Sequence record: NZ_CP081674.1 | Length of the DNA stretch: 64,000 bases | DNA from: a plasmid | Direction: 5' to 3' (one strand) | Shown: positions 1-64,000 of the stretch, piece after piece | Layout of the letters: each line of letters begins with the position of its first letter | Numbering within the stretch: position 1 is the first letter of the stretch | Made by a program: the position numbers and the translations under genes | Notes under the pieces: model-generated | Seen by the model: the letters and a program-made list of their open reading frames with translations, nothing else | Databases searched by the model: none | What the model was told of the DNA's origin: nothing

Positions 1-98
1 GACAGTTCCCAGCGCACCAGGTCGATCCCGTTGCGCACCCGCGGATCGTCGGGATCTAGGCCTTCGGCTACCGCGGCGAGCCGCTCGTCAGCATCCAT
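1..98 (-). CDS. N-terminal fragment of an unknown protein (MDADERLAAVAEGLDPDDPRVRNGIDLVRWELS...) running off the window start
   Basis: ATG on the minus strand at 98..96 with an open frame to position 1. No domain recognised. Confidence 0.25.
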   Translation of the reverse strand, partial: MDADERLAAVAEGLDPDDPRVRNGIDLVRWEL

Positions 99-259
99 AA
101 CAGGTTCGACGCAGCGTTGGCGCGTTTGGTTCCACTGACCCGGAGCGCTTCCTCAACCCGCCTTCCCCAGCCTGATGCTGCACGCCACCGCATCGAGTTT
201 TCGGTGGAGTTGGGGTGGGTGTTGGAGGTTGGTGGTGGTGTTCGTTCATACTGCGGGGC

Positions 260-1333
260 ATGTCACTTGATGCGCTTGTGGCCGAGGCCGGTCAGGTGCT
301 CGGTGACGCGCGCAAGATGTTTGGGCCTGCGCCGGCGGCCGGCGGATGGTCGAGCACACCGGCGCTGAGCGCTGGTAAGGACAGTTTGGCCCAGGCCGGG
401 GGAGTGCTGGCGGGGTGGGGCGGAGCGAGCGCGACGACGCATCTGTCGGCCAGCGGCGGTCGTGTGGTGGCTCTGGACAATGTGATCGGCGCTGATCGAG
501 GAACTGCGCCGGGTTTCACGGGGGCGGCCCAGACCTCTCAGTCTGGTGGTGGCGGGATGGACGACGTCAACGCCGACACGCGTAGGGGAGTGGCTGCGAT
601 TGCTCCGAGCACCGACACCCCGGCCGGTAAGACGCAGCTGGTCAATCATCTGCAGTCCCAGCTCGACCGTGCCAAAGCGTTGCTCAAGGTTTCCGAGTCG
701 CGCAACGTGATGCTGGCCAATGCGATTCGCAGCGCTGCAGGAGGCTATGGCGGCGGTATGCCGATGGGTGGCGGTATGGGTGGCCCGATGGGCGGCGGGA
801 TGCCCATGGGTGGCGGGGGAATGGGCGGTGGTGGACTACCCGGCCTCGGCGGCGCCGGCCTGATCCCCAACCTCTCCGCCTTCACCCGCGGCGCTGGCTT
901 CAAGAGAAGCGGACCCGGCGGAACATTGGGAGGGCCGGGCACGGCGGCGCTGGCCGGTTCCGGCGGCGGACCTCTGGCCCAGTCAGCGGTCAAAGCAGCG
1001 CTGTCCAAACGCGGAACCCCCTACGTATGGGGCGCTAAGGGTCCCAACGTGTTCGACTGCTCCGGGCTCACCCAGTGGGCATGGCGGCAAGCCGGCGTCA
1101 CACTCGGCCCCGACACCTATAGCCAGGTAAAACAGGGTCTACCCGTGGCCCCCGGTGATGCGCAGGAAGGCGACATCATTTTTCCGAAAGGGTCATGGGG
1201 TGACAGGGGGCCAGGCCACGTCATGCTGGCCATTTCGCCTACCCAGGTGGTGCACGCGCCTCAAACCGGCGACGTCGTCAAGGTCGCGCCGATGCCCGCC
1301 GATTTCGTTGCTCGTCGTCCCGTCGCTGCCTGA
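260..1333 (+). CDS. NlpC/P60 family peptidoglycan hydrolase with a Gly/Met-rich repeat linker
   Basis: The C-terminus (GTPYVWGAKGPNVFDCSGLTQWAW...GHVMLAI...HAP) is a typical NlpC/P60 Cys-His core. The central region has GGMPMGGGMGGPMGGG repeats. The start was moved to the ATG at 260 (MSLDALVAEAG). Confidence 0.8.
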   Translation: MSLDALVAEAGQVLGDARKMFGPAPAAGGWSSTPALSAGKDSLAQAGGVLAGWGGASATTHLSASGGRVVALDNVIGADRGTAPGFTGAAQTSQSGGGGMDDVNADTRRGVAAIAPSTDTPAGKTQLVNHLQSQLDRAKALLKVSESRNVMLANAIRSAAGGYGGGMPMGGGMGGPMGGGMPMGGGGMGGGGLPGLGGAGLIPNLSAFTRGAGFKRSGPGGTLGGPGTAALAGSGGGPLAQSAVKAALSKRGTPYVWGAKGPNVFDCSGLTQWAWRQAGVTLGPDTYSQVKQGLPVAPGDAQEGDIIFPKGSWGDRGPGHVMLAISPTQVVHAPQTGDVVKVAPMPADFVARRPVAA

Positions 1334-1352
1334 GCCTGGAAGCGGCCCCAAC

Positions 1353-1958
1353 TCAGCTCACCTGACGAGCAGCATCCCTGAGAACCTCGCGCTGGCGGTG
1401 AACATCGGCTAGCGCCGACATCGTCTCGTCGAACGCATCGGCCGCGTGCGGAAGGCTCGCGGCAATCACCTTTTCCAACTCCAGCAACATGCGGTCGAGC
1501 TCACGCAACGCCGGACCGGTCTCTGGATCATCGTGGCGCAGCATCACCGCGATCGACTTCGTCGCGATGGCTGCTACCGCACTGGCGATCGCCATGGTGT
1601 GCACCGTGGTCGACGCAGCACCCGTTGGCGACTGCGCCCCGACATGGGTGTGCACGACCGGCTCAGCCGCGGCTGGTCGCTCTCGACCGGTGTGGCCGGC
1701 GGGCGGTTCGTCACGCAGCATCGAGCGCAGGGTGCCGGGCGGCCAGTTCAGGGCAGTTTCCAGTTTGCGTTGGTTGCCCTCGCGGGGAAAGGTGCGCCCC
1801 CGTTCCAAGAACGCGGCGGTGTTCAGAGCGACACCTGCTGCCTCAGCCAGATCGCGTTGCGTGGCCATACCCATTTCGAGACGCCGGTCAGCCACAGCCC
1901 GGCCCACACGTGCGATCGCCGGGTCAACGCCGTCCGCCTCGTGTTCCGCCTTCGCCAT
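1353..1958 (-). CDS. XRE-family helix-turn-helix transcriptional regulator
   Basis: HTH motif MATQRDLAEAAGVALNTAAFLERG. Divergent from the + gene at 2106. The start was chosen at MAKAEHE, though the ORF could extend to 2102. Confidence 0.6.
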   Translation of the reverse strand: MAKAEHEADGVDPAIARVGRAVADRRLEMGMATQRDLAEAAGVALNTAAFLERGRTFPREGNQRKLETALNWPPGTLRSMLRDEPPAGHTGRERPAAAEPVVHTHVGAQSPTGAASTTVHTMAIASAVAAIATKSIAVMLRHDDPETGPALRELDRMLLELEKVIAASLPHAADAFDETMSALADVHRQREVLRDAARQVS

Positions 1959-2105
1959 CGCCACTTCCCGCTCGAATGCCTCACAAACTGCTGCTCGCAC
2001 ACTTGTGTCTTGTGAACCACAACTATAGGGCCTGATCAACCATAGAAGGCCAAACACGACCTGGTTTGTAGACATCCGCCCGTAATAGTCAACTAAACTC
2101 AACTA

Positions 2106-2720
2106 ATGTTGAGTCAACTCACCCGCAAGGGGCATCCCGCCGCGACGGTCGCACCATCACCGCAGGTCACAGCCCGGACCGCGGCCATGGTCCTCATCGC
2201 TGCTGACACACTTGCCCGCGTCCGGCAGCGCTACCAACAATTCGTGGGCGATCCACGCTCAGCGCTGGACCGCCCAACACTGGCCGACAGTGCCGACCGC
2301 TTCGCACGAGCACTCGCCAAGGCATTCGACGACGCAGCCGAACAGCTCACGAAGTGCCCGCCCGCAGACCCGGCGGGGGCGGCATCCGCCCTCGCCGCGG
2401 CGCACGCCGCCGAATACGCATTTGACCTGGCAGACCAACACGCCCGACGCTCAGCTCGCCGCGGACTATATCCAGGCGGAACCCCGCCGCTCGATGCCCG
2501 AGCACTCGACCTCATCGAGGAGGCGCGGGCCAGCCTGGAACTCGCTGCCGAATCGACCGATGCTCACATTCGGCGCAATCACCGCCTCCGCGCACAGGCA
2601 CTCGTGGCATCCGCCGGAGTCGTGATCCCCGAATTGCTGGAACCGGCCTGGACCGCGATCAGCGACGACCCGGGCCACGTCGAAAGCCGTGCGCAGTTTT
2701 GCTCAACAAAGAGCATGTAG
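2106..2720 (+). CDS. hypothetical protein
   Basis: 204-aa ORF with protein-like composition. TCAACTAAA-type motifs flank it. Confidence 0.5.
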   Translation: MLSQLTRKGHPAATVAPSPQVTARTAAMVLIAADTLARVRQRYQQFVGDPRSALDRPTLADSADRFARALAKAFDDAAEQLTKCPPADPAGAASALAAAHAAEYAFDLADQHARRSARRGLYPGGTPPLDARALDLIEEARASLELAAESTDAHIRRNHRLRAQALVASAGVVIPELLEPAWTAISDDPGHVESRAQFCSTKSM

Positions 2721-2794
2721 AAAATCAACTAAAGGCGTGATATAACAACCATAGTTGACTACACAGGGTCGTCTTTACGCAGAAGGGGTCGACA

Positions 2795-3235
2795 ATGGCG
2801 GACACACCGAGCGGCACTCCTCAGACACGCGGCCTGTGCCGCTACGACAATCCCGACAAGTGGTTCCCACGGCACCCCGTGCCACGCGCCCGCGTCATCC
2901 GGATCTGCAACAACTGCCCGTTTCAGCCTCAATGCGCCCAGGCCGCCCTCGATCTCGCAGAAACCGACGGCGTCTGGGCAGGCGTCCAGCTCCCGGGTGA
3001 CCGCGCCGAAGACGGCGACATGGATGAGGCGCGCGAGAAGCTTCGCAAGGTCGCCGCGCGACAGCTCCATCCTCAGGAGTTCAACCGCCGCAACGACATC
3101 GCAGCCGCAATGCGCTTCGTCGCCACCGAACAACGCAAGTTCGACCAGGCATGGACCAACGCCCACGCCGAACACACGCGCCGTCGCGCCATTACTGCCG
3201 TCGCCGCCGCCCGCAAGGAGCAGATCGGTGCCTGA
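2795..3235 (+). CDS. WhiB-like (Wbl) Fe-S transcriptional regulator
   Basis: Four-Cys pattern (C15, C38, C41, C47) plus the GVWAG turn motif characteristic of WhiB proteins. RBS gaagggg upstream of the ATG. Confidence 0.8.
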   Translation: MADTPSGTPQTRGLCRYDNPDKWFPRHPVPRARVIRICNNCPFQPQCAQAALDLAETDGVWAGVQLPGDRAEDGDMDEAREKLRKVAARQLHPQEFNRRNDIAAAMRFVATEQRKFDQAWTNAHAEHTRRRAITAVAAARKEQIGA

Positions 3236-3593
3236 TCGAAAGTTTGAGCAGCACCTCAACACCATGCTGCGCGATGACATCCTGGCTCAACTTCGCACCG
3301 CGGCGCAGCCGCGCAGTACCAGCGAGCTGCGAGCCAACGCACCAGCTCAGCCGCTACAGCCTGGTGGAACCGAACACTATCCGCCATTGCAAGAGCGCGT
3401 GTACCGAGCTCTGCTCAAACTCCACGCCGACGGAAAGATCATCAAGCATCCCGCCCGTGGCCGCATCGTCACCTGGTCGGCAGCGCGCAGCTGCGACGAC
3501 GACGAAATCGACCGCCTCGAGGACGCCTTCAACGCTCCCTGCAGCGCCTACGCGCTTCAACTCCTGCTGGGGCGAAAGGGATCACCGTCATGA
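3228..3593 (+). CDS. hypothetical protein
   Basis: GTG start overlapping the whiB-like stop. 121-aa ORF (VPDRKFEQHLNTMLRDD...). Confidence 0.4.
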   Translation: MPDRKFEQHLNTMLRDDILAQLRTAAQPRSTSELRANAPAQPLQPGGTEHYPPLQERVYRALLKLHADGKIIKHPARGRIVTWSAARSCDDDEIDRLEDAFNAPCSAYALQLLLGRKGSPS

Positions 3594-4066
3594 CGTCACG
3601 CATGGCTCCCAACGTCGGCGACGAATTGAACGATGAGTACGCAGCCCCCCACGACTCCGCCGCTGGCCCATTGAGCTGGTCCGAAATTGCCTCTACAGGG
3701 ACCATGACCGCCACCGCGCGTTCCTGCGCGGCTATCGAAGCAAGCGCAGCCGACAGCGCATCCACCTCAGCAGCAAGGGCGCACCGCTCCGCAATGTCAG
3801 CGTTGGATGCCGAGGGCAGGGCGAGCCAATCAGCTGCCAGCGGGGTGAACAGCCAGGTGAACCAGGTGAACTCGTGGTCCATCTGGTTCTTCGTACTCGG
3901 CATCCTCCTCGGTGTCATCCTCTGCCTTGCAGGGATCTTGACCACCATCCGCCTCCTTGAGGACAGCCGGCCGCCAGTCAGTGGTCAGCAACCGATAGTG
4001 GTCACCGAATACCCGCTGCCTCAGCCATTTTCGCCTTCTGACCTACCTGGTCTGATCCGAGGCTGA
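3590..4066 (+). CDS. hypothetical membrane protein (single TM helix)
   Basis: ATGA-type overlap with the upstream gene. Hydrophobic segment WSIWFFVLGILLGVILCLAGILTTI. Confidence 0.5.
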   Translation: MTSRMAPNVGDELNDEYAAPHDSAAGPLSWSEIASTGTMTATARSCAAIEASAADSASTSAARAHRSAMSALDAEGRASQSAASGVNSQVNQVNSWSIWFFVLGILLGVILCLAGILTTIRLLEDSRPPVSGQQPIVVTEYPLPQPFSPSDLPGLIRG

Positions 4067-4067
4067 C

Positions 4068-4559
4068 ATGAGCGCCACCATCAGTACACCGAACCCAGGG
4101 TCCTGGCTGGGGGTGCTACTGCGCAGGCAACCACACCAAATCATCTACAACCATGGTGCGCCGTACCTGCAGCGGTGGTATCTCATTCCGCGAAACCCGC
4201 TGTGCAACATCTATCTGCACCGCTTCGTGGCATCCGACGACCCGACGTGCCACGACCATCCATGGTGGTTCGCATCGCTGATCCTCACTGGCGGCTACAC
4301 CGAGGTCCAACCCAGTCGGATCACCTCCCGCCGCCCCGGCAGCCTAGCGCTGCACCAGGCCCAGCACCGCCACAGCGTGCGGCTGCCTCGCACTCCTGAG
4401 GGAAACGAAATCCCTTGCCTAACTCTCGTCGTCACCGGCCCTCGCGTGCGTGACTGGGGCTTCTGGTGCCCGCTGCGCAACGGCAGCTACCGATTCGTGC
4501 CCTGGAGGCAATTCGGCCCCGGCGGTTGTGGAGAAAGCGAGAGTGAGGCACAGCCATGA
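4068..4559 (+). CDS. hypothetical protein with a conserved His-rich motif (LHRF...DDPTCHDHPWW)
   Basis: 163-aa ORF. The motifs suggest a metal-binding enzyme of unknown family. Confidence 0.45.
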   Translation: MSATISTPNPGSWLGVLLRRQPHQIIYNHGAPYLQRWYLIPRNPLCNIYLHRFVASDDPTCHDHPWWFASLILTGGYTEVQPSRITSRRPGSLALHQAQHRHSVRLPRTPEGNEIPCLTLVVTGPRVRDWGFWCPLRNGSYRFVPWRQFGPGGCGESESEAQP

Positions 4560-5530
4560 TCCGGCCCTCAGCGAGCATCCAACGCCTCCATGCCATTCCA
4601 GCACCCGCCGCTCGAACCGGGCCACACCGTCACACGGTCCACAGCAGTGACGGTGTGAGGCTGTGCGTCTGCGATCACATCCCCGACGGGAATATCGAAC
4701 ACACCGTCGTGCTCCTCCACGGACTGTGCCTGCGAAGGCAGTCCTGGTACCGCCCAGCCCGAGCCCGACGCCGCCCAGGCATCCGCATCATCCAGCCCGA
4801 CCACCGAGGACACGGCCGGTCCGAGCAGGCGCCGCTACACACCTATACACCAGACCGGCTCGCCCAAGATCTCGCTGAGGTCCTCACCGCTTTGCACGTC
4901 ACCGGCCCGCTCACCCTCGCCGGGCACTCCATGGGCGGAATGACCGCGTTGAGCTACCTTGCCCGCCCGGTCAGCCAACAACCCGTACGCCCGCAGGGAC
5001 TCGTCCTTATCGCGACCTCGGCCGGCAGGCTCACCGATCACGGCCTCGGCCGCATGCTCGCTCTGCCCGGCCTCGACACCGCCATCAACCTGGCCCAGCA
5101 CTTTCCCCAGGCACTCACTGAGCGAGTCATGCGCGCCCTGGCGCAACCACTGTGCGATCTGGTCACCCACGACAAGACGGTTTCCGCGTCACTGGCCGAT
5201 GCGTTCAGATCCACTCCGACATCAACCACACTGGGGTTCTTGCAATCCCTTAAGACCTACGACCGCCACCACGTGCTGCCCAACATCTGCGCAGCCACCA
5301 CCGTGATCAGCGGGGGGACAGACCTTCTCACTCCACCCGTCCACTCCGACGCCATGGCCGCGGCTATTCCCGATGTCACGCGCATACACCTGCCCCACGC
5401 CGGCCACATGCTGCTGGGTGAGGCCGCCACCACCGTCAGCGACGCAATCCTGCGCACCGCCACCAACCCAGACGTCCAGCTGTACTCGTCCGACCAGGAT
5501 CAACGAACGGCCATCTCGGCGCCTGCATGA
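4556..5530 (+). CDS. alpha/beta hydrolase fold protein
   Basis: HG oxyanion motif (VVLLHGL) and GHSMGG nucleophile elbow. ATGA overlap with the upstream gene. Confidence 0.75.
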   Translation: MIRPSASIQRLHAIPAPAARTGPHRHTVHSSDGVRLCVCDHIPDGNIEHTVVLLHGLCLRRQSWYRPARARRRPGIRIIQPDHRGHGRSEQAPLHTYTPDRLAQDLAEVLTALHVTGPLTLAGHSMGGMTALSYLARPVSQQPVRPQGLVLIATSAGRLTDHGLGRMLALPGLDTAINLAQHFPQALTERVMRALAQPLCDLVTHDKTVSASLADAFRSTPTSTTLGFLQSLKTYDRHHVLPNICAATTVISGGTDLLTPPVHSDAMAAAIPDVTRIHLPHAGHMLLGEAATTVSDAILRTATNPDVQLYSSDQDQRTAISAPA

Positions 5531-5558
5531 CCGGCCCCTCGGTGAAAGGAATCCCATC

Positions 5559-5702
5559 ATGGCCACGACACTCTGCACCGATCAACGTCCGGTCGCGGCT
5601 CGACCGCCCGCACCTGCGCCCGACCTCGCCGACAATCTCACTCTCATGCTGACCGCGCGGCGCCGCCGCCACCTGCGCCGCTCCGCCTGGACGACACGAT
5701 GA
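5559..5702 (+). CDS. small Arg-rich protein (47 aa) translationally coupled to the downstream MTase
   Basis: RBS ggtgaaagga 6 nt upstream of the ATG. The stop overlaps the MTase start (ATGA). Confidence 0.3.
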   Translation: MATTLCTDQRPVAARPPAPAPDLADNLTLMLTARRRRHLRRSAWTTR

Positions 5703-6823
5703 CCCGGGCACACAAGTATCGCGTGTCCACACTCGATCGCGCCCAGCACAGCGCGCCCCGTCCCACCCTGTCACCGTACTTCCGCGACGACCAGGTGACG
5801 CTGTACCACGGCAAGGCGCTCGACGTCGCACGCGAACTGCCCAGTGGCTCAGTGGATTGCATCGTCACCAGCCCGCCATATTTCAACCTCCGCGACTACG
5901 GTGCCGAAGGACAGTACGGGCTGGAGTCAACACCAGCGGAATACGTTGCCAACCTTCGAGACCTCTTCAGCGAGCTGCGCCGCGTCCTCACCGACGACGG
6001 CACCCTATGGCTCAACCTCGGCGACACCTACAGCACCCGTGCTGACGCTTCAGCTGGGCCAACCTCAGGACGCAGCCGACCCGACGTCATGCCCGGGCGA
6101 ATCAACACCACCGGCACCATCGGCCGGAAGCAGCTCCTCGGAATCCCCTGGAGGGTGGCCTTCGCGCTCCAGGATGACGGCTGGATCCTGCGCCGAGACA
6201 TCGTCTGGGAAAAGCCCTGTGCCAAACCCGAAAGTGTCACCGATCGACCGTCATCACGACACGAATATGTCTTCCTGCTCACGAAATCACCGAACTACTG
6301 GTTCGACCTCGACGCCATCCGCGAATCTCACGCTGAGACCAGCATTAAAAGGGTAGCCGCCCACCGCTCACCAACAGGACGCGCTGCCCGTGAAGGCAAA
6401 CCCTATGTCGGAGAAGGGAAGCGGGAAACGATGCGCCTCGACCAAATGAACCACCCCCGAGGTCGCAACCCCGGCGACGTCTGGTCGATCAGCACCATCC
6501 CATTCCCACACGCTCATTTCGCCGTCATGCCACCCACACTGGCCCAAAAGTGCGTCATCGCCGGATACAAACCCGGAGGGATCGTCCTCGATCCGTGCAA
6601 CGGTGCAGGAACAACCGGCCTGGCAGCCCAACGCACCGGGCGCCGATACATCGGCATTGATATCAACGCCGACTACCTCGACCTCTCACTACGCACACGT
6701 CTGCGCGACGCCACATTGGACTTCTGCGTCGTCGACTCCGCCGCCGACATGCCCGAACCCAACGGCGATGGCCACGACACAGCCCCCACTCTCTACAGCA
6801 TCGCAAGCGAAGACGCATCGTGA
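5699..6823 (+). CDS. beta-class DNA methyltransferase (N4-cytosine or N6-adenine)
   Basis: Motif IV DCIVTSPPY (SPPY) near the N-terminus and motif I LDPCNGAGTTGLAA near the C-terminus. No adjacent restriction endonuclease. Confidence 0.85.
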   Translation: MTRAHKYRVSTLDRAQHSAPRPTLSPYFRDDQVTLYHGKALDVARELPSGSVDCIVTSPPYFNLRDYGAEGQYGLESTPAEYVANLRDLFSELRRVLTDDGTLWLNLGDTYSTRADASAGPTSGRSRPDVMPGRINTTGTIGRKQLLGIPWRVAFALQDDGWILRRDIVWEKPCAKPESVTDRPSSRHEYVFLLTKSPNYWFDLDAIRESHAETSIKRVAAHRSPTGRAAREGKPYVGEGKRETMRLDQMNHPRGRNPGDVWSISTIPFPHAHFAVMPPTLAQKCVIAGYKPGGIVLDPCNGAGTTGLAAQRTGRRYIGIDINADYLDLSLRTRLRDATLDFCVVDSAADMPEPNGDGHDTAPTLYSIASEDAS

Positions 6824-6881
6824 CCAAACCGCCCGACGACGCTCACCACCACTGCCACCGAGCGAATGGACTGACCCTTTC

Positions 6882-7232
6882 ATGCCCCTGACCGCGCTGA
6901 TACCGCCTCCGTCGCAATGCCGCACATGCGGGCATCCGATCCGCTGGACCTACGCCTATGTGGCCGCACCGGATACCCAACAGGGCATGTCCGCGTCCCG
7001 ACTCGAAAAGACAGTCCTACCAAGGTGCCCCGGCGGCTGCGGACAGACCGTCAGCGACCACCACGATCCGTGCGACTCCTGCTGGGACCGGTTGCCGACC
7101 GAGCTGAAACGCGGCCTACTGCTCTCCCTCACAGGTCTCGACATCAACGCTGCCCGCATCAACGTCGCCGCCTACTTGCATGCCAATCCAGGGCAGACAA
7201 GGAACCTAACCGAAAGGACGAATGAATCATGA
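6882..7232 (+). CDS. hypothetical Cys-rich (zinc-ribbon-like) protein
   Basis: CRTCGHP...CPGGCGQ...HHDPCDSCWD Cys clusters. Confidence 0.4.
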   Translation: MPLTALIPPPSQCRTCGHPIRWTYAYVAAPDTQQGMSASRLEKTVLPRCPGGCGQTVSDHHDPCDSCWDRLPTELKRGLLLSLTGLDINAARINVAAYLHANPGQTRNLTERTNES

Positions 7233-7687
7233 GCACTCACACCCTCTCTCGACACATCCGTCCACCCCGCACTGTGGGGCGACGTCTTCGGCTCTTCCTG
7301 CGACACGACCCTCTCGCGCGCATCTCAAGCCCCAACGACGCGATCACGCTGGCTGATCAAACGCTGACCGGCATCGGCATCACCTACAGGGACACCATCT
7401 GGTGGTCGGGCATCGCGCGTACCCCGCTGGCCGCCCTCATCCACACGGCATCCGGGGCCGGTCACGGGCACGGAATCCAATGGGTACTCGACACGGCCCG
7501 CCAGCTGCACCTGGCTGACGTGACAGACCCGCTGTGGAACCAGGCTCAGGCATGCTGCAACCGGCCCACCACCACGATGACGCTGCGAACCGCACTTGCT
7601 CAGCTGCGGACTCTGCCGGTCGAGCATCGTCGCCACATCACCGCGTTGTTGGTCGAGGCCGCGGCCTGCCTACAGCAGAGCCGATGA
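7229..7687 (+). CDS. hypothetical protein
   Basis: 152-aa ORF with ATGA overlap to the upstream gene. Confidence 0.45.
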   Translation: MSTHTLSRHIRPPRTVGRRLRLFLRHDPLARISSPNDAITLADQTLTGIGITYRDTIWWSGIARTPLAALIHTASGAGHGHGIQWVLDTARQLHLADVTDPLWNQAQACCNRPTTTMTLRTALAQLRTLPVEHRRHITALLVEAAACLQQSR

Positions 7688-7745
7688 CCTCATCTCGCGC
7701 CGGATGCCGACATCTGTCACCTCGACCGGCGGCAAGGAGGCCGCG

Positions 7746-8555
7746 ATGAGCGCCGTCAACCCTCGCGCGGCGGCGGCCCGAGCTCGCCGTAAAGCCCTTG
7801 CCGAGCAGGGATGGCGGAACTTCTGCGCCGCGCTGGGCTACCCAGATCCCGACACCATCACCCAGGAGAGGACAATATGGCAGGAAAGCGACGCACAGGT
7901 CCGGGCCAAGATCAGCCCGATCTGTTCAGCATCCTCGACGGGGAAGGTGGCAGTGACCAGCCCGGAGATACGCCAGATCGTGGACAACATCTACAGCCAG
8001 CACCTCCAACTACCCCAGAACTGGACCGCCGGCCAGCGCGAGAAGTTCCTGGAGAACGAGGCTTCGCGGATCAGCCTGCAGATCGCGGACCTAGCAGCCC
8101 AAATGGGGGAGCAGGCCGTTCAACACTGGCAGAACCAGAACGGTCACCCGCCGGACTATCTGACCAAAGTCGGGCTGCTGAACAACGCCCGGTCGCAGGC
8201 GATGGAAACAGTGCTCAACAACGAACTCTACGAACAGATTCCCCAGACCGAGGACCCCAACGATCTCGAAGCACCGACGACCGAGACACTGGCTCGCAGC
8301 CAGGTGCCCTGGGATCAGCGCTGGACGAGCCCCCGGTATCGCAGCGAGCCCAGCGAGCAGATCGAGGACCTGGCCGCGGCGATTTGGCCGGCCCCGGATT
8401 TCTCGGCGGTGTTTCGGATCAAGGCGCAGTATCTGCTGGCGGCCCGCGCCGAGGACCAGCTTCCGCTGCCCACCCATCAGCACGACCCGCTGGCCGCGAC
8501 ACTGGCCGACCTGGTCTACAACGATCTGCGCCACGACGGCCTGCCAGAGCGCTAG
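7746..8555 (+). CDS. hypothetical protein (269 aa), possibly the N-terminal part of the downstream MTase-helicase
   Basis: Strong RBS aaggagg 5 nt before the ATG at 7746. Codon third-position GC is high and the amino-acid composition is diverse in this frame across 7746-8552. Confidence 0.55.
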   Translation: MSAVNPRAAAARARRKALAEQGWRNFCAALGYPDPDTITQERTIWQESDAQVRAKISPICSASSTGKVAVTSPEIRQIVDNIYSQHLQLPQNWTAGQREKFLENEASRISLQIADLAAQMGEQAVQHWQNQNGHPPDYLTKVGLLNNARSQAMETVLNNELYEQIPQTEDPNDLEAPTTETLARSQVPWDQRWTSPRYRSEPSEQIEDLAAAIWPAPDFSAVFRIKAQYLLAARAEDQLPLPTHQHDPLAATLADLVYNDLRHDGLPER

Positions 8556-17803: not shown

Positions 17804-18049
17804 ATGAGCGAGTGGAAGCTGAGGCATACCCGCCGGGGCTGGGTGGAGCCCGGGCCGCCGGAATATTGCCGCAACGGCCATCCGCTGAGGCCCGGTGCCT
17901 ATCAGGTCGGAAGCCAGGCGTGCCAGTGCGGGACTATCCATCGGGTATTCCACTGCGACGTATGCGCCGATCGGATGTACCGCAATCGGTGTCCGATCCG
18001 GGAAATGGTGAGAGTGGACCGGCGCTGTGAACTGGGAACTCTCATCTAG
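17804..18049 (+). CDS. small Cys/His-rich hypothetical protein
   Basis: CRNGHP...CQCGTIHRVFHCDVCADRMYRNRCP. Divergent from the HTH gene. Confidence 0.3.
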   Translation: MSEWKLRHTRRGWVEPGPPEYCRNGHPLRPGAYQVGSQACQCGTIHRVFHCDVCADRMYRNRCPIREMVRVDRRCELGTLI

Positions 18050-18079
18050 TCGCGGAAGACTCGACGCCATTTTTCCGTG

Positions 18080-18130
18080 AAGACATGAGAGTGCCGGAGA
18101 TAATCCGGAGAAACATGAGAGTGTCGGACA
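18080..18130. repeat. iteron-like direct repeats (ACATGAGAGTGYCGGA x2, 27-bp period) in a 560-bp non-coding region
   Basis: gacatgagagtgccgga at ~18084 and aacatgagagtgtcgga at ~18111. Confidence 0.5.
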
Positions 18131-18612
18131 CCCGAGCGCAGCCGCTACGGACCGCAGTGGTGGCGGCCTCGTTGAGCGCAGCCATCGTGCGAACGGCCCA
18201 TCCCCGCCCGATTGGTGCCCATCTCGTCGACGATCTCTAGTTCCGGACTCAATCCACGCCTGGTGTTGTTGCGCGGGCCGTTAGGGCTACACGACGCTGA
18301 ACTCTAGATGAGTTATCTGTAGGTCAGAGCGGGGGTGTACTCCACTGTCGCTGACGGTGGATTCTTGGTTGGTGCGGTCCGGGGGGGTACAGGCTTATCT
18401 GTAGGCATGTACTTGATGGTGTTTCAGTGATCGAACTTGGGCTGATCGTTTTCGCGCGTTGCCTCGGCGGGTGCGGCAGTAACAGACGGTCCACGGAGTG
18501 CAGGGAACGATCGAAGGGTGGGGGCGGCCATCGTCTTGTCGTTGGCCTGCCGGGCATCGCGAACTACCGAAACTTCGGTGCTGATGATCGACCCGGCGTC
18601 CCCGCTGCACGC

Positions 18613-19206
18613 TCAGGAGTGGTCAGCTTCGGAGCCGAGGAACCCTGCGAGGGCAGTCCGTAGCCGGGTTAGCTTGCGGCCGGTGTCGAACTCGATCAGG
18701 GCTGCCTCCGCCACCATGCCGACCCACAGTTGAGCGCTCTGGTGGGGATGTGGCCAACTCATCGCCTGAAAGTCCGGTTCGCACAGCGTCGCATTGGCAG
18801 CGTTGCGCGCGCGCACCTCATCGGCAATCGCCGGTTCGGCTCGAGCCTCAAGGAGCAGTGCTCGAACGCCACGCTCGCGCAGGCAGACGTTGAGGTAGGT
18901 GCTGGCGCTCAGCAGAAGGCGATCCACACCAGGTCTGTGGGTCTCGGTAGCGCTGATCGTGTCAGCCAAGATGCGGTCATGGAAGCCACGGTGAAGTGCA
19001 ACCAAGTAGCTTGCGCGGTCGCCGAAATGGTGGAAGAACGTTCCTTTCGATACACCGGCCTCGTCCACTACGCGGTTCACGCTCAGGCCCGACAGCCCTG
19101 ACTGCTCGGCAATGCGCAACCCAGCATCAACCAGTGACTGTCGGGTTCGCGCAGCGGTTTCTTGGCGCAGGGTCATCGCCGTGACATTACCGGTTGAGGG
19201 CGACAT
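18613..19206 (-). CDS. TetR-family transcriptional regulator
   Basis: N-terminal HTH LRIAEQSGLSGLSVNRVVDEAGVSKGTFFHHF. Confidence 0.8.
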   Translation of the reverse strand: MSPSTGNVTAMTLRQETAARTRQSLVDAGLRIAEQSGLSGLSVNRVVDEAGVSKGTFFHHFGDRASYLVALHRGFHDRILADTISATETHRPGVDRLLLSASTYLNVCLRERGVRALLLEARAEPAIADEVRARNAANATLCEPDFQAMSWPHPHQSAQLWVGMVAEAALIEFDTGRKLTRLRTALAGFLGSEADHS

Positions 19207-19232
19207 GGTTCAGTCGGAACCGTGACGTTCGA

Positions 19233-19670
19233 TCAGGTTGCCGGTGCCGATTCGGCGATGACGCTCGGCACGCTGGTCGAGATCGCTGGAGCAAGAGGGT
19301 GCGGGGGGTGAGCCAACGGCAGGTCCCCGCTGACGGTCCTTCGCCGCCCGGCGCGCCGTTGGCTGCGGCGTGCCAACATCTCGCCGTACATTTCCGATAC
19401 GTGAATCAGCCCGGTCAACTGATATGTGAGCCAACCTTTTGGCGTCGACGGCAGGTTTTTCTCGAATGCGATGTGGCCCAGGATGTTCACCGCCCAACCG
19501 GCGACGAACATCGACAACCCCGCCTTCGGTTTAGCGAATATGAGCGGCATCCCGAAGATGATCGTCGGGGCACCGATCAGGTGGGTGGCTTGCACACCTC
19601 GGCTCGTGTGCTGGGTGCGGTAGAAGGCGAGCTTTTCAGCAAATGGGGCCTCTGGTGGCGGAGCGTCCAT
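19233..19670 (-). CDS. DUF962-like membrane protein (Mpo1-like)
   Basis: FYRTQHTSRGVQATHLIGAPTIIFGMPLIF motif pattern. Sits upstream of tetR in the same operon. Confidence 0.5.
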   Translation of the reverse strand: MDAPPPEAPFAEKLAFYRTQHTSRGVQATHLIGAPTIIFGMPLIFAKPKAGLSMFVAGWAVNILGHIAFEKNLPSTPKGWLTYQLTGLIHVSEMYGEMLARRSQRRAGRRRTVSGDLPLAHPPHPLAPAISTSVPSVIAESAPAT

Positions 19671-19710
19671 GAAAGTTCCTTCTCGTTGGCAATAATCTCA
19701 ACCTTACCAA

Positions 19711-19730
19711 TTGACCGACCAGTCGGTCAA
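19711..19730. promoter_or_regulatory. palindromic operator TTGACCGAC-CA-GTCGGTCAA upstream of the DUF962-tetR operon
   Basis: 9-bp inverted arms. Near-identical copies at 30212..30230 and 31302..31320. Confidence 0.55.
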
Positions 19731-20149
19731 TAGAGTTTTCGTATCGTCGTGCCTATGAGGCGAGCACCGCGCGGTGAACAAAGTCCTCGATCAGATCTGC
19801 GATCATCGTCGCGCCGCGAGTGTTCTGATGGATGAAATCGGCGGTGAGGACGAGGCCTCGGCTCCGGCCGATGCTGTCATAGGAACGACGCAGAATCCGG
19901 TGCTGGAGGACTGAGGTGTACCGATATCTCTAGGTGGTGCAAAGGTATCCACGACATACACGACGACTGCTGGTTCGGAGCGCAAGCGCCTGTCGTGAAC
20001 GAGTTATCTACAGCTGATCCGTGACGACGGCGGCCTGCGTCATTGGTGCGCGCCAGCGAGGATGCGAAGTACTCGCCGTTGTCGACGCCGACTGGGTCAA
20101 CGATCACATTCGACGGCTCCACGAGGGCGAGGCAATGTAACCAGAGCGA

Positions 20150-20491
20150 TCAGGTCTGGACGTTCTCCGAGGCCGCCGCGCTGCTCGGCGTGGTCAGGCC
20201 GAGCTCGTGAGCACGTTGCCAGGCTGCGGCTAGATTGGCTGCCCGGCTGTCGGCGGACACCTCGCACAGGAACTGGCTGCATTCTTTCTTGTTGATCTGC
20301 CACCGTAGTTCGGCGTATAGACGCAGGTAGCGGCGTCGGAGGATCACTCGCCCGAGGGCACCGCAGTCCTGGATGACGCGACAAGCTCGACCACCTGCGG
20401 CCTGGTCTTGTTCGAGTGCTTGGGATTGTTTGGTCCAGTAGGGGTGGACCCGCCACTGGGTGTCGCGGACGGGAGTCTTGTTCCAGCCCAC
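20150..20491 (-). CDS. hypothetical protein (113 aa) downstream of the ImmA/IrrE regulator
   Basis: ORF with protein-like composition. A degraded second copy of this DNA lies at ~33950..34200. Confidence 0.4.
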   Translation of the reverse strand: MGWNKTPVRDTQWRVHPYWTKQSQALEQDQAAGGRACRVIQDCGALGRVILRRRYLRLYAELRWQINKKECSQFLCEVSADSRAANLAAAWQRAHELGLTTPSSAAASENVQT

Positions 20492-20509
20492 GTTCGAACC
20501 TCGGCGTCT

Positions 20510-21607
20510 TTACACCATGGTGAGGTGTCGGGTGACGGGTTGATCGCTGGCGGTGCGAAATAGGTCAGCGCGTTGTGTGCTTGTGAGCAGGGTGATTTCG
20601 TCGAGTTCGGCGTTGGTGTATCCGGCCGCCAGGAGTTGTTCGAGCACTGAGCTGGTGAGTTTGGGTTGTTCGGCGGCGACGCCGGCCCGGTTCCCGTACA
20701 TGCGGCCGGTCTCGTTGAGTAGCCGGAACATGGATCGGTACTGATAGTCGGAGAGGATGCCGCGTTCGCGGGCACGCATGACCAGTGACGACACGCTCAC
20801 ACCCCAGGTCAGGCGCAGCTCGTCGAGTTCGTGGACGGTGCGAATGGAGACCCGGTCCAGGTCGAACGCGATGTCATCGATGGGCGCCAGGAATTCGGCG
20901 GCGAAGGCGGTGGCTCGGCGTTCGGTCTCTGTTGGGCTGACCAGGGTCATCGCGTCCATCACGAGGTGGCCGAGTTCGTGGGCGAGGGTCATCCGCATGC
21001 GGTCGGGAGGCAGGGCTGCGTTGACGTACACCAGATGCGGATGGTGCTGGTTTGCCCGCAGGGTTACGGCGTCGATCTCGCGGTCGGCGAAGTCTTCGAG
21101 GATAACGAAAACTCCTGCGGCTTCCAGTAATTCGGCCATGGAACGGATCGGGCCGGCCACCCGCCAGAGGCGCCGCAGTACCTGCGCGGCGGTGATTTCG
21201 CCGTGCTCGGCGGCGTAGTCAGCGGGGTCGAGTTCGGGGAGCGCGAGCAGAGGTTCGATGTCCGCACGCGCTTCGATGCGCCCGAGCCGCATCGCGATGA
21301 GGTTCGCTCGCGCCCACACGCGGTCACGTTTCCACTCCGCGGTGCTGGCATTGGCGCGGAAGTGGGTGCCTTCGGCCGGCGACCGGGTGAACGGGACGCA
21401 CAACGCCTCGGGTGGGCACTGCAGGACTCGCGCGTAATCGAGCAGGGCTTTCCCGGCCAGAGGCAGGACACCGGATTCGACCTTGCTTACGTGTGACGCC
21501 GATACACCGACCTGGTCGGCCAACTTCTTCTTCGACCATCCGCAGGCGAGTCTGGTCAGCTGCACCATCACGTTGTTCGCCTCAGCGTAGGGCTCCGGTG
21601 CCGTCAC
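20510..21607 (-). CDS. XRE-HTH and ImmA/IrrE family metallopeptidase fusion regulator
   Basis: N-terminal HTH (KKKLADQVGVSASHVSKVESG) and an HEXXH zinc motif (LAHELGHLVMD). Confidence 0.8.
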   Translation of the reverse strand: MTAPEPYAEANNVMVQLTRLACGWSKKKLADQVGVSASHVSKVESGVLPLAGKALLDYARVLQCPPEALCVPFTRSPAEGTHFRANASTAEWKRDRVWARANLIAMRLGRIEARADIEPLLALPELDPADYAAEHGEITAAQVLRRLWRVAGPIRSMAELLEAAGVFVILEDFADREIDAVTLRANQHHPHLVYVNAALPPDRMRMTLAHELGHLVMDAMTLVSPTETERRATAFAAEFLAPIDDIAFDLDRVSIRTVHELDELRLTWGVSVSSLVMRARERGILSDYQYRSMFRLLNETGRMYGNRAGVAAEQPKLTSSVLEQLLAAGYTNAELDEITLLTSTQRADLFRTASDQPVTRHLTMV

Positions 21608-21875
21608 AGATCAACTCCCCATCCGTCTCGGTGCTCGTGTCTGGACACTAACCCTCCGTCGAGCCGGAGCTCTGCAGAAACACCGTGTGATCTGCGTCTT
21701 TCTCGATTCTGTGGCTGTCCGGCCTGCGACAAGAGTGGCTGGTGTGACTCAGAACTCACCGTAGCGGTGATCTCGCCACCGATATGCACGTGTGCTGGTA
21801 CGGCGTGGCGCACGCGACAAACCTTACCACGGTCAGCACGATTCTGGGCAAGATTTTCAATCGAAAGGTGCAGTC

Positions 21876-22604
21876 GTGACGGCGCTCTTTGAGGATTCCG
21901 AGCCGCGGGACCGCGCGGTGTCGCGTAAGGAGGCGACCCGCTTGCTGCGGCAGGTCACTACCGGGGTCGCAGCGCTGCTCCTTGCCGCTGTCGATGACTG
22001 GAATGCCCTGTCCGAGCGGCACGCTGCGCACCTGCGCACCGAGTTGCACGGGCTGCTCCGGGGTTCGCATGTCGCCGGTCTCACTGCGGCAAGCACTGCG
22101 GTGTGGCTGGGCACGCAGGGCATGCACCCGCCTGGTCATATCGTGTCGAAACCGCATCGGTGGCCGATGATCAGCAGCCACGGCAAGACCTACATGGCCA
22201 TCCACCACTACGAGATGGAACCGACCAATGCGCGACGCACCGCGTTCTGCAACCAGGACTCCGAAACCTTGCGGCTCATCGATGCCGAAACCTCGTCTCT
22301 GATAGGCAATCCCACGCATTGCGAATTGACGTGGGACTACGACCCTTACACCGATGCGCACATCCGCCGGATCTGGGTCAGCGCCCCCAGCGTCGACTGG
22401 GCCAGATTCGAAGTTCCCATGGCCAAAGCCCAAGCCCAGCTCGCGTCCTGGCGCAAGCGCAAGATGAAGTGGCTGCCAGGAGAGCTGCCCGCCGACATGC
22501 ACGCGGTGGCACCGTTGCCGGCCCGCGACGCACAGGAGCGCCTCCAGCCAGGCATCGAGATTCAGCCGCCGCAGCGCTCGAAGGACGCCGGGGACGCCCA
22601 GTGA
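21876..22604 (+). CDS. hypothetical protein upstream of the recombinase trio
   Basis: GTG start with gaaagg RBS. The stop overlaps the tnpA-like GTG (GTGA). Confidence 0.45.
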   Translation: MTALFEDSEPRDRAVSRKEATRLLRQVTTGVAALLLAAVDDWNALSERHAAHLRTELHGLLRGSHVAGLTAASTAVWLGTQGMHPPGHIVSKPHRWPMISSHGKTYMAIHHYEMEPTNARRTAFCNQDSETLRLIDAETSSLIGNPTHCELTWDYDPYTDAHIRRIWVSAPSVDWARFEVPMAKAQAQLASWRKRKMKWLPGELPADMHAVAPLPARDAQERLQPGIEIQPPQRSKDAGDAQ

Positions 22605-23713
22605 GGGCGGCGCCGGTGACCGTGCACGGGCAACCGTCGTGGACGGTGGTCGACGATCATGGGTTGCCGATCGCAGAGGTCGAGCAGTTCCTGCACTGGT
22701 TGCGGGCGGTGGGACGCTCACAGAACACCGTCCGGTCCTATGCACGGCATCTGAGCTTGTTCTACCGGTGGCTCTCGGCACGCGGAATCGCTTGGGATGC
22801 CGTCGTCTTCGACGGGTTGTGCGACTTTGTCGGGGCGCTGTCAGTGGGATTGCCGCCGCTGCAAACCTGGCGTAACGGCCGATCACCAGCAACGGTGAAA
22901 GCAGTCAGCGCGGGCATCCGAGAGTTCTACGAGTTCCACCGGGTCGAAGGCCGGGGACCGCTCGACTTGGTGCTGACCCGCAACCCGTCGAGGCTGCCGC
23001 GCCGATCGCACAGCTTCCTCGCACACGTCGAGCGGCGCCGCCCCAGCGAGGTGTCACGCTTGACGAGACCGGGCAAGGCTGCAGCGGAGACGGTGCAGGT
23101 GATCGACTTCGAGACCGACTTCACGCGGCTACTGGAGTCAGCGTCCACTGACCGGGACAGGCTGCTGCTCTCTGCCCTGTATGACCTGGGGCTGCGGGTG
23201 GGGCAAGCGTTGGGGCTGCGCCACGGTGACCTGGACCCGATGCGCCGACGAGTGCGGGTCTGCCGCCGGGAAGACAACCAGAACGGGGCCTTGTCCAAGC
23301 AGCGGGCGCAGTTCACCGTGGAGGCACCGCGGCGCTTTTTCGACCTGTACGCCGCATACCTGCTCGGCGAACTCGCCGATGTGGACAGCGATTACGTGTT
23401 CGTGAACCTGTCCCGGCGCCCGCGGGGTGGTCCGTTGTCGTACTCGAACGCCTACCAGCTGGTGGAGCGCATCGGCACCTCCGCCGGCGTCGACGACCTG
23501 CATCCCCACATGCTGCGTCACACCCACGCCACGGCGCTGGCGCGGGCCGGATGGACGGCCGCCGAGATCGCCGCCCGACTCGGCCAATCGCACGCCGCCA
23601 GCGCCGACGTGTACATCCACCTTGCCGGCGATGATCTGGCCGAGCGGCTGCGCCGTACCGAGCATCTGGTGTGGCGGGCACCGCAGAACAGGGCTGGCAA
23701 TGACACGCGGTGA
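22601..23713 (+). CDS. tyrosine recombinase (Tn554 TnpA-like)
   Basis: C-terminal HPHMLRHTHATALARAGWTAAEIAARLGQSHAASADVYIHL (R..H..R.H...Y box). Confidence 0.75.
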   Translation: MRAAPVTVHGQPSWTVVDDHGLPIAEVEQFLHWLRAVGRSQNTVRSYARHLSLFYRWLSARGIAWDAVVFDGLCDFVGALSVGLPPLQTWRNGRSPATVKAVSAGIREFYEFHRVEGRGPLDLVLTRNPSRLPRRSHSFLAHVERRRPSEVSRLTRPGKAAAETVQVIDFETDFTRLLESASTDRDRLLLSALYDLGLRVGQALGLRHGDLDPMRRRVRVCRREDNQNGALSKQRAQFTVEAPRRFFDLYAAYLLGELADVDSDYVFVNLSRRPRGGPLSYSNAYQLVERIGTSAGVDDLHPHMLRHTHATALARAGWTAAEIAARLGQSHAASADVYIHLAGDDLAERLRRTEHLVWRAPQNRAGNDTR

Positions 23714-25706
23714 GTCCCGGACCGAATCCCGCGGCGTGCGCTCCCATCCGACACTGCGGGTCCCCGACGGCCCATGGTGCCAGCCGACCTGGCAGGTGGT
23801 CGAGGTGGCAGGGGATCGCCGCAGGCAGGCCGTCGACCCATGCGCGGTCGACGGCTGCGACGGCCCCCAATACTGGCTGGGCGGCCCCCGCAGCAACTCC
23901 GCCGCCACGTCAGGACTGTGCTACGCGCACTACTTCCAATGGTTCCGCGCCGGCCAGCCGGCCGACTTCACGGCCTGGGCCCAGACCGGGTCGACACCGG
24001 TAGGGCCGCCACGCGGCCGCACTTGCACCCAAGTAGTCGACTTCCGTCGGTTCCCGCCGACGGCTGCCGACGAGGTCCGGTTCGTCGTGGCCACCAAGGT
24101 CGGGAGAGGCGACTGGACGCCCAACGCCAGCCTCCGCCGCGTCCTCATGGTGCTCGTCGATGCGGCCGACGGCCGGGTCACGGATTCGCTGACCGAACGG
24201 CCCGTGCACGATTGGCTTCTGCTCTGCCGACAGCACTGGCCGCATGCCAGCTCGTTCGACACGCTGTGCGCACCGTACATCCGGAGCTTCTTCCGCCTGC
24301 TCGACGGCGCCACCAACCCCGACGCGTGGACCAGCGATCATTGGCACTGGCGCGATCAATTCGAGTTCGTCCTCGACGCCACCCAATCGGGATCCACGCA
24401 CACCGCCGTCGACTGGTCATCGGTACCGGTGCCCTGGCTTAAGGTAGCCGTCAAAAAGCTTGCACGACAACAGCTCACCACCGCCACCCTGTCCTGGGGA
24501 ACCCTCACCCAATGGGTGCGCGCCACCCGCCAGCTGGCCCGATTCCTCACCACCGACGGCACGGTTCCCGATCCACCCTCGGTGACCCGTTCGCTGTTCC
24601 TTGACTACCTGGCCTGGACCCGCCGTAGCGACACCGACGCGGACGCCCGGTTGGCCAACACCGGCGCATACCTGCTGGAGTCGTTGCACGAGACCGGGCT
24701 CGTCTGCGACCTGGGCTCGGCGATGTTTCTGCGCCGCGGCGAGAACGTCCACCGCAAGACTCGCAACCCTCGCCCGTTCCCGCCGGACGTCGTCGAGCGC
24801 ATCGACACCCTGATCGTCGACAACCCCGAAACCGACCCGACACTGCGGGCGATGATTGCCACGACGCGATGGGCGGGCTGCCGAATCTCCGAACTGGTCG
24901 CCCTCCCGCTCGACTGCCTGCACCACTGCGACGGGGGCTACTGGATCGAGTACTGGATGACCAAAACCAACGCATGGCGCCGGTTTCCCATCCCAGACAC
25001 CTTGGCCACCGTCATCTTGGCGCAGCAGACCCGCGTTCGAGACACCTACGGCCCCGAGGCCACGCACCTGTTCCCCGGGGCGCGATCGAGCGCCGCCGTC
25101 GGACGCACACAGCCCTGGTCCACCAGCGGTCTGCGGCACCGTCTCTCAGTCCTTTTTCGCGAACATGGAATCATCTCGTCGGCGATCACCGGTGAGCCGA
25201 TCTCCGGAGGGGACGTCCACCGATTCCGGCACACCGTCGGGATGACCCTGCTCAACAACGGATGGACCCAACAGGAAGTGCGCGACTTCCTCGGGCATCA
25301 GAGCGACACCATGACCTCGACGTACGCTCGGATAACCGACGACACGCTGGCCCGCAAGGCACGCGAATTCTGGGACAACAAGCCCGAGAACCGGTCTGGG
25401 GGCGACGCGGGTGTTGAGCGGCTCCGCGCACGATTCGCCGCGGCCCTGCCCAACGGGTTCTGCACGCTGCCGTCGGCGCAACGCTGCGAGTTTCGGCCCA
25501 ACCCCTGCCTGGACTGCTCCTTCCACGACCCGGGCGGCCGGGTCTTCCTCGGCGCTCATATCGTTCACCGAGACCAACTGCAGCGCCTCACCGACGATGC
25601 TCGTGAACGCGGTGACACCGAAGCGGTCGAGCTGAACACGACCATGCTCGCCAAAGTCACCAAGCTGATCGCCGAACTCGACCCCGACAGCCCGGAACGC
25701 CCGTGA
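23700..25706 (+). CDS. large tyrosine recombinase (Tn554 TnpB-like, 668 aa)
   Basis: C-terminal HRFRHTVGMTLLNNGWTQQEVRDFLGHQSDTMTSTYARI. Overlaps tnpA-like by 14 nt. Confidence 0.75.
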   Translation: MTRGESRTESRGVRSHPTLRVPDGPWCQPTWQVVEVAGDRRRQAVDPCAVDGCDGPQYWLGGPRSNSAATSGLCYAHYFQWFRAGQPADFTAWAQTGSTPVGPPRGRTCTQVVDFRRFPPTAADEVRFVVATKVGRGDWTPNASLRRVLMVLVDAADGRVTDSLTERPVHDWLLLCRQHWPHASSFDTLCAPYIRSFFRLLDGATNPDAWTSDHWHWRDQFEFVLDATQSGSTHTAVDWSSVPVPWLKVAVKKLARQQLTTATLSWGTLTQWVRATRQLARFLTTDGTVPDPPSVTRSLFLDYLAWTRRSDTDADARLANTGAYLLESLHETGLVCDLGSAMFLRRGENVHRKTRNPRPFPPDVVERIDTLIVDNPETDPTLRAMIATTRWAGCRISELVALPLDCLHHCDGGYWIEYWMTKTNAWRRFPIPDTLATVILAQQTRVRDTYGPEATHLFPGARSSAAVGRTQPWSTSGLRHRLSVLFREHGIISSAITGEPISGGDVHRFRHTVGMTLLNNGWTQQEVRDFLGHQSDTMTSTYARITDDTLARKAREFWDNKPENRSGGDAGVERLRARFAAALPNGFCTLPSAQRCEFRPNPCLDCSFHDPGGRVFLGAHIVHRDQLQRLTDDARERGDTEAVELNTTMLAKVTKLIAELDPDSPERP

Positions 25707-26134
25707 CCACCGACGACCGCCAACAGCGGACTGCCCGCCTTACCGAAGCCGCCGCGGCCCGCACGGCTGACGCGACCGCCCGCGCCCGCCGGGCCATCAC
25801 CAAACTGCACGCCGCCGGGCAGCCGATCACATTCGTTTCCATCGCACGCACCGCGGGAGTATCGACCAGCTTCCTGTATCAGCACACCGACCTTCGGCGC
25901 GATATCAGCGAGCACCGTCGCCGAGCGACCGGCGACCTGCACACACCGAACCCTGCTGCGGCCACAGTCGAGTCGCTGCGCACCAAACTCCAAGTAGCCC
26001 TGCACCGCAACCGCGACCTCGCCGAAGAAGTTGCGGTGCTGCGTACCGAGAACGAGGCCCTCCGCAGCCGTGTCCTCGACCTCAACCACCGTCATACCTC
26101 CGCTCCCCGAGCGCGGCCCGCTACCGATGGCTGA
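25703..26134 (+). CDS. small HTH/coiled-coil protein (Tn554 TnpC-like)
   Basis: ATGA overlap with tnpB-like. 143 aa. ITFVSIARTAGVSTSFLYQH HTH-like segment plus a leucine-rich coiled coil. Confidence 0.55.
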   Translation: MTTDDRQQRTARLTEAAAARTADATARARRAITKLHAAGQPITFVSIARTAGVSTSFLYQHTDLRRDISEHRRRATGDLHTPNPAAATVESLRTKLQVALHRNRDLAEEVAVLRTENEALRSRVLDLNHRHTSAPRARPATDG

Positions 26135-26421
26135 GCGGGTGCTGACCGATAGAGCGTGACAGCCCCGCTACGGCTTAGCGCTCATGCAGATGGCACCACG
26201 GAATCTGGTTGCCCAGGCGGTTGCCGCCATCTGCGGCGGACCTGGCCACGCGGCACGGACTACCGCAGGTGGCCTGTCCGAACCGACCGGTGCTTGTTCG
26301 GAATCCGATGCCACAGATTCAACGAGAACGCCCCGGACCAAGCAACTCGTCGTTGACCACCGGGTCGACCTCCGGTTGACCATAGCCAGTCCTCGGCGAG
26401 GAGTGACTCTCACAAACGCAA

Positions 26422-26448
26422 TCAGCCCCCTGCATCGCAGGGGGCTGA
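26422..26448. terminator. bidirectional GC-rich hairpin between the convergent tnpC-like and secreted-protein genes
   Basis: tcagccccctg-catcg-cagggggctga, an 11-bp stem. Confidence 0.6.
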
Positions 26449-26460
26449 TCGGCCGTTGGG

Positions 26461-37196: not shown

Positions 37197-38105
37197 TTAC
37201 TTGCTGCGAGCCGCGGCTTCAGCGCGCGTCTCATGCTGGCGCAGAAATTCGATCACCAACTCCGACAGGACGTCGGGCTGATCTTCTTGCACCAGCATGT
37301 GGGAATCCTCGATGAATTTGAGGGTTGCGTTCGGCAGGTCGGTGGCCAGGCGTTGACCGTATTCGGCTGGCACCAAATGGTCTTCGCGAGCCCAAGCGAC
37401 GAGGACTGGTTGGGTGATGGAGGCGAATTTGGGCACGACGTCGAGGGTGAATTTGTTGCTCACCCCTTGTGCTACGAAACGGCTCAAGTCTGCACGGATG
37501 TCAGCGCTGGTGCGGCTGGGTAGCAGAAAGCTGTCGAGGACGTCGTCAGGGACCGGCCGTTTGGTGGCAGGGCCGAATGTGAACGGAAGCCGTTGCAGGG
37601 CGCGGATCCGCATGATCTCGGTGACGGCACGGGTGGCCCCGGGGATCTTGATGGCTTTGGTCAACCACTGATAGCGGGCCGGCGGGAACACCTCGTAGCA
37701 GTCCACCGAAGCGAGGACGACCCGGGCGACCCGTTCGGGACGGCGCACCAGCAGGTTCTGGGTGACCACCCCGCCGGAGTCGTTGGCTACCAGGGTGACA
37801 TCGGTGAGTTCGAGCTGGTCGAGAAGGTCCGCAAGCAGATCGGCGACACCGGGTGGGGTGAGGTCTGCGTAGGGCACGGGGATGCTGTGCGCACCCAGGG
37901 GGAGATCCGGTGCGATGCAGCGGTGACCAGCTGCAGCGATCTGGGGTACGACATTACGCCAAGTGTTGGCGTTCATCATGAAGCCGTGGACGAATACCAC
38001 TGGTGATCCGGTTCCGGTCTCGTAATAGCGGATGGCACCGCGCTGCAGGTTGGCTGTGTGCACAGTGCCCAATACAGCGCTATGACGTGCGGTTGATGAA
38101 GTCAT
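37197..38105 (-). CDS. alpha/beta hydrolase fold protein
   Basis: VVFVHGF and ANDSGG nucleophile elbow. Confidence 0.75.
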   Translation of the reverse strand: MTSSTARHSAVLGTVHTANLQRGAIRYYETGTGSPVVFVHGFMMNANTWRNVVPQIAAAGHRCIAPDLPLGAHSIPVPYADLTPPGVADLLADLLDQLELTDVTLVANDSGGVVTQNLLVRRPERVARVVLASVDCYEVFPPARYQWLTKAIKIPGATRAVTEIMRIRALQRLPFTFGPATKRPVPDDVLDSFLLPSRTSADIRADLSRFVAQGVSNKFTLDVVPKFASITQPVLVAWAREDHLVPAEYGQRLATDLPNATLKFIEDSHMLVQEDQPDVLSELVIEFLRQHETRAEAAARSK

Positions 38106-38174
38106 GAGTGTGGTTTCTCGCTTTCGTTTGGAAATGGTTGGTGCTACTGACGTTTCGTGCAGCTATGTGGGGTC

Positions 38175-38681
38175 CTAGGGCCGAATGAGTGAGCGCATCC
38201 CCCCGTAGCGGACCTGTTGACTTACAGCGCTCAGGGCGATGCGTGGTGACACGGTGAACAGTCGCGCCGCAGCCGTCAGTGAGGTACGCGGGCGCACATT
38301 CAGATACCCGTACATCTGGTGATGGATGACCAGGTTGTCCCGGAAAGTCCAGATTTCGGTGCCGAATTGGCTGTGGTCGTTGCGGAATCCACCGCGCCAG
38401 GTCAACACAATTGTGTCAGCCGACGCGCATTCCAGGCGCTTTTGAACTTGTAGATGATGCTGGCGCCACAGTGCGGTCAGCACCGTGAAACCTCGCTGGA
38501 TGGCATCGATGCCCACGTGATACTCACGAACGCCGTCGATGATCCAGTCTGTTACCGCGTCGTCGTGAAACAAGGCGATCGCCTCGTCGAAAGACGCCTC
38601 GTTGGTGATGCGTTCGACATTGGCGGCGAACTGCGTCGCGTTGATCGGTGGCCTCGATGTGGTCTTCGTCGCGGTCATCAA
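38175..38681 (-). CDS. NTF2-like / SnoaL-like superfamily protein
   Basis: Size and pattern typical of SnoaL-like cyclase / NTF2-fold proteins. Divergent from the HxlR regulator. Confidence 0.55.
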   Translation of the reverse strand: MMTATKTTSRPPINATQFAANVERITNEASFDEAIALFHDDAVTDWIIDGVREYHVGIDAIQRGFTVLTALWRQHHLQVQKRLECASADTIVLTWRGGFRNDHSQFGTEIWTFRDNLVIHHQMYGYLNVRPRTSLTAAARLFTVSPRIALSAVSQQVRYGGMRSLIRP

Positions 38682-38779
38682 ATCCTCTTCACTGTCGGTT
38701 CAACGGGTTGAATCATCCGCAGAACATGAAGTTAGCACTTAGTGTTTTAGAAGTGCAAGGTTCATGTTGTATTGTAGGC

Positions 38780-39436
38780 ATGATGGCGAAACGCTCCTAC
38801 AACCAGTACTGCGGGCTTGCCGCTGCGCTCGACCTGCTCGGCGACCGTTGGTCACTTCTGTTGCTGCGCAACTTGTTGCTAGGCCCACAGCGGTTCAAGG
38901 ACCTGCTGGAGGGGTTGCCCGGGATAGGTACCGCGATGCTCACCGAACGGCTCAAGCACTTAGAATCTGCCGCTGTCATCGCCAAACGCACGCTGCCGCC
39001 ACCGGCAGGGTCAACCGTCTATGAACTCACTACCGCGGGCGAGGAACTCCGCCCATTGCTGATGGGCTTCTCCCGCTGGGGCATGGCCCACGCCGGCGTC
39101 AACGCGGGCGAAGGTGTCTATGTTGCGCCGGATCTGCTCGCCCTTGGCCTCCATGCACGCTTCGATCCGGCCGCGGCCGCGGCCGCGGCCGGTACCTATG
39201 CGTTGCACATCGACGATCGCTCCTATCGCATCGAAATCAAGAACGCGACCATTCGCATCTGTGCAGGTGCGATCGATGCACCTCGAGCGTCGATCCGAAC
39301 CGACACCGACACACTCGTGGCCATCGACCAGGGACGCGTGTCGTTCGCATCATCCTTGGGCACTGAAAAACTCACAGTGGATGGCGATCCCGACGCAACG
39401 GTTGCCCTGGCACACGCGTTCGGATTACCGGTCTGA
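38780..39436 (+). CDS. HxlR-family winged-helix transcriptional regulator with a C-terminal extension
   Basis: CGLAAALDLLGDRWSLLLLRNLLLGPQRFKDL is the HxlR signature. Confidence 0.75.
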   Translation: MMAKRSYNQYCGLAAALDLLGDRWSLLLLRNLLLGPQRFKDLLEGLPGIGTAMLTERLKHLESAAVIAKRTLPPPAGSTVYELTTAGEELRPLLMGFSRWGMAHAGVNAGEGVYVAPDLLALGLHARFDPAAAAAAAGTYALHIDDRSYRIEIKNATIRICAGAIDAPRASIRTDTDTLVAIDQGRVSFASSLGTEKLTVDGDPDATVALAHAFGLPV

Positions 39437-39501
39437 CCACGAATATCAACTTGTCGACTGTGACATGAGTACCTGAATCCACAGGTAACACCGTCCAGTA
39501 G

Positions 39502-40004
39502 CTATCGCCCTAGTGCACAACCCGTACGCATCATCGACCTCAAAGACAATCTGACAGATATCGCAACTGAGCTACTGTTCACCTGGTTGCGCGAGGCAAT
39601 CCAACCGTGAGCGGCTGCTGACGGTACTAAGACGGACGAGTTGGTCCCGCGGGGGGAGTGCGGACCTTGACCGGTGATGCTGCGCTCGACCATGCCGCCA
39701 AGGCATTCGCGGGTATGCTCGTCGATGATCGACACGATCTCGATCGGCCGCCCATCGGTGGTCACATCGAACTGGAAGTCCACTGCCCACACCCGGTCGG
39801 GCGCATCAGCGACCACCGCCGGCGGCGCAGTGGTGGTACCGTGTCGTTTACGCTTGCGGCACTGCGGAACCCGCAGCCCCCAGCACGCGCTGGAGGTGAC
39901 GAACGGCTGCCCGCCGACGTTCCGCAGCCATCAGCTTGAGCACAATCTGCTCGGGACTGTGCCACTTCCTCGTCGCCATGATCTTGTCGAACCTTCCTGC
40001 CCAC
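39502..40004 (-). mobile_element. IS3-family transposase remnant (OrfA start plus a partial integrase core)
   Basis: MATRKWHSPEQIVLKL (OrfA-like N-terminus) and WAVDFQFDVTTDGRPIEIVSIIDEHTRECLGGMVERSIT (DDE core fragment). Interrupted by stops and frame changes. Confidence 0.5.
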
Positions 40005-40052
40005 AATGCGTGGGCCGCAAGACTCTCACAAGCTATGGATCAACCAATCGGG

Positions 40053-40769
40053 TCAGGCCAACTGGACTCCCGACAAGGCCGCTACAGCTTGAGCAGTGGT
40101 CCACGTCGCTGAGGCCAAAAATCGAAAGTTGACCAGCGCTGCTAAGTACCCATCGCCTTCTGGCAGCTGAGGTCCTGCTGTGGCGTCACGTACAACAACC
40201 ACCTCAAATCCTTGTTCGATCAGTTCACGTAGGTGGCTCTCCGTGCAGAGATTCGCGGCCATGCCAGCCAGAAGGACCTGTGTCACTGCCCGTTTGCGTA
40301 GTTGAAGGACCAGGTCGTTGGACTGCGGACCGACCAGCTTGTGCGGTGAGGTAATGACCGTTTTGCCGTCCTGGATCCGATCCTTGAATCGTTCGAGATA
40401 GTCAGCACCGGATCCGTCGAAGCCGTCCAGTCTGAGCGGGTTGCTCCGGGCGAACATCCCCACGTTGTGCATGAACCGCTCTAGCGGTCCTCCGAATCGC
40501 CAATCCTGATCGGACGGATAGTAATAATGCGGGGAGATGGCGACGGTCACTTCGGCGTCCTTGGCAGTCGAGAGCAACTGATCGATGTGCTCGACAGTGT
40601 TGTTTGCCTCGACGCTGGGGCCAAACACCGACCATGCGGCACCGTCTGGGCTCAGGAAGTCGTTCTGTGGATCCGTAACAACTAGTGCGGCGTGCGCGGG
40701 ATCAAGCTCGAAGTCTGAGGGTGGCAGCGCTGGTGCGGTGGGCTCGTCGTAGATCGATGGGGTCGACAT
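40053..40769 (-). CDS. isochorismatase-family cysteine hydrolase
   Basis: ALVVTDPQNDF..., VLLAGMAANLC catalytic-Cys region. Confidence 0.8.
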   Translation of the reverse strand: MSTPSIYDEPTAPALPPSDFELDPAHAALVVTDPQNDFLSPDGAAWSVFGPSVEANNTVEHIDQLLSTAKDAEVTVAISPHYYYPSDQDWRFGGPLERFMHNVGMFARSNPLRLDGFDGSGADYLERFKDRIQDGKTVITSPHKLVGPQSNDLVLQLRKRAVTQVLLAGMAANLCTESHLRELIEQGFEVVVVRDATAGPQLPEGDGYLAALVNFRFLASATWTTAQAVAALSGVQLA

Positions 40770-40936
40770 CGGAGTGGAAGTTCCTTTCGTATAGGGACTT
40801 TCATCTGTTTCTTGCCGTATGGATCACATTGAGTTGGACGCGCACGAAGGAGAGGCTCTGCCGATGTCAATAGTGATGACAGCGACGGCAATGCCGTCAC
40901 AAGATCCAGCTTTCCATTGCCCATTGCGGGCGTATG

Positions 40937-41767
40937 TCACGCGAAGTTTGTAGCCAGTTCCTCGAGTCTTGTTCGGATCAGTTCCGGCCGCTGTTCGGCG
41001 ATGAAATGCCCGCAGTGTTCGACGAGTTCGAGTGTGTAATCGTCGGCGTTCGCAGTGCTCGGATCGGCGAGTTCATGACGAATCGCGGCGTCGTCAACGC
41101 CGAACAGCGCCCGAGTGGGGACGTGGCTGCGTCGCCGTTCGGGTCGACGCGCCAAGGCCGGCAGCTCCTGCACCAGCCATGTGCGGTAGGTATCGGTGGC
41201 GGCGCGCGCGACTACAGGGTCACGGAACTGATCGGTGTAGCAACCGATTTCATCAGAATCGAGACCCGCGGGGTTCAGCCTGAAGATCACCTTCTCCAGA
41301 AACGGCGTATATCGGTGCAAAAACATGCCGGCACCGGCAATCGGCGGTTGGTAGAAGGCGAATCGCCAGATGTGACGCAGCGCGGCGCGTGGCCGCTGCC
41401 ACGGGTGTGCGATGTTCAAGGCTAGAAATGCAGCGACCCGGTCGGGTGCGCGCAACGCCATTAGGTGTCCAACCCAGCCACCCCAGTCATGGCCAACGAG
41501 CAGCACTCGGTTGATGCCCAGGGCGTCGAGCAGGGCCAGCACGTCGGTGGCAACATCTTCCTTGGCCCAGCGATGCGGAGCGGGGCCCGACCAGCCGTAG
41601 CCAGGTAGGTCGGGCGCAATAATGCGCAACCCAGGCGGTGGATCAGCCAGCAGATGGCGGTAGGCGTAGTGATGCTGAGGCCAGCCGTGTAGCGCGAGGA
41701 TCACCTTCCCATCGATCGGCCCTGCCTCCGTGACATGAAAGTGTATTCCACGTACAGCCACGGACAT
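40937..41767 (-). CDS. alpha/beta hydrolase (epoxide hydrolase / haloalkane dehalogenase-like)
   Basis: HGWPQ and GHDWGG motifs. Confidence 0.7.
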   Translation of the reverse strand: MSVAVRGIHFHVTEAGPIDGKVILALHGWPQHHYAYRHLLADPPPGLRIIAPDLPGYGWSGPAPHRWAKEDVATDVLALLDALGINRVLLVGHDWGGWVGHLMALRAPDRVAAFLALNIAHPWQRPRAALRHIWRFAFYQPPIAGAGMFLHRYTPFLEKVIFRLNPAGLDSDEIGCYTDQFRDPVVARAATDTYRTWLVQELPALARRPERRRSHVPTRALFGVDDAAIRHELADPSTANADDYTLELVEHCGHFIAEQRPELIRTRLEELATNFA

Positions 41768-41976
41768 GCGGCGTACACCTGGTATCGGCGGTGGGATCGG
41801 CCAACGCTGTTTGAAACTGGGCCGCCGCAGAAGCGAGCCCTCTGTGTCGATACCGTCACGGTGGAGCACCGTCTGGCACGCTGGATCGGAGCCATCTTCC
41901 GCAATACCCATACTGAAAGCACCTTCCTCTCTGATTCACGTTCCGACCGGTGGCCCGACGGCGTCCGCTCCTCGGC

Positions 41977-42384
41977 TCAGGCCGGGGGAGCGAAGAATTC
42001 CAGTGCAATACCGTCGGGATCGCGGAAGCTCAACCCCGACCCGTACTGCGCGTCCATGATCGTGCCGTGCTCGATCCCCAAGTCGTCGAGCCGGAGCAGC
42101 CATGCCTGCAACTCGGCGCGGTCAGCGCACCCAAAGCCGACGTGGTCCAGCCCTGCGCGGAACTCGGTAAAGGCGCCACCGTCTGCCACCTGGGAGTGTT
42201 GGTGGATTCCGAACAAAGTCCCATTGTCGAACTGCCACACCACATGCCGGAACCCAGCATCGGTGTGTTCGTCGAGGACTGGATCGGCGCCGATCAGGGC
42301 TCGATACCAAGGGACGCTGATGTTGAGGTTGCGCACCGTCAACGCGACGTGGGAGAGAGCTGGGAAGCTGGTCGGAGACGCCAT
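41977..42384 (-). CDS. VOC / glyoxalase-bleomycin resistance family protein
   Basis: LSHVALTVRNLNISVPWY and HVGFGCAD patterns. Confidence 0.7.
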   Translation of the reverse strand: MASPTSFPALSHVALTVRNLNISVPWYRALIGADPVLDEHTDAGFRHVVWQFDNGTLFGIHQHSQVADGGAFTEFRAGLDHVGFGCADRAELQAWLLRLDDLGIEHGTIMDAQYGSGLSFRDPDGIALEFFAPPA

Positions 42385-42707
42385 AGGAATTCCTCTTTTC
42401 TCGAGCTCGAACGACGCGCTTGCTGCGTCGCGACTGGTTCGCTTCAAGCTCAAATCAACTGAGCTAGATGGGTCTATCGTGCGATGCCACGGTTATCGAC
42501 ATAGTTGCTGTGGCCTCGTGTCAGGATCGCGAAACTCTTCGACTTGACGAACCAAAAGTTAGCACTTCATCTTTACGAAGCGCAAGCTTCACGTTATATG
42601 CTCTCATTGCGAGGCGCACTATGCGGACCGCCGCGGACGGAGCTCCTCACCTTGAGCGCACTGCGAATGGCAGAACTTGCCGTTCACGCCACCTCGAAGG
42701 AGATGCC

Positions 42708-43385
42708 ATGAACCCCACCATCATGGACGGCTTTGCTGTCGCCAACCGGCTTCATGTCGAAACCAGTTATCGCGCAGCGCAGTTCGAGTATGTCCGAGGC
42801 CGTCGACCGTGTCTGGCGACAGTGCTGGTAGGAGACGACCCAGCTTCACACACCTACGTGCGAATGAAGACCAACCGGTGTCGCACAACCGGTCTGGCCT
42901 CCCAATCCCATCGGCTGCCAGAGGATGCCAGCACCAAGGATGCAGTCAACGTCGTCGGCAAACTGAGCGACGACGAAACCGTGGACGGCATCCTGGTGCA
43001 GCACCCGATGCCGCCTCAGGTTGACGAACGCGAAGTGTTCGAAGCAATCACCCCAGCGAAGGACGTCGACGGTGTCACCGGCGCATCCATTGCCGTGATG
43101 ACACTGGGCACCATGGGTTTTCAGTCCTGCACTCCTGGCGGCATCCTGCGCCTGCTCGACACCTATGACATCAATCCGGCCGGGCAACACGTCGTCGTGA
43201 TGTCAGGTAGTCGCGGAATCGGAGCCATACAAGACCGCTCAGCACGCTGCAGCTTACGAAAAATATCCAGCGACCAGGGACAACTCAACTCTCAGATGGT
43301 TCCGGAAAACGGGGTGGAATCGGACAGCTCTCATGTTTTCCCGGATTACTGTCAACAAGTTCCGGATCGGACAGCAGTTCAGTAA
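42708..43385 (+). pseudogene. folD: folD (methylenetetrahydrofolate dehydrogenase/cyclohydrolase), 3'-truncated at ~43225
   Basis: RBS gaaggag. The first ~175 aa align with FolD (LVGDDPASHTYVRMK...DVDG...GQHVVV). FolD-like sequence is then lost and a foreign low-GC segment follows. Confidence 0.6.
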
Positions 43386-43512
43386 GAACGGGACTTTGAA
43401 TTACATTGTGCACCAACACATTTCGCCGATAAGCTACGATATGTCAGGTTGTCTTGATGGCGCTCTGGTCAACATCAGGAATTCCTGATGTTTTGGGTGT
43501 AGTCTGTTTCAT

Positions 43513-44154
43513 ATGGGATGGGAGTACTCCACCGGCGATCGCGGCAGCGAGTGGCACGAGGGCTACCTCGTGGCCGAGTTCGAAGATGGCCTGCGTGCTC
43601 TGGGAATCAGCGGCACTGGCATTCCGCCCGGGCACCTTGCCGTCGACCAATACGGCGACGGCACCTGGGGTCAGGAGGCCGTTCGGCGCCACGGCGCCGA
43701 TCCCGAGTTTCTAACCCGCCCCGCGGGCGCAGTCATCGGCTGGCGGGCCGTATGCAATTGCTACGGTGCCGGTGACCTCATGCCGACCAAACATTGGTCG
43801 AGTCAACATCTTTGGTCACGGGTACCCTCACCGATCCGGCATGATCCATCCGCTTTCCGTATCTACGCGGCCGATGAAGATGTGCTCGACGTGATCACCA
43901 GCGACGCTGATGCCGTCGCGCACGACGTGTGGTGGAACGACCACATCAAGGCCGTCGACGTCGAAGCCGCTATCGAGACAGCGCTAGCGGCAATACGCGC
44001 CGGGGAAGTTCAGCTCGACGAAGCGGTTATTAGAGCCCGACAGAATCGCATGTCCTGGGCGAAAATCGGCGCCGCAGCGGGAATGTCACCCCAAGCCGCT
44101 CATGAACGCTGGTCCAAACGATGCATTCCCAACCCTGAGAGGCCGAGCGGCTGA
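43513..44154 (+). CDS. hypothetical protein
   Basis: 213-aa ORF, first gene after the low-GC junction. Confidence 0.4.
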   Translation: MGWEYSTGDRGSEWHEGYLVAEFEDGLRALGISGTGIPPGHLAVDQYGDGTWGQEAVRRHGADPEFLTRPAGAVIGWRAVCNCYGAGDLMPTKHWSSQHLWSRVPSPIRHDPSAFRIYAADEDVLDVITSDADAVAHDVWWNDHIKAVDVEAAIETALAAIRAGEVQLDEAVIRARQNRMSWAKIGAAAGMSPQAAHERWSKRCIPNPERPSG

Positions 44155-44155
44155 A

Positions 44156-44722
44156 ATGAATCCCTACGCACGAACCCTCTCGTCGCACCTGACCGAACTC
44201 GGTGTGCCAGAAACTCTCACGCGCCAGCTGGATTTCGGTGAGACCGGAATCTGGCCACCGCGGGCCGGGTGCGGGCCGAGCCCCGATCGACTCACACTCG
44301 TCCGGTTGTGGGCGCGCATTGATCTCGACCAGTGGGTCACCGAGGCGCCGCAGGCATTCGGACCGCACAGGGCCGGCGAGCTTGCCCGCCTGGTGGCTGT
44401 CGGTGCAGCGCTGCGGCATGCAGGTGAAGGCGCCCAGGTCCTCTGGGGTGTTGATCTTGTGGCGGCACAGTGGTGGATTGACCACGACTCCCCTGGTCTC
44501 GCAGCCGCGGGGCTTGTGTGCTTGGGGCCGCATTTACCTGAACCGCTCGTCAAAAGCGTCGATTCCGTACTCGCGGCCATCGGGTGGGCATGCCCGGCTG
44601 ACATCGACGCCAATCAGCCATGCATCATCAATGGTGTTCCGTGCTTTCACACCACCTGGCACGACGGAAACTCCGTGCTCGAAAACCACACGGACACACG
44701 GCCGATCCAACGAGGTGCATGA
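44156..44722 (+). CDS. hypothetical protein
   Basis: The ATG falls immediately after the upstream stop. Confidence 0.4.
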   Translation: MNPYARTLSSHLTELGVPETLTRQLDFGETGIWPPRAGCGPSPDRLTLVRLWARIDLDQWVTEAPQAFGPHRAGELARLVAVGAALRHAGEGAQVLWGVDLVAAQWWIDHDSPGLAAAGLVCLGPHLPEPLVKSVDSVLAAIGWACPADIDANQPCIINGVPCFHTTWHDGNSVLENHTDTRPIQRGA

Positions 44723-44901
44723 CCGTGGCTGCTGGGTACTGGGTGGTGCGTATCAACCGAGACACGGGTGAAGCCAGCACCGAACCACTGATCGACGACA
44801 GAGACGAGGCGTATCAGCGGAGTCTCGATCTCGAAACCACAGAGACCGCAACGACAGTGGTCCCCCGTCGAACTGCATCCCGAGGAGAGTGCACACCATG
44901 A
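44719..44901 (+). CDS. small hypothetical protein (60 aa)
   Basis: ATGA overlap with the upstream gene. Confidence 0.3.
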   Translation: MTVAAGYWVVRINRDTGEASTEPLIDDRDEAYQRSLDLETTETATTVVPRRTASRGECTP

Positions 44902-44971
44902 CGAACTACTGCATGACTGCCGTTCCGAGTCGGAAACGATCGATGAAATCAGATGGAAGGTGGGGGCTCAC

Positions 44972-45523
44972 ATGGGTCGGGTAACAGCGTTTCGCCTCAG
45001 GCTAACCCCGCGACAGCGTGAACTCCTCCGCACGTACCTGTGGGTGAATGCCGACAGCGTCTATGACGACATCGAGGAGCGGGGCGCTCACCCTGTGGAC
45101 GCATCATCGGGATGGTGGATGATTCTTGACCGCCTACCGAGCGAGTGCTGGGATCGTCCGGCCAGTTGGCGACGGGAACTGGCGCGGGCATTCGATGACC
45201 TCGCTAACGACCTGGAAGATGGCAACCTGCCCTACCCACGTTGTGTGGCCGAGGAAATCGCGCTCGTGCTCGCGGTGTCCAACGCCCAGGCCGCTCATCT
45301 GGACGGTGAGTATGGAGACGAAGTGGCAGACCTGCCAGAGACCGCAGGCGACGGGGATTGGCTGTCAGCGACGAACACGCTCGTGGGTGAACGGCACATC
45401 GACTGGCACATGCCCCCTGGCGACACACCCGCCTGGCTGGGCGATGTGCCAGACCCGACGAGCTGGTTCGATGTCTTCGACGGGTTCGAGACGCGGCCCG
45501 CCGACCGAGGATTCCGACGTTGA
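44972..45523 (+). CDS. hypothetical protein
   Basis: RBS ggaaggtggggg before the ATG at 44972. Confidence 0.4.
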   Translation: MGRVTAFRLRLTPRQRELLRTYLWVNADSVYDDIEERGAHPVDASSGWWMILDRLPSECWDRPASWRRELARAFDDLANDLEDGNLPYPRCVAEEIALVLAVSNAQAAHLDGEYGDEVADLPETAGDGDWLSATNTLVGERHIDWHMPPGDTPAWLGDVPDPTSWFDVFDGFETRPADRGFRR

Positions 45524-45580
45524 TGAGCGTCACTGAGCTGCAGTCGGCGTACGACCGCATCTTGCCCAAGCAGGTGTGTC

Positions 45581-46264
45581 TTGGGTTCTGAATGGGCTGC
45601 ACCGCTGTCAGCTCTCGCGGCTCTCGGAGGAGCAGTCATCGGTGGTGGTCTATCGCTGTTCGGCGGTGCGCTGACCTCTCGTAGACAGTCAGCGGACAAG
45701 CGAGCCGAACTGCACCAACAGGTGGTCGCAAGCTCGCGCGAGTTCGTAATCGGGGAGATACGGACACTCTTGGCCGCACTCGATGAGTTCCTACAGGTGC
45801 TTCGCGAGGCCGAAGCCATCTCGGCCCAGCGTGAAGCAGCGATCGAGAAGGACCGGACAAGTGAGGCCGTGGACCGAGCGTTACGTGGGCCACAGCGAGG
45901 GATCAGTCTTGGTGAGGACATTAGCCCACAGTTCCGTAGCCGCCCGGAGTTCGACCTCTTATTCAAGGAGTGGCGTGAACGAGTGCGCAACGCACTACCT
46001 ATGCTGCAGGATGCGGTGAGTTCCGTCGAAATAGCTGTGCCCGCGCGGCTTGCAGTCCACGCCGAGACCTTCCTTCTTCGCGCCGAATCACTGGTCAAGA
46101 GCTTCGCCCGCGCGCCAGGCATCTCCCCTGTGACAGGTGCCGATATCACCGAATTCACAAGGGCTCGGGCCGATTTGGTCGGAGAAGTTAGAGCCTGGCT
46201 GTCCGCCGACGATTACTTGCAGCGGCCCCCGGACCGAGCACGGGCGACCCGACGAACGCGATGA
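45581..46264 (+). CDS. hypothetical membrane-anchored protein
   Basis: TTG start. N-terminal hydrophobic segment AAPLSALAALGGAVIGGGLSLFGGAL. Confidence 0.35.
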   Translation: MGSEWAAPLSALAALGGAVIGGGLSLFGGALTSRRQSADKRAELHQQVVASSREFVIGEIRTLLAALDEFLQVLREAEAISAQREAAIEKDRTSEAVDRALRGPQRGISLGEDISPQFRSRPEFDLLFKEWRERVRNALPMLQDAVSSVEIAVPARLAVHAETFLLRAESLVKSFARAPGISPVTGADITEFTRARADLVGEVRAWLSADDYLQRPPDRARATRRTR

Positions 46265-46413
46265 CGATCCCGTCTCACTCAATTGAACACATACGTGGCG
46301 GAGACAAGCCGCGCCGAGTGCATCGACTCGGCGCACCGAACAGGTTCGCACTTCACTGCGAACCTGGCGACAGTGCTGGAATTTGATCGAGCGCTCTAGC
46401 TACTGTCCAGCTC

Positions 46414-46692
46414 ATGGCCACAGCTACAAGCTCACGTCTCGAAGACGCCGAATCATCCTTGCACTCAGCCGAATCTGAGTCGGACCCTTCGCGGCGTTCC
46501 CAGTTCGCGCAGGCCGCACTGGACTCTGCAGCGGAAGTCGCATGGGACTCAAGTGCCACCGTCGAAGACCGCGCCAACGCGCGCGCGATCATGCGAACCT
46601 CCCTCAAACTGCGGGTCCAGTCCGTCCAACACCGCCGATTCGCGCGAGGGCAGGATCGGGGCCTAGATGACCGCGGTGCCGAACTCTCGTGA
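46414..46692 (+). CDS. small hypothetical protein
   Basis: 92-aa ORF. Confidence 0.3.
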   Translation: MATATSSRLEDAESSLHSAESESDPSRRSQFAQAALDSAAEVAWDSSATVEDRANARAIMRTSLKLRVQSVQHRRFARGQDRGLDDRGAELS

Positions 46693-46764
46693 TCGCCTGA
46701 CCCCCACTCCGGTTGGGCGACCTTATGATTCGGCAGGCCGCATCCGACACCGGGTCGTCGCCCG

Positions 46765-47103
46765 CTACGGACGTCCTGTACCTGTGGCAGGCATGCTCGG
46801 CGCCAACAGTTCGCCGGGAGCGACTCCGAGCACCTGGGCGATATGAACCACTACGACGGCAGTGGGGTTCTTGCGTCCACCTTCAATGTGGTTCAGATGT
46901 GGCCTGCCAATACCAGCGCGCTCCGCGAGCTCGGCTTGTGTCAGACCCGCCTGCAGACGGTGGTCCCGGATGGCAGCACCGAGGGCGGCCAGGATGACGG
47001 AATCATCGCTGGACGTGTCCGTCACGGCCGCTCCTCTCCATAGGCGTTGCCCAAAGGCTACACCGGGAGTGATCGTGTCGGGGCGTTCAGAACAGGACAG
47101 CAT
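46765..47103 (-). CDS. XRE-family HTH regulator
   Basis: AGLTQAELAERAGIGRPHLNHIEGGRKNPT HTH. Lies immediately downstream of the PAPS-reductase-like gene. Start uncertain. Confidence 0.5.
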   Translation of the reverse strand: MLSCSERPDTITPGVAFGQRLWRGAAVTDTSSDDSVILAALGAAIRDHRLQAGLTQAELAERAGIGRPHLNHIEGGRKNPTAVVVVHIAQVLGVAPGELLAPSMPATGTGRP

Positions 47104-48286
47104 CAGTCGTGGCCTCCTGCCACCATTGTTCGAATCCGGCGCGCTGCTTGTCCTCGACAACAGCCGGGCACACCACGTAAAAGTGCTCCAGGTCCGGTTT
47201 TTCGGCGGTGCGCTGACGAACGATGTGACGCAGGATGCCATCTCCCCCTACACGAGGAACACCTGGCGCCAACGCCAGGGCGTCACTCATCTCTTGGCGC
47301 GTCCCCCGCTTCGTGGCCCGCACCGATCGTGCGACGGTTCCGCACCCGTCTGGCCGTTTCGACGATCGACGGGTCAGCCGCCGGACCTCGTAGATCGCGT
47401 GCTCGCAACCGTCGAGCGTCGCCTGGAACCGGCGCTCTACGTCCTCGAGGTTGGCTTGTGCGGCGAGCGCCGCGGCGGAGCTCCCCTGGATGAGGGTCTG
47501 GCGTTCGTTGAGCCTGCGGGCCACGTCCTCGAGGAACAGGGCGCGCGCGCCCTGGTGCGGTTCCCGCCGCCATCTCTCTACGACGTCCCGCCGGCCGGCC
47601 TCAGTGGTCATCGCAAACGGACAGAAGCCGCACGCTGATTTCGACCATCGGCGACCGGTGATCTGCGTGATGAAATCCGTGCACTGCGCCCGATCCCAAC
47701 CCCAGTCCTGCAACGGGTACCAGCCGGTGCGCTGGTCGGTATTGAACAGAGCATCCTTGACAGCCCTTGACGGCTCCCCGCTTTCGAAACCGACGACATG
47801 ACGATAACTCCGTCCGGCGGTGACCGTGGCGATGACAGGATCCAGGCAATTTCCTTTGGCGTGGATCGAGCACAGGCGCGTGCCACCGATCTGGGGAAGC
47901 GTTCCCGCCGAGAGCAGCTCATCCTCCAGTGTGTACGCGGCACCGTACAGACGCTTGGGAGCGGTGGAGTCCTGCAGCACCGCAACCCCTTCCCCGCTCG
48001 TGCTGGTCTTTCGTTGAGACCGGCCTACCTGGATGAAACGAACGCCGCGACGAGATAGCTCAGGAAGAACGACTTCCTCGACGTCGCGGATCGTCTCATC
48101 GAACTCTCCCCCAGTGTCTGCCGCGATGACGACGAGGTCTCGCAGATCGAAGTCACGGGTTGATGGTTCGGTGAACCACCGCAGCAGGATGGCGGTCGAG
48201 TCAACGCCCATCCCGTAACTCATCACAACCATTGGGCTGCAGTCGGACTCGCTCACGATGGGTAGTTGATCCTGGCTGGCAGTCAT
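47087..48286 (-). CDS. PAPS reductase-like / PP-loop ATP pyrophosphatase family protein (DndC/BrxP/IbrA-like)
   Basis: N-terminal PP-loop VVMSYGMGVDSTAIL. C-terminal Cys cluster SACGFCPF. Confidence 0.65.
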   Translation of the reverse strand: MTASQDQLPIVSESDCSPMVVMSYGMGVDSTAILLRWFTEPSTRDFDLRDLVVIAADTGGEFDETIRDVEEVVLPELSRRGVRFIQVGRSQRKTSTSGEGVAVLQDSTAPKRLYGAAYTLEDELLSAGTLPQIGGTRLCSIHAKGNCLDPVIATVTAGRSYRHVVGFESGEPSRAVKDALFNTDQRTGWYPLQDWGWDRAQCTDFITQITGRRWSKSACGFCPFAMTTEAGRRDVVERWRREPHQGARALFLEDVARRLNERQTLIQGSSAAALAAQANLEDVERRFQATLDGCEHAIYEVRRLTRRSSKRPDGCGTVARSVRATKRGTRQEMSDALALAPGVPRVGGDGILRHIVRQRTAEKPDLEHFYVVCPAVVEDKQRAGFEQWWQEATTDAVLF

Positions 48287-48314
48287 CAGACTCCTCCTGA
48301 CACTTCCTCGAAAG

Positions 48315-48358
48315 GTGTTGCCTATAGGCTACATCAGGGTGTAGCCTATAGGCAACAC
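48315..48358. promoter_or_regulatory. perfect 19-bp inverted repeat with a 6-bp spacer (GTGTTGCCTATAGGCTACA-TCAGGG-TGTAGCCTATAGGCAACAC) in the divergent promoter region
   Basis: Lies between the PAPS-reductase-like gene (minus) and the C5-MTase gene (plus). Each arm contains the self-complementary CCTATAGG. Confidence 0.7.
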
Positions 48359-48381
48359 GTTCGGTTGAGGAGGTAGACCAG

Positions 48382-50115
48382 ATGCTCGAAATAATGGATT
48401 GGTTCTGCGGGGCCGGAGGCTCGTCACAGGGTATGCACGCCGTACCGCACGTCCGGGTCACCAAGGCGGCCAATCACTGGGACAAGGCGATCGAGTCGCA
48501 CGCTGCCAACTTCCCCGACACCGACCACTACCTCGGCGACATCCGCGAGGCCCCCGTGGCGAAATGGCCCGTCGCAGACATCTTCTGGGCATCACCCGAA
48601 TGCCCACAATGGTCAACGGCACGAGGTAAAAAGCGCGACTTCGACGCGACGCTGCAGGGCGACCTGTTCGACACCCCACGCGACGAAGAGGCCGATCGCT
48701 CCCGCGCCCTCATGGAAGAAGTCCCGATGTACCTGCGCGGCGTCATCGAACGCGGTGGCCGAGTCCGGGCCGGGGTGGTCGAGAACGTCGTCGAGGTACG
48801 CGCATGGGACCAATGGGACCGCTGGATCGGCGAGATCCGCAGCCTCGGCTACCGAACCCGCGTCATCGCTATGAATTCCATGCACGCTCAACCAGGCCGC
48901 ACGCTGCCAGCCCCACAGTCACGCGACCGCCTCTACGTGGCCTACTGGGACAAAGCCCTGCGCCGCGAACCCGACTGGGACAAATGGCTCCGACCCCGCG
49001 CGTACTGCACGACATGCGACGAATGGATCGACGCGATCCAGGTGTTCAAGAAGCCCGGCGCCGACATGGGCCGCTACCGCAGCCAGTACGTCTACAGGTG
49101 CCCCCACGTGGCATGCCGCAACGCCATCGTCGAACCACCAGCCATGCCCGCCGCCGATGCAATCGACTGGACACTGCCCGGTGAGCGCCTCGGCGACAAG
49201 CCGCTACGGGAATTCAGGAACAAGGACACGGGCAAGGTGGTCGTCGCCCCGCTCGCCCCTAAGACGATGGCTCGGATCACGGCCGGAATCGAACGCTACT
49301 GGGCCCCGTTTATCACCGAGCACCGGCACGAGTATCGAGTCCGTGGTGTCGATGTACCGCTGCAAACCGTGGCGGCCGCGGGCAACCACTTCGGCTTGGC
49401 CGTGCCGATCGAAGGCCGCGACGGCAAGGTCGCCGCCCCGGTCGAGCTGCCTCTGAGGACCGCCACCACCCGCAACGAAACCGCCCTCGTGGTGCCGTGC
49501 GGCGGAACCTGGCGCGATGCAGCCACTACCGCCAACGTGCCGATATCGACCCGCACCACACGCGAATCCGACGGCATCGCCTTCCCCCCGTTCGTCGCCG
49601 AATTGCGCGGCGGCGCAAGCGACGTCCGCTCTGTCAACGACCCTCTCGCGACCGTCACAGCCTCGGGCAACCACCACGGACTCATCACCAGCTACTACGG
49701 CAACGGAAGCACCCACAGCACGGACGAAGCCCTCGCTACGGTCACCGCGATCCACCGGCACGCATTGCTGATGCGCAACAACGGAGTTCGCGGAGGACAC
49801 CCGGCCCGCCACACCACGCCCATCGATGAGCCAGCACGCACCGTCACTACCTCCGGGCACCAGTCACTACTAACCGCCCACGCACTGCCCATCGACCTCA
49901 GCGACGTGCTCTTCCGCATGCTGGAACCGCACGAGATCGGCCGCGCAATGGCCTTCGGACGCAACTACGTCGTCCTCGGAAACAAGCGCCAGCGAGTCCG
50001 CCAGTACGGCAACGCCGTCACTCCCCCGGTCGCCGGAGTCATCGTGTCAGCACTCGTCGAGGCAATCACCGGCGAAACGATCGAGCGATGGCCACACGAC
50101 CTGGCTGCGGCCTAG
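48382..50115 (+). CDS. DNA (cytosine-5)-methyltransferase
   Basis: Motif I DWFCGAGG, motif IV SPECPQWS (PC), motif VI ENV, and the C-terminal QYGNAVTPPVA. RBS gaggagg. A large variable region. Confidence 0.85.
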   Translation: MLEIMDWFCGAGGSSQGMHAVPHVRVTKAANHWDKAIESHAANFPDTDHYLGDIREAPVAKWPVADIFWASPECPQWSTARGKKRDFDATLQGDLFDTPRDEEADRSRALMEEVPMYLRGVIERGGRVRAGVVENVVEVRAWDQWDRWIGEIRSLGYRTRVIAMNSMHAQPGRTLPAPQSRDRLYVAYWDKALRREPDWDKWLRPRAYCTTCDEWIDAIQVFKKPGADMGRYRSQYVYRCPHVACRNAIVEPPAMPAADAIDWTLPGERLGDKPLREFRNKDTGKVVVAPLAPKTMARITAGIERYWAPFITEHRHEYRVRGVDVPLQTVAAAGNHFGLAVPIEGRDGKVAAPVELPLRTATTRNETALVVPCGGTWRDAATTANVPISTRTTRESDGIAFPPFVAELRGGASDVRSVNDPLATVTASGNHHGLITSYYGNGSTHSTDEALATVTAIHRHALLMRNNGVRGGHPARHTTPIDEPARTVTTSGHQSLLTAHALPIDLSDVLFRMLEPHEIGRAMAFGRNYVVLGNKRQRVRQYGNAVTPPVAGVIVSALVEAITGETIERWPHDLAAA

Positions 50116-50191
50116 TTCGACCCGGGGTGCAGAACGCCACGAAATAACCGTTGCGTTCTGCACCCACCAACTCAGGAGCAAGAAGGTTGCG

Positions 50192-50671
50192 ATGTCCGAA
50201 CAACTCATGATCGACTTCGATCCGCGAGCCACCGCCGCGCGCATCGCCGCCGAAGAAGAAGTGGCCGCAGCATACGCAGAACTGGTCGTCGAACTCGTCG
50301 TCACCGAAGCCGATGCCCGCGAGCACGACCTCTGGCTCACCCCTAGCGACGGCGGGCGCCTCACCGTCTTGGTGTGCCCTGCCTGCGGTCAGTACGAAGC
50401 CAACGAATTCCTAATCTGCAACAACCACGGTCTCAGCCGGGAGTATCTGTACAAGCGGGGCGACGGAGCATGGGTGACGACGGGCCGCGAGTACGGCAGA
50501 CAATGGTGTGTCGCCCTCGACCTCACCAGCCGACACCTGGCCGGCGACTGCCACCTCAGCGAAAGCCAGACGCAAATGCTGGGCCGACTCCGACCCGAGG
50601 TCCGCGAAAGATTCGATCGTGAGGTCGCGGATGTGCGCCAGCGCATCGAGGCTCGACAGATTGGTCGGTAG
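50192..50671 (+). CDS. hypothetical Cys-containing protein downstream of the C5-MTase
   Basis: CPACGQYEANEFLICNNHG. Not Vsr-like. Confidence 0.45.
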   Translation: MSEQLMIDFDPRATAARIAAEEEVAAAYAELVVELVVTEADAREHDLWLTPSDGGRLTVLVCPACGQYEANEFLICNNHGLSREYLYKRGDGAWVTTGREYGRQWCVALDLTSRHLAGDCHLSESQTQMLGRLRPEVRERFDREVADVRQRIEARQIGR

Positions 50672-50679
50672 CGCTGACG

Positions 50680-51113
50680 ATGAGCCTGATCGCTGCTATA
50701 CGGAACAGTCTTGCACTTGCTATGCCAAGCAAAGTTTTGCAATACGGAATTCGACATACTCACTGATTGCTGTGTGAACCCGTTCAGTGTTGTGAAACCG
50801 CCAAATGAACGCATGATGTATCCAATGAGGAAGTATGGTCAGGCGGGCAACGAGCAAAGATGGTGACGGCCGGGACTGTAGTGAATCACGCCTACGTAGG
50901 GCGAAATATACGCAATAGCATTGACCAGAAGAACGTCCACGACTTTGTGTGAAAGACCCGGCGCGGCGTCTCTGCCAGAATCCTAGTGACTAATAGAAGA
51001 ATGGCGAAAAGTCCACTAATAATATTAGCTACAACCATTGCAGTAATGGCGATAATCCCTTATTGTGGAAGCATAAGAAAATAGCCTATCTGATTCAGAA
51101 TGAGGAGTTGGAA
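50680..51113. promoter_or_regulatory. ~430-bp strongly AT-rich non-coding region (candidate oriT/origin/promoter region)
   Basis: The GC content falls far below all flanks, with runs such as ctaataatattagctacaaccattgcagtaatgg. Confidence 0.4.
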
Positions 51114-51380
51114 ATGTCCGTCACCGTGTACACCAAGCCCGCATGCGTGCAGTGCAACGCCACCTATAAGGCGCTGGAAAAGCAGGGCATCGCGTTCGAG
51201 AAGGTTGACATCACTGTCGACAGCGAGGCCCGCGACTACGTCATGGCGCTCGGCTACCTGCAGGCCCCGGTAGTGGTGGCCGGCAACGAGCACTGGTCGG
51301 GCTTCCGGCCCGATCGGATCAAGACACTCACGAATCCGGAGACGGTATCCACCGCCGATGCAAGTGCGGTGTCCGCATGA
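51114..51380 (+). CDS. nrdH: NrdH-redoxin (glutaredoxin-like)
   Basis: CVQC active site and a WSGFRPD C-terminal motif. RBS ggag. Confidence 0.75.
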   Translation: MSVTVYTKPACVQCNATYKALEKQGIAFEKVDITVDSEARDYVMALGYLQAPVVVAGNEHWSGFRPDRIKTLTNPETVSTADASAVSA

Positions 51381-51778
51381 CTTCCGGTGTGATCGACCCC
51401 TGGTCCTCCCATTCCGGCCCACGACCGGTGTTCGACGATGAGCTGTCGGACACCGACAAGTTCGTCGATTACGCGGCCGCCATGAATCACTACGCGGGGC
51501 CGTTCTGCTCCTGCGGCGACTACTCCTGCCCTGCCAACAACGACTCCTCGGCACGCTGTGTGAACTACGACGATCCATTCGCTTACGTAGGTCGGTATCC
51601 GGAATCCTGGACCGACGAAGACATCGAGGCCTACGAAGCGACGGAACTGACCGAATCGCTCATCAGCGAGGCCCGGTGCACCGCCGAGGGCAACACCCTC
51701 CTCGCAGTCCAACGCATCAACGCACTCGGCGCCGACCTCGCCACGGCACCGGAGGGGTTGCGACGATGCACCGCCTGA
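51377..51778 (+). CDS. hypothetical Cys-rich protein
   Basis: ATGA overlap with nrdH. FCSCGDYSCPANN. Confidence 0.4.
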   Translation: MTSGVIDPWSSHSGPRPVFDDELSDTDKFVDYAAAMNHYAGPFCSCGDYSCPANNDSSARCVNYDDPFAYVGRYPESWTDEDIEAYEATELTESLISEARCTAEGNTLLAVQRINALGADLATAPEGLRRCTA

Positions 51779-52149
51779 CCATCGACCGAGCCGACCACGG
51801 AACAACCACCACCAGCGAGCATCCCGACGCTGCTGATGCCAAGCGCGCACTCGAGCGCTACGTCGAGCACGCGGGCTGCCGAACCGACACGATCCAGATG
51901 CACTCAGCTTTCAGTAGCTGGCAGCTCACCACTCTCGCCGGCAATCGTTTCCATGCCACCGCCACCATCGAATGCTGCAGTGCGGCGGCCTCTCACGCCA
52001 CAGACTTCGCTGTGCTCACAGCCATACGCGGCAGTGCTCTTGCGGTCGATACAGGCATCGCCTGCGTCGATAACTACGAGCGAGCTGCCGTTCAGCATCA
52101 GTGGGACAAACTCACCGGAGCTTCTCGGCATTTTCATCGTGCGAGCTGA
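51766..52149 (+). CDS. hypothetical protein (MHRLTID...)
   Basis: Overlaps the upstream gene. Weak paralog of the next gene. Confidence 0.35.
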   Translation: MHRLTIDRADHGTTTTSEHPDAADAKRALERYVEHAGCRTDTIQMHSAFSSWQLTTLAGNRFHATATIECCSAAASHATDFAVLTAIRGSALAVDTGIACVDNYERAAVQHQWDKLTGASRHFHRAS

Positions 52150-52180
52150 CCACGCAACCATCGCCCGAGACGGACTAGCC

Positions 52181-52492
52181 ATGCATGAGCTCACCATCAA
52201 CGCATCGACCGGACTCCTCACCAGTCGGCACAACAATTTCGCCTGGGCACGACGAGCGCTGCTCGCCCATGCCCGGCTCAGTGATGTGTATCTGCACTCT
52301 CTGCAATGCGATGTAGACCCCGGAACGGCGACGTTCGAACTTGTCAGTTTCGACGCCACAGGACGGTGTCCCCGTGTCACGGGGACCGCGCAGATCGGAC
52401 CGGCGTCGCGACCTGATCAATCGCACGTTGAACCATTCGAATCGACACACCGGCCGCAACATCACTCACGAGAGGAACACGATCAACGATGA
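52181..52492 (+). CDS. hypothetical protein (MHELTIN...)
   Basis: Tandem weak paralog of the preceding gene. Confidence 0.35.
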   Translation: MHELTINASTGLLTSRHNNFAWARRALLAHARLSDVYLHSLQCDVDPGTATFELVSFDATGRCPRVTGTAQIGPASRPDQSHVEPFESTHRPQHHSREEHDQR

Positions 52493-52815
52493 CCACCTTC
52501 AACCGGCCTTACGTTCTCCAACTGGCAGTCGCTCTGATGGTCCCCCAGCACGACGACGAGTACTACCGACGCATCCGCCAAACCGCTGAGGCCAACGGCG
52601 TCCCGCCCGAGCAGCTCGACCGCGCGGCATTCATCGTTGATGGGGTACGCAAAGGCGGTACCGATATCGATGAGTGGATCCGCCAGGAGTACATCGTTGA
52701 CGGTTGGTTGCAGGGCTATGTGCCGCTCGAAGCTTCGCCCACCGACTCACAATGGTCGACCTATCACCTAGCGCACTTGGCCGAGGATCACTACCGCCGT
52801 CAACCAACTATCTGA
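52489..52815 (+). CDS. hypothetical protein
   Basis: ATGA overlap with the upstream gene. 108 aa. Confidence 0.4.
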   Translation: MTTFNRPYVLQLAVALMVPQHDDEYYRRIRQTAEANGVPPEQLDRAAFIVDGVRKGGTDIDEWIRQEYIVDGWLQGYVPLEASPTDSQWSTYHLAHLAEDHYRRQPTI

Positions 52816-52839
52816 AGCCTGGCTACGCGCCGTTCTGGG

Positions 52840-53385
52840 TCAGAACAGTCGTGGGTGAACGCCCAACAGTGCCTCGCGCACTGCTTCGGCATTCCAGCCG
52901 TCGCGCACCGCGTCACGAAGGGCAACGGACCGTTCCCGACGCGCCTCGCGACCTAGCCCGCGAATCGACGGCCTGCCGCCGCCGCGGCGGCCCCGTCCCA
53001 TCCGCAACATGTTCTCAGACTGCGTGCCCGCGACGACATGCTGGCGTACCGATTCCGGCGGACTGATTTTCACGCAGATCGGATTGTCGCAATCGTGCAA
53101 GGCGAACACATCCGCGCTCAGCGGCCGGCCCGTAGCCATCGCCAATGCGTACCGATTCGGACGCACACAGAATCCTGTGCCCGATCGCGTGATGAAGAAC
53201 CTGCCATAGCCGTCCGCGCCAATGGCGCCCACCCAGATGCTGCAGTCATCCGCCTCGGGACCGATAACGACATAACTGCAAAACCGCGCGCACTCCGCTG
53301 GGTGTACCCGAGGGTCCACCCAGAGTGCGTGAACGTGGTCCTCAAGCCCATTCACGAGCCGTACGCTACCGATCCGCCCGGACAC
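52840..53385 (-). CDS. HNH endonuclease family protein
   Basis: HDCDNPICV...H...N pattern of the HNH motif. Confidence 0.65.
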   Translation of the reverse strand: MSGRIGSVRLVNGLEDHVHALWVDPRVHPAECARFCSYVVIGPEADDCSIWVGAIGADGYGRFFITRSGTGFCVRPNRYALAMATGRPLSADVFALHDCDNPICVKISPPESVRQHVVAGTQSENMLRMGRGRRGGGRPSIRGLGREARRERSVALRDAVRDGWNAEAVREALLGVHPRLF

Positions 53386-53415
53386 GTTGTCGTGTGCGAA
53401 TTCGCGTACCCGCGT

Positions 53416-53958
53416 TCATCGTTGGCTTCCCAACATTTCCCCCGCGCTCGTGGGCTCTTCCCGCTGCGCCTGGGCCTCAACCGAAACACCCTGCCCGGCG
53501 TCCGAAGATGCCTCGACGCCTCGGTCACCTAGTGCTTGCGGATCTTCCGGCGACACGGCCCGTGGTTCGCCGGAACCTAGTGCCTGCGAACGGCTCCCGG
53601 CGGCGTCTCGAAGGCTCGGAGTCTGGGCGGCCAGTTTGATGTAGCTGCGGACCAACTTTTCCGGGACATCCCCCAGCGCGGCGATGTCTTTGATGGTCTC
53701 CCCCCGTGCCTTCAGGCGGGCCAGCGCCTTGGCGCCTTCCACCCGTTGTTCGTGGCGCCGCTGCTCAGCTTCACCTCGTACCTGCGCAAGGTGCTCGGCC
53801 TCCCAACCGTCGACGGCCTGAAGCTTCTGTTCAGCCAGCAGGAACGCCACCATGTCCTCGCGGTTGTCCGATTCCCTTTTGAGCCGTTCCTGCTGAGCTC
53901 TGGTCTGCGCTTCGCGGACCTTGCGGCGTACATCGCTCCGAGACTCGATCTTGGCCAT
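53416..53958 (-). CDS. coiled-coil hypothetical protein divergent from the relaxase
   Basis: Charged heptad-like region (RRKVREAQTRAQQERLKRESDNRE...). Confidence 0.4.
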   Translation of the reverse strand: MAKIESRSDVRRKVREAQTRAQQERLKRESDNREDMVAFLLAEQKLQAVDGWEAEHLAQVRGEAEQRRHEQRVEGAKALARLKARGETIKDIAALGDVPEKLVRSYIKLAAQTPSLRDAAGSRSQALGSGEPRAVSPEDPQALGDRGVEASSDAGQGVSVEAQAQREEPTSAGEMLGSQR

Positions 53959-54264
53959 GGTGCGGACCGTACGGCGGCGCGGCGGGCCGAGTCCAACAGT
54001 AGCTCCACATTCGCCCTGATCGAATTTTCTTTCCCTCCACACCGATTGAGCTTTGCGCGATCTGAGTTTGATGCTCCGGTCCCACCTCAGCGTGGCTCTG
54101 TCATCGCGATCCACCAGTATTTCGAAGCCACCCGAGCACCCCCGCCGGCATCCAGCCGCCGTCTACCCAAAGCCACACACCTCTTGCACTCAGGATCACA
54201 GTTCGATAACGATCCCAGGGCTACTGTTGGATTTGACGTGCGTCAAGTTTCTAACGTGCGGCTC

Positions 54265-55293
54265 ATGACGGCCACGCTGCACAAACTCACCGCCGGTGAT
54301 GGCTACCTGTATCTGATCCGCCAGGTCGCTGCGCACGACACCACCGAGCGCGGACGCAACACCCTCTCCGATTACTACTCGGCCAAAGGTGAATCCCCCG
54401 GCCGCTGGGTTGGCAAGGGGTTGGCATCACTGTCGTATACCGGGGTACGTGGCGTATCCCAACAGGTCAAAGACGAGGTCTGGACGGTACCCGAAGGGTC
54501 CGAGGTCACCGAGGAACAGATGGCAGCACTGTTCGGGGAAGGGTTGCACCCCAACGCCGTTGACATCGCCAACCATCAGGTAGGTCGAGGCGCACCTGCC
54601 CACGTCGCGATCAAGGCGGCTCATCTGGGCCGGCCATTCACCGTGCGCAGCGGGGCGACCGAGTTTCAAAAGGCACTCGCGGTCGCCTACCGCGAGTACA
54701 ACGCCGAGCACGGCAAGCGATGGAACGCACCCATCCCTGACGAGGTCCGTGCCCGACTGCGCACCACCATCGCGCGTGAACAATTCAGCGAGGAATACGA
54801 CCGCGAGCCCGCCGATGACCGCGAGCTTTCCGGCTTCATCGCGCGCAACTCACGGCTACCTACCACCGCCGTCGCCGGCTACGACATCACGTTCTCACCG
54901 GTGAAATCGGTGTCGACGCTGTGGGCCATCGCCCCCCTGGATGTGTCGGCCGCGATCGAAGAGTGCCACGACGCCGCGGTGACAGATTCGTTGGCGTTCA
55001 TCCAACAAAACGCCGCGTTCACCCGCATCGGTGCCGGCGGTGTCGCCCAAGTGGATACGACAGGCCTCATCGGAACAGCCTTCACACACCGCGATTCGCG
55101 CGCGGGTGACCCGGATCTGCACACGCACGTGGCGATTTCGAACAAGGTCGCCTACATCGACGCACACGGCGTGCAGCGTTGGCTGGCGCTGGACGGACAA
55201 CCCCTGCACCGCATGATGGTGAGCGCTTCTGAGCTCTACAACACCCGACTCGAGGCGCATTTGGAGGAGCGCCTCGGGCTGCGATTTCGCTGA
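54265..55293 (+). CDS. traA: MobF/TrwC-type relaxase, N-terminal relaxase domain (first part of a frameshifted traA)
   Basis: YYSAKGESPGRWVG (catalytic Tyr region) and HRDSRAGDPDLHTHVAISN (3-His motif). Confidence 0.8.
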   Translation: MTATLHKLTAGDGYLYLIRQVAAHDTTERGRNTLSDYYSAKGESPGRWVGKGLASLSYTGVRGVSQQVKDEVWTVPEGSEVTEEQMAALFGEGLHPNAVDIANHQVGRGAPAHVAIKAAHLGRPFTVRSGATEFQKALAVAYREYNAEHGKRWNAPIPDEVRARLRTTIAREQFSEEYDREPADDRELSGFIARNSRLPTTAVAGYDITFSPVKSVSTLWAIAPLDVSAAIEECHDAAVTDSLAFIQQNAAFTRIGAGGVAQVDTTGLIGTAFTHRDSRAGDPDLHTHVAISNKVAYIDAHGVQRWLALDGQPLHRMMVSASELYNTRLEAHLEERLGLRFR

Positions 55294-55354
55294 GGTCACA
55301 CCCCCCGGCCGCAACAAGCGACCGATCCGCGAGATTGTCGGCGTCAGCACCGAA

Positions 55355-64000: not shown

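Follow-up and report, generated by a model that had tools for sequence, protein, structure and literature searches.

A truncated folD gene within a defective transposon-like segment beside a dif-type Xer site on a Mycolicibacterium farcinogenes plasmid

The folD-like gene of the Mycolicibacterium farcinogenes replicon CP081674, a conjugative plasmid of 148,235 bp (GC 63.3%, one tRNA; deposited record and published table), is broken inside an accessory segment (17984-43373) that, by the anatomy of its ends, looks like a defective DDE-type transposon. The analysis covered a 64,000-nucleotide stretch of this plasmid (the window). With a probability of roughly 65%, we favour the explanation that such a transposon sits on the plasmid beside a dif-type site and that folD was cut by a deletion inside the element. 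The truncated gene and what follows it are as follows.

42708-43200, plus strand: folD′, an accessory FolD paralogue reduced to its N-terminal 164 codons
43200-43385, plus strand: read-through tail of the chimeric ORF, 61 codons and a stop, non-coding

The chimeric ORF runs from the ATG at 42708 to a stop at 43383-43385 and encodes 225 aa. Pfam recognizes a complete N-terminal catalytic domain (PF00763, THF_DHG_CYH; aa 6-121, profile positions 1-115 of 115, E = 1.8e-34) and matches the NAD(P)-binding domain PF02882 over profile positions 5-49 of 160 only, at 26.9 bits and below the cut-off of 27; the complete domain with its GxSxxxG motif is absent. Homology to FolD is lost at 43200-43202, after 164 of ~281 codons, leaving the catalytic domain and the first Rossmann-domain strand; the GRSxIVG nucleotide-binding motif is gone. 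By BLASTP, the product is 74% identical to its best relative in an alignment that ends at aa 172, with the last 8 positions attributable to chance. Close FolD relatives, to which 76% of the query aligns, are all ~281 aa long. Two folD relatives match the DNA at 78% and 72% as far as 43201 and at 25-30% past this point, and solved FolD structures (281-303 aa) align only to aa 168-173. Thus, Pfam, BLASTP and DNA identity all agree with the first-pass annotation, which had described a FolD-like start followed by an unrelated tail before the stop; the truncation stands, with the proposed lengths of ~175 residues and ~50 codons corrected to 164 and 61. Its statement that the 3′ end of folD was destroyed is likewise borne out; a search of all frames across the whole 64 kb did not find the C-terminal half.

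The third codon positions of the 61-codon tail have a GC content of 0.48, compared with 0.70 in the FolD part; the tail is therefore non-coding read-through, and the corresponding DNA is non-coding in plasmid pCBMA213_2 and in metagenome relatives. Relative to the full-length mycobacterial-type paralogues, folD′ has an intact N-terminal catalytic domain but lacks residues ~165-281, the NAD(P)-binding Rossmann domain, and judging from the sequence its product cannot be a functional FolD enzyme. It nevertheless carries the NCBI label bifunctional FolD (WP_221853535.1) and needs a pseudogene flag. An intact housekeeping folD elsewhere is plausible because folD′ is an accessory paralogue; M. tuberculosis FolD is among the solved structures that it matches. 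As such, an accessory plasmid gene in truncated form is routine.

Comparison with L148, a contig from a related plasmid, defines the segment that contains folD′.

17984-43373, no strand: accessory segment of 25,390 bp, comprising cargo, a nested island and two repeat-array ends; absent from L148

L148 is 99.25% identical to window positions 8252-17983, and its homology returns at 43374; 132 nt that are unrelated to the window separate the two matching blocks. An HTH/DUF6036 gene pair and a homologue of ORF43513 lie only 812 nt apart on L148. As L148 lacks 17984-43373 and continues at 43374, the folD side is the insertion: the whole segment, folD′ included, is inserted DNA, and the conjugative genes are conserved backbone. 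The insert lies between two divergent backbone units, the leftward HTH/DUF6036 pair and the rightward ORF43513 operon, which leads towards the relaxase and coupling-protein genes. Backbone genes flank the cargo on both sides, with NlpC/P60, an N6 methylase and a 2072-aa helicase on the left and a TrwC/MOBF relaxase and a T4CP on the right. The relaxase ORF is broken at a C6 homopolymer, which is probably a Nanopore sequencing error. A megablast search of PLSDB returned no close relative of the window.

These coordinates reverse the polarity proposed in the first-pass annotation, which had placed chromosomal-type DNA on the left and an element on the right, with their boundary at 43200-43520. 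The true cargo/backbone boundary is 43373/43374. The break in folD lies 173 bp to its left, inside the insert, where folD′ directly adjoins the right end at its innermost repeat; the junction is therefore probably an internal deletion scar. The suggestion of a recombination scar thus survives, and that of the left boundary of an integrated element does not, the replicon being a plasmid with no chromosome/ICE junction. The described run of small hypothetical genes after the junction is present and is followed by methylase, nrdH, relaxase and coupling-protein genes. The reported drop in GC is real as a local dip: GC falls to 0.475-0.515 within 43200-43500 and is 0.487 over 43201-43512. This dip spans ~310 bp, is confined to non-coding DNA and resembles the intergenic DNA upstream of folD (0.51-0.54). 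A lower-GC module on the right is not seen, since the genes there (43513-64000) have a GC of 0.636, compared with 0.602 for the folD-side cargo (28499-43200) and 0.642 for the left backbone; it is the inserted DNA that is poorer in GC. No direct repeat of the junction occurs within the window.

Both extremities of the segment carry arrays of one repeat motif.

17990-18121, minus strand: left-end array A, terminus 5′-TGTCCGATCCGG
43201-43373, plus strand: right-end array B, terminus ...CCGGATCGGACA-3′ at 43373, the L148 boundary

The motif is 18 nt long (CTSTCA-N4-KTYSCGGA) and occurs in array A at 17997(-), 18039(+), 18074(-) and 18104(-) and in array B at 43200/1-43217, 43289-43306, 43328-43345 and 43349-43366, so that the arrangement of copies in the left array is unlike that in the right; array B has one inner copy fewer than its relatives, which have five. 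Scans of the window gave 5-7 matches in two clusters, compared with 0.03-1.4 expected from shuffles (0.03-0.3 for the two stricter motif patterns). The segment termini TGTCCGATCC and GGATCGGACA are inverted and of the form 5′-TGT...ACA-3′, with subterminal repeat copies as in DDE elements with multi-repeat ends of the Tn7, Tn402, Mu and IS21 types, and the right terminus coincides with the L148 boundary to the base. We infer that the arrays, which are about 175-250 bp long, are putative transposase-binding ends. On a metagenome contig, L140, a 2.1-kb element is complete, has the same ends and lies between two copies of ACCAG; this 5-bp target duplication is a single example, expected by chance in about 1 of 1000 cases. 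The window element is flanked by AATCGG on the left and GCAGT on the right and has no target duplication, and the 132 nt at this place in L148 are unexplained.

Apart from an unrelated IS3 fragment, Pfam and NCBIfam gave no rve, TniB, TniQ or IstA/B match for a cognate DDE transposase in the window element, and a search beside the related arrays of pCBMA213_2 and metagenome contigs found no transposase either. An IS21-like istB fragment abuts the array on L140, at the same position as folD′ to within 2 nt. Members of the IS21 family have TG..CA termini, multiple terminal repeats and target duplications of 4-8 bp, and the first two features are shared by the element described here. However, the element contains neither istA nor istB, the istB fragment on L140 points the other way and is cut short by the array, and the repeats of the one IS21-like element examined, on Rhodococcus pRWAY02 (GGGGAATTACGTGAC), are unrelated. 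An assignment of the arrays to IS21 was rejected on these grounds, the L140 match being an inverted, truncated istB fragment.

Immediately to the right of the element, the backbone carries a predicted recombination site.

43374-43421, plus strand: backbone spacer of 48 nt between element and Xer site, 100% identical to L148
43422-43449, plus strand: dif-type Xer site, 28 bp; XerC arm TTCGCCGATAA, centre GCTACG, XerD arm ATATGTCAGGT

The predicted site has the 28-bp architecture of two 11-nt arms around a 6-nt centre, with 0 and 2 arm mismatches to an actinobacterial consensus built from 120 genomic sites, and is the only full dif-like site in the window. It matches the predicted dif of Frankia alni (PMC3025954). 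A conserved gene adjoining the motif was sought in 118 genomic loci and none was found, as expected for chromosomal dif sites. The conserved 46-nt motif at this place had also been considered as a promoter or ssDNA promoter, a reading dropped in favour of dif. Between window and L148, the alignment is identical at 73 of 73 positions up to 43446 and then falls to about 70%, with 41/66 and 489/642; the switch at 43447 lies at the Xer core. From these sequences, plasmid lineages appear to have been joined at the dif-type core, and Xer activity is predicted there. The spacer, which begins with the presumed target pentamer GCAGT (43374-43378), is ~75% identical to plasmids of M. aubagnense and M. 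paragordonae, both without an array.

In the window, in pCBMA213_2 and on contigs L135/139, L137/141 and L138, a dif-like site has the right end described above at a distance of 45-58 nt from its XerC arm. The spacers at these loci are unrelated, the orientation is alike, and the arrangement recurs in other Actinobacteria. This pattern suggests that dif-like sites are targeted by the element. L148 and the plasmids of M. aubagnense, M. paragordonae and Gordonia have a dif-like site without arrays.

Beyond the Xer site, the features up to the first backbone gene are as follows.

~43442-43459: putative operator O1, a weaker related palindrome overlapping the XerD arm
43471-43492, no strand: operator O2, perfect 22-bp palindrome AACATCAGGAATTCCTGATGTT; unique, 0 expected
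43500-43505, plus strand: -10-like hexamer TAGTCT, 7 nt before the ATG
43513-44154, plus strand: ORF43513, the first backbone gene, of a conserved actinobacterial plasmid family

The element ATCAGG-N4-CCTGAT occupies the same place in eight plasmids, in which a TAnnnT hexamer is also kept at equal distance from the ATG; by its position, TAGTCT suggests a leaderless promoter for the backbone operon. A generic sigma-70 scan of 42300-43700 found no promoter, and Rfam gave no match at E <= 1 in 41500-45000. The ORF43513 family is represented by 65 homologues and occurs on 44 actinobacterial plasmids in PLSDB. The AlphaFold2 model (pLDDT 91.6) predicts a beta-rich N-terminal domain, a long helix and a C-terminal HTH; a Foldseek comparison with the PDB found nothing significant.

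The proximity of arrays and dif-like sites allows a different reading, namely that the arrays are cis-acting plasmid sequences belonging to these sites, either Xer accessory or operator/centromere sequences, and that the folD junction is a random illegitimate deletion. Accessory sequences of cer and psi lie on the XerC side of the core. Array B does so too, both arrays face outward towards backbone promoters, and this reading would fit the missing transposase and the missing target duplication in the window. We nevertheless consider it unlikely, because L148 has the same dif-like site, spacer and flanking genes without arrays, and the plasmids of M. aubagnense, M. paragordonae and Gordonia keep the site in the same bare form. 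Moreover, the arrays are located at both extreme ends of the insert with inverted TG..CA termini, array A has no dif-like partner, and on L140, which lacks a dif-like site, the element is flanked by a 5-bp duplication.

Xer recombination itself might have made the folD junction, with the cargo as a unit similar to a pdif module and 43198-43208 as a half-site of hybrid origin. At the break, TGATGTCAGGT has only 2 mismatches to the XerD-arm consensus and shares 12 of 13 nt with the real site 241 bp away, where the mosaic breakpoint is found. Yet this sequence is the first half of the array motif, and all relatives have it at the homologous position. To the left of the break, neither a XerC arm nor a plausible central region is seen, a second full dif-like site is absent from the window, and 48 nt separate the real core from the cargo/backbone boundary (43373/4). 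Such an origin is accordingly very improbable. Two readings of the corresponding 13-nt repeat, ATGTCAGGT[A/T]GTC (43200 and 43441), one as a target duplication or MITE and the other as a hybrid half-site for Xer, were rejected: the first copy is the innermost array unit, at the homologous position in relatives, and no XerC arm stands before it.

An artefact, either a join of unrelated reads or an indel mimicking truncation, would be conceivable in a Nanopore-only assembly (ONT R10.3; Flye, Racon, Medaka) in which the relaxase gene is split at a homopolymer. It is made highly improbable by an independent Logan assembly of the same reads, which has the identical folD junction on a 22.6-kb contig, and by the DNA after the break, a coherent conserved module. 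A frameshift does not explain the truncation, since none of the three frames carries homology past the break and the window nowhere contains the C-terminal half.

The cargo of the element contains a second, nested insertion.

18613-19697, minus strand: TetR regulator (Pfam TetR_N) and Mpo1-like gene, with 91% and 80% aa identity to genes on L143/L144
19698-28498, no strand: nested island in the cargo cluster, splitting the GDSL-Mpo1 adjacency of L143/L144; Pfam, NCBIfam
22103-23713 and 23427-25706: tandem tyrosine recombinases of the nested island
25703-26134: DUF6262 gene of the nested island
26461-27930: GjpA-type porin gene of the nested island
28403-28474, minus strand: tRNA-Ala(TGC), the single tRNA of the plasmid; ARAGORN and published CP081674 table
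28499-29110, minus strand: GDSL hydrolase gene, 3′-truncated, aligning only to residue 190 of 245 of relatives
39502-40006, minus strand: IS3-family transposase fragment inside the cargo, M. avium IS3 match

On the metagenome contigs L143/L144, the counterparts of the TetR and Mpo1-like genes directly follow the GDSL gene; by this comparison, the two genes are the continuation of the hydrolase cargo cluster. The island between them and the GDSL gene holds an M78/HTH gene, the two recombinase genes, the DUF6262 and porin genes and the tRNA gene. Since the tRNA-Ala and integrase genes belong to this island within the cargo, they were rejected as an element boundary. The IS3 fragment has 84% nt identity over 209 nt to M. 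avium IS3 transposase genes and a weak rve match.

The notion that the junction is the left boundary of a conjugative or mobilizable element integrated in a chromosome, its integration having cut a chromosomal folD, can practically be dismissed: conjugation genes do lie to the right, chromosomal-type hydrolase and folD genes to the left, and a tRNA-Ala and tyrosine recombinases occur within the window, but the replicon is a deposited 148-kb plasmid with backbone also to the left of the cargo, L148 marks the folD side as the insertion, the tRNA and recombinases are 15-20 kb away in an island that breaks the cargo cluster, and the junction has neither an att-like repeat nor an integrase gene within 17 kb.

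If the segment is a defective transposon, its history may have run as follows. A transposon-like segment would have entered between the divergent backbone units, with its right end towards the Xer site and 48 bp from the XerC side. Most likely, a deletion inside the element then joined the 5′ 164 codons of folD to the right end at its innermost remaining repeat. It would have taken the 3′ half of folD, the innermost repeat copy and the DNA in between, in which the transposition genes may have lain, and it may reflect a transposase that used this inner TGTCAGG repeat as a pseudo-end. After such a deletion, the reading frame would extend for 61 non-coding codons into the transposon end. Both mechanism and order of the deletion are inferred. 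The syntenic contig L144 carries another FolD paralogue, with 52% identity, so the donor arrangement downstream of folD was not recovered; no relative with an intact folD-to-array interval was found.

Several known systems resemble parts of this arrangement. The Tn5053/Tn402 'res-site hunters' share TGT...ACA termini, several subterminal repeats per end and a 5-bp target duplication (here on L140), and their orientation-specific insertion beside a plasmid multimer-resolution site would have its analogue here. Like the Tn402 derivatives known as class 1 integrons, the element is defective and cargo-laden, with both ends kept and transposition genes lost. In contrast to these transposons, no TniA/B/Q/R or other DDE gene was found, the neighbouring site is a dif-type XerC/XerD site instead of a serine-resolvase res site, and the host belongs to the Actinomycetota. 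We take the end sequences to be unrelated to those of Tn402. PMC10132070 describes IS1202-group (ISAjo2) insertion sequences that target dif/pdif sites in Acinetobacter; on plasmids, they adjoin dif-like sites at the XerC side with a single orientation, as seen here. These insertion sequences have a size of 1.5 kb and simple 24-26 bp terminal repeats, compared with arrays of ~175-250 bp here, and their distance from the XerC arm is 5 bp instead of 45-58 bp.

The predicted Xer site resembles cer of ColE1, psi of pSC101 and Acinetobacter pdif in being a 28-bp plasmid site of XerC arm, 6-bp centre and XerD arm, and, as in pdif shuffling, different plasmid lineages appear to be joined exactly at the core. 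It differs from them in being near-identical to the chromosomal dif consensus and in overlapping an operator-like palindrome of a conserved HTH gene. Unlike Acinetobacter dif modules, the 64 kb contain one full site, the cargo is not bounded by cores and the boundary lies 48 nt away.

A broader proposal, which we put forward tentatively and hold to be possible at somewhat less than even odds, is that these are undescribed actinobacterial 'dif hunter' elements, inserted in one orientation 45-58 bp from the XerC arm and carrying cargo of 2 to >25 kb. The dif-type site would be active for XerCD and join mycobacterial plasmid lineages, and an operator of the ORF43513 family over the XerD arm would couple Xer recombination to control of the backbone genes.

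Taken together, L148 and the window provide a base-precise pair of empty and occupied sites for a 25-kb cargo element on plasmids of clinical non-tuberculous mycobacteria. Near-consensus dif sites are present on mycobacterial and Gordonia plasmids, where plasmid lineages appear to be joined, and repeat-ended elements of one kind recur next to these sites. If the proposal is true, Xer-site-linked gene mobility would reach Actinobacteria, beyond Acinetobacter pdif modules and Tn5053-type res hunters, and an entry point for cargo on these plasmids would be indicated.

The folD-like reading frame at the junction is a chimera of 225 codons (ATG at 42708, stop at 43383-43385). Its product contains a complete FolD catalytic domain (aa 6-121), and the match to the NAD(P)-binding domain covers just the first 45 of 160 profile positions, with a score under the curated threshold (Pfam). 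The best relative aligns without gaps to residue 172 at 74% identity, and beyond VVV (codons 162-164) the sole matches are S and G; alignments to solved structures of FolD (M. tuberculosis 2C2X among them) end at residue 168-173. When the DNA is compared in codon register, two relatives are 78% and 72% identical up to 43201 and 25-30% identical beyond. Among 5.8 billion proteins searched, the exact 225-aa sequence occurs once, and thousands of FolD relatives of about 281 aa cover just 76% of it. Because homology is lost, the C-terminal half is encoded in no frame across the 64-kb window, and GC3 is 0.48 in the 61-codon tail versus 0.70 in the FolD part, the truncation is real and not a frameshift. 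A recombination scar at this point, one of the readings proposed in the first-pass annotation, is thereby upheld. The same junction is present in an independent assembly of the same sequencing run. The truncated gene, folD' (42708-43200, plus strand), is an ordinary pseudogene. Several Rhodococcus plasmids carry full-length accessory folD paralogues (PLSDB matches, ~68% nucleotide identity), and this FolD type is thus a recurrent plasmid cargo gene.

The further proposal that the junction forms the left boundary of an integrated conjugative or mobilisable element does not hold, as the folD side is itself an insertion, on a plasmid, and the break lies inside its cargo. Relative to L148, a related plasmid contig, identity is 99.25% at 8252-17983 and returns from 43374, at 78% for the first gene and 84% for 44143-48409. 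The distance from an HTH/DUF6036 gene pair to the homologue of ORF43513, the first backbone gene on the right (on L148 under an M. houstonense annotation), is 812 nt in L148 versus 25.8 kb in the window. Therefore, 17984-43373 (25,390 bp, folD' included) is an insertion relative to L148. Plasmid and conjugation genes lie on both window flanks. The GC content does dip after folD, to 0.475-0.515, but only over ~310 non-coding bp; with values of 0.602 for the cargo on the left, 0.636 for the genes on the right and 0.642 for the left backbone, the argument for a lower-GC conjugative module on the right is reversed.

Features of the insertion and its flanks (window coordinates)
Left flank: NlpC/P60, N6 methylase and 2072-aa helicase genes
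16373-17670 (-): XRE HTH gene and DUF6036 nucleotidyltransferase gene, backbone, toxin-antitoxin-like module
17997 (-), 18039 (+), 18074 (-), 18104 (-): motif copies of array A, the left-end repeats
18323-18313 (-), 18405-18394 (-), 28533-28544 (+): three copies of CCTACAGATAA(G), 11-12 nt
19698-28498: nested island with M78-peptidase/HTH gene, two tandem tyrosine recombinases, DUF6262, GjpA-type mycolata porin and tRNA-Ala(TGC)
39.5-40.0 kb: IS3 fragment within the cargo
43200/1, 43289, 43328, 43349 (all +): motif copies of array B, the right-end repeats
Right flank: C5 methylase, nrdH, MOBF/TrwC relaxase and T4CP genes

The exact FolD fragment and a hydrolase encoded nearby both lie on a single 148,235-bp record of Mycolicibacterium farcinogenes. 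This record, CP081674, the plasmid of a clinical isolate, comprises 148,235 bp with 145 genes, no rRNA and one tRNA, has a GC content of 63.3% (chromosome, 66.5%), and was assembled from Nanopore reads SRR15372744 alone (PMC8601135). The relaxase gene occupies two frames (53746-55293 and 55355-60169), and since six consecutive C (about 55293-55298) coincide with the break in this Nanopore-only assembly, a homopolymer error is more likely than a true pseudogene. The HTH/DUF6036 module is common to several mycobacterial plasmids and 99% identical in L148.

The cargo genes match two metagenome contigs at 76-91% amino acid identity; shared genes encode TetR, Mpo1-like, GDSL hydrolase, dienelactone hydrolase, esterase, alpha/beta hydrolases, amidase, epimerase, HxlR and isochorismatase proteins. 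This cluster is split by the nested island, which cost the GDSL hydrolase gene its 3' end (~55 codons). Given the island, the cut gene and the IS3 fragment, the cargo is a heavily rearranged mosaic with at least three truncated genes, folD' among them. The arrangement of the tandem recombinases and DUF6262 resembles that of Tn554 or recombinase-in-trio elements, and the island's tRNA-Ala is the sole tRNA of the plasmid. One copy of CCTACAGATAA(G) lies exactly at the end of GDSL homology and two inverted copies between TetR and array A; they may represent ends or att sites of the island. The region 18312-18420 contains ~105 non-coding nt, 76-79% identical to M. aubagnense and M. dioxanotrophicus plasmid sequences, with counterparts at three places in the latter, and might represent a small repeat element.

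Mutually inverted repeat arrays occupy both extremes of the insertion. In the window, the 18-nt motif CTSTCA-N4-KTYSCGGA is confined to these clusters (shuffle controls predict 0.03-0.3 matches for two stricter patterns). The left terminus reads 5'-TGTCCGATCCGG from 17990, and the right terminus, CCGGATCGGACA-3', ends at 43373, the exact point where L148 identity returns. The right-end module also occurs in plasmid pCBMA213_2 and eight metagenome contigs, some with five motif copies spaced by 41, 90, 39 and 21 nt; in array B the last three of these spacings are preserved and the innermost copy is missing. On contig L140, a 2.1-kb element with the same termini is complete and has ACCAG at either side. 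Transposons of the Tn7, Tn402, Mu or IS21 type characteristically combine TG..CA termini with subterminal repeats and a 5-bp duplication. We infer that the arrays are transposon ends, with a probability of roughly 0.65. Three observations weaken this reading: no copy examined (window element and related arrays) contains a transposase gene, the window element shows no target duplication (AATCGG left, GCAGT right), and L148 has 132 unexplained nt at the insertion site. With no transposase found and the duplication drawn from one example, L140, there is no firm assignment to a transposon family; the nearest described systems are res hunters of the Tn5053/Tn402 type together with their defective derivatives laden with cargo, IS1202-group IS that target dif, and the plasmid Xer sites cer, psi and pdif.

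Within this arrangement, folD-derived DNA extends to 43200/43201 and the innermost surviving repeat, TGTCAGGTAGTCGCGGAATCGG, begins at 43201/2. Because this repeat aligns with a counterpart copy in every right-end relative, the folD junction lies 173 bp within the element and not at its boundary. The two sides of the junction share no more than 1-2 nt of microhomology. L140 has an IS21-like istB fragment, truncated and inverted, that abuts the array at the same position, within 2 nt; that independent junctions occur twice at one repeat hints at a cause. The junction repeat begins with TGTC, as does the true left terminus; speculatively, it may serve as a pseudo-end for transposase-promoted adjacent deletion. 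Minimally, a deletion or illegitimate recombination would have taken the folD 3' half, the innermost repeat and everything between. The transposition genes may have been among the lost DNA, by analogy with class 1 integrons, which retain Tn402 ends.

A dif-type Xer site, TTCGCCGATAA GCTACG ATATGTCAGGT (43422-43449), lies 48 nt to the right of the element terminus, and no second full site exists in the 64-kb window. The derived pattern matches at least 120 loci in one-genome-per-species contigs (~17 chance matches expected by our own estimate), with one site each and nearly all in Actinomycetota. Judged by sequence, their consensus, tTCGCCGATAA-nnnACA-TTATGTCAAGT, corresponds to dif of Actinobacteria; for comparison, CACGCCGATAATGCACATTATGTCAAGT is predicted as dif in Frankia alni, and E. 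coli dif reads GGTGCGCATAATGTATATTATGTTAAAT (PMC3025954). A query across the site matched 17 PLSDB plasmid records, nearly all actinobacterial. One locus, at 4000-4046 of NZ_LR594676.1 ('Variovorax sp. PBS-H4 plasmid 2'), combines an actinobacterial-type site with the plasmid-specific upstream TTGTGCAGCAAC motif; for a plasmid labelled betaproteobacterial, this implies either DNA transfer or a misassigned record. Window and L148 agree at 73/73 positions over 43374-43446 (spacer, XerC arm, centre and first 8 nt of the XerD arm), versus 41/66 over 43447-43512 and 489/642 in the first gene. This switch from ~100% to ~70% at the core fits a central-region crossover between two plasmid lineages, an indirect but specific sign of site use.

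The gene behind the site, ORF43513 (43513-44154), belongs to a family that NCBI names 'AsnC family protein', with members on 44 PLSDB plasmids (Gordonia, Arthrobacter, Mycobacterium and others). In Gordonia and Mycolicibacterium plasmids with comparable hit coordinates, such sites lie 55-105 nt upstream of family members, even at only ~33% protein identity. Eight plasmids share two ATCAGG-N4-CCTGAT palindromes downstream of the core, the first overlapping the XerD arm and the second a perfect 22-mer (43471-43492 in the window). A TAnnnT hexamer lies 7 nt before the ATG in 8/8 plasmids (TAGTCT, 43500-43505 in the window), a spacing that would fit a leaderless mycobacterial promoter. The AlphaFold2 model is confident (pLDDT 91.6) and combines a 47-residue helix with a beta-rich domain at the N-terminus and an HTH at the C-terminus; against the PDB, no significant match was found save the generic HTH. 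The protein is a plausible candidate autoregulator. A 51-aa ORF in the Logan annotation (43333-43488, plus strand), spanning the transposon terminus and the site, is almost certainly spurious.

The window and seven loci (L002, L004, L006, L007, L009, L147 and L148) consistently have a dif-type site, or an XerD-arm-only variant, and the two palindromes preceding the family gene. In L006 (~5909), L007 (~5911) and L147 (~9925), a tyrosine recombinase gene encoded by the plasmid immediately precedes the homologue; there the XerC arm is replaced and just an XerD-like arm is kept, which suggests a switch of recombinase partner. Full-text searches on dif-like sites of actinobacterial plasmids yielded general dif/Xer surveys alone, and nothing was returned on dif-targeting transposons in Actinobacteria, which points only weakly to novelty. 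At five different dif-like sites with unrelated spacers, the XerC arm has an array-type end 45-58 nt away, and plasmids with such a site yet without an array exist; this pattern suggests that the element targets dif-like sites.

Follow-up and report, generated by a model that had tools for sequence, protein, structure and literature searches.

DndC, SspD and BrxP are PP-loop proteins of one superfamily that are tied to DNA modification; DndC has a ParB-like partner, DndB, and the known phosphorothioation systems require nicking and ATPase partners. Other PP-loop enzymes act on targets other than DNA, such as the tRNA thiolases, TilS and Cap9 in type IV CBASS. On mycobacterial plasmids, CRISPR-Cas of type IV-B has an ancillary protein of unknown function, CasCysH, which is PAPS-reductase-like, has a PP-loop and lacks the CysH catalytic cysteine (PMC8175902), and phosphorothioation has been reported to be common in M. 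abscessus (PMC8092301). Plasmid leading regions, where the transferred strand serves as template, are enriched in orphan methylases and SSBs (PMC11541004). Little is known of how actinobacterial plasmids, among them plasmids of clinical mycobacteria, Nocardia and Prescottella equi, establish themselves and counter restriction.

Gene layout beside the relaxase gene

The conjugative plasmid that carries the locus described here is of the MOBF type and comes from Mycolicibacterium farcinogenes (NZ_CP081674.1); a stretch of 64,000 nucleotides of it (the window) was analysed. An earlier interpretation made from the letters alone (the sequence-only reading) had seen in it a candidate module of DNA modification or defence on a conjugative element. 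Its three open reading frames, of 399, 577 and 159 aa, were recovered at exactly the same positions, and the XRE frame does follow the enzyme gene on the same strand, ending at 46765, outside the interval then delimited. The features are, in window coordinates:

46765..47103, minus strand: XRE-family HTH regulator (HTH_31 and HTH_3 matches, E 1e-15 to 1e-13)
47045..47062, no strand: third, weaker 18-bp operator copy, CGTTGCCCAAAGGCTACA (3 mismatches against the operator)
47087..48286, minus strand: 399-aa PP-loop, PAPS-reductase-like enzyme
48312..48361, no strand: inverted repeat of two 18-bp operator units, TGTTGCCTATAGGCTACA n6 TGTAGCCTATAGGCAACA
48382..50115, plus strand: 577-aa C5-cytosine DNA methyltransferase (PF00145)
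50192..50671, plus strand: 159-aa Cys-containing protein (CPAC at residues 62-65; no family match)
51063..51380, plus strand: NrdH-like glutaredoxin (CVQC; Glutaredoxin match, E 8e-16)
53752..60169, plus strand: MobF/TrwC relaxase-helicase, two ORFs (TrwC and AAA_30 matches)
60246..61673, plus strand: type IV coupling protein, TraG/TrwB-like (T4SS-DNA_transf and TraG-D_C matches)

The relaxase and coupling protein bear out the conjugative setting. The mobF gene of the window is broken into 53752-55293 and 55358-60169, with the break inside the relaxase domain (a profile search assigns TrwC positions 1-208 to the first ORF and 227-285 to the second), and is intact in the relative L095 (1950 aa). 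It begins 1-3 kb downstream of the end of the methylase operon, an order repeated in L001, L002, L095 and pMchErm55. The methylase, Cys protein and NrdH genes are all oriented towards mobF and would satisfy the template-strand rule (PMC11541004), while the enzyme-XRE arm, which points away, so that the incoming single strand could not serve for its transcription, would not. The region is thus a putative leading region, by its adjacency to mobF and by gene orientation. The NrdH-like gene, on the methylase strand, probably starts at an internal ATG near 51114; in 16 of 72 family loci a gene of this kind lies no more than 8 kb from the enzyme gene, and no ribonucleotide reductase is found near it. 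The XRE gene starts either at ATG 47103 (112 aa, overlapping the enzyme stop) or at a GTG around 47025 (86 aa).

The methylase matches PF00145 (E 3.8e-18), and motifs I (FCGAGG), IV (PECPQ), VI (ENV), VIII (QSRDR), IX and X (GNAV) could all be located. Motifs VIII and IX are some 300 aa apart, in agreement with the large variable region noticed earlier. Residues 326-490 consist of six tandem repeats of ~30 aa each ('P-x-x-T-V-T-x6-L-V'), of which relatives have 3-7 and an ordinary 330-aa Dcm has one; these target-recognition-like repeats suggest several specificities. A 4-Cys motif is formed by C209, C212, C240 and C245. The neighbours of the methylase are the PP-loop enzyme and the 159-aa protein, for which family searches gave no match and a nuclease role is possible. 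Homologues of the latter fall into nine clusters, all from Mycolicibacterium/Mycobacterium, and this type is always found behind a methylase of this kind, as is the 161-aa homologue in L094, L095, L096 and L099.

The PP-loop enzyme

The catalytic domain of the enzyme spans residues ~18-240, with the PP-loop SYGMGVDS at residues 23-30 conserved, as had been claimed. An alignment of 122 diverse members revealed C139, K144, R174, C219 and C222 as invariant within this domain. The cysteine cluster previously assigned to the C-terminus is thus to be relocated: the conserved cysteines lie in the catalytic domain, and among the same 122 members none is conserved beyond C222 (C294, C315 and C373 vary). 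In three homologues an intein sits exactly before C222, which marks this residue as an important, conserved site. Residues ~245-399 form a helical and β-sheet domain with invariant R303, R320 and K380. The fold is Rossmann-like and comes closest to that of the PAPS-reductase clade, to which DndC and SspD belong. A Pfam search detected no domain (PF01507 was absent even to E 10), and the sole NCBIfam match was irrelevant (E 0.012). The family comprises ~3,000 clusters at 50% identity and has no Pfam model; in the literature searched, there is no evidence on activity, cofactor or substrate for any member.

Some databases label homologues 'PAPS reductase', and the fold is one that CysH shares, which would be in keeping with an ordinary CysH-type PAPS/APS reductase acting as an accessory in sulfur assimilation. 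However, the enzyme has only 14-16% identity to CysH (PDB 4bwv, 7rge, 2goy), does not match PF01507, lacks the conserved C-terminal catalytic cysteine (ECGLH-type), and has an intact ATP-type PP-loop, an extra C-terminal domain and a plasmid/phage context without cys genes. Identity with CysH, which the sequence-only reading had itself named as a finding that would overturn it, is thereby effectively refuted and extremely improbable: this is, clearly, no CysH of the housekeeping kind.

The kinship that had been suggested with DndC, SspD and BrxP failed profile tests, the enzyme matching neither their PADLOC models (E up to 0.01) nor NCBIfam models, and its extra domains differ from theirs. A survey of neighbouring Pfam families (two genes per side, 66 loci) found no DndA/D/E, SspA/B/C or BrxC/PglZ/BrxL among the best 25 of 38 and 50 families, in accord with the earlier remark that these partners are missing. 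The enzyme might nevertheless carry out stand-alone, DndC/SspD-like phosphorothioation of plasmid DNA, drawing on a host cysteine desulfurase. Its PP-loop and conserved cysteines, its place nearest the clade of DndC and SspD, the ParB-like partners in sister plasmids, which recall DndB/DndC, and the reported commonness of phosphorothioation in M. abscessus (PMC8092301) speak for this. The unmatched models, the absence of Dnd and Ssp partners and of a desulfurase from the listed families of the 66 loci, and the dependence of known systems on nicking and ATPase partners make it quite improbable.

A constant unit with interchangeable neighbours

Across 72 related loci, the enzyme gene has no obligatory neighbour. 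Within 8 kb, a C5 methylase is present in only 11 loci, which speaks against a dedicated pairing; the counts are 15-19 for a ParB-N protein, 21 for an XRE regulator and 13 for an SSB; ArdC, DprA, DUF932 and MobF also occur near genes of the family, and DpdA is a further DNA-handling gene in this context. In this species-representative set only the window has the methylase adjacent. Elsewhere, the divergent adjacent pair was found in four contigs (P0002, P0003, P0013, P0023) and a looser arrangement, with DUF6349 between, in L008, L009, L015 and pGD21-1. In the closest relatives, this divergent slot is filled either by the methylase, followed by its 161-aa Cys protein, or else by a ParB-N protein (525 aa in sister plasmids), the latter in equally close plasmids such as L001, L002 and L098 among others. 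The swap took place at least twice and is polyphyletic. Enzyme and methylase are swappable neighbours, neither a fixed two-gene system nor an obligate two-component one. Of the module proposed earlier, the divergent adjacent pair (in at least four other contigs) and a shared operator stand, while its dedicated character does not.

These results bear on the idea of a dedicated two-enzyme system in which methylase and enzyme write a compound or dual mark at the same sites, for self/non-self or anti-restriction purposes. The pairs just described, tight and loose, the operator common to both genes, the phage homologue that adjoins methyltransferases and the occurrence of both genes on at least 11 plasmids are in its favour. 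Yet the methylase family is found on 78 plasmids, these among them, and on many without the enzyme, and the rarity of the pairing, the polyphyletic filling of the slot by an unrelated ParB-N protein and the absence of an effector nuclease render it distinctly unlikely.

The 95-bp divergent gap between the two genes is occupied by the operator inverted repeat. Among 99 fetched loci, 19 have the operator pair upstream of the enzyme gene, at a distance of 26-37 nt and irrespective of the neighbour, and all others lack it. Single copies precede the methylase start by 40-50 nt in L008, L009, L015 and L012, and are found where the methylase is 1.4-2.9 kb from the enzyme gene, which indicates that the two genes are co-regulated. 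The third copy in the window is situated between the enzyme stop and the short-form XRE start (100 shuffles gave 0 matches), and L032 has an equivalent extra copy just past the enzyme gene. The XRE gene directly follows the enzyme gene in 12/72 loci, and in 7/7 close contigs examined. What stays constant is the 18-bp operator pair together with the genes for the enzyme and XRE.

Symmetric promoters on both strands (-35 TTGCCT, 18 nt, -10 TAGCCT) may be inferred within the repeat; a scan for a strict sigma-70 consensus returned no promoter. Could the repeat instead be a nucleic-acid hairpin, acting perhaps as a single-strand promoter or priming signal on transferred DNA or as a 5'-UTR structure, and not a repressor operator? 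Its arms remain 100% complementary along 18-32 nt, substitutions in one being mirrored in the other, whereas the palindrome inside each unit has decayed, and the predicted single-strand fold of 48312..48361 is strong (-27.7 kcal/mol, z = -8.4). However, lone 18-bp units precede methylase genes and XRE, where a long hairpin is impossible, the motif and the XRE gene occur together, and a stem of 18-22 bp is too short for both promoter hexamers, so that we do not think the hairpin likely.

Proposed function and comparison with known systems

The reading that we favour, with moderate confidence, is that of an XRE-controlled, two-way establishment/anti-restriction locus proximal to mobF, whose co-regulated enzyme and methylase are cargo with interchangeable partners. 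In this model, the 50-bp repeat would carry overlapping divergent promoters, serving rightward the presumed orphan methylase, the small Cys protein and the NrdH-like redoxin, towards the relaxase gene, and leftward the enzyme and the XRE repressor. Once inside a recipient that lacks the repressor, both arms would fire until accumulating XRE shuts them off, and the methylase would shield plasmid DNA against host restriction. The enzyme would bind ATP at its PP-loop and adenylate its substrate, after which sulfur might be passed on by C139, C219 and C222, in the form of a 3-Cys [4Fe-4S] site like that of TtuA, NcsA or APS reductase, or else of a persulfide/disulfide pair that a redoxin renews. 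A nucleic acid is the likeliest target, which the enzyme may thiolate or adenylate. The anti-restriction role suggested earlier is in keeping with the SSB, ArdC, DprA, ParB, DUF932 and methylase genes of relatives; for the self/non-self role named with it, no effector is present.

The same neighbourhoods weigh on another view of the enzyme, in which it acts on host tRNA or other RNA, on a protein or on a small-molecule immune signal. The tRNA thiolases, TilS and Cap9 offer precedents, RNA binding would be feasible for the C-terminal β-sheet domain with its invariant Arg and Lys, and no DNA-specific partner is constant. Genes for the handling of DNA (SSB, DprA, ArdC, ParB, methylases, DpdA) prevail in the context, however, and such a target is unlikely.

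We would also put forward, as a tentative and rather doubtful generalization, that the family is a new class of stand-alone ATP-dependent nucleic-acid modifiers (thiolases or adenylyl-transferases), deployed in establishment by the conjugative plasmids, ICEs and phages found in Actinomycetota as well as in other phyla. Its members would be induced on entry through their own XRE operator, have interchangeable DNA-targeting partners (C5 methylase, ParB-N protein or DpdA) and write an as yet undescribed DNA mark. If the enzyme does modify nucleic acid, this would be new chemistry in the arms race between plasmid and host, and viral 'cysH' auxiliary metabolic genes would have to be reread. The locus points to a very large unnamed PP-loop/3-Cys family, found alongside ArdC, SSB, DprA, ParB and orphan methylases and misnamed in databases after sulfur assimilation, and the compact two-way operator-promoter is a tractable model for entry-induced plasmid genes in mycobacteria.

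Close described relatives of the enzyme are in PHROG 424 (E 3.7e-11 over residues 17-240; hhalign probability 98.7%, with Cys and Lys motifs conserved), exemplified by ASV43981 of Pseudoalteromonas phage KB12-38 and ORF020 of Planktothrix phage PaV-LD; in a Foldseek comparison with viral structures E was 7.6e-7. Common to both are a GMGxxS PP-loop, C-S-x3-K, GF-x3-E-x2-R, PL-x-WG-x-R-x2-C and KSAC-x-F-CP, carriage on mobile elements and, for the phage copy, adjoining methyltransferases. The phage proteins differ in their length of ~280 aa, in lacking the C-terminal 150-aa domain and in matching PF01507 weakly where the window enzyme has no match; 'phosphoadenosine phosphosulfate reductase' is the name of that family, with a putative function. 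The [4Fe-4S]-dependent PP-loop thiolases TtuA and NcsA, as well as LarE, have no sequence-level match to the enzyme and different substrate-binding domains, the cluster in the enzyme being putative.

The enzyme gene of sister plasmids is divergent from a ParB-N gene, in an IbrA/IbrB-like manner, whereas in the window a C5 methylase stands where the ParB-like partner would be. The relatedness to IbrA proposed earlier found no support in the Pfam search, in which the enzyme had no match, so that the C-terminal DUF3440 of IbrA is not evident in it. CasCysH resembles the enzyme in being a PAPS-reductase-like PP-loop protein of mycobacterial plasmids without the CysH catalytic cysteine, but has 280 aa and none of its Cys motifs. 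Identity with it was rejected: alignment with CasCysH of JS623 (pMYCSM02 WP_015298111) gave an hhalign probability of 1.4% (E 0.037), and no Cas family (csf1, cas11, csf2, csf3) is among the best 25 of 38 and 50 neighbour families in the 66 loci. The window ORFs at 34.6-38.1 kb encode an amidase, an oxidoreductase and a hydrolase.

Finally, the methylase resembles the orphan or multispecific C5 methylases of phages and plasmid leading regions in its complete catalytic motifs and in having no recognized restriction enzyme beside it, and its position and orientation would suit a methylase of such a region; its six ~30-aa tandem repeats and 4-Cys motif set it apart from them.

The enzyme and the methylase

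The three ORFs of the divergent module proposed by the sequence-only reading have been confirmed in coordinates and length. Its conjugative context is likewise real, because a TrwC/MobF relaxase-helicase and a TraG-like coupling protein are present in this high-GC window.

Features of the window
ends at 46765, minus strand, XRE helix-turn-helix gene, directly downstream of the enzyme gene
47087-48286, minus strand, PAPS-reductase-like enzyme, 399 aa
48382-50115, plus strand, C5-cytosine methylase, 577 aa
50192-50671, plus strand, small Cys protein, 159 aa
51063-51380, NrdH-like glutaredoxin, CVQC motif
53752-60169, TrwC/MobF relaxase-helicase
60246-61673, TraG-like coupling protein

A hypothetical protein from Mycolicibacterium farcinogenes (148-kb contig) is 100% identical to the enzyme, which has no match among Pfam, NCBIfam and PADLOC profiles, including the DndC, SspD and BrxP models, and none to PF01507 at E values up to 10. 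Foldseek against the PDB gave weak, generic PP-loop matches only, and PDB sequence searches a single marginal match, to PptA (E 1.2), a kinship that finds no support in the literature and was discarded. Residues 17-240, however, match PHROG 424 'PAPS reductase' (E 3.7e-11), the AlphaFold model is confident (pLDDT 89.8, from an alignment of 28 homologues), and hhalign with a Pseudoalteromonas phage 'PAPS reductase', a kind of protein that itself matches PF01507 weakly, returns a probability of 98.7% with motifs in common. These findings identify the enzyme as a divergent PP-loop ATP pyrophosphatase of the PAPS-reductase-like branch; behind the catalytic part is an extra domain (residues 245-399), which fold searches left unassigned. 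Among 1.84 billion cluster representatives, a profile search retrieved 3,003 relatives at E values up to 1e-3, 496 of which reach 1e-30, and the literature searched contained no functional study of the family.

Eight residues are fully invariant in 122 diverse members (C139, K144, G166, R174, S217, C219, C222 and R303) and no cysteine is conserved after residue 222. The cysteines first described as a C-terminal cluster are instead a site of three within the catalytic domain. Three homologues (P0155, P0163 and P0216) carry LAGLIDADG inteins of ~330 aa in the invariant KSACxxCP motif, placed exactly after C219-x-x and before C222, which is the +1 extein residue; this marks the site as important and conserved. 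Besides inteins, the only fusion partner in the family is a weak (E 2.7e-4) N-terminal SprT-like metalloprotease domain in the 870-aa homologue P0169, reminiscent of the ArdC protease domain. On plasmid pTHAF192_b (locus L003, 2705-6665) an inserted tyrosine-recombinase (XerC/XerD-like) gene set has truncated the enzyme gene; homologue P0102 is a related case, and a chimeric protein in the databases joins the enzyme N-terminus to a recombinase.

The methylase matches PF00145 (E 3.8e-18) and PHROG 116 (E 3e-53) in profile searches and has motifs I (FCGAGG), IV (PECPQ), VI (ENV), VIII (QSRDR), IX and X (GNAV). Its variable region of ~300 aa has a 4-Cys motif and six ~30-aa tandem repeats, P-x-x-T-V-T-x6-L-V (residues 326-490, window 49357-49851). 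On actinobacterial plasmids its relatives carry 3-7 of these repeats, and a single one is present in an ordinary 330-aa Dcm. A large variable region is therefore a trait of this methylase family, which is present on 78 plasmids (E up to 1e-30). Multispecific methylases exist in Bacillus phages, and by analogy the plasmid protein may recognise several targets. It is probably an orphan, and among plasmid methylases it belongs to a known kind, its repeat architecture being unusual.

The divergent slot and its operator

Contigs encoding the closest enzyme relatives (68-88% identity) were looked up. Four of them (encoding homologues P0002, P0003, P0013 and P0023) keep the divergent arrangement of the window, with a methylase of 591-606 aa and a Cys protein of 161 aa on one side and the enzyme and XRE genes on the other. 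On three contigs, as on pJCM13574, pJCM18538 and other plasmids, the position facing the enzyme gene is occupied by a 525-aa ParB-N protein that has no domain in common with the methylase, and the small proteins behind the two are mutually unrelated. In a neighbour-joining tree, methylase-linked enzymes form two separate subclades among ParB-linked ones; therefore, the slot has been exchanged at least twice. A looser form, methylase-DUF6349 facing enzyme-XRE, is found in L008, L009, L015 and M. abscessus pGD21-1. Among plasmid records the enzyme is found in 123 and the methylase in 78, and the two occur together on at least 11 plasmids, usually 5-30 kb apart. They are thus repeatedly found together, contrary to the case in which the pair is never conserved, but the association is not obligatory.

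The 95-bp intergenic region between the two genes is nearly filled by an inverted repeat (48312-48361) of two 18-bp units, TGTTGCCTATAGGCTACA n6 TGTAGCCTATAGGCAACA, each of which is read as a putative XRE operator. In 19 of 99 fetched loci the pattern TGTTGnnTATAGnnTACA is found as a pair 26-37 nt before the enzyme gene, and it is found nowhere in the remaining 80; its occurrence is independent of the identity of the divergent neighbour and follows that of the XRE gene (operator-bearing loci: window, L001, L002, L004-L006, L008, L009, L012, L013, L015, L032 and L094-L099). In L008, L009, L015 and L012, where 1.4-2.9 kb separate the methylase from the enzyme gene, a single unit precedes the methylase start by 40-50 nt, and in the window a degenerate third unit (47045-47062) precedes the start of the short-form XRE (100 shuffles gave no such match). 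That the inverted repeat acts instead as a hairpin or single-strand promoter stays a rival, because each substitution in one arm of the pair has its exact mirror in the other and the single-strand fold is strong (z = -8.4), but the isolated single units favour a protein-binding site, and the single-strand-promoter role ranks below that of an operator. As an operator region, the repeat would also carry two promoters that overlap as mirror images (-35 TTGCCT, 18 nt, -10 TAGCCT), with -10 variants TAGACT and TAAACT that conform to TANNNT, as is typical in mycobacteria; a promoter scan gave no match to the strict E. coli consensus. The operator is common to the methylase and enzyme genes, which thus form one regulon; the link between them is regulatory, which is not proof of a biochemical one.

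Gene neighbourhoods and the conjugative setting

Of eighty loci fetched from species-representative genomes, with genes called by a codon-usage model, 72 have a near-complete enzyme gene, and in these the neighbours were counted by profile searches. Neighbourhoods vary widely, and Pfam scans of two genes on either side agree with these counts.

Neighbours of the enzyme gene in 72 loci (within 8 kb; adjacent)
C5 methylase of the window's family: 11; 1 (the window)
ParB-N proteins: 15-19; 6
XRE: 21; 12
SSB: 13; 8
NrdH: 16; 0
MobF: 13; 0
ArdC: 5; 4
DprA: 5; 1
DUF932: 3; 3
DpdA: 5; 2

In Solirubrobacterales the gene order is ParB, DprA, ArdC, enzyme, SSB, relaxase. Genes of these kinds, some of them reported as such by Samuel et al. 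(PMC11541004), are plasmid establishment and anti-defence genes. The NrdH-like glutaredoxin recurs, in the window and 16 of the 72 related loci, without a ribonucleotide reductase, and might serve to reduce the Cys-containing enzyme. DpdA-like genes (L076 9480-10679, L078 2313-3503, L079 5247-6350, L049 13156-14418 and L063 16309-17055) lie beside or near distant enzyme homologues, immediately downstream in two Acidobacteria loci. DpdA is the DNA transglycosylase of 7-deazaguanine DNA modification, but no queuosine-precursor genes, DpdB or DpdC were found among the neighbours of these homologues, leaving a 7-deazaguanine connection unsupported.

In the window, the methylase, Cys-protein and NrdH genes are all oriented toward mobF and the enzyme-XRE arm away from it. 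The relaxase is encoded by two ORFs in different frames that cover TrwC profile positions 1-208 and 227-285, with a break at 55293-55358, inside the relaxase domain; the gene is intact in L095, and the split is a frameshift, a pseudogene or a sequencing error. Upstream of mobF, a 171-181-aa ORF (52840-53385, minus strand) with an HNH-like HDCDNPICV motif has no match in a Pfam scan and keeps its synteny in six loci (cluster c20). At 7811-14029 is a 2072-aa protein with a methyltransferase domain and ResIII/SNF2-type helicase domains; giant fusions of this type are known from conjugative plasmids.

These data outline a model in which the region upstream of mobF would be transferred first, the methylase arm being readable from the incoming strand. 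Both arms would fire in the repressor-free recipient until XRE shuts them off, and the methylase would shield the plasmid from restriction. The PP-loop enzyme would adenylate its substrate and then deliver sulfur via C139/C219/C222, which might be a three-Cys [4Fe-4S] site or contain a persulfide/disulfide pair recycled by an NrdH-type redoxin. The substrate is most likely a nucleic acid, because the neighbours handle DNA and the extra domain has invariant Arg and Lys.

Comparison with known systems

The original proposal of a DNA-modification or defence module survives as an anti-restriction or establishment context, but is not supported as a dedicated non-canonical modification module or a defence island; the enzyme locus is a good experimental target rather than a demonstrated new system. 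CysH differs from the enzyme, which has neither a CysH profile match nor the CysH catalytic cysteine, and DndC, SspD and BrxP differ in that their profiles do not match and their partner genes are absent from the top-25 Pfam families listed for two genes on either side in 66 enzyme loci. IbrA is probably set apart by DUF3440, which is not evident in the enzyme (no Pfam domain detected), and an IbrA-style ParB-like partner is at the enzyme gene of sister plasmids only. A link to type IV-B CRISPR was rejected: the CasCysH of JS623, located on pMYCSM02, is unrelated to the enzyme beyond the PP-loop (hhalign probability 1.4%). A CRISPR suspicion for window 34.6-38.1 kb was likewise dropped, the ORFs there being an amidase, an oxidoreductase and a hydrolase.

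Pseudoalteromonas phage KB12-38 (L084, 3231-8708) has two PAPS-reductase-like genes that are interleaved with genes for a methyltransferase, a DNA-ligase-like protein and a C5 methylase; an antirestriction gene lies upstream of this cluster. Prophages of M. abscessus also carry PAPS-reductase-like genes, and one paper noting them speculates on phosphorothioation. The enzyme belongs, by profile match, to PHROG 424, whose function is putative. Its predicted mode of action is that of the PAPS-reductase/PP-loop superfamily at large, yet it fails the membership tests run, and is the representative of a large, unnamed, two-domain variant of this known superfamily.

Follow-up and report, generated by a model that had tools for sequence, protein, structure and literature searches.

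The perfect 44-bp inverted repeat between two divergent genes in the 64-kb stretch of plasmid DNA analysed here (the window) most likely represents, as its sequence organization suggests, twin operators for a small helix-turn-helix (HTH) regulator, that is, a genetic switch of a known kind. The regulator would be an 86-aa XRE/C-protein-like protein encoded two genes to the left of the repeat. In the reading that we consider probable, the two operators, O1 and O2, are laid over two superimposed, mirror-image promoters, which the XRE protein would repress. Palindromic operators of XRE regulators are in themselves ordinary; the cargo under its control is the less understood part of the system.

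Structure of the inverted repeat

As stated in a preliminary description of this DNA, the repeat is a perfect 19-6-19 palindrome: the arms GTGTTGCCTATAGGCTACA (48315-48333) and TGTAGCCTATAGGCAACAC (48340-48358) are perfectly complementary and are separated by TCAGGG (48334-48339). The self-complementary octamer that had been reported in each arm, CCTATAGG, is indeed present once in each (48321-48328 and 48345-48352). A repeat finder extended the arms to 22 nt at 95%, and the element was the top-ranked hairpin-type inverted repeat of the window. By our own calculation, with a per-base match probability of ~0.267 at 63% GC, the chance expectation for a perfect 19-bp repeat whose loop does not exceed 10 nt is about 1e-5 per window. 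The gap that holds the repeat extends over 95 bp, from the start of a gene for a 399-aa protein (48286, minus strand) to the start of a C5 DNA methyltransferase gene (48382, plus strand). The repeat, initially placed exactly between the two divergent starts, lies within this gap, but its centre (48336.5) is 2.5 bp off the midpoint.

The 44 bp had been interpreted as one operator of a dimeric regulator. A putative binding site in the divergent promoter region is consistent with what we observed, but not its unity: each arm is by itself an 18-bp near-palindrome, TGTWGCCTATAGGCWACA, with the pattern TGTWGnCTATAGnCWACA, and thus the repeat is composed of two tandem dyad sites (O1 and O2, Table 1) and not of one long site. 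The distance between O1 and O2 is 24 bp from centre to centre. Among 19 distinct operator 18-mers, CTATAG, G2, G5, T15 and A16 were essentially invariant.

Only one further copy of the 18-mer with three or fewer mismatches was found in the 64 kb, where 0.01 matches would be expected by chance. This site, O3, has three mismatches and is located within the 61 nt that separate the 399-aa stop codon (47087) from the GTG at 47025; judging from its position before the XRE start codon, it would be the operator at the regulator's own gene. Two dimers presumably occupy O1 and O2, with O3 serving as a third site elsewhere.

Table 1. Coordinates of the genes, putative operators and predicted promoter elements in the window
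Feature	Position	Strand	Basis or remark
XRE/Cro-C1-type HTH regulator, 86 aa, GTG start, proposed binder	46765..47025	-	Shine-Dalgarno sequence and HTH matches
Operator O3, TGTAGCCTTTGGGCAACG	47045..47062	-	Putative; single site, weaker, 19 nt before the XRE start
399-aa PP-loop ("PAPS-reductase-like") gene, first of the leftward unit	47087..48286	-	phrog_424, 3.7e-11
Shine-Dalgarno GGAGGAG, 399-aa gene	48291..48297	-	Read from the sequence
Perfect 19-6-19 inverted repeat (O1, O2 and spacer)	48315..48358	.	Kept in ~25 related loci, flanks diverge
Operator O1, TGTTGCCTATAGGCTACA, 18-bp near-palindrome centred on TA|TA	48316..48333	.	Putative
Predicted -35-like TTGCCT, rightward (methyltransferase) promoter, outer half of O1	48318..48323	+	Inferred
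Predicted -10 TAGCCT, leftward promoter, inner half of O1	48326..48331	-	Mirror, inferred
Spacer TCAGGG	48334..48339	.	Length constrained (5-6 nt), sequence free
Operator O2, TGTAGCCTATAGGCAACA	48340..48357	.	Putative
Predicted -10 TAGCCT (TANNNT), rightward promoter, inner half of O2	48342..48347	+	Inferred
Predicted -35-like TTGCCT, leftward (399-aa) promoter, outer half of O2	48350..48355	-	Mirror, inferred
Shine-Dalgarno GAGGAGG, methyltransferase gene	48367..48373	+	Read from the sequence
C5 DNA methyltransferase, 577 aa, rightward unit	48382..50115	+	PF00145, 3.8e-18; phrog_116, 2.9e-53

Conservation and distribution of the putative operators

A profile of the 399-aa protein, built from a 7-sequence alignment, was scanned over one genome per species and revealed 73 loci (related loci are designated below by L numbers). 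Gene calls at these loci were GC3-based, approximate in their relaxed version, and several start codons are uncertain. Related loci with the operator pair numbered ~25; they belong to MOBF plasmids of mycobacteria, to genomes of other Mycobacteriales and to metagenomes, and were found with a pattern that partly presupposes the motif. In 21 loci from genomes or plasmids, among which protein identity falls to ~50%, the pair precedes the 399-aa gene by 30-36 bp, with a centre-to-centre distance of 23-24 bp in each of them (21/21). The spacers between the paired sites comprised 18 different sequences, and the flanks were unrelated. Positions 6 and 13 of the 18-mer varied between loci and usually matched between the two arms. 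Matching at "free" positions between the arms might in part reflect hairpin-templated correction and not selection. The variable base of the inner half-site also matched among O1, O2 and O3 within a locus, for which the promoter reading described below gives no explanation.

The XRE gene and the 399-aa gene are shared, at 70-73% DNA identity, with three mycobacterial MOBF plasmids. The similarity ends at the outer edge of the palindrome, and the divergent gene of these plasmids encodes a ParB-N-domain protein, not a methyltransferase. In the alignment, the 44-bp element is kept while its flanks diverge, and O3 is kept as well. More generally, the gene divergent from the 399-aa gene encodes a C5 methyltransferase, a ParB_N or PAPS_reduct protein, a truncated product or others, depending on the locus. 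In M. houstonense, the palindrome is intact although only ~9 methyltransferase codons remain, and in L079 it lies between a methyltransferase gene and an XRE gene, without the 399-aa gene. As relatives have ParB-N, PAPS reductase or another divergent gene instead of the methyltransferase gene, the palindrome is to be assigned to the XRE side of the locus.

The sites were found not only in front of the 399-aa gene. A counterpart of O3 occupies the same position upstream of the XRE gene in ~20 loci, and in plasmid-type loci only, a further single site, O4, is located ~20 nt upstream of a gene for a 181-aa protein. Second pairs occur directly upstream of methyltransferase genes 1-3 kb off in L008, L009, L013, L015, L017, L029 and L037, and L008 has another pair upstream of a small gene. 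In several of these extra pairs, which precede further genes of the module, the two sites do not mirror each other. Since single sites and non-mirror pairs exist, the functional unit appears to be the 18-mer with its 23-24 bp spacing, and not a long hairpin.

A dispersed repeat of the REP or MITE kind was considered and rejected. A motif search of the window, of viral contigs and of metagenomes showed no dispersal: the window contains three 18-mer sites, all within the module, and the pair pattern gave no match in 2.9 million viral contigs. Metagenomes (241 million records) yielded seven matches, of which six adjoin a 399-aa homolog or a C5 methyltransferase gene and one is on a 1.5-kb contig.

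The XRE-family regulator as the candidate binder

The XRE gene was initially reported at 46765..47103, but it more probably starts with the GTG at 47025 than with the ATG at 47103. This GTG is preceded by the Shine-Dalgarno sequence GGAGAGGAG, and homologs of the protein are annotated as 85 aa by RefSeq (PGAP), both of which favour the shorter, 86-aa form. With the start at 47025, O3 is just upstream of the regulator gene. The 86-aa protein matches HTH_31 (6.3e-16) and HTH_3 (1.5e-13), as expected of a small single-domain Cro/C1-type HTH regulator. Its matches in the PDB included C.AhdI (1.6e-5), C.BclI (2.2e-4) and C.Esp1396I (4.6e-3), with ClgR and 434-type proteins scoring equally or better, and the PADLOC match to Control_protein was weak (2.6e-7), with HTH_VI and CapH scoring better. 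For the regulator of L013, the best natural PDB matches were C.BclI, C.Esp1396I, C.Csp231I and C.AhdI, and its recognition helix, DRTYVSQVE, follows with that of C.Esp1396I, DRTYISGIE, the common pattern DRTY[IV]S.[IV]E.

The operator pair is exclusively associated with the XRE family. Homologs of the regulator were sought by tblastn and with a profile built from twelve regulators, and every pair-bearing locus with enough sequence available encoded a member of the family. Among 85 loci, both the pair and XRE were present in 24 and neither in 51; five had XRE only and five the pair only (Fisher p = 1e-11, not corrected for phylogeny; as the loci are phylogenetically related, their counts overstate independence). 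In the five XRE-only loci, the 399-aa gene is disrupted in its 5' part and single sites are kept, and the five pair-only loci lie on short contigs whose sequence breaks off ahead of the XRE position. The apparent exceptions L011, L012, L016 and L018 have the XRE gene elsewhere in the locus; in L011 and L012 the displaced gene has its own site just upstream. Moreover, variants of the operator track the recognition helix of the regulator: GRPHLNHIE goes with GCC, SRPYLN with AAC, DRAFLARVE with GGT..ACC, and [HD]RTY/F with GAC. The co-occurrence, the site upstream of the XRE gene and the helix-tracking variants make the neighbouring XRE protein by far the best candidate binder of the palindrome, a well-supported assignment at the level of sequence, and in agreement with the regulator first proposed.

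Predicted promoters and the proposed switch

On both strands, the outer half-sites (TGTTG) and the inner half-sites (TGTAG) together read TTGnnT-N17/18-TAGnCT. The outer half of the far operator would thus provide, on each strand, a -35-like TTGCCT, and the inner half of the near operator, 18 bp downstream, a -10 element; the spacer between TTGCCT and TAGCCT of the predicted rightward promoter is 18 bp. TANNNT is the preferred SigA -10 element in M. smegmatis, with no base preference at NNN (PMC6448022). In 25 distinct pairs, TANNNT was found at positions 3-8 of the proximal site in 50/50 strand-reads, and TTG 17-18 bp upstream of it in 46/50. Where a pair has a gene on one side only, the gene-facing half-site alone is TGTAG in six of eight cases, and at all O3 sites TA[G/A]nCT is oriented toward the XRE gene. 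Some sites escape the promoter reading: the pairs of L037 and L015 are symmetric although the genes run one way only, and most O4 sites have no TANNNT. A consensus sigma-70 scan of positions 46600-48600 found no promoter; the consensus was that of E. coli, to which the predicted hexamers match at 7/12 positions, and the thresholds were too strict for mycobacterial promoters, which accounts for this result.

Two other arrangements were considered and rejected. A -10 element formed by TAGGCT (distal site, positions 10-15), with transcription starting in the spacer, agrees less well with the single O3 sites, with the one-sided pairs and with the TTG seen 17-18 bp before the hexamer preferred here. 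Control via methylation of the sites by the adjacent methyltransferase was rejected, as the same sites occur in loci where ParB-N replaces the methyltransferase.

With the superimposed promoters, transcription would start at about 48354 (rightward) and 48319 (leftward), and a leader of ~30 nt, with the Shine-Dalgarno sequence in it, would follow each start. With O1 and O2 each occupied by an XRE dimer, the -35 and -10 elements of both promoters would be covered, so that the unit of the PP-loop enzyme and XRE and the divergent methyltransferase unit would be shut off together. The fixed 23-24 bp spacing would be explained under this promoter reading, since the operator half-sites would double as promoter hexamers. 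The third operator, which overlaps a -10-like hexamer just before the XRE gene (predicted start at about 47040, minus strand), would serve direct autoregulation or as a roadblock to read-through. Because XRE would be made from the unit that it represses, we infer that conjugative entry into a cell lacking XRE may lead to a burst of expression followed by shut-down.

Comparison with known regulatory systems

The C-boxes of Type II restriction-modification systems are centred on TATA, with GAC/GTC trinucleotides and outer TG/CA (TG..GAC-TATA-GTC..CA), and the sites of the dimers are arranged as GACT-N3-AGTC-N4-GACT-N3-AGTC, 15 bp from centre to centre (PMC3488213). The sites described here, TGT-W-GnC-TATA-GnC-W-ACA, resemble them in sequence pattern, and relatives carry GAC-TATA-GTC. 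The oligonucleotide representing the OR site of Esp1396I, TGTGTGATTATAGTCAACA (PMC3758141), is close to O2, TGTAGCCTATAGGCAACA, and to TGTAGACTATAGACAACA of the relatives. The likeness to the systems that we compared (C.Esp1396I, C.AhdI, C.BclI, C.PvuII and C.Kpn2I) extends further. As in these systems, the regulator is a small single-domain HTH_3 protein and the sites are used in pairs, and the relatives' regulators have the recognition helix pattern noted above. Separate sites at the regulator gene and at the methyltransferase gene are reminiscent of OM, OL and OR of Esp1396I, and the overlapping divergent promoters predicted here, with a possible roadblock site, are reminiscent of Kpn2I (PMC6237814).

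The differences are also clear. The sites are 23-24 bp apart in 21/21 loci, versus 15 bp in C-boxes. They are identical, mirrored and coincident with the predicted -35 and -10 elements of two opposed promoters. The regulator gene follows the PP-loop gene instead of preceding a restriction gene, and the neighbouring ORFs tested included no recognizable restriction enzyme. The partner genes differ between loci (methyltransferase, ParB_N, PAPS reductase), and conjugative elements of Mycobacteriales are the hosts. Thus, of the initial assignment to C-protein/XRE-type operators, the C-box layout and the PDB matches of the relatives' regulators speak for it, while the 15-bp spacing and the restriction partner do not apply.

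In PvuII, AhdI and Esp1396I, activation followed by repression produces a delay. A switch of this style, in which XRE at low level would recruit RNA polymerase and the filling of both sites would repress, could be envisaged here as well: in favour of it are the likeness to C-proteins and C-boxes described above, the overlap of each operator with the -35 element of one predicted promoter, and hexamers weak enough by consensus to leave room for activation. However, the two sites of the window are identical and so have no built-in difference in affinity like that between OL and OR, and their spacing is not that of C-boxes. Moreover, as each site serves as the -35 element of one promoter and the -10 element of the other, a single dimer would also block the opposite promoter, and no restriction enzyme in need of a delay was found among the ORFs tested. 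For these reasons we regard activation at low XRE levels as unlikely; XRE would rather act on its twin operators as a repressor.

Repression from paired operators has a further parallel. In phages lambda (OR) and 434, tandem dyad operators of 14-17 bp, 6-7 bp apart, lie over two divergent promoters. The 23-24 bp distance between centres and the Cro/C1-type HTH dimers are features in common, and the 434 repressor was among the PDB matches of the XRE protein. In contrast to lambda OR and 434, there are two sites and not three, one regulator and not two antagonists, perfect mirror symmetry, and no context of prophage immunity. By analogy, the system may also be compared with ArdK, StbA and KorA of R388 and with KorA and KorB of RK2, which are negative-feedback regulators of the establishment genes of conjugative plasmids. 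A plasmid-encoded repressor, repeated operators at several operons and a predicted burst upon entry would be common to both, although the protein families and the operator sequences are unrelated.

Other explanations of the palindrome

The repeat could also act as a nucleic-acid hairpin, that is, as a stem-loop in the 5' leader of an RNA, as a bidirectional terminator, or as a stem-loop in the strand transferred during conjugation. The RNA of the 95-nt intergenic region would fold very stably (-51.5 kcal/mol, z = -7.15), and the element encodes a MobF relaxase. The arms also change in a matched way, as in M. arabiense, where GGCTACA is replaced by GTTTACA and TGTAGCC by TGTAAAC, and the loop is free to vary. 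Yet it is the identity of the bases that is conserved (the invariant CTATAG, G2, G5, T15 and A16) and not merely their pairing, the internal dyad symmetry of each arm would be of no use to a hairpin, and single 18-mers (O3 and O4) and non-mirror pairs occur at other genes. There is no T-run, divergent genes need no terminator between them, and a search of Rfam gave no match at E <= 1. Additionally, the flanking 23-28 nt on each side hold only the Shine-Dalgarno sequences, which places the predicted promoters inside the repeat, and the transcripts would therefore contain only part of the stem. A role as a hairpin is very unlikely.

Also very improbable is binding of the palindrome by another protein of the module, either the ParB-N protein of the related plasmids, in a parS- or KorB-like manner, or the 399-aa protein itself. 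Plasmid-type loci do have ParB_N as the divergent gene, and the composite TGTTGCC..GGCAACA has a superficial likeness to parS. The palindrome is nevertheless present where no ParB homolog is encoded (in the window and in L008, L009, L013, L015, L017, L029, L037 and L079), and it is absent from loci that contain ParB and have no XRE (L020, L021, L023, L025, L039 and L044). Similarly, the palindrome of L079 is not accompanied by a 399-aa gene, and the palindrome is missing from dozens of loci in which the 399-aa gene is present.

Close inverted repeats are prone to templated correction, and the palindrome's outer edge is exactly where the gene content changes, as if it were a structural by-product without function (an oriT-like repeat, a junction left by recombination, or a quasi-palindrome that template switching has made perfect); this is hardly credible, as position and spacing are kept down to ~50% protein identity while the flanks randomise, the sites recur before several genes of the module, and the repeat is ~6.5 kb from the relaxase gene.

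The module presumably controlled

Besides the module, the window holds a MobF relaxase gene (~54.8-57.3 kb), nrdH, an IS3 fragment, genes of tyrosine recombinases and a tRNA-Ala gene, which indicates that the module resides on a conjugative or mobilizable element. Among the ORFs tested between 44960 and 50671, no match to a nuclease family was found in Pfam, PHROGs, NCBIfam or PADLOC, the C5 methyltransferase being the only restriction-modification-type component found. As neither a restriction enzyme nor a demonstrably toxic component was found among these ORFs, the proposal that the operators serve a restriction-modification or defence system by delaying a toxic component is unproven, and we found no support for it. 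Literature on PAPS reductase, ParB and plasmids yielded no description of this module.

We rather speculate, and regard it as quite doubtful, that the switch times a so far uncharacterised module by which conjugative elements of mycobacteria establish themselves or counter restriction, composed of the PP-loop enzyme and interchangeable DNA-directed partners. If so, the enzyme and its partners (a C5 methyltransferase, a ParB-N protein or a canonical PAPS reductase) would modify the incoming DNA in a burst after transfer, before being shut down by XRE, and the module would represent a new system of DNA modification that has C-protein-type control but lacks a restriction partner. The genes marked by the operators (those for the 399-aa enzyme, XRE, methyltransferase or ParB-N, and a few small genes) are candidates for establishment functions of these plasmids. 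Apart from that, the presumed 86-aa repressor and the 44-bp element would make a clean and tractable mycobacterial regulator-operator pair. As the 44 bp appear to hold two complete opposed promoters together with both operators, the element might be used as a compact bidirectional expression switch. C-protein-type control would also be extended beyond restriction-modification, to a module with a PP-loop enzyme on MOBF conjugative plasmids and ICEs.

The 399-aa protein had been called PAPS-reductase-like. It had no match in Pfam, NCBIfam or PADLOC, and its sole match was phrog_424, "PAPS reductase". Its AlphaFold (AF2) model has a pLDDT of 88.6, and a Foldseek comparison of this model with the PDB gave only weak matches, to PP-loop ATP-pyrophosphatase domains (argininosuccinate synthase, the nitrile synthetase ArtA, NcsA, LarE and TilS). 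Judging from the model, the label is appropriate at the level of the PP-loop superfamily only, with nothing closer among the matches. The protein has conserved Cys139, Cys219 and Cys222 and a C-terminal domain without known relatives, and it is identical to a protein of Mycolicibacterium farcinogenes.

Variable partners of the 399-aa protein gene

The gene divergent from that of the 399-aa 'PAPS-reductase-like' protein is interchangeable across relatives, the related loci L001-L003, L008, L013, L014, L016 and L029 among them. In some relatives the divergent partner encodes a ParB_N protein and in others a C5 methyltransferase. A canonical PAPS reductase (PF01507) takes this position in L014 and L029, an operon with a Fic gene in L016 and L018, and a conserved uncharacterised protein with the motif 'QRWLL..GGW' in L008, L010, L013, L015 and L037.

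The 399-aa protein has homologs in Mycobacteriales, Kineococcus and Chloroflexi, and in numerous filamentous cyanobacteria; residues Cys139, Cys219 and Cys222 are invariant. Searches of Pfam, NCBIfam and PADLOC with this protein gave no match. Its confident AF2 model consists of an N-terminal PP-loop domain and a beta-rich C-terminal domain (residues ~296-399) that has no clear relative in the PDB.

The control region in relatives

The M. houstonense locus (L005), whose 399-aa protein is 88% identical to that of the window, has lost the methyltransferase and has retained the perfect palindrome, together with the Shine-Dalgarno sequence and start codon of the methyltransferase gene. When L005 4877-4930 was compared with window 48359-48409, the match stopped ~28 nt inside this gene. 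In M. sphagni (L013, 4866-4935), the arms of the inverted repeat lengthen to 32 nt and are perfect (TCCGCTCCCTAACC...GGTTAGGGAGCGGA). Both Shine-Dalgarno regions fall inside these arms, which suggests that the whole divergent control region is maintained as symmetric or arose by inverted duplication.

In plasmid-type loci, the fourth operator, O4, an 18-mer site, lies ~20 nt upstream of an operon of 181-aa and 99-aa genes, which is convergent with the XRE regulator gene. Besides L001, its equivalents were found in L002, L003, L006, L007, L031, L040, L041 and L043; no O4 counterpart was found in the window.

Features of the surrounding sequence

The inverted repeat downstream of the methyltransferase gene lies 10 nt past the stop codon, ahead of the 159-aa ORF, and may form a hairpin that serves as terminator or attenuator. 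The ORF product contains a CPACG...C motif. Comparison with Pfam, PHROGs, NCBIfam and PADLOC gave no hit for this product. Its designation as a restriction or Vsr-type partner is not supportable.

Coordinates of the features (in the window unless a locus is named)
Feature	Position	Strand	Details
Two tyrosine recombinases and DUF6262 gene	22600-25900		
tRNA-Ala(TGC)	28403-28474		
Inverted repeat	36931-36989		27 nt, 85%, 5-nt loop, CACCGGTG cores
IS3 fragment	39670-39880		
Palindrome	43471-43492		perfect, 22 bp, AACATCAGGAATTCCTGATGTT
399-aa protein gene	47087-48286	minus	
Inverted repeat	50125-50165		17 nt, 94%, 7-nt loop, GGGTGCAGAACGCCACG / CGTTGCGTTCTGCACCC
159-aa ORF	50192-50671	plus	directly 3' of methyltransferase gene
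nrdH	51100-51380		
MobF relaxase	54800-57300		
O4	L001 ~2977-2994 (record's orientation)		e.g. TGTTGCTTATAAGCAACA; 6560 if the record is turned so that the 399-aa gene is on plus

The window also carries hallmarks of a mobile element, namely the recombinases, tRNA, IS3 fragment, nrdH and relaxase. Between ~28 and 52 kb, its GC content falls to ~0.59-0.62.
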